DNA of 37,725 bases from a bacterium UBP13_UBA5359 (GCA_002410925.1 DHPR01000031.1:1-37725); one strand, 5' to 3'; shown: positions 1 through 37,725, numbered from the stretch's first letter. Made by a program: numbers and translations. The notes: a model not told the origin generated them from the letters alone.

Positions 1-1
1 C

Positions 2-322
2 GACCAGTTCTACGTGGAAGGCATAAATACCGGCGCTACCACCTTAGATCTCTATGTCCTCACTCCCAACGATGTGGAAGTATGTAGAGATAAGATAAAG
101 CTTACAACGGTAAAGCTGGAATTGAGTGCCACCCCGGATACTATTTGCGCTGGTGGTGATAACCTCGATATATGTAAATCTACTATTACAGCGGCCTTGA
201 CTCCGGCTATCAGCGGAAGAACCATAAACTTTGAAATAACCGGTAATAACCTTGGGAAATCAGTGGATAACGGCACATTGAATAATGCCAGTGCCGTCAC
301 TAATGATGAGGGAAAGGTATAG
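2..322 (+). pseudogene. Fragment of a large secreted/surface-type protein (Ig-like/Big-like region), open at the window edge and cut by the IS3 insertion
   Basis: The frame is open from position 2 (DQFYVEGINTG...DKIKLTTVKLEL...ITAALTP...TINFEIT...AVTNDEGKV). Its stop TAG (320-322) lies inside the IS left end (TATAG). Confidence 0.6.
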
Positions 323-394
323 TGTACCCCAAAATTCGGACAGGTAGTTAAGGTGGTATAATGGCTGTGCCGAAGAAGAAAAACGGAGGAAAAG

Positions 395-685
395 ATGGGG
401 ACACAGCGGAAACGATACAGCACGGAATTAAAAGCCAGGGTGGCGCTGGAAGCAATCAAGGAGCAGAAGACGGTTAACGAGATAGCCGGCCAGTATGGAA
501 TGCATCCCAATCTGGTAGGGAAATGGAAGAAGCAACTGAAAGAGGAGTCGTCACGGATATTCGCAGAGCCGAGCCAGGACAGGGATGCTGAAGAAGAGAC
601 ATTGAAAGCCTCCTTGTATCAGCAAATCGGCCAGTTGAAAGTGGAATTGGACTGGCTCAAAAAAAAATCCGGCCTGGGGAAGTAA
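395..685 (+). CDS. IS3 transposase OrfA (HTH_Tnp_1)
   Basis: RKRYSTELKARVALEAIKEQKTVNEIAGQYGMHPNLVGKWKK...LYQQIGQLKVELDWLKKK. RBS GGAGG upstream. Confidence 0.92.
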   Translation: MGTQRKRYSTELKARVALEAIKEQKTVNEIAGQYGMHPNLVGKWKKQLKEESSRIFAEPSQDRDAEEETLKASLYQQIGQLKVELDWLKKKSGLGK

Positions 686-698
686 CGAGAAGCGTCTG

Positions 699-1505
699 TT
701 GGTAGAACCTGATAGCGAGGTACTCAGTATAGCCAGGCAATGTGAGCTAATCGGGCTATCGCGCTCAAGCTGGTATTACCAGCCGGCACAGGAAAGCGCC
801 CTCAATCTTGAGTTGATGAACCTTCTTGACGAGCAATATACCAGGACGCCGTATTACGGTATCAGGAAGATGACGGACTACCTGAAGAAGCTGGGGTATG
901 AGGTCAATCACAAGCGTGTAGGACGCCTGATGCGTAAGATGGGATTGGAGGCAATCTATCCCAAACCCAGACTCAGCCAGCCGGCAGAGGGAGCGCAGAT
1001 ATATCCATATCTGCTGAAGAGCATAGTGATAGAGCGGTCTGATCAGGTATGGAGTACGGATATAACGTATCTGCGGCTGCGGGGAGGATTTGCTTATCTG
1101 GTAGCGATAATAGACTGGTTCAGCCGCTATGTGTTGTCCTGGGCATTATCCAACACTCTGGAGGCAAGCTTCTGTCTGGAAGCGCTGGCAGATGCCTTGA
1201 GGATAAGTCGGCCGGAGATATTTAACAGCGATCAGGGTTCACAGTTCACCAGCTTGGACTACACCGGAAGATTGAAGGATGAAGGTATCAGGATCAGCAT
1301 GGGTAGGCGAGGACGGGCGCTGGATAATATCTTCGTAGAGAGGCTATGGCGCACGATCAAGTATGAGAACGCCTATCTGAATGATTATGGCAACATGAGA
1401 GAAGCCGCTCAGAGGCTGAAGGCATATCTCAGCTTCTATAACGAGGAGAGGCCGCATCAATCACTGGGTTACAGGACACCGGCGGCAGTGTACTTTGAGA
1501 AGTGA
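699..1505 (+). CDS. IS3 transposase OrfB (HTH_21 + rve DDE integrase core)
   Basis: SIARQCELIGLSRSSWYY; catalytic motifs WSTDITY, NSDQGSQF and DNIFVERLWRTIKYE; C-terminal YNEERPHQSLGYRTPA. Confidence 0.93.
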   Translation: MVEPDSEVLSIARQCELIGLSRSSWYYQPAQESALNLELMNLLDEQYTRTPYYGIRKMTDYLKKLGYEVNHKRVGRLMRKMGLEAIYPKPRLSQPAEGAQIYPYLLKSIVIERSDQVWSTDITYLRLRGGFAYLVAIIDWFSRYVLSWALSNTLEASFCLEALADALRISRPEIFNSDQGSQFTSLDYTGRLKDEGIRISMGRRGRALDNIFVERLWRTIKYENAYLNDYGNMREAAQRLKAYLSFYNEERPHQSLGYRTPAAVYFEK

Positions 1506-1754
1506 ATAAGGCAGGTTCAAGAGGTATCCCGGCTCTATCCCGGAGAGGATAGCATAATATCCTTCACCGCTGTCAAGGCGGCAGGATACTTCAGCGCATC
1601 ATCTCAGCCTTGACAGCTCAGGATATGGTGCTAAAGTAGTGGTAGAGAGCCGGGAGTAACAACTGGTAAGTAGCTCGTCGTAGGGCATCACCTCCGGCAC
1701 AAAAAACCACCTTATTTTTACCCTTCTGTTGTACTGAATATGGGGTACACCATA

Positions 1755-2141
1755 GATCATAAGCAGATTATGCCGGCTGCTGTAGATGAAAATAATCATA
1801 TCTGTAGTTGTATCAGAACGGACAAGATGACCATTTATGTGGCCGGGAGAGATGCAGATGCCGATTCCGACTACAATTAAGACATCGGCGGCGTCGAAGA
1901 GAGCATCGAAGAGAACGCTCTTAGAAAGTTCATCTGTTACAACAACGATGGCAACAAGAAAGAAGACCTGGAAGATGGCAGCATCGCTAATAAAAGCGAT
2001 CTCGCCCAGATAGACCTCGATCTGCTGCCCGCAAGCGGTCTCAGCGACCTTGATTGCCATTTTGCGTATCTTTGCGGAATTCCTGGCTGGTTGCTGTTGC
2101 GTTTGCAAAGATGGCGGACATACTATATTATTTGTATTTAA
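1755..2141 (+). pseudogene. Degenerate downstream portion of the IS-interrupted gene (Asp-rich motifs, internal stop)
   Basis: In frame with 2..319 once the IS and one TA are removed. Reads DHKQ...TDKMTIYVAGRDADADSDYN*DIGGVEESIEENALRKFICYNNDGNKKEDLEDGSIANKSDLAQIDLDLLP, with TAA at 1878-1880. Confidence 0.45.
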
Positions 2142-2248
2142 ACTACATCTTTAACGAGCTCTTGATGATATAAAGACCGCATATGGCTTACCGTCGGGAG
2201 ATGTAAGAAATTGTTTGCTTAAGAATTGCAGGCAGGAGTGTAAAGCTG

Positions 2249-3505
2249 ATGACCATCAGAAATGAAAGCGATCTTAGAACCGTGCTGGATAGAGCCGTAA
2301 GCCAGGTGCAGGTAACCGATATTCATACCCACACCTACCCCGCCGATTTCGGCAAGCTGCTGCTCTGGGGTATAGATGAATTACTGACCTACCATTACCT
2401 GGCGGCGGAAACGCTACGCTGGACGGATGTGCCGTACGATACCTACTGGTCCATGACCAAGCAACAGCAGGCCGATCTTATCTGGCAGGTGCTTTTTATC
2501 GACAACACTCCTTACAGCGAAGCCTGCCGGGGCGTGCTGACCGTGCTGGAGAAGCTGGGCTTGGATACCGGCAAGCGCGACCTGGAATCCTACCGGAGTT
2601 ACTTCGCTTCCATGAAGGTAGAGGATTATATCGATAAAGTCTTCGAAACAGCCGGCGTCAAAGAGATAGTCATGACCAACGATCCCTTCGATGATCTGGA
2701 GTTCCTCGTCTGGGAGAGGGGCGGCGGCAGGACGGATACTCGTTTCAAGGCCGCGCTGCGGGTGGACCCGCTGCTGAACAGCTGGAGCGCGGCCGGCCGG
2801 CGTCTCAGGGCGTGGGGTTATGAGGTAGAGGCCGATATCACCGGCAAGACCATAGAGGAGGTGCGCCGTTTTCTGCGGGATCAAATAGATCTCATGGGTG
2901 CGCTCTATCTGGCAGTTTCTCTGCCGCCCTCCTTCAGATACCCGGAGGATTCCGAGCGCGGCCGGCTGATAGAGAACTGCATTCTCCCGGTCTGCCTGGA
3001 GAAGGGCATTCCCTTTGTCATGATGATCGGGGTCAGGAAGCTGGTCAATCCCGATCTCAAGCTGGCCGGCGATGCCGTAGGCAAGAGTGATATAGATACG
3101 GTTCTCAATCTCTGTGCCGCATATCCCCGCAACAAGTTCATGGTCACCATGCTGGCGCGGGAGAATCAGCACGAGCTCTGCGTTGCCGCTCGTAAATTCC
3201 GCAACCTTATGGTTTTCGGCTGCTGGTGGTATCTTAACAACCCCAGTCTGATCGAAGAGATGACCCGGATGCGCCTGGAGCTGCTGGGCAGCAGCTTTAT
3301 CCCGCAGCACTCCGATGCCAGGGTGCTGGATCAGCTTATCTACAAGTGGACCCACTCCAGAAAGATCATCGGAGAGGTTCTCTTCAATAAATACAGCGAT
3401 CTTATGGCCACCGGCTGGCTTCCAGAAGCGAGTGAGATCGAGCGGGATGTAGATAAGCTCTTCTTTGGCAACTTCCAGACCTTTTTGCAGCGGGAATTGC
3501 CGTAG
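2249..3505 (+). CDS. uxaC: Glucuronate (uronate) isomerase, BH0493-like amidohydrolase subfamily
   Basis: DIHTH metal motif, LLLWGIDELLTYHYL, MTNDPFD, FGCWWYLNNP, QHSDARVLDQLIYKW. Confidence 0.88.
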   Translation: MTIRNESDLRTVLDRAVSQVQVTDIHTHTYPADFGKLLLWGIDELLTYHYLAAETLRWTDVPYDTYWSMTKQQQADLIWQVLFIDNTPYSEACRGVLTVLEKLGLDTGKRDLESYRSYFASMKVEDYIDKVFETAGVKEIVMTNDPFDDLEFLVWERGGGRTDTRFKAALRVDPLLNSWSAAGRRLRAWGYEVEADITGKTIEEVRRFLRDQIDLMGALYLAVSLPPSFRYPEDSERGRLIENCILPVCLEKGIPFVMMIGVRKLVNPDLKLAGDAVGKSDIDTVLNLCAAYPRNKFMVTMLARENQHELCVAARKFRNLMVFGCWWYLNNPSLIEEMTRMRLELLGSSFIPQHSDARVLDQLIYKWTHSRKIIGEVLFNKYSDLMATGWLPEASEIERDVDKLFFGNFQTFLQRELP

Positions 3506-3606
3506 CCTTTAAGGCTGAAGCTGTAGATGTACAGCTGGCGGCTGTAGCCGGTGCTCGTCTCTTTTTCAGCTACATGTATAGTAAATCGCTGTGGGGAGGG
3601 TGAATT

Positions 3607-6024
3607 ATGCAGAAAGGTAATCCAACGACTGTAGAGAAAAATAGAAACGTTTTGTTAGATATGGTGCTGGAGAGAGCCTCCTGGATCTGGATGGAAGAGG
3701 ATCAGCCTTTGCCGCATCAGTATCTCTGTTTCAGAAAGACTTTTTCTCTGGAGAAAGTGCCTGATAAGGCGACTCTAGCTGTTGCAGCGGACTCCGATTT
3801 TCTCCTTTACATCAACGGTGTTGAAGCCGGCAGAGGGCAATTCAGTGATTACCCGGAGAGAAAGACCTATACTAAGTTGGAGGTATGTTCATTTCTTAAA
3901 AAGGGATCCAACCTGATAAGCGTTTTAGCTTATTATCGTGGTTCTGACTCTCATGAATATCGCTCCGGCCGTCCGGAGTTGCTGCTGGCTTTGGTAACCG
4001 GCGCAGACGAGGCTGTAGTCAGCGATGCCTCCTGGAAAGTCCTGCGGCATCCTGCTTTCAAATACGGGGATATGCCCAAAGTAACATCGCAGATGGGCTT
4101 TACCACCCTCTTTGATGCCCGGCTGGATATACCCTGGACAGAAGACGGTTTTGATGATAGGGAATGGCCGTATGCAGTAGTTACAGCCAAACCGGGACAA
4201 GGGCCGGATCTATCCCTTCGGCCGGTACCTCCGTTAAAGATAAAGGCATTACCAGCAACACGTATTATAGCCTATGGTAACATAAAGCGCAGGCCGAAAA
4301 AGGAGGGAACATTTGCTGAGATTATGGCACAGGATATTCTGAAACAACAGCCGCTTCCCGCTTTTGCAAATCAGGGGATAATCTTGGATATCCCTCCGGC
4401 CGGCGCTGACGGGCGCTATCTGATAATTGATCTGATGCGCGAGGAAGTGGGCTTGCTCAGCTTTTCTATAGAAGCCTCGGAGGGCACCATACTGGATATA
4501 GCTCATGGCGAGCATCTGGATAACGGCCGGGTCAGGGCCAGGATAGAGATGCGCAACTTTGCCGACAGGTATATCTGCCGGCAGGGCCTGAACGAATTCA
4601 TCCTGCCCTTCAGGCGATTGGGAGCACGGTATCTGGAGGTGCATATCACAGGCATGACGGCTCCATTGAAATTTCATACTATGGGATTGAAACCGGCAGA
4701 ATTAGAGCTTGATGTTAGAGGAAGCTTTCATACTCACGACGAAAGAGCGGTCAAGGCATATAACGTCGGCAGGCGGACGCTGCAGCTCTGTATGCACGAA
4801 CATTTTGAGGATTGCCCCTGGCGTGAACAGGCCCTTTATGCCTTTGATTCGCGCAATCAGGCGCTTTATGGTTATTATGCCTTCGGCAACTACGATTTTG
4901 CCGGAGTATCCTTTGATCTGCTGGGACGAGGCATACGCTCGGATGGGTTGCTGGAGCTGTGCGCGCCGGCCAGAGTGCCGGTGAATATACCCTCCTTCAG
5001 CCTGGTTTGGATCACCGCTTTGGCGGAGCATATGCTTTATAGCGGCCGGAAGGAGCTCTTTGCCCGTTATCAGGAGCAGATGGACTTTATGCTGGAGAAG
5101 CTCTTTGCCGGGCTGGATTGTGCTACTAAACTCTATCGACTTCCTACGGGTAATGGAATCTGGCACTTTTACGACTGGCAAAATGGGTTGGATGGTTATA
5201 GCGGTGATTTTCCCCGAGAGGATACCGATAGATTTGATGCACCTTATAACCTCTTTCTATATGAAGCTTTGAATGCCTATGTCTGGATGCTAGAACAGAG
5301 CGGTCAGGAGGAAAAAGCCGCCGGTATAGCTGTCCGTCGTGATGAGCTGGGGGAGACTATTAACCGGTCATTCTGGGATAATGATAGAGGCTTGCTGTCT
5401 ACATATCTTATCAGCGGCAGAAGGTACCATTTTTCGGAACTGGTTCAATGTCAGGCTGTACATGCAGATATATTATCTGTTGAACAGATACCTGGGATTC
5501 TTGATCATCTGCTCGAAGAGAGGGAGAAGAATCTCATCCCCGTTACCTTGAGCAGCATGCTATATAAGGTTCTCGCTTTTAATAGTTTGGGAGAGAAAGC
5601 ACGCTCAGCTATTGCTCGAGAGGTGTCCGAAATCTGGGGGCAGATGCTTGCCGCCGGAGCCACAACCTTCTGGGAAACATCCGACGGAGCCGAGGCTTTC
5701 GAAGGAGCCGGCAGCCTCTGTCACGGCTGGAGTGCTTTGCCTGTTTACTACTATCAATCCTGGGTGCTGGGTATACGCCCCTTACAGCCAGGCTATGGCA
5801 GCTTTGCCGTTTCTCCATTTCCGGGTGGAATGATGTCGGCCTCCGGAAGGATTCCTACGCCTGCCGGAGATATAAAGATCGAATGGCGGCAGAAAGAGGG
5901 AGGACTGGTGATTGAAGCTTTTGGTCCAACTGAGCTTCGGCCCCGGCTAATGTCTTTGCCGGAGGCTCCGGTTAAGGAAATGCGTTATAACGGGAAACCT
6001 TTGGGGCCAACTCTTTACACTTGA
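3607..6024 (+). CDS. GH78-family alpha-L-rhamnosidase-like glycoside hydrolase (no signal peptide)
   Basis: WIW...FRKTF, ADSDFLLYING, DCPWREQALY, GATTFWE, SLCHGWSA.P, LGIRPLQPGY. Confidence 0.85.
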   Translation: MQKGNPTTVEKNRNVLLDMVLERASWIWMEEDQPLPHQYLCFRKTFSLEKVPDKATLAVAADSDFLLYINGVEAGRGQFSDYPERKTYTKLEVCSFLKKGSNLISVLAYYRGSDSHEYRSGRPELLLALVTGADEAVVSDASWKVLRHPAFKYGDMPKVTSQMGFTTLFDARLDIPWTEDGFDDREWPYAVVTAKPGQGPDLSLRPVPPLKIKALPATRIIAYGNIKRRPKKEGTFAEIMAQDILKQQPLPAFANQGIILDIPPAGADGRYLIIDLMREEVGLLSFSIEASEGTILDIAHGEHLDNGRVRARIEMRNFADRYICRQGLNEFILPFRRLGARYLEVHITGMTAPLKFHTMGLKPAELELDVRGSFHTHDERAVKAYNVGRRTLQLCMHEHFEDCPWREQALYAFDSRNQALYGYYAFGNYDFAGVSFDLLGRGIRSDGLLELCAPARVPVNIPSFSLVWITALAEHMLYSGRKELFARYQEQMDFMLEKLFAGLDCATKLYRLPTGNGIWHFYDWQNGLDGYSGDFPREDTDRFDAPYNLFLYEALNAYVWMLEQSGQEEKAAGIAVRRDELGETINRSFWDNDRGLLSTYLISGRRYHFSELVQCQAVHADILSVEQIPGILDHLLEEREKNLIPVTLSSMLYKVLAFNSLGEKARSAIAREVSEIWGQMLAAGATTFWETSDGAEAFEGAGSLCHGWSALPVYYYQSWVLGIRPLQPGYGSFAVSPFPGGMMSASGRIPTPAGDIKIEWRQKEGGLVIEAFGPTELRPRLMSLPEAPVKEMRYNGKPLGPTLYT

Positions 6025-6094
6025 TATCTACGTTTTTGATCAAGGCTTGAGCGGAACTTTAGCGGTCAGGAGTTTAGGTTTAGCTGTGATTTCC

Positions 6095-6123
6095 TTGACA
6101 GCCGGTCTTTCACCCATTAATAT
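6095..6123 (+). promoter_or_regulatory. Sigma70/SigA-type promoter for icd
   Basis: TTGACA (6095-6100), 17-nt spacer, TAATAT (6118-6123). Confidence 0.55.
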
Positions 6124-6217
6124 TTGCATGGTATCGGGACAGCTTGTCGGAGAGAACTTTCTTTTCAGGCATCCGGCTATTCTTCCCGGCCATAGCAAAT
6201 ATTAGGGGGTAAGGATT

Positions 6218-7213
6218 ATGCATAAGATTACCTGGATACCCGGAGATGGGGTCGGTCCGGAGATAAGCGACGCTTCCAGGGCCATCATCGATGCTTCCGG
6301 GGTGGATATAGAGTGGGAGATAGTCGACGCCGGTGTCGATGTCATGGATGAATACGGCACGCCGTTGCCGGAGCATGTGCTGGAATCCATCCGGCGCAAC
6401 AAAATAGCCATCAAGGGACCTATTACCACACCTGTGGGCACCGGCTTCAGGAGCGTCAACGTGGCCCTGCGCAAGGCGCTGGACCTTTACGCCAACCTGC
6501 GCCCGGCCAAATCGCTGCCGGGAATCAAGACCCGCTTCGAAGAGATCGATCTGGTAGTAGTGCGCGAGAATACTGAGGACCTCTACGCCGGCATAGAGCA
6601 TATGGTTACCGATGATGCTGCAGAGAGCATCAAAATAATCACCAAAAAGGCCAGTCGCCGTATAGTTGAGTTTGCCTTCGAATATGCCTTAAAGGAAGGC
6701 CGCAAAAAGGTAACTGCTGTGCACAAGGCCAATATCATGAAGTGCACGGACGGTCTCTTCCTGGCCACCGCCCGGGAGGTAGCTAAGAAGTACCCGCAGG
6801 TCGAGTTTGAGGACCGTATCGTCGATAACATGTGCATGCAGCTGGTTATCAAACCGGAGCTTTACGATGTCCTGGTGCTGCCTAACCTTTACGGTGATAT
6901 CATCTCCGACCTCTGTGCCGGCATGGTGGGCGGCCTGGGCGTAGCTCCGGGAGCCAATATAGGTGATGGCATAGCCGTCTTTGAACCGGTACACGGCAGT
7001 GCTCCCAAGTATAAGGGGCAGAACAAGGTCAACCCGCTGGCTTTGCTGCAGTCCGGCATACTCATGCTGCGCTATATCAACGAGCGTGAGGCGGCGGATC
7101 GTATCTACAAGGCTATGATTGCTGTGCTGGAGGACGGATCGAAGGTAACTTACGATCTCGGCGGCTCGGCCGGCACATCCGAGATGGCCGAGGCTATAAT
7201 AGCCAGGATGTAG
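6218..7213 (+). CDS. icd: Isocitrate/isopropylmalate dehydrogenase family protein, probably NAD-dependent isocitrate dehydrogenase
   Basis: [61 protein letters not shown]. Confidence 0.85.
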
Positions 7214-7223
7214 GAGATAAGAG

Positions 7224-8348
7224 CTAATGCATCCCGAACATCTCTTCCTTGAGGTCAAGATAGTATAGATAATCTTCGGGGGGTACATTCGGCGGGCAGC
7301 GATGATCGCAGAACGGGATGTACCCCCCTCGCTCTACAAGCGGCGTAAGGGTTTCAAGGTATGCCTTGATGGCCGCCTTGCCGCTTCCAAGCTGTATCTT
7401 GTTCACTCCTCCCATGATGCGCAGGTCCTTGCCGTACTCCGCCAGGAGTTCTGCAGGGTGAGCGCACCCGTTAACTTCAAAGGGAAAGAGAGTGTTTATG
7501 CCGCCTTCCATGAAGCCTTTCAATAGGGGCCTTACATCTCCGTCACAGTCCGTGTACCATATATCTATCCCGGCCGTCTTCAGCTTCTTATTGATCCGTT
7601 TGTACCGAGGTACTACTACATCGTTGAAAAAGTTTACGGAAACTATAGGGCCGTTTTTAAAGCAAATATCCTCCCAGCCGCTGGCATAGTCGAAGTCTAT
7701 GTGCGGGAGCACCTGGTCCAGGAAATCTTCTACCATGACGCAGGCGGTCTCCACCATATCCTCCACCATATTTGGATAGTCATAGCAGGCATACGCAAGT
7801 CCCTCAAAAGTAAGCATATTTCTGACCCTGCCTATCATGGAGCCGCAGTGCACCCCAAGAGGATAATCTCTGTCCGGCGGATGCTCCGCCTTCAGGGCCG
7901 CCGTATCCACTTTGCGCTCCGGGTCGTCTTTGCGAAAGCGTTCTTCTTTGCATCTCTTCCAGTCATCCGGGGTGACTATGCTTGCTTTTACATAGTGCGG
8001 TATGGTAGCGTGTCCGTCCTTGAGTACTTCGGCCAGAAGGCCGTCTCCGTTCATGAGGATCTTGGTGGTTGCTGTCTCTTCTATTACCGTTTCAGGGAAG
8101 GCGGGATTGAGCCATACGTTTCCTGCTACGCTTTCTATTCTGTCGAAGCTGAAGAAGGTATTGGCCTCCGCTTCGTTGGTGATACCGTTCTCCGTGAATA
8201 TGGACCACTTCGTGTAGTTTTCCAACCAATAGCCGAACTCCATGTTGAAGCATCGGTCTACCGGCTTGTAGTGCATCTGATTGTTGAATCTCTCACGATC
8301 CGTCATGGTGCTCTTCCACTTGGGCCTACAAGGCGTAATATTCTTCAT
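7224..8348 (-). CDS. Uroporphyrinogen decarboxylase (URO-D)/MtaA-CmuA-like family protein
   Basis: MTDRERF, WEDICFKNGPIVS, YTDCDGDV, GINTLFPFEV, IMGGVNK, GGYIPFCDHRCPP. RBS GGGAG upstream. Confidence 0.8.
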   Translation of the reverse strand: MKNITPCRPKWKSTMTDRERFNNQMHYKPVDRCFNMEFGYWLENYTKWSIFTENGITNEAEANTFFSFDRIESVAGNVWLNPAFPETVIEETATTKILMNGDGLLAEVLKDGHATIPHYVKASIVTPDDWKRCKEERFRKDDPERKVDTAALKAEHPPDRDYPLGVHCGSMIGRVRNMLTFEGLAYACYDYPNMVEDMVETACVMVEDFLDQVLPHIDFDYASGWEDICFKNGPIVSVNFFNDVVVPRYKRINKKLKTAGIDIWYTDCDGDVRPLLKGFMEGGINTLFPFEVNGCAHPAELLAEYGKDLRIMGGVNKIQLGSGKAAIKAYLETLTPLVERGGYIPFCDHRCPPNVPPEDYLYYLDLKEEMFGMH

Positions 8349-8423
8349 AGCAGCCTATCTCCCTGGACTATCTTTTCACAATATAGAGATTGTTCCGGAT
8401 ACACATAAATGGCAACTAAGTTT

Positions 8424-8451
8424 AGTTTAGCATCAATCAGTAGCTTTACAA
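8424..8451 (-). promoter_or_regulatory. Putative promoter for the URO-D-family gene
   Basis: On the minus strand: TTGTAA, 16-nt spacer ending TGc, then TAAACT (extended -10). Confidence 0.4.
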
Positions 8452-8517
8452 GGCGAGGATCTTGATATATTTGGGATAATATTGTCATATATCGAGATGC
8501 TTATCGAAAATACTCTT

Positions 8518-8822
8518 TAGGAGACTTCGGCGAGTGGGCAAAGCCACGCTTCTTTATCCGCATCCGAGGATAAAAGATCTAAGGTATCCGCAAGTTTGCC
8601 GGTCCCTGCGGATGTCATAAAGCCATCGTCTTAATTGACGATGAACTGCGCTGAATACGAAGAGAGGAACCTTTCCATTCTGCCGGTGCCGGCCTGAGTC
8701 CTGGCGTCGCTGGTGTAAAGCTCATTGCATCCTGATTTCAAGTGAGGGTCACTTGTAAGACTAAATGCACTACCCCGTTTGTAAGACCGAACGCAACCCT
8801 GGGGTGTGCATTTGCTTTTTCA
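8518..8822 (+). ncRNA. Candidate structured non-coding RNA or element of unknown class
   Basis: At least six stem-loops, the last followed by a T-run. No credible ORF. A separate ppdK promoter lies downstream. Strand assignment is tentative. Confidence 0.35.
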
Positions 8823-8856
8823 AATCAGTTCAATTCCTCTGGGGCAATCGCGCATA

Positions 8857-8885
8857 TAGCCAAGCTCTCATCTTTGCTGTATAAT
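8857..8885 (+). promoter_or_regulatory. Putative SigA promoter for ppdK
   Basis: TAGCCA (8857-8862), 17 nt, TATAAT (8880-8885). Confidence 0.5.
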
Positions 8886-8957
8886 ACTTCACTGGACGTG
8901 TCTGTTAATAGACGGCGTTACGTCTTCTAACTTTTCTTTCAAGGGAGGAATTATAGG

Positions 8958-11618
8958 ATGGCAGATAAAAAACGCGTATATCTTTTTGAAGAAGGTAATG
9001 CGCAGATGAGAAGCCTCTTAGGCGGCAAGGGCGCCAATCTGGCTGAGATGACCAATATTGGGCTGCCGGTACCCCCGGGCTTTACGATCACAACCAAGAC
9101 CTGTAACGAATATACGGATCTTGGCCAAACTTTTCCTGCAGGCCTGATGGAGGAGATCCAGGAGGCTCTTAAAGCAGTGGAGAAGAAGACCGGCAAGATG
9201 TTGGGTAATCCGGAGAATCCACTGCTGGTATCGGTGCGTTCAGGTGCTGTTTTCTCCATGCCGGGTATGATGGATACTGTTCTGAACCTGGGTCTGAACA
9301 GTCAAACGGTGCTGGCCCTGGCCGGTTTGACCGGCAACGAGCGCTTTGCTTACGATGCCTATCGGCGTTTCATCATGATGTTCAGCGATGTGGTCATGGG
9401 TATAGGCCGTGAACATTTCGAAGAATTACTGGACGAAAAGAAAAAAGCCCTTGGCGCTAAATCGGATACCGATCTGGATGCTGTGGCACTGAAGGAGCTT
9501 GTAGCTGCCTACAAACATCTCTACAAGGTGGAGAAGGGCGAAGATTTTCCCGAGGATCCCATGGAACAGCTTCGTCTAGCCGTTAAAGCCGTCTTTGATT
9601 CCTGGAATAATCCTCGTGCCTTTACGTATCGCAATATCAATAAGATTCCGCATGATTTGGGAACCGCCGTTAATGTTCAAATGATGGTCTTTGGTAATAT
9701 GGGCGACGATTCCGGCACCGGCGTGGCCTTTACCCGCAATCCCTCCACCGGTGAGAACCTGCTTTACGGCGAATATTTGGTCAATGCTCAGGGTGAGGAT
9801 GTGGTGGCCGGCGTGCGTACACCGCAGCCTATCAGCAAGCTGAAGCAGGATATGCCGGAAGTTTTTAATGAGTTTGTACGTATATCTCTATTACTGGAGA
9901 AGCATTATCGCGATATGCAGGACCTGGAATTTACCATTGAGCGCGGCACGCTCTATATGCTGCAGTGCCGTAGCGGCAAGAGAACTGCTGCAGCTGCTGT
10001 TAAGATTGCCGTTGATATGGCCAATGATAACTTCATCAGCGCTGATGAAGCCGTGTTACGTGTTGAACCGGCGCAACTCGATCAGTTGTTGCATCGTCGC
10101 ATAGATCCCGCTGCTGCCATTATGCCTATAGCCAAGGGCTTGCCGGCATCTCCCGGTGCCGCCTCCGGCGAAGTGGTCTTCACCGCCGACAGGGCTGAAG
10201 AACTGGGCAAAGCAGGCAAGAAGGTTATCCTGGTTCGCATGGAGACCAATCCTGATGATATTCATGGCCTGGTAGCCGCTCAGGGTGTATTGACATCCCG
10301 CGGCGGCATGACCAGTCACGCGGCTGTTGTAGCTCGCGGTATGGGCAAACCCTGTGTGGCCGGTTGCGAGGCTATAAAGGTAGATGCCGATCATGGCCTC
10401 TTCAGCGTTGGAGATGTAAGCGTCAAAGAGGGCGAGATAATCACTATCGATGGCGCTACCGGTAACGTTATGGTCGGCTCTGTGCCCATGATAGAGCCCA
10501 CGCTTAGCGATGAATTCATGACCCTGCTTAAATGGGCAGATGAAAGGAGGCGTTTGCGTGTTCGCGCCAATGCCGATACTCCTGAAGATGCCTTGAAGGC
10601 CTTTGAGTTTGGCGCCGAGGGTGTCGGCCTCTGCCGGACAGAGCATATGTTCATGGCTCAGGACCGTTTGCCGGCTGTGCAGCAAATGATCCTGGCCGAA
10701 ACCGAGGCCGAAAGACGATTGGCTTTGGATAAGCTTCTGCCCATGCAGAAGAGCGATTTTGTCGGTATTTTCAAAGCTATGCAGGGGCAACCGGTTACTA
10801 TACGTCTTATCGATCCGCCTTTGCATGAGTTCCTGCCTCGTTATGAAGATTTGCTGGAGGAAGTGGTAACTCTCAAGATAAAGAAGCTCGGCTCCAAAGA
10901 GCTGGAGGAAAAAGAAGCCTTGCTGGTCAAGGTGGAGGCCCTGCGTGAATTCAATCCTATGCTCGGTTTGCGCGGCTGTCGTCTCGGTATCCTCTTCCCT
11001 GAGATAGTGGAGATGCAGGTCCAGGCTATCTTTGGTGCGGCTGTGGAATTGGCCAAAGATGGCTTTGTTGTCAGGCCTGAGGTTATGATTCCGCTGGTAG
11101 GACATGTCAATGAGATCAAGCGTGTACGCGAGCAACTGGAGAGCGTGGCCAGAGATGTTATGGATAAGGCAGGGGTTTCCATCGATTACTCCTTCGGCAC
11201 TATGATAGAGATTCCGCGTGCCGCTCTGACGGCTGATCAGATAGCCGAGTATGCCGAGTTCTTCTCCTTTGGCACCAATGATTTGACGCAAACTACCTTC
11301 GGTTACAGTCGTGATGATGCCGAGGGCAAGTTCCTGTTCTATTATATGGATCAGAAGATTCTCAATGACAATCCTTTCGAAGTTCTGGATCAGCAGGGTG
11401 TCGGCAAATTGATGAAGCTGGCTGTCGAGGCCGGTCGCAAGGTTCGCCCCAATATCAAATTAGGTATCTGTGGAGAGCACGGCGGCGAGCCCAGCTCCGT
11501 AAAATTCTGCCATGAAATCGGGCTTAATTATGTGAGCTGTTCCCCATACCGGGTGCCTATCGCCAGATTGGCCGCAGCTCAGGCTAATATAAGCATGGAC
11601 GTAGTCAAAGACAAGTAA
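8958..11618 (+). CDS. ppdK: Pyruvate, phosphate dikinase
   Basis: LLGGKGANLAEM, LLVSVRSGA, GTGVAFTRNP, GGMTSHAAVVARG phospho-His motif, GLCRTEHMF, SFGTNDLTQ, GICGEHGG; 886 aa. Confidence 0.98.
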   Translation: MADKKRVYLFEEGNAQMRSLLGGKGANLAEMTNIGLPVPPGFTITTKTCNEYTDLGQTFPAGLMEEIQEALKAVEKKTGKMLGNPENPLLVSVRSGAVFSMPGMMDTVLNLGLNSQTVLALAGLTGNERFAYDAYRRFIMMFSDVVMGIGREHFEELLDEKKKALGAKSDTDLDAVALKELVAAYKHLYKVEKGEDFPEDPMEQLRLAVKAVFDSWNNPRAFTYRNINKIPHDLGTAVNVQMMVFGNMGDDSGTGVAFTRNPSTGENLLYGEYLVNAQGEDVVAGVRTPQPISKLKQDMPEVFNEFVRISLLLEKHYRDMQDLEFTIERGTLYMLQCRSGKRTAAAAVKIAVDMANDNFISADEAVLRVEPAQLDQLLHRRIDPAAAIMPIAKGLPASPGAASGEVVFTADRAEELGKAGKKVILVRMETNPDDIHGLVAAQGVLTSRGGMTSHAAVVARGMGKPCVAGCEAIKVDADHGLFSVGDVSVKEGEIITIDGATGNVMVGSVPMIEPTLSDEFMTLLKWADERRRLRVRANADTPEDALKAFEFGAEGVGLCRTEHMFMAQDRLPAVQQMILAETEAERRLALDKLLPMQKSDFVGIFKAMQGQPVTIRLIDPPLHEFLPRYEDLLEEVVTLKIKKLGSKELEEKEALLVKVEALREFNPMLGLRGCRLGILFPEIVEMQVQAIFGAAVELAKDGFVVRPEVMIPLVGHVNEIKRVREQLESVARDVMDKAGVSIDYSFGTMIEIPRAALTADQIAEYAEFFSFGTNDLTQTTFGYSRDDAEGKFLFYYMDQKILNDNPFEVLDQQGVGKLMKLAVEAGRKVRPNIKLGICGEHGGEPSSVKFCHEIGLNYVSCSPYRVPIARLAAAQANISMDVVKDK

Positions 11619-11636
11619 GAGAATTGTCTTCAGGTT

Positions 11637-11672
11637 AAAAAGAGGGAGGGGCAAGAGCCCCTCCCTCTTTTT
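11637..11672. terminator. Bidirectional intrinsic terminator between ppdK and the convergent ECF operon
   Basis: AAAAAGAGGGAGGGGC-aaga-GCCCCTCCCTCTTTTT, a perfect 16-bp inverted repeat. Confidence 0.9.
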
Positions 11673-11701
11673 AAAAAGGGTAAATGATGTTGCCGTAGCT
11701 T

Positions 11702-12454
11702 CTAAGATGCAGTTTTAATTTTTTCTTCCAGTAACGTAAGGATCTGTTCCAGGCGCTTGGAGCGTTCAAAGAGAATGCCCGGTCGCCTTATCGCTTTTGG
11801 AAAAGGATATTTATTACCGTTACCCGGTTCGGCTGGAGGAAGAGTGCATTCACCCTTTCCGGCGCCTTTGCAGCTTTCCTGACGGGCCATTTTCTGCCTG
11901 TATTCCTTTACTTTCCGGCGCAGGTTCTCTTTGGCCTCATCGGAAAGCGCTTCATTATATAACAATGGAGCATACAAAATACGTTTAGCTATAATTAATT
12001 GCCTTTCGGATAATATATCGCCGATCTCTCGCTCCCAGCCGATTTGTTCATCATTAAAGCGGCTTGATGCTTCCTTTGCTTCACGATATAACCTTTGGCG
12101 CGCCTCTTCCGTGCTTTGCTCTGTCTCCGCCAACCTGTGTTCCCGGGCAAATATATCCTTTATCTCTTTTTCAAAACCTTTGCAGGACAGGAGCATCTTT
12201 CTAAGCGGCGGCAAGAACTTCTCTATCTGGCCATTATCCAATTCCATGGCATCGATCTGCCGGAGAAGAATAACTTCCTGAACAACCTCTCCCAGCAAGC
12301 CTGAAGCGGTCGCTGTATGGTTGTTTTTATCTTTAATCTGCCTCTCTTCCTTTGATGCTTCCATAACGGAATGGTCGGCATAGCTGATGCCTGTTGCCGG
12401 AAGTAAGAGCAGCAAGGTCAGAGTCAAGGCCGGTAGAAGCCTTATACAGCGCAT
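11702..12454 (-). CDS. Hypothetical secreted helical protein (possibly Spy/CpxP-like), third gene of the ECF operon
   Basis: N-terminal signal peptide (MRCIRLLPALTLTLLLLLPATGISYA). Charged helical body with LDNGQIEK and ILSERQ motifs. Confidence 0.65.
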   Translation of the reverse strand: MRCIRLLPALTLTLLLLLPATGISYADHSVMEASKEERQIKDKNNHTATASGLLGEVVQEVILLRQIDAMELDNGQIEKFLPPLRKMLLSCKGFEKEIKDIFAREHRLAETEQSTEEARQRLYREAKEASSRFNDEQIGWEREIGDILSERQLIIAKRILYAPLLYNEALSDEAKENLRRKVKEYRQKMARQESCKGAGKGECTLPPAEPGNGNKYPFPKAIRRPGILFERSKRLEQILTLLEEKIKTAS

Positions 12455-12475
12455 AATTTGGATATCCCCTTATCA

Positions 12476-13408
12476 TTAATCTATGGTGTAGGAGACCATG
12501 CTGGCAATAGCTGCGTCAGCATATATCTGAACAGCACTAGCCAATTCTCCTTCTTTTTCTTGAATCTTTCCCAAATCAACCATTAGCTGTGGATCTCCGG
12601 TTTTAGCGATACCTTCGCTATATGTATCGCAGGCATCACTCTTCATTTCCAGGCTCTTATAAGCCATGGCTAGGTTGTGATAAGCTACGGGATCATCCGG
12701 GTTCAGATCCACGGCACGATGGTAATGAGCTATAGCTTTAGCATAATCTCCCTTTTGCCAGTAAGCTTCGGCAGCTTTATATCGTAATTCAGCCGCTCCA
12801 GGGTCAGAGGCGATTTCTTCTTCTAATATAAGATCATTTTCTTCTTGCATCCTGGCAGAAAAAGCGGCTGTCTGCTCGGCTTTTGTATCTGCAGCCCTGT
12901 GCAGAACAGAACGATTGCTATCTATACGGGTAACCTTAGTTCTCGGCATATCAATCTTATCGGCGGCTATATTTCTCCGGCTGATTTTATCTGTATTTAT
13001 TTTATTCGTTTCCGGAGCGTTATGCGATATAGCCACAGGTGCTTGCTGCAAGCTGTTATGCGATAGAAAGCCTCGATTTCCGGCTAGCCAGGCAGAAGCG
13101 GCCACCGCCGTAATGGCTGCCGCTGCCGCCAGACGGCGCATGTATTTGCGCAAGGTAATGACGTTTTTCCCTGAGCTGCCAGGCTCTTCATTCAGAGAGC
13201 GCATAATCGAAGCATACAACCCGGGAGAAGGGGATACTTTGCGGCGGAGTTCCTGGCGCAGCAAACGATGCAGCCTTTCCATAGCAGCCATATCGGCGGC
13301 ACAGAAGGGGCAGATTTGCAAATGTTCCATGAGGGCGGCCTTATCATCGGAATGCAGGCGGCTTTCAAGCAATTCATCTATCAGTATTATGGCATCAGCA
13401 CACTTCAA
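12476..13408 (-). CDS. Anti-sigma factor: zf-HC2 zinc finger, one TM helix, C-terminal TPR repeats
   Basis: HLQICPFC (HxxxCxxC); hydrophobic stretch AAAAAITAVAASAWL; TPR segments AEAYWQKGDYAKAIAHYHRAVDLNPDD and AYHNLAMAY. Overlaps the sigma gene. Confidence 0.85.
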   Translation of the reverse strand: MKCADAIILIDELLESRLHSDDKAALMEHLQICPFCAADMAAMERLHRLLRQELRRKVSPSPGLYASIMRSLNEEPGSSGKNVITLRKYMRRLAAAAAITAVAASAWLAGNRGFLSHNSLQQAPVAISHNAPETNKINTDKISRRNIAADKIDMPRTKVTRIDSNRSVLHRAADTKAEQTAAFSARMQEENDLILEEEIASDPGAAELRYKAAEAYWQKGDYAKAIAHYHRAVDLNPDDPVAYHNLAMAYKSLEMKSDACDTYSEGIAKTGDPQLMVDLGKIQEKEGELASAVQIYADAAIASMVSYTID

Positions 13409-13967
13409 TGCTCAACACTCCCTCATCCGATAGGTTTAATTTGTCTTTCAGCATCAGTCTGGCACGGCGCAGATGCGTCTTGACGGTGCCCAGCGGCATA
13501 TCCAGCGCCAGAGCTATATCTTCGTAAGTCATGTCCTCGATATATCGCAGCAGGATGGCCACCCTATATTTTTCCGGCAAAGAGGCTATGGCCTGTTGTA
13601 TGATATCGGCGGCTTCACTTTGCTCGTATTTCTCATGTGGAGACGGCTCGCCCCCATCGCCGGCCAATCTTTCCAGGTCTTCAGCGGATACGGCATGCAC
13701 TCTTTGGCGACGCAAGTAATCTATGCAGGCATGCGAGACTATGCGGCAGACCCAGGTAGAGAACTTGAATTCCGTCTTATATGTGTGGAGGGAACGATAA
13801 GCACGTAAAAACGCCTCCTGTGCCATATCAGCGGCCTCCTCCCTGGATCCGACCATACGGTAAGCAAGATTGAAGACCATGGTTTCATGTTTTATTACCA
13901 GCTGGCCAAAGGCCTCTTTATCTCCCTGCAGAGTGCGCTCTACCAGGGAGAGGTCCTCATTTATCAA
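13395..13967 (-). CDS. ECF RNA polymerase sigma factor (SigW/RpoE-like)
   Basis: GDKEAFGQLV, DMAQEAFLRAYRSL, FSTWVCRI, region 4 YEDIALALDMPLGTVKTHLRRAR. TTG start after GAGGTG. Confidence 0.92.
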   Translation of the reverse strand: MINEDLSLVERTLQGDKEAFGQLVIKHETMVFNLAYRMVGSREEAADMAQEAFLRAYRSLHTYKTEFKFSTWVCRIVSHACIDYLRRQRVHAVSAEDLERLAGDGGEPSPHEKYEQSEAADIIQQAIASLPEKYRVAILLRYIEDMTYEDIALALDMPLGTVKTHLRRARLMLKDKLNLSDEGVLSIEVC

Positions 13968-14006
13968 GGGTTACACCTCTATAGCCGGGCACCTTCCAAC
14001 AATACA

Positions 14007-14032
14007 TACGTTGAAAGCGGCAAAATGTTTCG
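14007..14032 (-). promoter_or_regulatory. ECF (SigW-type) autoregulatory promoter
   Basis: Minus strand reads cGAAAC-16 nt-CGTA, 40 nt upstream of the sigma start. Matches the SigW consensus TGAAAC-N16-CGTA. Confidence 0.65.
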
Positions 14033-14317
14033 TGTGAAGAGTCTTGGATACATTATATCATTTCAAAACTTTTCAGCCATCACCGGGGAAACGCTTGTTA
14101 TATTTGGCTATAAAGGCGCGAAGAGACTCGACCGGAAGCAGATATCCAACACCTGATACCAAGTGTTAGTGTGGATATTAGGCTGATACAATGGCATGTT
14201 GCCTTCTTTAAGGACAGCTTCAGGAGCTATAGTAAAACCAGCAGGGAGCTATGCGGGCTTGCCCTAGGGGTACTCGAATAACATACCGGGCGAATATGTC
14301 CGAATTTTTTAAAAAAG

Positions 14318-14344
14318 ACAGGAATTTTCAAAAATTTGTGGAAT
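14318..14344 (+). promoter_or_regulatory. SigH-like promoter upstream of the large beta protein gene
   Basis: acAGGAatt...GAAT, with 17 nt between AGGA (14320-14323) and GAAT (14341-14344). Confidence 0.4.
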
Positions 14345-14371
14345 ATTTAAAAGAAGAGAAGGAGGTTAGCT

Positions 14372-16588
14372 GTGTCTGTGCGCCGGATATATAGGTTGAG
14401 TATAGCTCTTTGCTGCTTGTTTATGGCAATCTCTCCGGCTATAGCGGAAAACGCTCTTTCCGTTGCTGCTGAAGCAGGCCGTGCTATACCTGCGCTTCCG
14501 GTAGTAGAGAGAGCCTCCCTGGCTGCTATTGTTCTAGGCGACAGGGCAATTATAAAAGATAGCGACGAAGGATCTCCTTTTGTTCCGAGAATGAATGCCG
14601 GTGCACACAATCGGCTTGATAACGGCAGACAAGCCATATCGGGAGCAAAGGAGACTGCTCTTAACAGAGCGCAGCCGGCCGCCCCTGCTCTTGCTCCGGC
14701 CACTTCTCAGGTATCGCAGGCAACGTCTCGCAATGTACGGAATACAAACTTCTCTTTTAACAGAAGAGCAACCTCGGGCTCTCCGGTAGATTTTACTTCC
14801 GTTCTGAACACAGGTTTGAGGGTCAGGGGCAAGGCTGCAAGCCGACCTGGTGATATTGATAATTTCGGAACCACCGGAAATATAACTTTTGAAACCGTGC
14901 CTGAAGCGATCTCCAGACATGGCGTAGGCTTTTCCGGTACTTTTGCTCGGCAGGTAAACGGCGGCAATCTGAGTGAGGCATTATCCGTAAAGCTCAATGC
15001 CTCGCCGACAGGGGCATTGAAGCTCAACAGCGAGTTTTCTTCCAAAGGTGCTAACGGGCATTACGACGAATCAACTGCCAGCATAGGTTTTGAGACATCG
15101 CAGGCATGGAAGAAGCGCGGCCGCTTCGGCCTGGCCGGTGGTTTCTCTCATCACGAGAAGGGTGCGTCATCAGTGAGCACTGCCAAGCTGTGTTTTGATG
15201 CCAATCCCATCAAGGGTTTCATCCTGAAAGGTGATTTTCAAAACCGGGCCGGCTCCGTAGAGGAGCGCACCTCCAGAATAGGATTTGAAACGGCACCGGA
15301 GATACGTAAGCTTGCCAACTTCTATTTCTCTGGTAATTTTGCCCGTCAGGAGAATGCTCAAATACAGAACGGAAAGATGAACCTCAAGATGGAGTTCTCT
15401 CCTTTAAAGGTTATGTCCTTTAAAGGGGAAATTAATGAAGAACAGAGTAACACAGGCATCAGCAAGCGGGAGTCCAAACTGGCTGCTACCACTTCAATGT
15501 TGAAATATTTGAATCTTTCAGGTAATTGCCGGATGCTGGAACAGAGCAGCGGTGTAGACGAACGTCTGATCAATATCGATTTTAAATCCAATAATAAGCT
15601 GGTCAACTGGAAAGGCTTAGCGATATCCGGCAAGTATACGGCCAAAGAACAGGGAAGCAATGAAAATAGGATGCTCAATCTTCAAGCATCATTGAAGCCG
15701 CTTAAGCGTATGATCCTGGCTGCCGGGATAGTATCGGGCGAGACGGCGGGAAATCCGGAAGAGACACGCACGCTGAAGCTGGGTTACAGCCTGCCTCATC
15801 TGGGGCATTTTCAAGCTGATGCCGTTATGGCGAATAGATATACGGGAGATACTGCTAACGGTTCGTTGCGTTTCAATACGACTCCCTGGCAAAATACAAA
15901 GGTGAATCTACAATATACGGTCAAGCCGTATCTTTTGGGAAGCGATCCGCTGACAACCGCTGCTATGGATTTCAGCACGGGACTTTCCAAAAAATTCTCC
16001 TTATATGGCGCTCTTAAGAAGGATGAAATAGCTCACGGCAGCTTTATGAAGGAGAGCCTTTTGGGGGTCAAGGCCATTCTGAGTTCGCGTTTCAATCTTG
16101 CCGGCGATTATCGTCTTCAGGATATCGATGGCAGCAATCAGACGATTATCCGGGGAGTGCATATACAGGATAGTATGCACAAGCGTGTGACTCTGCTCTT
16201 TGGATTGGAACAGGCCATACGCACTGAATCCACTGCAATAGGTAGTTATGTAGGCCTTACTTCCAATCCCTTCGGAAAGGTTAATCTTAGTTATAAGCAC
16301 CGTCTGAATACCGGCAACGGTACGCTGGCCAACCTGCCGAAGGAGGAGTTCAAGGTAAGCGCGCCAATGGCTAAAACCTCTAATAAAAACCTGGAGATAA
16401 ACGGAAATATATATTATGTTGATCAGGAAATCAGCTCTAATAACAAGCTAAAAGCGAATTTAAATCTCTCTTATCGCCCAATGGAGAAATTGAATCTGAT
16501 TGCTTCCTACAAGGCCGATGTAATAGCCGGAGAGATAAGGACGGCTCCGGAGCTGGTATGGGAAGCCACTTATGGAACAGAGTTTTAG
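14372..16588 (+). CDS. Large secreted beta-strand repeat protein, putative outer-membrane beta-barrel
   Basis: Signal peptide; low-complexity linker; ~590 aa of alternating amphipathic strands; C-terminal WEATYGTEF ending in Phe. RBS AAGGAGG, GTG start. Confidence 0.65.
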   Translation: MSVRRIYRLSIALCCLFMAISPAIAENALSVAAEAGRAIPALPVVERASLAAIVLGDRAIIKDSDEGSPFVPRMNAGAHNRLDNGRQAISGAKETALNRAQPAAPALAPATSQVSQATSRNVRNTNFSFNRRATSGSPVDFTSVLNTGLRVRGKAASRPGDIDNFGTTGNITFETVPEAISRHGVGFSGTFARQVNGGNLSEALSVKLNASPTGALKLNSEFSSKGANGHYDESTASIGFETSQAWKKRGRFGLAGGFSHHEKGASSVSTAKLCFDANPIKGFILKGDFQNRAGSVEERTSRIGFETAPEIRKLANFYFSGNFARQENAQIQNGKMNLKMEFSPLKVMSFKGEINEEQSNTGISKRESKLAATTSMLKYLNLSGNCRMLEQSSGVDERLINIDFKSNNKLVNWKGLAISGKYTAKEQGSNENRMLNLQASLKPLKRMILAAGIVSGETAGNPEETRTLKLGYSLPHLGHFQADAVMANRYTGDTANGSLRFNTTPWQNTKVNLQYTVKPYLLGSDPLTTAAMDFSTGLSKKFSLYGALKKDEIAHGSFMKESLLGVKAILSSRFNLAGDYRLQDIDGSNQTIIRGVHIQDSMHKRVTLLFGLEQAIRTESTAIGSYVGLTSNPFGKVNLSYKHRLNTGNGTLANLPKEEFKVSAPMAKTSNKNLEINGNIYYVDQEISSNNKLKANLNLSYRPMEKLNLIASYKADVIAGEIRTAPELVWEATYGTEF

Positions 16589-16612
16589 AGTATCAGCAAT
16601 TAAAGCAGCGTC

Positions 16613-16642
16613 AAAAAAGGCAATGGAGAGATTGCCTTTTTT
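16613..16642 (+). terminator. Intrinsic terminator
   Basis: AAAAAAGGCAAT-ggagag-ATTGCCTTTTTT. Confidence 0.8.
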
Positions 16643-16819
16643 AATGTACATTTAGATCCGTAATACTATGCCGACAGATAACACTGCAGGATTTTAGATA
16701 ATTTTTATAATTGTATAATTTAAAGAAGGATAGTGCGTCTATTATAACGAATATCCTTGCGAACGAAAAATGTTCAGGCAATGAGAAAATGTTCAGAGCA
16801 AACAAGGAGAGGAAAACTT

Positions 16820-18088
16820 TTGAAGAAAAATATCGCTTTGATAACGGTAATATTGGTAGTCTCTGCAGCTTTGCTTGGCGGCTGCGGTTCGCAAAACAAG
16901 AAGGAAATAACGGTTATGTGGTGGGGGGATGTTTACAACTACGGCTTTGCCGAGAAGCTGGTAGATGCTTATAATGCCACCAACCCGACCAAGCCCGCTA
17001 AACTGATGGGTATCCAGGGACAGTATCAGTATAAATTATTGGCCATGGCGGCTTCCAAAACTCTGCCGGACGTGGTTTTAGTGACGACACCCAATGTCTA
17101 CGATATGGGTTCCAGGGGGGCTCTGCTGCCGCTGAACAAGCGTACCGAAACGGCGGAATTTGAAGCTATGAAAAGCGAGATGTGGCCTAATCTTGTGGAG
17201 GCCTTTAACGTGGGGGGCAAGCAACTGGCTGTACCTATTTGGACATGGACTCCGGGTATTTATTACAACAAGGATCTCTTTGACAGGGCAGGGGTCTCTT
17301 ATCCTTCAAAAAACTGGACTTTCAAAGAGTTTGAGGAGAAGTCCAGAAAGCTGGTTAAAAGGGAGAACGGCAAGGTAAGTATCTACGCTTATAATTCCAC
17401 CTTTTCGTTGAATGATCCTTTGCTTTTATCATATCTTTATGCTCACGGCGGTGCTTTTTATACCGAAGATTATCGGCAGTGTCTGATCGATTCACCCGCT
17501 TCTATAGCAGCCCTAAAGGCTTTTTCAGATCTGCGTCTAAAAGATCATATAGCGCCAAAAGCGGCGGAAGAACAGGGAATGGGCACTTCGGGACGTAATA
17601 CCGACTTCTTTCAAGCGGAAACAGTGGCCATGCGCGTAGCCGGCAGGGATTATCTGGATGTGTTACGGCAACGCGGCGGGATCAAGTTCCGCTGGGGAGC
17701 CGCTTCTATGCCCAGGGGTGATAAGCCCTGCTTCTTCCAGGTTGCCGCAGCTTTAGCCGTATCGGCTCATACAAGGAGCCCGGAGGATGCCTGGAATTTT
17801 ATCTCCTTTGTTGCCGGCAAAAAAGGACAGAAGATGATTACGACAGATAGGTCGGATGTAACTATCTATAGGGAATTGACTTATGGTCAGGACTTTCTCG
17901 GTTACCAGGATAGGCCGGATGTCAGCTCCGTTTTCAGAGATATGTTGCTTGAGGCCGTTCCTTCCCCATACCATTTGGGAGACGACGAATGGAAGTCTCG
18001 GGCAGCGAATCACCTGTCTTTGATGGAACTCGGCCAGATCAGCACCGAGGAAGCCTGCGCCAGGATAGCCGCCGATTACAAACCCTGA
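16820..18088 (+). CDS. Sugar ABC transporter substrate-binding lipoprotein (SBP family 1)
   Basis: Start re-called at TTG 16820 after AGGAGAGG. Lipobox LLGGC; IYYNKDLFDRAGVSYPSKNWT; PEDAWNFISF. Confidence 0.88.
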   Translation: MKKNIALITVILVVSAALLGGCGSQNKKEITVMWWGDVYNYGFAEKLVDAYNATNPTKPAKLMGIQGQYQYKLLAMAASKTLPDVVLVTTPNVYDMGSRGALLPLNKRTETAEFEAMKSEMWPNLVEAFNVGGKQLAVPIWTWTPGIYYNKDLFDRAGVSYPSKNWTFKEFEEKSRKLVKRENGKVSIYAYNSTFSLNDPLLLSYLYAHGGAFYTEDYRQCLIDSPASIAALKAFSDLRLKDHIAPKAAEEQGMGTSGRNTDFFQAETVAMRVAGRDYLDVLRQRGGIKFRWGAASMPRGDKPCFFQVAAALAVSAHTRSPEDAWNFISFVAGKKGQKMITTDRSDVTIYRELTYGQDFLGYQDRPDVSSVFRDMLLEAVPSPYHLGDDEWKSRAANHLSLMELGQISTEEACARIAADYKP

Positions 18089-18138
18089 CCCTTTATCGAT
18101 AGAGTTTGCAAAGAGTGCCCAAAATGAATTATTTAAAC

Positions 18139-18167
18139 TGCCGGGAGGACCGATATGCCTCCCGGCA
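18139..18167 (+). terminator. Probable terminator hairpin after the SBP gene
   Basis: TGCCGGGAGG-9 nt-CCTCCCGGCA, with only a weak T-tract. Confidence 0.55.
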
Positions 18168-18186
18168 ATCTTTATGCATAATATAA

Positions 18187-18215
18187 TTCACTTTAGCTCT
18201 AGCCCGTGATATAAT
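18187..18215 (+). promoter_or_regulatory. Putative SigA promoter for eno
   Basis: TTCACT, 17-nt spacer ending TGa, then TATAAT (extended -10). Confidence 0.55.
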
Positions 18216-18312
18216 ACGGACTGGTTTTATTAGGAGACGGCAAGAGCCTGCCGTTTCCTTTTGTGGTTTGCACAAGTTGCAAGAGACAGGAAGGGGCAAA
18301 CGAGGCTTGTGA

Positions 18313-19653
<1,341 letters not shown>

Positions 19654-19719
19654 ATCATCCGAAGTGTAATTCAGAGATATATTTGGTAAGTTATAAAAGT
19701 ATCAAAGAAAAGAGCGTGC

Positions 19720-19768
19720 AGGTGCAGAAATGGAGGAAGAAGCGTTCCACTGTTTCTGCACCTTTTTT
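19720..19768 (+). terminator. Intrinsic terminator after eno
   Basis: AGGTGCAGAAA ... TTTCTGCACCT followed by TTTTT. Confidence 0.7.
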
Positions 19769-19855
19769 ACGGATTGAAAATTGCTCTATAAGCAATAGAT
19801 GCAGGATTTCGGCAGGCTCTTGCAGAAGTAACTAGAATATTGAGGAATACTGTTT

Positions 19856-21277
19856 ATGATATTAAGAAGAACTAAAATAATCGCTACTCTGGGCCCATCC
19901 TCCGACAGGGAGGAGGTACTGAAAGGCATGATACTGGCCGGCATGAACGTTGCCAGACTTAATCTCTCTCACGGTACACATGAAGATCATGCGCGGCGGA
20001 TAAACATGGTGCGCAGACTTGAGCGCAAGCTGGGCAGACCTATAGGTATTTTAATGGATCTTCAGGGGCCCAAGCTGAGGATAGGAGCCTTTGCCGAGAA
20101 TAGTATAATACTGAAATCCGGCGATGATTTTATTTTGACGGCTGATCCGGTAGAGGGATCGCTGAAGAGAGTTTTTCTGGATGTACCTCCAGCGGTGATC
20201 AGCGATATTAAGCCGGGCGATACCATTTTATTGCGCGATGGCTTGATTCAGCTGCAGGTAAGCGGGGTCACTGATAATAATATAGTATGCAAGGTTATAG
20301 ATGGTGGCGAACTCTTCTCCCGTAGCGGCATTCACTTGCCGGTAACCGCCATCAGCATGAGCACTTTGACGGATAAGGACCTTAAGGATTTGGCTTTTGG
20401 TTTGGAGCAGCGTGTAGATATGCTTGCCATCTCCTTTGTCCGAACCGCCAACGATATTTTACGGGTTAAAGAGATCATCAAGGATAAGGGTGCAAGCGTT
20501 CCGGTTATAGCCAAGATAGAGAAAAGGGAAGCATTAGATAATTTTGATGCCATCCTGCAGATTGCTGATGGTATCATGGTAGCCAGAGGGGATCTGGGGA
20601 TAGAGAGCGATATAACCGAGGTTCCTGTTGAACAGAAGAGAATTATCGCTAAGTGTAACCGTGTCGGCAAGCCGGTAATCACTGCTACGCAGATGCTGGA
20701 ATCCATGATCTGGAACCTCAGGCCTACCAGGGCGGAGGTTACGGATGTAGCTAATGCTATCTTTGACGGCACCGATGCTACCATGCTCTCCGGCGAAACG
20801 GCTATAGGTGAATATCCGATAGAATGTATCTCCATGATGCATCAGATAGCTTTAAGTGCGGAAAGCAGCTTTGATCACCAAAGGCTCCAGGTGGAGAAGA
20901 TGGATCTTCCTGTCGATACCATAACCGAGGCTATCGGGGAAGCTACGGCAGCTATGGCGGCCGACCTGAAAGTACCGGCCGTGATTACCTTCACCTCTTC
21001 CGGGCATACGGCCAGAATGATAGCCAAGTTCCGGCCGGCAGCTATGGTGGTGGCAGTTACCTCTGTGGAAGCTACCATGCGAAAATTGACTCTATCCTGG
21101 GGAGTATTTCCTCTGCGGGCGGATCAGATATCCAACACGGATGAGATGATAGCCAATGCAGTAGCTCGTACCCTGGCAGCCGGGTTTGTCTCTGAAGGAG
21201 ATGTCGTCGTGATAACGGCTGGAGTTCCCATAGGCGTAACGGGTACTACTAATCTTATCAAGGTTCACAAGGTATAA
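19856..21277 (+). CDS. pyk: Pyruvate kinase
   Basis: RRTKIIATLGP, ARLNLSHG, DLQGPKLR, IAKIE, MVARGDLG, ATQMLESM, MLSGETA. Confidence 0.97.
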   Translation: MILRRTKIIATLGPSSDREEVLKGMILAGMNVARLNLSHGTHEDHARRINMVRRLERKLGRPIGILMDLQGPKLRIGAFAENSIILKSGDDFILTADPVEGSLKRVFLDVPPAVISDIKPGDTILLRDGLIQLQVSGVTDNNIVCKVIDGGELFSRSGIHLPVTAISMSTLTDKDLKDLAFGLEQRVDMLAISFVRTANDILRVKEIIKDKGASVPVIAKIEKREALDNFDAILQIADGIMVARGDLGIESDITEVPVEQKRIIAKCNRVGKPVITATQMLESMIWNLRPTRAEVTDVANAIFDGTDATMLSGETAIGEYPIECISMMHQIALSAESSFDHQRLQVEKMDLPVDTITEAIGEATAAMAADLKVPAVITFTSSGHTARMIAKFRPAAMVVAVTSVEATMRKLTLSWGVFPLRADQISNTDEMIANAVARTLAAGFVSEGDVVVITAGVPIGVTGTTNLIKVHKV

Positions 21278-21282
21278 TTAAC

Positions 21283-21672
21283 ATGGGTAATCGTCGGACA
21301 ATAAAAATCTTTTTTCTATTGCTTCTACTGGGCTATATACTCTTTAGCTTTGGGCAAGCTTGTTATCGTAATGCTGCCCAGACTATGCGGCTCAGAGAGA
21401 AGGACAAGCAAGTTGCCATTGAAGAGAAAAGGAATGAAACTCTAAAAAAGCGTATAAAAGAGCTCGGAACCGATGAAGGAATAGAGCAAGAGGCGCGTCA
21501 AAAGCTGGGTATGACGGCTCCAGGCGAAGTAGGTTATCGTGTACTCTCCAAAGAAGAAAAGAGAGAGACTACGGCTGCGCCCGCTTCAGAAAAGGAGGCT
21601 ATACTTCAGAATGGCGGCTCTGATAGAGATAAAGCGGAAAGTGAAGCTACAAGGCCATCGGTTAAGCGTTAA
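21283..21672 (+). CDS. ftsB: Septum formation initiator FtsB/DivIC family protein
   Basis: Short N-terminus, TM helix, coiled coil, IEQEARQKLGMTAPGE motif. Confidence 0.8.
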   Translation: MGNRRTIKIFFLLLLLGYILFSFGQACYRNAAQTMRLREKDKQVAIEEKRNETLKKRIKELGTDEGIEQEARQKLGMTAPGEVGYRVLSKEEKRETTAAPASEKEAILQNGGSDRDKAESEATRPSVKR

Positions 21673-21936
21673 AGTGAGTTGACAGGGAGACGGTAGAAAT
21701 GGTGAGGCAATAAGAAATGCTTTGGTTTGGACCGAAGTGGCGATTGAGAGTGGCACAGATATTGACATTATATGCATTAGACGGAAAACAGATGGTCGTT
21801 CATCACGTACTTGACAAATCGGTCTCTGAATTATAAATTTACTATGGGTTTATGTACCCGGGTGCAAAGCAAGCTTCTTGATATTTTATGAAGGTACGGC
21901 GGTCGTAAGGCCGATAACAAGGAGGAATAATTCCAA

Positions 21937-22344
21937 ATGCCTGTAACGGTAGGCGAGATTGTCGAAGGCAGCATCTCCAAATTGACTAATTTCGGTTTTT
22001 TTGTTGAGTTGCCGGGAGGGGAATCCGGTCTGGTGCATATCTCTGAAGTAGCGGACACCTATATCAGGGATGTGCGGGATCTATTCAAGGAAAATGATAA
22101 GGTCACGGTCAAGGTTATCGCCATTGACGAGCGGGGTAAGATTGAACTCTCCGTGCGCAAGGCTTTGTCCCGTGCAGAGGGACAGGTTCAACAGGCCCCG
22201 CCCCGGCGCAGACCGGGTTCAGTCGGTGCCGGCTCCGGTTTTGAAGAGCTGCTGGGTAATTTTATGAAAAAGAGTGAAGAGCGATTATTAGAGCTGAAGC
22301 GTAATACGGAATCCAAAAGAGGCGGTCGTTCCAGACGGCGTTAA
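21937..22344 (+). CDS. S1 domain RNA-binding protein (YabR/YugI-like)
   Basis: VGEIVEGSISKLTNFGFFVEL...GLVHISEVA; C-terminal FEELLGNFMKKSEERL. Follows divIC, as in Bacillota. Confidence 0.9.
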   Translation: MPVTVGEIVEGSISKLTNFGFFVELPGGESGLVHISEVADTYIRDVRDLFKENDKVTVKVIAIDERGKIELSVRKALSRAEGQVQQAPPRRRPGSVGAGSGFEELLGNFMKKSEERLLELKRNTESKRGGRSRRR

Positions 22345-22444
22345 GCGAATTTTGAACAGGGTCTTGCATAAAGTCTTTTTGAAGCGATAAAGATTACTTC
22401 GCCCTGGGAAGCGGCCGGGGCGGAAGTGGTTTGGGAGTAATCAC

Positions 22445-23683
22445 TTGAGCATTCACGCACATCGTTATTTCGCCAGGGTGCTGCAGTTGTCAGGCAAAGA
22501 GGAGATAGCCGGCACCATGGCCTCAATAGGCGTCGATCTGCATGGTATAGAGCGAATGCTGCCTAAAACCGGGCATCACCTGCTCTATTTGAAACGGGTT
22601 CCCGTTCGTGCGGCGATGTTGATAAAGCAGGGAATGCTGGCACGTGACGGCGATGCTGCGCTAAGCTGGGAAGCCTCTAATATGTCGGCAGAGCATACAG
22701 ATATTATTATGATGGGTACGGAGGGGCAACTTCGCTCTGCGCTTGCGCTTCTTCATCAGCAGCCCTTCGGTTTGCCTCTGCTGGCAAAGGAGGCTGAAAT
22801 CGCTCTCAACGCTTGTATTGTCAATAAACCGTATTGGCGTATAGGAGAGAAGTCCTATGATCTCTCCCGCAGGACACTGGTCATGGGTATACTCAATGTG
22901 ACGCCGGATTCATTCTCTGACGGCGGGCGCTACCGCGACCCTAACAGGGCATTGGAGCATGCTTTGAATATGATAGAAGAGGGAGCCGATATCATAGACA
23001 TTGGAGCGGAATCCACGCGGCCGGGATCTGCGGAAGTAACTGCAGATGAAGAGCTTTTACGCTTGATACCGGTGATAGAACGCCTGTCGGATAAGACGGA
23101 TGTGCCGATATCCATAGATACCAGGAATGCCGGCACAGCGGCAGCTGCTCTGCAGGCCGGCGCCGTCATTATTAATGATATTAGCGGTTTGACACACGAT
23201 CCTGATATGGCTTCGGTAGTAGCCGACAGAGGGGCCTCTCTGGTAACAATGCATATCAAGGGAACTCCTGAAACCATGCAGCTGGCTCCTTCCTATGAAG
23301 ATCTTATGGGAGAGGTAAGCTCCTTTCTTTACGATTCTATCGATAGAGCTGTGGCCGCCGGCGTAGCGGAGGATCGTATAGTTGTAGATCCCGGCATAGG
23401 CTTTGGTAAGACAGGGGATAACAATCTGGAGATTCTGCGACGCTTGATGGAGTTACGGTCCCTGGGCAGACCTATATTATTGGGTGCTTCACGCAAAGCC
23501 TTTATCGGAGCGATTCTTAATACAGCTCCACAGAAAAGATTGGAAGGCACTCTAGCCGTCAACACTATGGGCATTGCCAATGGCGCCTCCATTGTAAGGG
23601 TACATGATGTGAAGAGCACTGTCATGGCCTGCCGCATGGCGGAAGCAATACTCTATGGGCGTAAAGAGGCTGAAAAAGGATGA
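22445..23683 (+). CDS. folP: Dihydropteroate synthase with N-terminal extension
   Basis: MGILNVTPDSFSDGG, DIGAESTRPG, VDPGIGFGK, GASRKAFIG, VRVHDV, plus an extra ~140-aa N-terminal domain. Confidence 0.92.
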   Translation: MSIHAHRYFARVLQLSGKEEIAGTMASIGVDLHGIERMLPKTGHHLLYLKRVPVRAAMLIKQGMLARDGDAALSWEASNMSAEHTDIIMMGTEGQLRSALALLHQQPFGLPLLAKEAEIALNACIVNKPYWRIGEKSYDLSRRTLVMGILNVTPDSFSDGGRYRDPNRALEHALNMIEEGADIIDIGAESTRPGSAEVTADEELLRLIPVIERLSDKTDVPISIDTRNAGTAAAALQAGAVIINDISGLTHDPDMASVVADRGASLVTMHIKGTPETMQLAPSYEDLMGEVSSFLYDSIDRAVAAGVAEDRIVVDPGIGFGKTGDNNLEILRRLMELRSLGRPILLGASRKAFIGAILNTAPQKRLEGTLAVNTMGIANGASIVRVHDVKSTVMACRMAEAILYGRKEAEKG

Positions 23684-25947
23684 AGCTGGTCGATTACCGG
23701 CGTGATTTGCGAGGCCTGGCATGGGGACTTTTAGCCTCCATGTTGGCTATATGGGTATGGCATGCCGGCCTTACCAGACGGCTGGAGCTTATTGCTTACG
23801 ATTGTATGTTTCGCTTGGATGGAAGTCAGAGGGTAAAAGAGGACTCCTCCGATGTGGTAGTGGTAGGCATCACCGAAAAATGTCTGAGCCGGCTGGGAGC
23901 ATGGCCCTGGCCGAGACGCTATCATGCCGCTATGGTAGATAGGCTGGCTGCTTATGGCGCCCGGGCGATAGCTTTCGATATTATCTTTTCCGAGCCGAAT
24001 GAGGAAGATGATCCTTTGCTGGCTAATGCCTGCCGTCGCAGCGGGCGGGTTATTCTGCCTGTCTGTACTTCCCGAGAACCTGCTATCAAAGCTGCTTCCG
24101 GTATAATGAAAGTGGATAACCTGACAATACCGACGCCTCAATTGCGCCAGGCCGTATTTGCCCTGGCTCATATCAATCTGAACGCAGACGACAGAGATGG
24201 AATAGCTCGTAGAACGCCGCTTTTTATCAAATATAAGAATGATTATTATCCCTATTTCGGAGCAGCTGTGACCGCTCTCTATTCCGGACGTAAGCTGCAA
24301 GCCGATTCTACCGCTGCAAGGGTAATGATGGGGAGCGAGAGCATCCCCGTAGAAAGCGGTGAAATGGCTATCAATTTTAAGCAAAAACGAGGCTGTTATC
24401 TTTACTCTGATGTTCTGGCCGGCCGGGTTCCTCCGAAAGTATTCAAAAATAAAGCCGTCATCATAGGCAGCATAGGCCCGGGGTTGAGCGATGTCCATAT
24501 AACGCCGCTGCGGGCAATGGATGGAATCATGATACATGCCTCGGCTATAGATACCATGATAGAAGGCCGTTATCTGCAGGGTTTGCCGAAGCTGCTGATT
24601 ATAGCCTTGATACTTCTTTGCGGCGTTCTGACCGGCCTGGGCGTCCTTCGTTATAGGGCATTGGGCGGTTTGGCCTGCCTGCTTGTCTTGATAACCGTAT
24701 TCTTTTCGGCTGCAGTGCTGCTCTTTATTCAATATAATATTATATTGGATATAGTGCCTTTACTGCTTGCTCTGGCTGGAGGATATACCTTTACTCTGGC
24801 AGGGTATTTCAGGTTGGCTGATAAGGTTATCGAGGGACAGGATCTTCGTTTGAGCTCTCTCTATCAGGCCAGCAATACCTCTTCATTAACCGCCTTTAAC
24901 AGTGCTGATGTAGTGAAGATGCTGATAGCCGCTGCTCAGGCGGTAGTCAAAGCCGACGTTTACGGTCTGGCTCTGCCTGATGAAGAAGGGCATCTTGTCT
25001 GGAAAATTGCGGAAGGATGTGCTCCGGAAATTATCGATACCCTCTTTGATGCCGGAGAAGGGGTTACCGGAGAGGCTTTTCGTTCCTGCCGTCCGATTAT
25101 GGCTATAGATATACGTAAGCAGCAGGAGCTGGGCTGTGTCGAACTGGAGTACATGGGAAGAACAGTGCTGTCGGTACCCATGGTGGTGCACTCCTGTTCA
25201 GTGGGCGTACTGACGCTGGTGCAAAAACGGCGCCGGCGGTTCTCCTCTGAGGATTTGGATACCATATCCGCCCTTACCTGTCAGGCTGCCGTTATGCTTG
25301 AAGATGTCTCTTTACAGTTGCAAACCCGCAAGGCATATCTAGGAAGCATAGAAGCATTAAGTATGGCTATTGATGCCAAGGATGATTATACGCACGGACA
25401 TTCTCAGGCTGTAGCCAGAAATGCGATAGCCATTGCTGAAAGGCTCAAGCTATCGGAAAGGGAAATAGAAACTATCCGCCATGCCGCTCTGATGCATGAT
25501 GTAGGCAAGATAGGCATAAATGATTATATTCTTCAAAAACCCGGCTCCCTGACCAGCCAAGAGTATGAAATAATGAAAAGCCATGTTATCTATGGCATGG
25601 AGATCGTAAAGCCACTTGATTTCCTTGGAGATGCCTCGTTGTATCTTCTGTATCATCACGAGCGTGTAGATGGTCAGGGATATCCAGAGGGGTTACAGGG
25701 AGAGGCTATTCCTCTGGGGGCTCGTATTATCAGCGTGGCCGATGCCTTTGATGCCATGACCTCAAACCGTCTGTACCGCAAAGCTCTTGACATAGAAGAA
25801 GCTCTGAAGCGTCTTAAGGAAGGGGCCGGCACACAATTTGACGGTCGCATTGTCGAGATGTTCCTGGAGATAATCAATGAACAGAAGCAATCATCTACAA
25901 GGATAGCTATACGTGAGAGCGGGCGCATTATCGAATCCACACCATAG
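23680..25947 (+). CDS. CHASE2-TM-GAF-HD-GYP cyclic-dinucleotide phosphodiesterase
   Basis: CHASE2 motifs (LGAWPWPRRYHA, IAFDIIFSEP, DRDGIARR); 3 TM helices; GAF; DAKDDYTHGHS, HDVGKIG, HHERVDGQGYP. Confidence 0.9.
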   Translation: MKLVDYRRDLRGLAWGLLASMLAIWVWHAGLTRRLELIAYDCMFRLDGSQRVKEDSSDVVVVGITEKCLSRLGAWPWPRRYHAAMVDRLAAYGARAIAFDIIFSEPNEEDDPLLANACRRSGRVILPVCTSREPAIKAASGIMKVDNLTIPTPQLRQAVFALAHINLNADDRDGIARRTPLFIKYKNDYYPYFGAAVTALYSGRKLQADSTAARVMMGSESIPVESGEMAINFKQKRGCYLYSDVLAGRVPPKVFKNKAVIIGSIGPGLSDVHITPLRAMDGIMIHASAIDTMIEGRYLQGLPKLLIIALILLCGVLTGLGVLRYRALGGLACLLVLITVFFSAAVLLFIQYNIILDIVPLLLALAGGYTFTLAGYFRLADKVIEGQDLRLSSLYQASNTSSLTAFNSADVVKMLIAAAQAVVKADVYGLALPDEEGHLVWKIAEGCAPEIIDTLFDAGEGVTGEAFRSCRPIMAIDIRKQQELGCVELEYMGRTVLSVPMVVHSCSVGVLTLVQKRRRRFSSEDLDTISALTCQAAVMLEDVSLQLQTRKAYLGSIEALSMAIDAKDDYTHGHSQAVARNAIAIAERLKLSEREIETIRHAALMHDVGKIGINDYILQKPGSLTSQEYEIMKSHVIYGMEIVKPLDFLGDASLYLLYHHERVDGQGYPEGLQGEAIPLGARIISVADAFDAMTSNRLYRKALDIEEALKRLKEGAGTQFDGRIVEMFLEIINEQKQSSTRIAIRESGRIIESTP

Positions 25948-25985
25948 CGGCATGCCGGTTGGAATGCCTGCGTTTAGCGATAATG

Positions 25986-26044
25986 TTGACGGGCAATAGC
26001 CGGTATGATATAAATTATATATGTTAGTTAACTAAGCAGATAAG
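25986..26044 (+). promoter_or_regulatory. Promoter plus operator 1 of the GntR/LacI regulator
   Basis: TTGACG, 17-nt spacer ending TGa, TATAAA; then GTTAGTTAACTAAGCAGATAAG containing the perfect palindrome TTAGTTAACTAA (26024-26035). Confidence 0.75.
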
Positions 26045-26111
26045 AGTATGCTCTTATTCATTTGAACAAGATACCAGAGTATATTCGGGAAGATGTGTGG
26101 GAAGAGCGATA

Positions 26112-27200
26112 ATGAAAGTATCTACTATTAACCATAAAGATCCATCCCCGCTCTATCTGCAGGTGAAGGACTTTATACTTGGAGAGATAAAGTCCGGCAG
26201 GTATGGCATTGATTGCTTGATTCCTTCAGAAAATGAACTGGTCAGGGCCTACGGTGTAAGTCAGGGAACTGTGAGGAGAGCCTTGCTTGAGCTGGTAAAG
26301 GATGGATATCTTTACAGGCGGCAGGGAAAGGGAACCTTTGTGAGCAGCCGCTGGATAGAGAGCAATGTAGAGCCATCATTTGTAAAATTTTTCTTTCCCA
26401 TGTTTGAAGAGCAGGATCAGATATTTGATCGTCACCACAAGGAGCTGGCAAGAGGTATTCAATCTTACCTTAGCAGCATATCCGGTGGATATGAGATGCT
26501 CATAGATATCGTATTGGATGAGCGAAAGCCGGGGGGACTGGTTATTCAGGAAACACCTTTTATCAAGGGGGCATTCTTTGATCTGCTGAATCCTGTTAAT
26601 CCGGAGATACTACGCAAGCTAACGACTCCCTGCGTTACTATTCATCGTCACATACCCGGAATACCCGGCATCAGAATAGATAATAGCAAGGGCGCCGAGA
26701 GTGTAATTAAGCACTTAGTGGAATATGGGCATCGACGAATAGGATTTTTAAAAAACCGTCAGGATTATGCCGACACCCAGGAGCGTTTTACCGGGTACCT
26801 GGCTGCGCTCGCAGATAACGGTCTTCCATATGAAGAGGAACTGGTAATGCCGAGCTCATGGTACGGTGAGGGCGCATATCTGGCAGCTGAAAAGCTTTTA
26901 TCTTTGCCGAAGCCGCCGAGCGCTATTTTTGCTCCCGGATGGCAAATGGCTCTTGGCGTTCTGAAGGCTGCCAAGGATAAAGGCGTAGATGTGCCCGGGG
27001 ATCTGGCGGTAGTGGCTTTTGACGATTTGACGGAGCTATATAAACCGAGAGTTCCTTTGACCACAATAAAACAACCTGTCTTTGAGATGGGGGAAAAAGC
27101 CGCAAAGATGCTGATCGATCTTGTTGATGGAGAGCGGGCGGGAAGTGAGCATATTACCCTCCAACCTCAATTAATAATAAGAAGATCTACAACAGGTTAG
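26112..27200 (+). CDS. GntR-HTH / LacI-type sugar-binding hybrid repressor (AraR-like)
   Basis: PLYLQVKD...IPSENELVRAYGVSQGTVRRALLELVKDGYLYRRQGKGTFV; C-terminal GHRRIG, VPGDLAVVAFDD, LTTIKQP, LIIRRST. Start re-called at ATG 26112 (GTG 26097 is an alternative). Confidence 0.92.
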   Translation: MKVSTINHKDPSPLYLQVKDFILGEIKSGRYGIDCLIPSENELVRAYGVSQGTVRRALLELVKDGYLYRRQGKGTFVSSRWIESNVEPSFVKFFFPMFEEQDQIFDRHHKELARGIQSYLSSISGGYEMLIDIVLDERKPGGLVIQETPFIKGAFFDLLNPVNPEILRKLTTPCVTIHRHIPGIPGIRIDNSKGAESVIKHLVEYGHRRIGFLKNRQDYADTQERFTGYLAALADNGLPYEEELVMPSSWYGEGAYLAAEKLLSLPKPPSAIFAPGWQMALGVLKAAKDKGVDVPGDLAVVAFDDLTELYKPRVPLTTIKQPVFEMGEKAAKMLIDLVDGERAGSEHITLQPQLIIRRSTTG

Positions 27201-27277
27201 GAAAAAGGTTTATTTTATGCAGTTGTAGCGGCTTATGAAGCGTTACCTTTATCAAGTTATCCCTTAGCGGCACGGGT

Positions 27278-27299
27278 GTTAGGCAACTAAGTAGACAGA
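27278..27299 (+). promoter_or_regulatory. Operator 2 (auxiliary copy)
   Basis: GTTAGGCAACTAAGTAGACAGA, 17/22 identical to operator 3. Confidence 0.6.
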
Positions 27300-27467
27300 C
27301 GGGAGAAGAGGAAAAATATCAAGATTACCGGTAACATTTAAAGGGAAGAGAAGAAAGAAATTTGCTACCTATTTATTCGTTGCTTTATCCGATTTGGAAG
27401 TGATATTTCTAGAAGGAGAGCGGATACCTTAACAAGATTTAAAGGCTTATACACAGATCTCGTTAGA

Positions 27468-27526
27468 TTGACAGGCAACCCCCTTTATGGTATAAGATTT
27501 GTAGGTTGGTTAACTAAGTAGACAAG
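27468..27526 (+). promoter_or_regulatory. Promoter plus operator 3 of the pilin-led operon
   Basis: TTGACA, 17-nt spacer ending TGg, TATAAG; then GTTGGTTAACTAAGTAGACAAG, 19/22 identical to operator 1. Confidence 0.8.
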
Positions 27527-27541
27527 CATGGAGGTGCAGTA

Positions 27542-28168
27542 ATGAAAAGAAGGAGCAGGAAGGGATTTACACTGATAGAATTGCTGGTAGTTATTGCAAT
27601 TATTGCCATACTTGCCAGTATTCTTTTCCCAGTCTTCGGGCAGGCCAGGGAAAGGGCCAGGATGGCAACCTGCCAAAGCAATTTAAAGCAGTTGGGACAG
27701 GCATTTACTATGTATTGTACTGACTGGGACGACTGCCTGCCGCTTGCCAATCACCATGTGGGTGATGGTAGATATATCAAATGGACAGAGCCCACGATTA
27801 TTCCTCCGTATACAGGGCAGAAAACAGGCAAAGGCAGCGGTATCTTCGTCTGCCCTAATCGGGAAGCCTTGCCAAACATGGATTACTACGGCATGAACTA
27901 TTATGTCGCCATGAGATCGCCATCCGAATCTCGGAATATAAGCGGCATTATTCTCTTGATGGAGACACTGGCCTCGCATGATGGCGCTGTTAACCATTAC
28001 AAGAACCTGCTGCCGGATACCGAGGGAGGGGTTTTGCGGTATGATCACAATGACGGCATGAATATCCTTTATCTCGACGGTCACGTCAGCTGGCGTAAAT
28101 ATATTCCTGATGCATTTAAAACCGGCAGTGTCGTTACTAACCTCAAGAATGGTTTGGGCTGGGAATAA
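27542..28168 (+). CDS. Prepilin-type N-terminal cleavage/methylation protein with H-X9-DG C-terminal motif (DUF1559-like)
   Basis: [49 protein letters not shown]-terminal [22 protein letters not shown]. Confidence 0.92.
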
Positions 28169-28181
28169 AGGGAGGAAATTA

Positions 28182-30452
28182 ATGAAAAAGAGGGTTCTTA
28201 AAGGCACTCTGTCAATCATCGTGTTGCTGAGTGTCACAATGGCTGCCGGCAGCATAGGTGCAACTGAAACGAAGATTGAGAAGCCTGAGTGGGCCGGCAA
28301 TAAGATCGGTTATGAGGCCCTTGATCCTGATTACGTAGATGTAGACTACGGTCCTATGATTGTCAGCGGTAAGACGGCCATCTCTCTCTTCAAGAAGATC
28401 ACCCTGGCCAAATCAGGGCTGCCGGAGATGATCTCGGTTAAGGACAATAAAATCATAAGCGGGCCGGTAAAGCTCCTTTTGGAAAATGAAAAGGGACCGA
28501 TTCTTTATAATGTAAGTGATTGTAAATTAACGCAGAGAGGCAAGAGCGCCGCCGAAGGTGTCGCCAAGTTTGCTGCCGGGGCAGTTGAAGTAGAGATCAA
28601 AAGCCAATTTGAATTTGACTTTACTGTACGCTATCTGATTACCTTGACGCCGAAAAGAAAGACTCTTCTGAAGAGAGCGGCATTGGTTTTTCCTATGAAT
28701 CTGGATGGCGAGAAGCTCTGCCTTTATTACAAGGAAGGTCCGGATAAGCCGGAGGCCGGTGTGGATGCGCAGAAGCGGCGTGTGCATAAAACTATCAAAG
28801 AGGATGACTATGATCAGATCATGCCAGGCTTTTGCTCCATCTTCTGGGTGGGCAATACCAATTACGGCCTCTCTTGGAACTTTGAATCAGCCAGAGGCTG
28901 GAATGTCGTCAAGGGGAGCGAACTGCAGTATGATCCCGGCACCAATAACATGACGATCAATTTCATCAATAGAGCAACGGAATTGAGTCAGCCGGTGACA
29001 TATAAGTTCTTCCTAACACCTACCCCGCTGAAGAATATGCCTAAAAACTGGCGCACCTGGAACTACGCATGGCGGGGGACTCCTGAGCAGAAGATAGATC
29101 GCAAGCTGATAAATCAGCTTATCTACTGGTCCAGCACCTGGCGCGGAGGGGGTTATAATCCGCAGTGGGTACGTAATCCCGAGCTACTTAAAAGGGCAGC
29201 TCAGGAAGATGCGGGCATGAATAAGGCCAACTACGTAATACCTCAGCTCAATACCTGGCAGATGACCTGGGAGGCAGAGGATGGCAGTTTTTATGTGCTT
29301 GAAGATAAATATCTGAAGATGCTTTGTGAGAAGTATGCCCGCACTCCCGGTATGAAAGGAAGAGAGATAGATATTCCTGAAGATGCTATCTATTTCAAAA
29401 ATATCGAGGAACGCAACAGGGTTTTGGGACCGGCCAGCTTTCCCAATGCCAAAATCAAGAGCACGGGTGTAACGTATGATGTAGTCTTTGCACCGGAGAT
29501 GGCTGATCACATGCTCTGGGCAGTTGACAAATTTGCCAATGAATATGGTGTAGGCGGTATTTATTACGATGGCATCAACCCGCAGCAGAACTACAGTGAT
29601 TGGGCTGCCTGGACGGATCCTGAAGGGAATAAGCGTCCCACCTTCCATTACGAGTGGCAACGAGAACTTCTCAAGAGAGTTCGCTCTGTCGTCAAGAAGG
29701 CCGATCCCAATGAGATGATAACGGCTCATCAGTCAGGCACCAGGCCTGCATCGACACTCTCTCTTTGTGATGTTATTATTCCGGGCGAGACCTTCTTCTA
29801 TTGGTATCACGAACCGGAAAAGCGTGATGCCTCATCCGATGGCGATTTTTACTATGCTCATATTATAGGGGATATAGATAATGTAAAGACAGAGTTCTTT
29901 CATCGCCAATGGGGTGTGCCTCATATTCTATTGCCGGAAGTACGGGGCAAGGATAGCAGGATATTCCCTAAGCCCGCCAAGGGTACTCGCACTATGCTGG
30001 CTTATACATTGCATTTCGATATGCTTTACTGGCCGACTATGTGTGATACGGGAGAGATATTCAAGTTATACAAGATAAGGAATGCCTATGGCATGGCAGA
30101 TACCAGCGAAGAGACGATAGAATTTATACCGTATTGGGAAAACAGGGTGTTCAAGCCTAGCGACCGCAATGTCAAAATCAGTTATTACGATAAGGTCAAA
30201 CAGCATGAACCCTATACCAGCTATGATATTCGTAAGAAATATCTGGTAATAGTCTCCAATCTTCAGTTTGGCGGCGCTGAATTCAATATTACTCTGCCGG
30301 CTAAGCTGCAAAAGGTCAAAATCAGAGAAATGCAGGCAAACAAGGAGGTAGTTCCGGAGAAGGGCAAGTTTTCCTGCAGCCTGGAGGCTTACGACTTTGC
30401 CATCTATGAAGTTACCGGCGAATTGCTAGAGCAGAGCAAGGGAACGTGGTAA
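28182..30452 (+). CDS. Secreted DUF6067/GH123-like putative glycoside hydrolase
   Basis: Start re-called at ATG 28182 (RBS GGGAGG). Signal peptide; motifs WVGN..GL.W..ES..GW, TP.K..P..WR, GIYYDG, GE, QWGVP..LP, EFIPYWEN. Confidence 0.65.
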   Translation: MKKRVLKGTLSIIVLLSVTMAAGSIGATETKIEKPEWAGNKIGYEALDPDYVDVDYGPMIVSGKTAISLFKKITLAKSGLPEMISVKDNKIISGPVKLLLENEKGPILYNVSDCKLTQRGKSAAEGVAKFAAGAVEVEIKSQFEFDFTVRYLITLTPKRKTLLKRAALVFPMNLDGEKLCLYYKEGPDKPEAGVDAQKRRVHKTIKEDDYDQIMPGFCSIFWVGNTNYGLSWNFESARGWNVVKGSELQYDPGTNNMTINFINRATELSQPVTYKFFLTPTPLKNMPKNWRTWNYAWRGTPEQKIDRKLINQLIYWSSTWRGGGYNPQWVRNPELLKRAAQEDAGMNKANYVIPQLNTWQMTWEAEDGSFYVLEDKYLKMLCEKYARTPGMKGREIDIPEDAIYFKNIEERNRVLGPASFPNAKIKSTGVTYDVVFAPEMADHMLWAVDKFANEYGVGGIYYDGINPQQNYSDWAAWTDPEGNKRPTFHYEWQRELLKRVRSVVKKADPNEMITAHQSGTRPASTLSLCDVIIPGETFFYWYHEPEKRDASSDGDFYYAHIIGDIDNVKTEFFHRQWGVPHILLPEVRGKDSRIFPKPAKGTRTMLAYTLHFDMLYWPTMCDTGEIFKLYKIRNAYGMADTSEETIEFIPYWENRVFKPSDRNVKISYYDKVKQHEPYTSYDIRKKYLVIVSNLQFGGAEFNITLPAKLQKVKIREMQANKEVVPEKGKFSCSLEAYDFAIYEVTGELLEQSKGTW

Positions 30453-30473
30453 GGGAAGCAAGGAAGCAATAAG

Positions 30474-31502
30474 ATGAAGAAATTTATGATGATAGGTATA
30501 TCGTTAGCATTATTAGCCGGTTTCACCGGTCAGGCGGCTGCAGCCGAGAGCGATCTTCTGGCTGCAGCTCTGGCCGGACAAAGTGATGAAAGGATCGAAG
30601 ATGGCTGCTACGGGTTATCGGAAGTAATGGTGCCTTATGATAGAGGCGGAGCGTTGCTGATCTTGCCGAAGAAAGATGGCAAGACATTCAACAAAATTGT
30701 TGCGCCGGCTATCAAAGTCAAGCCATCAACGCGGTATGTTATTGACTGGGAAGTTTTGCCGCAACAATCTTTACGACTGTTGGTTTTTACGGTATATGAA
30801 AATCCGCGCAACGGTCGGGATCCGTTGAATCATGTGATGAGCTTTGAAAATAGTTCTGCTTTTATGCGGGTGGAAAAAGAGATCATTACGCCGCCTGATG
30901 CTACAAGGCTAAGGTTGCATATTTATCTCAGTGCTAAATCTTTGAAATCCGACACCCTGCTAGGCTTCTTTAAAAGTCTAAAAATACGTGAAATCGGTCT
31001 CTCGCAACCCGCTCCGGCACTGCAAAGCTTGCTGGGTAAAAATATTTTGCCGATAAGCAACTTCGATGCTTTGGAGGTCGGCGAGAAAGATCTCTCTAAG
31101 ATGGGGCTTTTCACTGGATTTGCACAGAAACCTTATGCTGCTGAAATAGTAAGGGACGAAGGCGGGCGTAAAGTTCTTCGCGTGAATTATAAGCCTGGCG
31201 ATTATCAGTATATCTCCTGGTATTCGCCGGGGATTATGAATCTTTATGGCTCTGCCGGAACCATGAAATGCCGTATGAGAGGCAAAGGAAGGGTTCAATT
31301 GATGGTTTTCTGGGGGAGACCGAAGTTTCATTCTATTTTTCGTCATTTCGGTTTCTTTGACCTAACGCCTGAATGGAAGGAATACAGTGTGGGTATAGGC
31401 TGTGACGACCCGCTGACCGAGAGAGTTTCGGCAACCATCGCTTGCCGTGATAACGAAACCGAATTTGAAATTTCCGATATTAGTTATATTTTGGCCGATT
31501 AA
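30474..31502 (+). CDS. Secreted protein with two CBM/galactose-binding-like beta-sandwich modules
   Basis: Signal peptide ending AAA|AE; jelly-roll-like motifs IKVKPSTRY, ITPPDAT..RL, MRGKG, LTPEWKEY, EISDI. Confidence 0.55.
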   Translation: MKKFMMIGISLALLAGFTGQAAAAESDLLAAALAGQSDERIEDGCYGLSEVMVPYDRGGALLILPKKDGKTFNKIVAPAIKVKPSTRYVIDWEVLPQQSLRLLVFTVYENPRNGRDPLNHVMSFENSSAFMRVEKEIITPPDATRLRLHIYLSAKSLKSDTLLGFFKSLKIREIGLSQPAPALQSLLGKNILPISNFDALEVGEKDLSKMGLFTGFAQKPYAAEIVRDEGGRKVLRVNYKPGDYQYISWYSPGIMNLYGSAGTMKCRMRGKGRVQLMVFWGRPKFHSIFRHFGFFDLTPEWKEYSVGIGCDDPLTERVSATIACRDNETEFEISDISYILAD

Positions 31503-31754
31503 GAAGATGCTTTGGAAAATACCGGCATATTTATAAAATGGCAAAGACTTTCAATGGCAAAGTGCTGGATCAAGGCAAAGGAATCTGATAAGGGAGATGG
31601 GGAAGCTCAATATATTAGACATGGGTTATGCCTGATTGAGATCAAGTGATGTTATTGTGCCAGGGACCGTAAGGGCGCTTTTTTAGCGCAATTATAGCGA
31701 TAAGCTATGTACACAGATTATTATTTATCAGGTAAAGGGAGTAACAAGAAGAAT

Positions 31755-33077
31755 ATGAGTGCGATTGAAAGATGGAAAAGGCTTATGGCAGGAGCGCTTC
31801 TTCTTGTCGGCGGCCTCTTTTTAGGAGGATGCGCGGGCGATAAAAAGAGGATGGATAACACGGATAAGGCGGAAGTAAGATGGTATATCTGGGCTGTTCC
31901 GGAAACAGAGAAGGTATACCGTGAAATGGCCGATGCTTTTGAAGCGGAGAACAGCGATATTAGAATCAAGCTGGAAGCTGAGCCATGGTCCAGTTATAGC
32001 AGAAAGCTGCTTACCATGATGGCCGGCGGTACGGCGCCTGATGTTTTTACCACCGAATATGTTCTCTTTTATCCCTGTGTGGCCAAGGGCCAGGTATTAT
32101 CGCTTGATAAGTATATCGCCAAGGATAAGAGCTTCGCTCCGGATGATTTCTTCCCGCAAACATTAGAGGCTTGTAAGGTTGACGGCCGCTTATATGCTCT
32201 GCCCAAGGAAGTAAATGTTCTATGCATGTATTACAATAAGAAGCTTTTTGATGCGGCTGGTATGCAGTACCCTGCTGATGGCTGGACATGGCAGGATTTT
32301 TTACAAAAAGCAAAGGCGATAGCCGCCATTAAAGAGGGCAGAAATAAAAATTTCGGTTTTTATGTTTATTGCAAGAGCACGGGATATCTACCATGGATAT
32401 TACAGAATAACGGCAGTTTATTTGACAGCGATAATATGCCGCCACGGTATGCAAACCTTGATTCTCCGGCAGTTCAGGAAGCTTTGCAATTTCTGGTAGA
32501 TTTAATTTGCAAGCATCATGTTGCACCGACAGCCTCGGAGGAGCAGGGACTGGGGGATATCTTTGCCAACGGCAGGCTGGGCATGATGTCAGCCTGGATG
32601 ACATCTATAACCCGATATGAGAAGCAGATAAAGAGTTTTGAATGGGATGTTGCCCCATTGCCGGCCAATAAAAAGAGAGCCAATCTGGGACTGGTACTTA
32701 TGTACGCCATATCTTCACAAACGAAACATCCTGAGGAAGCATATCGTTTTACAAGGTTTTTAGCAGGTGAAAAGGCGCAGAAGATTCTGGCTGAATCGGG
32801 AATGGCTGTTCCCGTACTGCGCTCTGTTGCTGAATCTCCGGCTTTTATAGGAGAGGGAAAGAGAGCATCCATGATGTCCAAGATTGTCGATTCCATAGCT
32901 TATGCAGACTTTAATTTTACTCATGTACGTGCACTGCCGAATATGCAAGAGATAGGCGAAACCATTGATAGAAATCTAGAGCTTGCCTTTATGGGGAAGA
33001 AAAGTGTTAAAGATGCCTGTCTTGGCGCTAAAAAGGAAGCTGATAAGCTAATAGCTGAAGAGCGCTCGCGTAAATAG
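31755..33077 (+). CDS. Sugar ABC transporter substrate-binding lipoprotein
   Basis: Lipobox FLGGC; KLLTMMAGGTAPDV, YYNKKLFDAAGMQYP, WDVAPLP, KHPEEAYRF. Exact start uncertain (31707, 31755 or 31785). Confidence 0.88.
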   Translation: MSAIERWKRLMAGALLLVGGLFLGGCAGDKKRMDNTDKAEVRWYIWAVPETEKVYREMADAFEAENSDIRIKLEAEPWSSYSRKLLTMMAGGTAPDVFTTEYVLFYPCVAKGQVLSLDKYIAKDKSFAPDDFFPQTLEACKVDGRLYALPKEVNVLCMYYNKKLFDAAGMQYPADGWTWQDFLQKAKAIAAIKEGRNKNFGFYVYCKSTGYLPWILQNNGSLFDSDNMPPRYANLDSPAVQEALQFLVDLICKHHVAPTASEEQGLGDIFANGRLGMMSAWMTSITRYEKQIKSFEWDVAPLPANKKRANLGLVLMYAISSQTKHPEEAYRFTRFLAGEKAQKILAESGMAVPVLRSVAESPAFIGEGKRASMMSKIVDSIAYADFNFTHVRALPNMQEIGETIDRNLELAFMGKKSVKDACLGAKKEADKLIAEERSRK

Positions 33078-33135
33078 AGCCGGAAACAGAGGTTTTTATC
33101 TGTTTTTATTTCTAAAAAAACGGAGGTATACGTAA

Positions 33136-36100
33136 ATGAGATTCTCAAAAGAGATGAAAATTTTCAAAAGATTGGCGAGAAATCTTTTCTTGTGGCAGTT
33201 CTGTGGTCTTTTCCTCTTTGCCGGTTTTGCTATGGCAGGGGAGCTTTCTTCATTAAAACCGGGCATTATTAAAAGAGAGGCTCTTATACGCGAGGAAAGC
33301 ATCGCTGTCCAAATAGATGTAAATAATATTGCCGGCGTTAATAAAGATATGAGGGCGATCATCAATATCAAACCGGAGCATGTTGATCAGAATGATGATA
33401 TAGCGCTGGCAACCGCCTCAATAGATACTTTCCCTGCCGGCAAGGGGAAGGCTAAGTTATCGATTAAGGGGCTTATTCCGGCAAAGTACCGTCTGAACGT
33501 TATCGTTTACGAAGGCAAGAAGATAGCATTTAATCACGATGAATATTTCGATATTTCCAAAGCCGATGGAGCGAAGGATGCAAATGTTCGTGTTAAGGCT
33601 GTATTCGGCAGCATAGAGGAGGCTTTTGCCACGGCTCAGGGCAATTTAGTGTCGATAACCTTTGAAGAGAATGAAAAGATTGATGCAGCATTGGAAATCC
33701 TTGATAAAAAGAATGTCTCCTTCAAGGAGGGATATAAAAGCCGGCAGGGGATAGGGATTACGAGTTCCGGAGAAAAGGCGCAGCTTGCATTTCGTATTCG
33801 GCCCTTGTCAGTAGTGAATGGGGAAAAAATCGATATTTCTTTTAATTATAAGACAAGCAATGCTCTGGAAAAGAAGCTTTTGTTGATGGTCTATTATTAT
33901 AATAAGGATAACAAACAGCTTAGGGTGAGCTATATAAAGGTACCGCAATCATCTGATTGGACCTTTTTCTCCTGCTCGCAAGATGTGCGTACGGGAGAGG
34001 CGTATATGGCTGTAGTCTTTCGTTTTGATGGCGCGCCTACTACAGAGTGGGCGGTAATTGACAATATAACCCTATCAAAGGTCAGGGAGCGCAAAAGAGA
34101 TGCGGCCGCTGTAGAGGCCTTTTTAAAGACGGCTGACCTGGAATGGCTGAAAAAACCCGTTGGCCTGGAAGCTCTCTCCGATGATACCGTTCTTCCACCT
34201 TTTACCTCTGTAGCTGTTCAAGGCAATACCGTAGAAGTTTGGAACCGTAAGTATGGGTTTAATACTATAGGCTTGCCATCTGAAGTAGTTACCGCAAATG
34301 CTTCGATATTGAATGGGCCTATTACTCTGTCCTGCCTTTCCAATGGAATTGATCTTTTTTCCGAGTTGCAGCATAATCGCAAACCGATAATCAGTAAGAG
34401 AACGAAAGGTAAGGTTGAATTTACACGTAAAGCAAATCTGAAGGATATCGGTGTTTCCTTTAAATCAAGCATAGAGTACGATGGCTTTGTTTGCTATACA
34501 ATGACAATTGTTCCTCGAAAGGCGGTGCTTATCGATAATCTGCGCTTGGAGATACCGCTGAAAGAGGAGTATGCTCGGTATCTTTACGCAGGGGGTGAGC
34601 CAACAATCCGGACAACCGATGGCCCCAAGATACTTGATCGGGCACTGATGAAGGCTCTTGATGGAGAGGGAGTATTATGGCAAAGCCCATTCAAACCATG
34701 GATATGGCTGGGCGATGACGAACGAGGCTTTGAGTGGTTCTGCAATAGCGAGCAAGGATGGTACCCGCAGGATTATTCCAGCAGGCAGAGAGCTCAGCAG
34801 GTAGTTAAAAAGGGCAAAACCGTTTCTATCAGTATCTCTCTAATCTCGGCGCAAAAGGAGCTTAAAAAGCCTGTCACCTATACATTCGGCTTTATAGCCA
34901 CGCCCGTGCGCCCTGAGCCGAAGGGTTGGCGGGCATGGAAGTTCAAGATAAAGAATTACTGGGATTATGTTTCCGGCAGCGAAAAGGCCAATATATTCAA
35001 CTATTGGCCAGCGCCGCCGTGGTCGGAAATAATACATTCGCCGGAGATACCGGATAAGGAGAAGTACCGGCTTATTGCCGAAGAAGATCATCGTAAAGGA
35101 CATACTGTCTTGCCGTATATCTCTCCCATACTCTTTGGATACGGCATACGATCAAACAAGGAAGAGCTTGCACATAACCCTGTGTATGATCCCTTCTCTG
35201 AAGAGTGGGCTTTGCATAATCCTAACCCCTCCCTTTTAACGACCAGGCGTGGAAAGACAGACCACATAGCAAGCTTTGTCTGTCCGGTAAGCCGTTGGGC
35301 GGATTATATGATCTGGAGCATGAAAAAGCATGCCCAATGTGGAGCTGACGGCATAAGCATATTTGATGGCGGCACAGGGCCATGCAGAAACACTCTTCAC
35401 GGTTGCGGCTATTCCGATGACGCGGGGGAGGTGAATTCCACATATACCGGTCTTGCAGTGCGCAATATGTGTAAAAGATTACTCTATATGTTCAATCAGG
35501 AGCGCGGCTCGATAAAGAGTATAACCGGGCTGGGCATCGACCATACGCATTACGGCAATGGTGATGTTGCTTTTAAAGGAGCTTTCTTTGACGGAGGGCT
35601 TAAAGGCGAAGAGTTAAATAGTGGATATTATCTTGAATCTGCTGAATGGAAGAACAAGTTGTTCCAGGATCAGTATTACTATGCAAATATGCTTCCGCTG
35701 GAAATCTTCCGTATCGGCTGGGGGCACCAATGGGGCTGGGTGCCCATATTCTTCCCTCAATTGACAAAGTCTCCCGGCATTGATAAAGAATGGGCAAGCA
35801 GCCCGGAGGGAACAAAGGATTTCATGGTTTTGGCATTGCTGCATGACTGCCGGGTGCTGCCGCATTGGTGCCATGTGAAGACAGTGTTCGACGTGTGGAA
35901 TGCCGAGGATAAGTTTGGGCTGGGAGATGACGATGTCGAATTTCTACCGTATTGGAAGAACGAAAGGTATGTAAAGAGCTCAAGCGATAGCGTGAAAGTG
36001 AGTCTTTACAGGAAAAAAGAGGCGATAATGGCTATCATCGGCAATGTCGCCAAAACTCCCGAGGAAGTACAGGTAAAGTTGAACCTGGCAGAAATAGGCG

Positions 36101-36219
36101 CCGTTAAAAAGTCTAAAAAGGTGTTTGATGGAATTACCGATGAAAGCCAAAGCTTCGAAAAGAATACGTTCAACTTTAAAATCCCTCCCCGGGATTACAA
36201 GATAATAATAATACAGTAA
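33136..36219 (+). CDS. Large secreted protein: Ig-like + CBM-like + DUF6067/GH123-like domain
   Basis: Signal peptide ending FAMA|G; motifs VLPPFT, EYDG, WLGDDERG.EW...S..GW, ATPVRP.P.GWR, GE, QWG..P.F.PQ, LLHD, EFLPYWKN. Confidence 0.65.
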   Translation: MRFSKEMKIFKRLARNLFLWQFCGLFLFAGFAMAGELSSLKPGIIKREALIREESIAVQIDVNNIAGVNKDMRAIINIKPEHVDQNDDIALATASIDTFPAGKGKAKLSIKGLIPAKYRLNVIVYEGKKIAFNHDEYFDISKADGAKDANVRVKAVFGSIEEAFATAQGNLVSITFEENEKIDAALEILDKKNVSFKEGYKSRQGIGITSSGEKAQLAFRIRPLSVVNGEKIDISFNYKTSNALEKKLLLMVYYYNKDNKQLRVSYIKVPQSSDWTFFSCSQDVRTGEAYMAVVFRFDGAPTTEWAVIDNITLSKVRERKRDAAAVEAFLKTADLEWLKKPVGLEALSDDTVLPPFTSVAVQGNTVEVWNRKYGFNTIGLPSEVVTANASILNGPITLSCLSNGIDLFSELQHNRKPIISKRTKGKVEFTRKANLKDIGVSFKSSIEYDGFVCYTMTIVPRKAVLIDNLRLEIPLKEEYARYLYAGGEPTIRTTDGPKILDRALMKALDGEGVLWQSPFKPWIWLGDDERGFEWFCNSEQGWYPQDYSSRQRAQQVVKKGKTVSISISLISAQKELKKPVTYTFGFIATPVRPEPKGWRAWKFKIKNYWDYVSGSEKANIFNYWPAPPWSEIIHSPEIPDKEKYRLIAEEDHRKGHTVLPYISPILFGYGIRSNKEELAHNPVYDPFSEEWALHNPNPSLLTTRRGKTDHIASFVCPVSRWADYMIWSMKKHAQCGADGISIFDGGTGPCRNTLHGCGYSDDAGEVNSTYTGLAVRNMCKRLLYMFNQERGSIKSITGLGIDHTHYGNGDVAFKGAFFDGGLKGEELNSGYYLESAEWKNKLFQDQYYYANMLPLEIFRIGWGHQWGWVPIFFPQLTKSPGIDKEWASSPEGTKDFMVLALLHDCRVLPHWCHVKTVFDVWNAEDKFGLGDDDVEFLPYWKNERYVKSSSDSVKVSLYRKKEAIMAIIGNVAKTPEEVQVKLNLAEIGAVKKSKKVFDGITDESQSFEKNTFNFKIPPRDYKIIIIQ

Positions 36220-36239
36220 AGATGTAAATAATGCGGATA

Positions 36240-36355
36240 ACGGCATGGAGATCCTTTATCTCGGCGCCATGTCAGCCGGCGTAAATATATTTCTGATGCA
36301 TTTAAAACCGGCAGTGCCGCCGCTAACTTCGAGAGCGGTCTGGACTGGGAGTAAA
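36240..36355 (+). pseudogene. Decayed copy of the 3' end of the prepilin-type gene (28053-28169)
   Basis: Manual alignment gives about 98/117 identical positions, 18 substitutions and a 1-nt deletion. Ends at the same TAA. Confidence 0.85.
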
Positions 36356-36520
36356 TGTGAAGCAATATAGCCGGGGCATAGAGTAGCGGTGCTCGCAAAA
36401 GTAAGTTGTTGTAAACAAAGGGGCCGTTGTGAAAAAGCGGCCGCAGCCCTATGCCGAGCATGATATTTGCAAAAAGTATCCGATAGTAATGTCTAAATCT
36501 TTAGCAATCAGGAGGTTGTT

Positions 36521-37378
36521 ATGAAAAGAATGATATGTATCTCTTTGATGACGCTGGTAATGTTTTCGTTAAGTACGGCTGCCTTTGGCGGACAAAACCT
36601 ATTTAAGGCTGGTGATGCGGAAGCTCCTGATGCAGCATCTGCCTGGGATAAACCGGTGAGCATTTGCACCACTGATAAAAAGGCGGGTAAGGCCTCATTT
36701 GAGACTTCCGAGGTTCCGATAATTTTGATAAGCAAGGAGCTGATACCGGTTGATTCTTCAAAAAAATATGAACTCTCAGCTTTCTTAAAATCAGCCTCAG
36801 GTTCAGCTGATGATCCGAGTGTTTGCTCGCTGGGCCTGGCTATGTTCGATGTTAACAAGAGAAGCATCATAAAATCCAATGCCGTCATAGTACCGGATAC
36901 GGAAACCGTTCTTGTTGAAGCGGCGGTAAAGGGCGAAACGACGATTGCAATAGCTGATGGTTCTAAATGGGAGAAGAGAAGGAGTATTCCTACGGCTGTG
37001 GCTTTTAATGCTAAGCCGGAATTGGCAGATCTTCCCAACTATGAATATAGCAGCAGCATCTCTGTCTTTACAAAAAATGATAACGGTAGCTATAAATTAA
37101 AGTTAAGCAAGCCTTTGGCCAAGGGCTATCCCGCAGGCACCAAAGTGCGCCAACATCATAGCGGCTTTCTTCAGCCGGTGGTTGCCGTAGTCAGGATACC
37201 TGCTGAATGGACAGAATATAAAATGTATTTCGAGGGCGTGAGCACCTCCGAGGAGGACAGGGATAAGTTCTGGCAAGGCACGAAATATGTCAAGATCTTT
37301 ATAATAGCCAACATGTGGGGAAGGAAAGGGCCTAGATTGCTCTTTGATAATATAGAATTTAAAGAGATTGAAAAATAA
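36521..37378 (+). CDS. Secreted hypothetical protein, CBM-like sandwich with an inserted domain
   Basis: Signal peptide; QNLFKAGDAE, IPVDSSKKYELS, WTEY, LLFDNIEFKE. RBS AGGAGG. Confidence 0.6.
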   Translation: MKRMICISLMTLVMFSLSTAAFGGQNLFKAGDAEAPDAASAWDKPVSICTTDKKAGKASFETSEVPIILISKELIPVDSSKKYELSAFLKSASGSADDPSVCSLGLAMFDVNKRSIIKSNAVIVPDTETVLVEAAVKGETTIAIADGSKWEKRRSIPTAVAFNAKPELADLPNYEYSSSISVFTKNDNGSYKLKLSKPLAKGYPAGTKVRQHHSGFLQPVVAVVRIPAEWTEYKMYFEGVSTSEEDRDKFWQGTKYVKIFIIANMWGRKGPRLLFDNIEFKEIEK

Positions 37379-37653
37379 AGAGCTCATAGAGAGTTCACAG
37401 GGTGAGAGTATATTTGAATATATTTTTGAATATATTAAAGATTTAACGACGGAAGAGCTTTACAGCGCAGTACCGAGGGCTTAAATATGTAGCAATGAAA
37501 GGCAAAAAACGGCAAAGCGTGACGATGAGCTATGAATATGGGGACAAAGCGCAGGTACCCGTGACGAGGTTATAATTACTATAATCTGCCGGGAAGCAGT
37601 ATAATGACGCCGTGTCTAAGATAGCTTTACAAGAAGGGGGCAGGAGGTTAATC

Positions 37654-37725
37654 ATGTTGATTAAAGTAGGAATTATAGGTTGTGGGGGCATAGCACGTCG
37701 CCATGTGACCGGTTATACCGATAGC
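37654..37725 (+). CDS. Gfo/Idh/MocA-family oxidoreductase, N-terminus only (runs off the window)
   Basis: RBS AGGAGG; MLIKVGIIGCGGIARRHVTGY Rossmann motif. Not in the ORF track. Confidence 0.8.
   Translation, partial: MLIKVGIIGCGGIARRHVTGYTDS

Follow-up and report, generated by a model that had tools for sequence, protein, structure and literature searches.

A putative locally repressed glycan-utilisation locus headed by a type IV prepilin-like gene in a UBP13 bacterium

Prepilin-type proteins of the DUF1559/H-X9-DG family (PF07596 'SBP_bac_10', TIGR04294 together with TIGR02532) make up one of the largest function-less paralogous families in Planctomycetota, Verrucomicrobiota, Lentisphaerota and Armatimonadota. 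The phyla rich in these proteins degrade complex glycans, and the passage of polymers across their outer membrane is unsettled. The family comprises at least 7302 clusters at E ≤ 1e-10, with 33 copies in the genome analysed here and from 92 to at least 150 profile matches per genome in five Lentisphaerae MAGs. The pilin-like protein described below shares with the family a class III signal peptide, an AREKAR..C.SN.K helix and a C-terminal H-X9-DG-H, but it is a short form of ~210 aa that covers the first 37 of 268 profile positions. Since the family is without an assigned function, membership by itself explains nothing.

Ruminococcus albus possesses cellulose-binding pilins. PilA of Caldicellulosiruptor bescii is induced by xylan and binds it (bioRxiv 10.1101/614800). 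Such pili resemble the arrangement proposed here in that a polysaccharide-induced type IV pilin encoded near glycan-degradation genes binds its polymer directly; they differ in belonging to monoderm bacteria with one pilus locus and one major pilin, and neither a pilin per operon nor an H-X9-DG motif is known from them. In planctomycetes, dextran binds pili-like fibres on crateriform structures (PMC5394234). These are PVC-type cells rich in DUF1559 proteins, with polysaccharide-binding fibres and periplasmic polymer uptake without SusC/D, but that paper is not known to name the fibre protein or to tie it to DUF1559 genes or operons. A PulG-like pseudopilin of Verruconatronum alginivorum (Opitutales), pgaptmp_000050, has 67 paralogs and lies in an alginate-upregulated operon; the paper mentions it in passing, its authors favouring export (PMC13274419). 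Going by that description, the likeness is that of a pilin-like gene with many paralogs in a polymer-induced polysaccharide-degradation operon. The Opitutales gene differs in not being the first of its operon, which includes a Na+ symporter, and in standing in a genome with TonB systems.

The PULs of Bacteroidota, with SusC/SusD and SGBPs, likewise unite a regulator, glycan-binding surface or secreted parts and glycosidases in one locus. Assignment of the present locus to this type was rejected: no adjacent pair of SusC-like transporter and SusD-like lipoprotein is found in the window, and the genome holds one gene with a TonB-type Plug domain. The repressor here is, in contrast, cytoplasmic, and sugars would cross the inner membrane through a shared ABC permease fed by substrate-binding proteins (SBPs) particular to each operon. 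The window pilin shares with the pseudopilins GspG, PulG and EpsG the type of signal peptide, the helix and the general fold. It differs in scoring below the GspG cut-off and lacking a T2SSG domain; its gene lies apart from the T2SS cluster, its variable domain is larger, and it bears the H-X9-DG motif.

Gene content and operator of the locus

The window, a contig of 37,725 nt (DHPR01000031.1), carries on its plus strand from 26,097 to its end a regulator, an operator, the pilin-like gene, two DUF6067 genes, two genes for CBM-like proteins, an SBP gene and the start of a Gfo/Idh/MocA gene (Table 1). The regulator combines a GntR HTH (PF00392, 59.4 bits) with a Peripla_BP_3 domain (124.8 bits), and gives partial NCBIfam matches to the effector domains of CytR, RbsR and PurR. 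A 41-nt block in front of its gene is repeated with 78% identity ahead of the pilin gene. The 20-mer operator, with its palindromic core, occurs in three copies that flank the regulator gene and directly precede the pilin gene, and a search of the 2.25-Mb genome that allowed up to 4 mismatches gave no further copy. The pilin ATG follows 18 nt after the end of copy 3 and opens the first gene downstream of the operator, with a gap of 13 nt to the gene after it; the plus-strand gaps contain no terminator-like sites. Read from the DNA, this is the arrangement of a local LacI/GntR-type sugar repressor with a palindromic site at its own promoter and at a putative target promoter, in agreement with an earlier note on this DNA that had placed a regulator before an operator-bearing promoter and the pilin gene first under it. 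The duplicated operator could not be generalised to the other pilin cassettes of the genome.

Table 1 Features of the locus, in coordinates of the window
Feature	Position	Strand	Basis or remark
Promoter-like block with operator copy 1	26004..26044	+	direct-repeat families; in front of regulator gene
Operator copy 1, 20-mer	26023-26042	+	perfect palindrome TTAGTTAACTAA
GntR-type HTH + LacI-type sugar-binding (Peripla_BP_3) regulator	26097..27200	+	Pfam, NCBIfam
Operator copy 2, regulator-pilin spacer	27278..27297	+	direct repeat, genome scan
Promoter-like block TGGTATAAG with operator copy 3 (27505-27524)	27486..27526	+	direct repeat, genome scan
GGAGGTG ribosome-binding site of pilin gene	27530-27536	+	read from sequence
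208-aa prepilin-type (class III signal peptide) H-X9-DG/DUF1559 protein	27542..28168	+	Pfam, NCBIfam, AF2 model
756-aa DUF6067/'GH123_N' protein, putative glycosidase, signal-peptide-like N-terminus	28182..30452	+	PF19543 53.6 bits
342-aa protein, no family, signal-peptide-like N-terminus, CBM_4_9-like lead only	30474..31502	+	Atlas; 7 homologues
Orphan CUT1-type carbohydrate ABC substrate-binding lipoprotein	31707..33077	+	SBP_bac_1 147.8 bits; lipobox LFLGGC
1027-aa DUF6067/'GH123_N' protein, signal-peptide-like N-terminus	33136..36219	+	PF19543 111.8 bits
Dead 3'-end remnant of second pilin gene	36237..36355	+	direct repeats
285-aa protein, no family, signal-peptide-like N-terminus, ConA-like/CBM-like lead only	36521..37378	+	Atlas
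Gfo/Idh/MocA-type oxidoreductase gene start, cut by contig end	37654..37725	+	GGAGG + ATG; same-genus homologue

The nearest relatives of the glycan genes are found in Lentisphaerae/Victivallales MAGs, where the 756-aa protein has orthologues of 35-70% identity. This protein gave a weak profile match to the Cwp19 GHL10 TIM barrel (E 0.005), and the 1027-aa protein is its paralog at 22-23% identity (tblastn). Both were called DUF6067/GH123-like in the earlier note, and PF19543 ('GH123_N', formerly DUF6067) does match both; membership in glycoside hydrolase family 123 was nevertheless rejected, because PF19543 alone matches and the catalytic domain PF13320 is found in neither. Aligned by hhalign with a paralog bearing GH123_cat, the DUF6067 family profile reached a probability of 1.6, and a profile search of PDB sequences returned no GH123 structure at E ≤ 1. 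The 342-aa and 285-aa proteins have no Pfam or NCBIfam match; what the Atlas offers is leads, in clusters confined to Lentisphaerota, to CBM_4_9 and ConA-like folds. Both genes lie on the strand of the pilin gene, as the earlier note had them, and on these leads its label of CBM-like is no more than plausible. Whether the two DUF6067 and the two CBM-like proteins bear a signal peptide was decided by visual inspection of the translations.

The sugar-binding lipoprotein was borne out by its domain and lipobox, and its likely start is the Met 16 codons into the frame. A CUT1 carbohydrate ABC importer locus was rejected, the permease pair being encoded elsewhere (C40:174479-176379). The pilin remnant is 84-87% identical to 28050-28169, with a 1-nt deletion and the stop codon kept. 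As for the oxidoreductase, 38 codons precede the contig end, and their DNA is 84% identical over 81 nt to the start of a 322-aa Gfo/Idh/MocA gene of a same-genus genome, in line with the family named earlier. The domain scan of 27 ORFs of the window turned up neither a TonB receptor nor an ABC permease or ATPase, nor any pilus-assembly domain, again as the earlier note had stated.

The pilin-like protein and the recurrence of its cassette

The protein begins with a type IV leader, short and basic and ending in Gly, followed by Phe+1, Glu+5 and a hydrophobic stretch of ~20 residues. It matches N_methyl (Pfam, 40.4 bits), TIGR02532 (NCBIfam, 37.2 bits; cut-off 16.3), DUF1559/SBP_bac_10 (29.6 bits; cut-off 23.3; profile positions 2-37 only) and TIGR04294 H-X9-DG (20.8 bits; cut-off 19), whose motif is readable in the translation, so that its description as a prepilin-like H-X9-DG protein holds. 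Identity with the T2SS major pseudopilin GspG was rejected: TIGR01710, the best partial NCBIfam match, scored 39.6 bits against a cut-off of 88.85, and PF08334 did not match. H169, D179, G180 and H181 are invariant across 79 homologues, the strict motif is kept in 26 of the 33 genome paralogs, and F+1 and E+5 are invariant and G-1 nearly so in the 79-sequence alignment. Over the first 55 residues of the paralogs, the mean top-residue frequency is 0.77, compared with 0.31-0.36 mid-protein. This conserved N-terminus fits one common assembly partner.

An AF2 model (pLDDT 82.3) places a long N-terminal helix (residues 11-61) on an antiparallel beta sheet, which is a pilin fold as modelled. The best structural matches were 6xxd (Z 5.9) and EpsG (4lw9, Z 5.3), and the best 18 VIA matches were all pilins or pseudopilins, at modest Z scores of at most 5.9; the best Foldseek match was FimA (E 0.02).

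The locus is one among about thirty similar cassettes in this 98%-complete, 2.25-Mb genome, where 33 H-X9-DG pilin genes were taken at phmmer E < 1e-20. Directly upstream of 22 of the 33 (two upstream genes were unscanned) lies a sugar-type regulator, namely 13 of GntR+PBP, 4 LacI, 3 AraC (one divergent), 1 GntR-UTRA and 1 DeoR type; the other 11 have no adjacent regulator, and two pilin genes stand in non-glycan contexts (GT2/TPR and lipoate ligase). When regulators were defined by BLAST, they adjoined 16/33 pilins compared with 33/2018 genes overall (binomial P 2e-20), and a pilin directly follows the regulator in 16/36 cases. The gene directly downstream encodes a GH, CBM or LamG domain for 17/33 pilins. 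The cassette proteins scanned downstream of pilins contained no ABC-permease, TonB-receptor or MFS domain, and one EamA. Relatives of the DUF6067 gene were looked at in 19 loci of other genomes, 16 of which contain a pilin match, and a regulator is adjacent at 15/30 sampled pilin loci from five Lentisphaerae MAGs (11 on the same strand, 4 divergent AraC). The association of pilins with LacI/GntR-type regulators and CAZyme-like genes is strong in this genome and recurs in others; a neighbourhood survey of this kind had been suggested in the earlier note.

That note had further cast the pilin as a substrate-specific capture subunit with a SusD-like role, which is hypothetical. A conserved substrate-specific partner is argued against by the variable part of the pilin: its nearest relatives are same-genome paralogs (best 29% identity, E 2e-10), and where other genomes have an orthologue of the adjacent enzyme, the pilin next to it is not orthologous to this one and matches far more weakly (best E 0.006). 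A conserved glycan- or enzyme-specific partnership is therefore not visible, and the variable region may be diversifying for other reasons.

Shared machines and the possible role of the pilin

A genome search located assembly machinery of the kind that the earlier note had supposed to be shared and encoded elsewhere. Contig 1 carries the genome's single full-length prepilin peptidase, a PilD with A24_N_bact and Peptidase_A24, and a T4aP-like cluster of PilB, PilT, PilC, PilM and a secretin. Contig 13 has a complete T2SS (GspD-M, K-G, F, E) with its own G, H, I, J and K, the true GspG lying at C13:431843-432286, and a Tad cluster. The pilin of the T4aP cluster, which stands beside PilD, itself carries H-X9-DG-H, and the family profile aligned with it at hhalign E 3.5e-27, compared with 7e-15 for GspG. 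This arrangement is kept in 3/3 genomes of the genus; in the five Lentisphaerae MAGs no H-X9-DG pilin lies within 1.5 kb of PilD (0/5), so the T4aP link comes from one genus. For uptake, the genome has a single CUT1 SugB/MalG-like permease pair, 12-13 orphan SBP genes encoded away from it, and the Plug-domain gene, a 612-aa frame on contig 23. Neither the Plug gene nor the permease pair is near a contig end, and on the counts of these genes SusC/D-type uptake is practically absent genome-wide.

We give a probability of roughly 40% to the reading that the locus is a locally repressed glycan-utilisation operon of an uncultured bacterium, whose pilin serves as an induced glycan-acquisition fibre on a shared type IV machine. 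The GntR/LacI-hybrid repressor would bind the 20-bp operator at its own and the pilin promoters and release it upon a sugar signal. Gene spacing suggests a transcript with the pilin-like gene first, then the secreted enzymes, the CBM-like proteins and the binding lipoprotein. Cleaved by the single prepilin peptidase, the pilin would be assembled into a filament by a shared machine, for which the contig 1 cluster is the best candidate because the pilin encoded within it is likewise an H-X9-DG protein. Once induced, the fibre may hold, and possibly reel in, a glycan polymer; Sec-exported enzymes would cut it, and the lipoprotein would bind the products and pass them to the shared sugar permease. 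In this design, each operon would supply the specificity parts (regulator, pilin, enzymes, SBP), the engines being encoded once elsewhere.

A rule by which each sugar-regulated glycan operon has its own pilin, served by machines in one or a few copies, would tie the family to glycan acquisition; with some 30 pilin-led cassettes and one or few machine copies, DUF1559 proteins gain a testable role. The hub-and-spoke layout, one sugar permease pair with a dozen operon-specific SBPs, also matters for annotation, and such loci would escape CAZyme-cluster predictors for which a transporter gene is obligatory. We regard as unlikely the bolder idea that H-X9-DG pilins are sugar-induced retractile fibres pulling polysaccharide through a secretin into the periplasm, a competence-pilus-like route replacing SusC/D in PVC-type bacteria. 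There, periplasmic Sec-exported enzymes and the binding lipoprotein would take over after uptake. It would also equate these pilins with the planctomycete dextran-fibre protein and, if true, give that protein its name.

Export offers another role, somewhat doubtful in our estimate, in which the pilin is an operon-specific pseudopilin that joins the contig 13 T2SS pseudopilus and helps export large enzymes as piston mass or cargo adaptor. A complete T2SS is available, GspG is the best partial profile match, the structural matches include EpsG and PulG, every other protein of the operon starts, judged by eye, with a signal-peptide-like stretch and none has a recognisable anchor to the surface, and the Opitutales paper suggests that a T2SS exports the alginases of the pseudopilin operon (PMC13274419). 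However, the GspG score is far under its cut-off, the T2SSG domain PF08334 gives no match, the T2SS has its own pseudopilins, and the N-terminal region is nearer to the T4aP-cluster pilin than to GspG. Known T2SSs export many cargoes and are not known to use private pseudopilins for them, and the pilins are non-orthologous beside orthologous enzymes. That the protein forms no filament at all, and that its class III signal peptide is simply an inner-membrane anchor for a domain that faces the periplasm and helps to bind, chaperone or sense the operon's glycan products (the 'SBP_bac_10' solute-binding idea), would suit cassettes that often lack an SBP of their own (12-13 SBPs for 33 pilins). It is improbable given a model with a pilin fold rather than that of a periplasmic-binding protein, a short form that matches only the start of the Pfam profile, and the conserved F+1, E+5, G-1 and helix, which point to processing and helix-helix assembly.

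A display scaffold, on which the variable domain would dock anchorless CBM-like or LamG proteins and enzymes at a surface fibre, seems more improbable still. Small anchorless CBM/LamG-only proteins are frequent neighbours of pilin genes, the dead second pilin copy immediately precedes the gene of the 285-aa CBM-like protein, and the order in L033 is pilin, 342-aa-like gene, 285-aa-like gene; yet no orthologous pilin-neighbour pairs exist, which argues against a conserved protein interface. We consider it very improbable that the adjacency is irrelevant to glycan use, pilins having spread with the cassettes by duplication and recombination and riding on strong inducible promoters. Paralogs within the genome do resemble one another more than they resemble the pilins found in corresponding positions elsewhere, and the pilin remnant indicates turnover, but the association is far above chance in the genome, it recurs in distant genomes and with four regulator HTH families (GntR, LacI, AraC, DeoR), and induction by alginate is reported at the protein level in another PVC lineage, in the Opitutales study (PMC13274419).

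Gene content of the pilin-led cassette

The window is one entire contig (C38) of a 2.25 Mb assembly in 40 contigs with a completeness of 98.4%. From position 26097 to the contig end every gene lies on the + strand, and domain scans confirmed the inventory of the earlier note, which had described a sugar repressor followed by a prepilin-like H-X9-DG protein, secreted proteins, a sugar-binding lipoprotein and an oxidoreductase. Two labels need qualification. The term CBM-like, applied to the 342-aa and 285-aa proteins, comes solely from leads in the Atlas. The term GH123-like is appropriate for the N-terminal family of the 756-aa and 1027-aa proteins, PF19543 ('GH123_N'), which we take to be the former DUF6067, and not for the GH123 catalytic domain. 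This domain was found in the DUF6067 proteins neither by Pfam nor by a profile search of PDB sequences, and hhalign of the DUF6067 profile against a paralog bearing GH123_cat gave a probability of 1.6. Sequence searches of both large proteins against the PDB yielded nothing usable; the profile search returned only a 75-residue match, to Cwp19. The N-termini of the four non-lipoprotein products resemble, as judged by eye, Sec signal peptides. Pfam detected no TonB-receptor, ABC-permease/ATPase or pilus-assembly domain among the 27 scanned ORFs of the window.

Features of the cassette at the end of contig 38 and of the filament and secretion clusters encoded elsewhere in the genome
Feature	Contig	Position	Strand	Basis
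Regulator, GntR HTH with LacI-type Peripla_BP_3	38	26097-27200	+	Pfam
208-aa pilin: prepilin N-terminus, DUF1559 profile start, C-terminal H-X9-DG	38	27542-28168	+	Pfam/NCBIfam
756-aa protein, sole match PF19543 'GH123_N'	38	28182-30452	+	Pfam
342-aa protein without family	38	30474-31502	+	Pfam/NCBIfam
SBP_bac_1 protein with lipobox	38	31707-33077	+	Pfam
1027-aa protein, sole match PF19543 'GH123_N'	38	33136-36219	+	Pfam
285-aa protein without family	38	36521-37378	+	Pfam/NCBIfam
Opening codons of a gene; the homologue in the same genus encodes a Gfo/Idh/MocA oxidoreductase	38	up to contig end	+	homology
T4aP-like cluster: PilB-like (570 aa), PilT-like (367 aa), PilC, PilD, three pilin-like genes, PilM, secretin	1			
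Complete T2SS: GspD with N0 domain, M, L-like gene, K, J, I, H, G, F, E	13			
Tad pilus cluster	13			

Several other features of the contig were recorded. The gene of a CHASE2-GAF-HD (HD_5) signalling protein (23680-25947) immediately precedes the regulator gene in the same orientation. At 14372-18088, the gene of a family-less 738-aa protein precedes another orphan SBP_bac_1 gene, the second of the contig, whose product is 50% identical to SBPs of contigs 4 and 9; these genes adjoin a divergent ECF sigma factor, a TPR protein and a 250-aa gene on the - strand (11702-13967), and no pilin gene is present at this locus. An IS3-type transposase pair (HTH_Tnp_1, rve) occupies the contig start (395-1505), and a GH78-like alpha-L-rhamnosidase (3607-6024) lies outside any pilin cassette. 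Genes of the uroporphyrinogen decarboxylase family (URO-D-like) recur beside glycan cassettes, at 7224-8348 (-) in the window and at 6561-7664 and 9626-10666 of the extracted loci L020 and L053, respectively.

Recurrence of pilin-led cassettes

A phmmer search with the window pilin identified 33 pilin paralogs in the genome (E<1e-20), 32 of which carry the prepilin motif and 26 a strict H-X9-DG. The earlier note had suggested surveying the neighbourhoods of such pilin genes for CAZymes and LacI/GntR regulators, and an association with both was borne out. Pfam scanning of the neighbours placed a sugar-type regulator directly upstream of 22 of the 33 pilin genes, a count from which two upstream genes outside the extracted loci are omitted. 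These regulators comprise 13 GntR hybrids with a LacI-type sugar-binding domain, four LacI, three AraC (one divergent), one GntR-UTRA and one DeoR protein. The gene directly downstream encodes a GH, CBM or LamG domain in 17 of 33 cases. Farther downstream we observed GH20, GH38, GH42, GH57, GH89-like, GH123, GH130 and BNR sialidase-like genes, together with sugar kinases and Gfo/Idh/MocA genes; two of the 33 pilin genes lie in non-glycan contexts. When regulators were defined by BLAST only, one was found directly upstream on the same strand of 16/33 pilins versus 33/2018 genes overall (binomial P 2e-20), and 16 of the 36 regulators so defined are followed by a pilin. Proximity extends to other components of the cassette, as 8/12 SBP genes lie within six genes, and 5/6 DUF6067-like genes within three genes, of a pilin. 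Because genes were called by a simple longest-ORF method, the assignment of neighbours may contain small errors.

Relatives of the 756-aa protein (19 loci, best identity 58%) all occur in MAGs labelled Lentisphaerae, Lentisphaeria, Victivallales or Victivallaceae, and 16 of these loci contain a pilin HMM match, mostly just upstream of the enzyme gene. Five of the genomes hold 92, 99, 107, at least 150 and at least 150 pilin-profile matches. The 30 best-scoring pilin loci in five Lentisphaerae MAGs were sampled with 1.5 kb per side: 11 have an upstream same-strand regulator of the PBP type (seven called by script and a further four, in overlapping stop-to-stop frames, recognised by inspection), a divergent AraC is present in four, and 15 have neither. 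According to the taxonomy used, the class and phylum of the genome contain only its own genus, yet its glycan genes are closest to those of Lentisphaerae MAGs. Placement in Bacillota would be at odds with its secretins, T2SS and Plug-domain gene.

Each part of the cassette is of a known kind; the novelty lies in the arrangement, in which an operon-specific pilin and binding protein are combined with machines encoded once elsewhere. The literature searches retrieved no systematic account of glycan operons that each have their own pilin gene; among the papers retrieved, a single one, from 2026, mentions such a gene in an operon in passing (PMC13274419).

Regulation and sugar uptake

A 41-nt block precedes the regulator gene (26004-26044), and a second copy, 78% identical, lies directly before the pilin gene (27486-27526). 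The block contains a 20-mer with the perfect palindrome TTAGTTAACTAA, of which a third copy is located at 27278-27297; with as many as four mismatches allowed, the genome holds only these three copies. The copy nearest the pilin gene stops 18 nt 5' of the pilin ATG, with GGAGGTG in between. Short gaps separate the pilin from the 756-aa gene (13 nt), the latter from the 342-aa gene (21 nt), and the SBP gene from the 1027-aa gene (58 nt). No terminator-like sites were seen in the + strand gaps of the cassette, and a scan for consensus promoters gave matches at background level. From this layout we infer that the regulator would act as an autoregulated local repressor and that the regulated transcript would start with the pilin gene. 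Among the other cassettes tested, three with spacers too short being left out, the best 16-mer shared by the region upstream of the regulator and the regulator-pilin spacer did not exceed shuffled sequences.

The genome contains three BPD_transp_1 pairs, one Pst, one Opp and one of the sugar type (SugB/MalG-like, contig 40, 174479-176379). Its 12-13 SBP_bac_1 genes are distributed over contigs 4, 9, 27, 30, 35, 37, 38, 39 and 40, and none lies beside the sugar-type permease pair. This pair has no adjoining ATPase gene, and a 489-aa protein without family is encoded upstream of it. Other transporters amount to one Plug-domain gene, one SSF and about seven MFS_1, with no match to MFS_2 or PTS EIIC in the genome. 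The scanned downstream cassette proteins include no permease or TonB-receptor domain and one EamA. Taken together, the genome-wide counts and the scanned cassettes indicate that the lack of transport genes at the window locus is the rule in this genome, and a SusC/D pair or permease immediately past the window end is unlikely. A 56-nt pattern taken from the window end had no exact match in the metagenome contigs, no contig end overlapped the end of contig 38, and tblastn searches of contig ends with Gfo/Idh paralogs produced no convincing continuation. At the DNA level, same-genus genomes share only the Gfo/Idh start with the window end. In locus L088 of the same-genus genome G001 (contig 76, 4677-7757), the homologue of the terminal Gfo/Idh/MocA gene is preceded by purD- and purE-like genes and not by a glycan cassette, which suggests that the 26-37 kb cassette may be a species-specific insertion.

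The pilin and its candidate machines

In an alignment of 79 homologues, the invariant positions comprise F+1, E+5, most of the N-terminal helix, C44, C104, Y58, D61, H169, D179, G180 and H181, while G-1 is nearly invariant; we infer that the invariant His and Asp residues could form a metal site. In an AlphaFold model of the window pilin (pLDDT 82.3, pTM 0.78), residues 11-61 form a helix that precedes a small sheet. An exhaustive structural search listed nothing but type IV pilins and pseudopilins in its first 18 rows, with modest scores (Z of 5.9 for PilA4, 5.3 for EpsG and 4.3 for PulG), and the top Foldseek match is FimA (E 0.02). With the GspG model the window pilin scores 39.6 bits, well short of the cut-off (88.85). 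Conservation across the 33 paralogs is strong in the first 55 residues (0.77) and gives way to variability at residues 56-160 (0.31-0.36), a pattern that we read as a probable common assembly interface with a diversified head.

The pilB, pilC, pilD and secretin genes sought on the strength of the earlier note are present in the genome, in the contig 1 cluster, with secretins also elsewhere; an orphan PilB/GspE-like ATPase and a fourth secretin are additional. The single full-length prepilin peptidase (A24_N_bact with Peptidase_A24) lies within the T4aP-like cluster. The pilin gene directly after it (contig 1, 23774-24457; L049:7775-8458) has H-X9-DG-H and matches the family profile with an hhalign E of 3.5e-27, compared with a weaker 7e-15 for the genome's GspG. 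This arrangement is kept in 3/3 genomes of the genus; an H-X9-DG pilin was not found near PilD in five Lentisphaerae MAGs, nor seen next to PilD in the unrelated bacteria sampled. We favour the T4aP-like machine mainly because the PilD-adjacent pilin is a member of the H-X9-DG family and is kept in the genus, an argument that applies to one genus only.

Our preferred reading, to which we assign a probability of roughly 40%, is that the pilin is induced by sugar and joins, as a subunit, a shared type IV filament serving glycan acquisition. This reading is favoured by the conserved assembly end, the presence in the T4aP-like cluster of a pilin of the same family and of PilT, the almost complete lack of glycan importers for the outer membrane, and three precedents from the literature: a PulG-like pseudopilin with 67 paralogs in an alginate-upregulated operon of an Opitutales isolate (PMC13274419), planctomycete pili-like fibres that bind dextran (PMC5394234), and a xylan-induced, xylan-binding pilin of C. 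bescii (bioRxiv 10.1101/614800). It is possible, though unlikely, that the pilin instead helps export through the T2SS; this machine is complete on contig 13, and its own GspG is the weaker match to the family profile. A membrane-anchored periplasmic protein that forms no filament appears improbable beside the pilin-like fold and the conserved assembly end. Quite improbable, too, is a display scaffold for the anchorless CBM-like proteins. Mere hitch-hiking of the pilin, set against its recurrence beside regulators and glycan genes, we consider very improbable.

The earlier note had envisaged the pilin as the substrate-specific capture subunit. The variable part of the window pilin is nearest to same-genome paralogs (E 2e-10), which argues against strict substrate specificity. 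Pilins beside orthologues of the adjacent enzyme in other genomes match much more weakly (best E 0.006), even though the enzymes beside those pilins keep 35-59% identity. Judging from these comparisons, pilins seem to turn over or to be swapped between cassettes. Direct evidence of such turnover is provided by a 119-nt remnant (36237-36355) located between the 1027-aa and 285-aa genes. Derived from a second pilin gene, of which it represents the 3' end, it points to recombination or turnover at pilin genes; it is 84-87% identical to 28050-28169 and frameshifted by a 1-nt deletion, with the stop codon kept.
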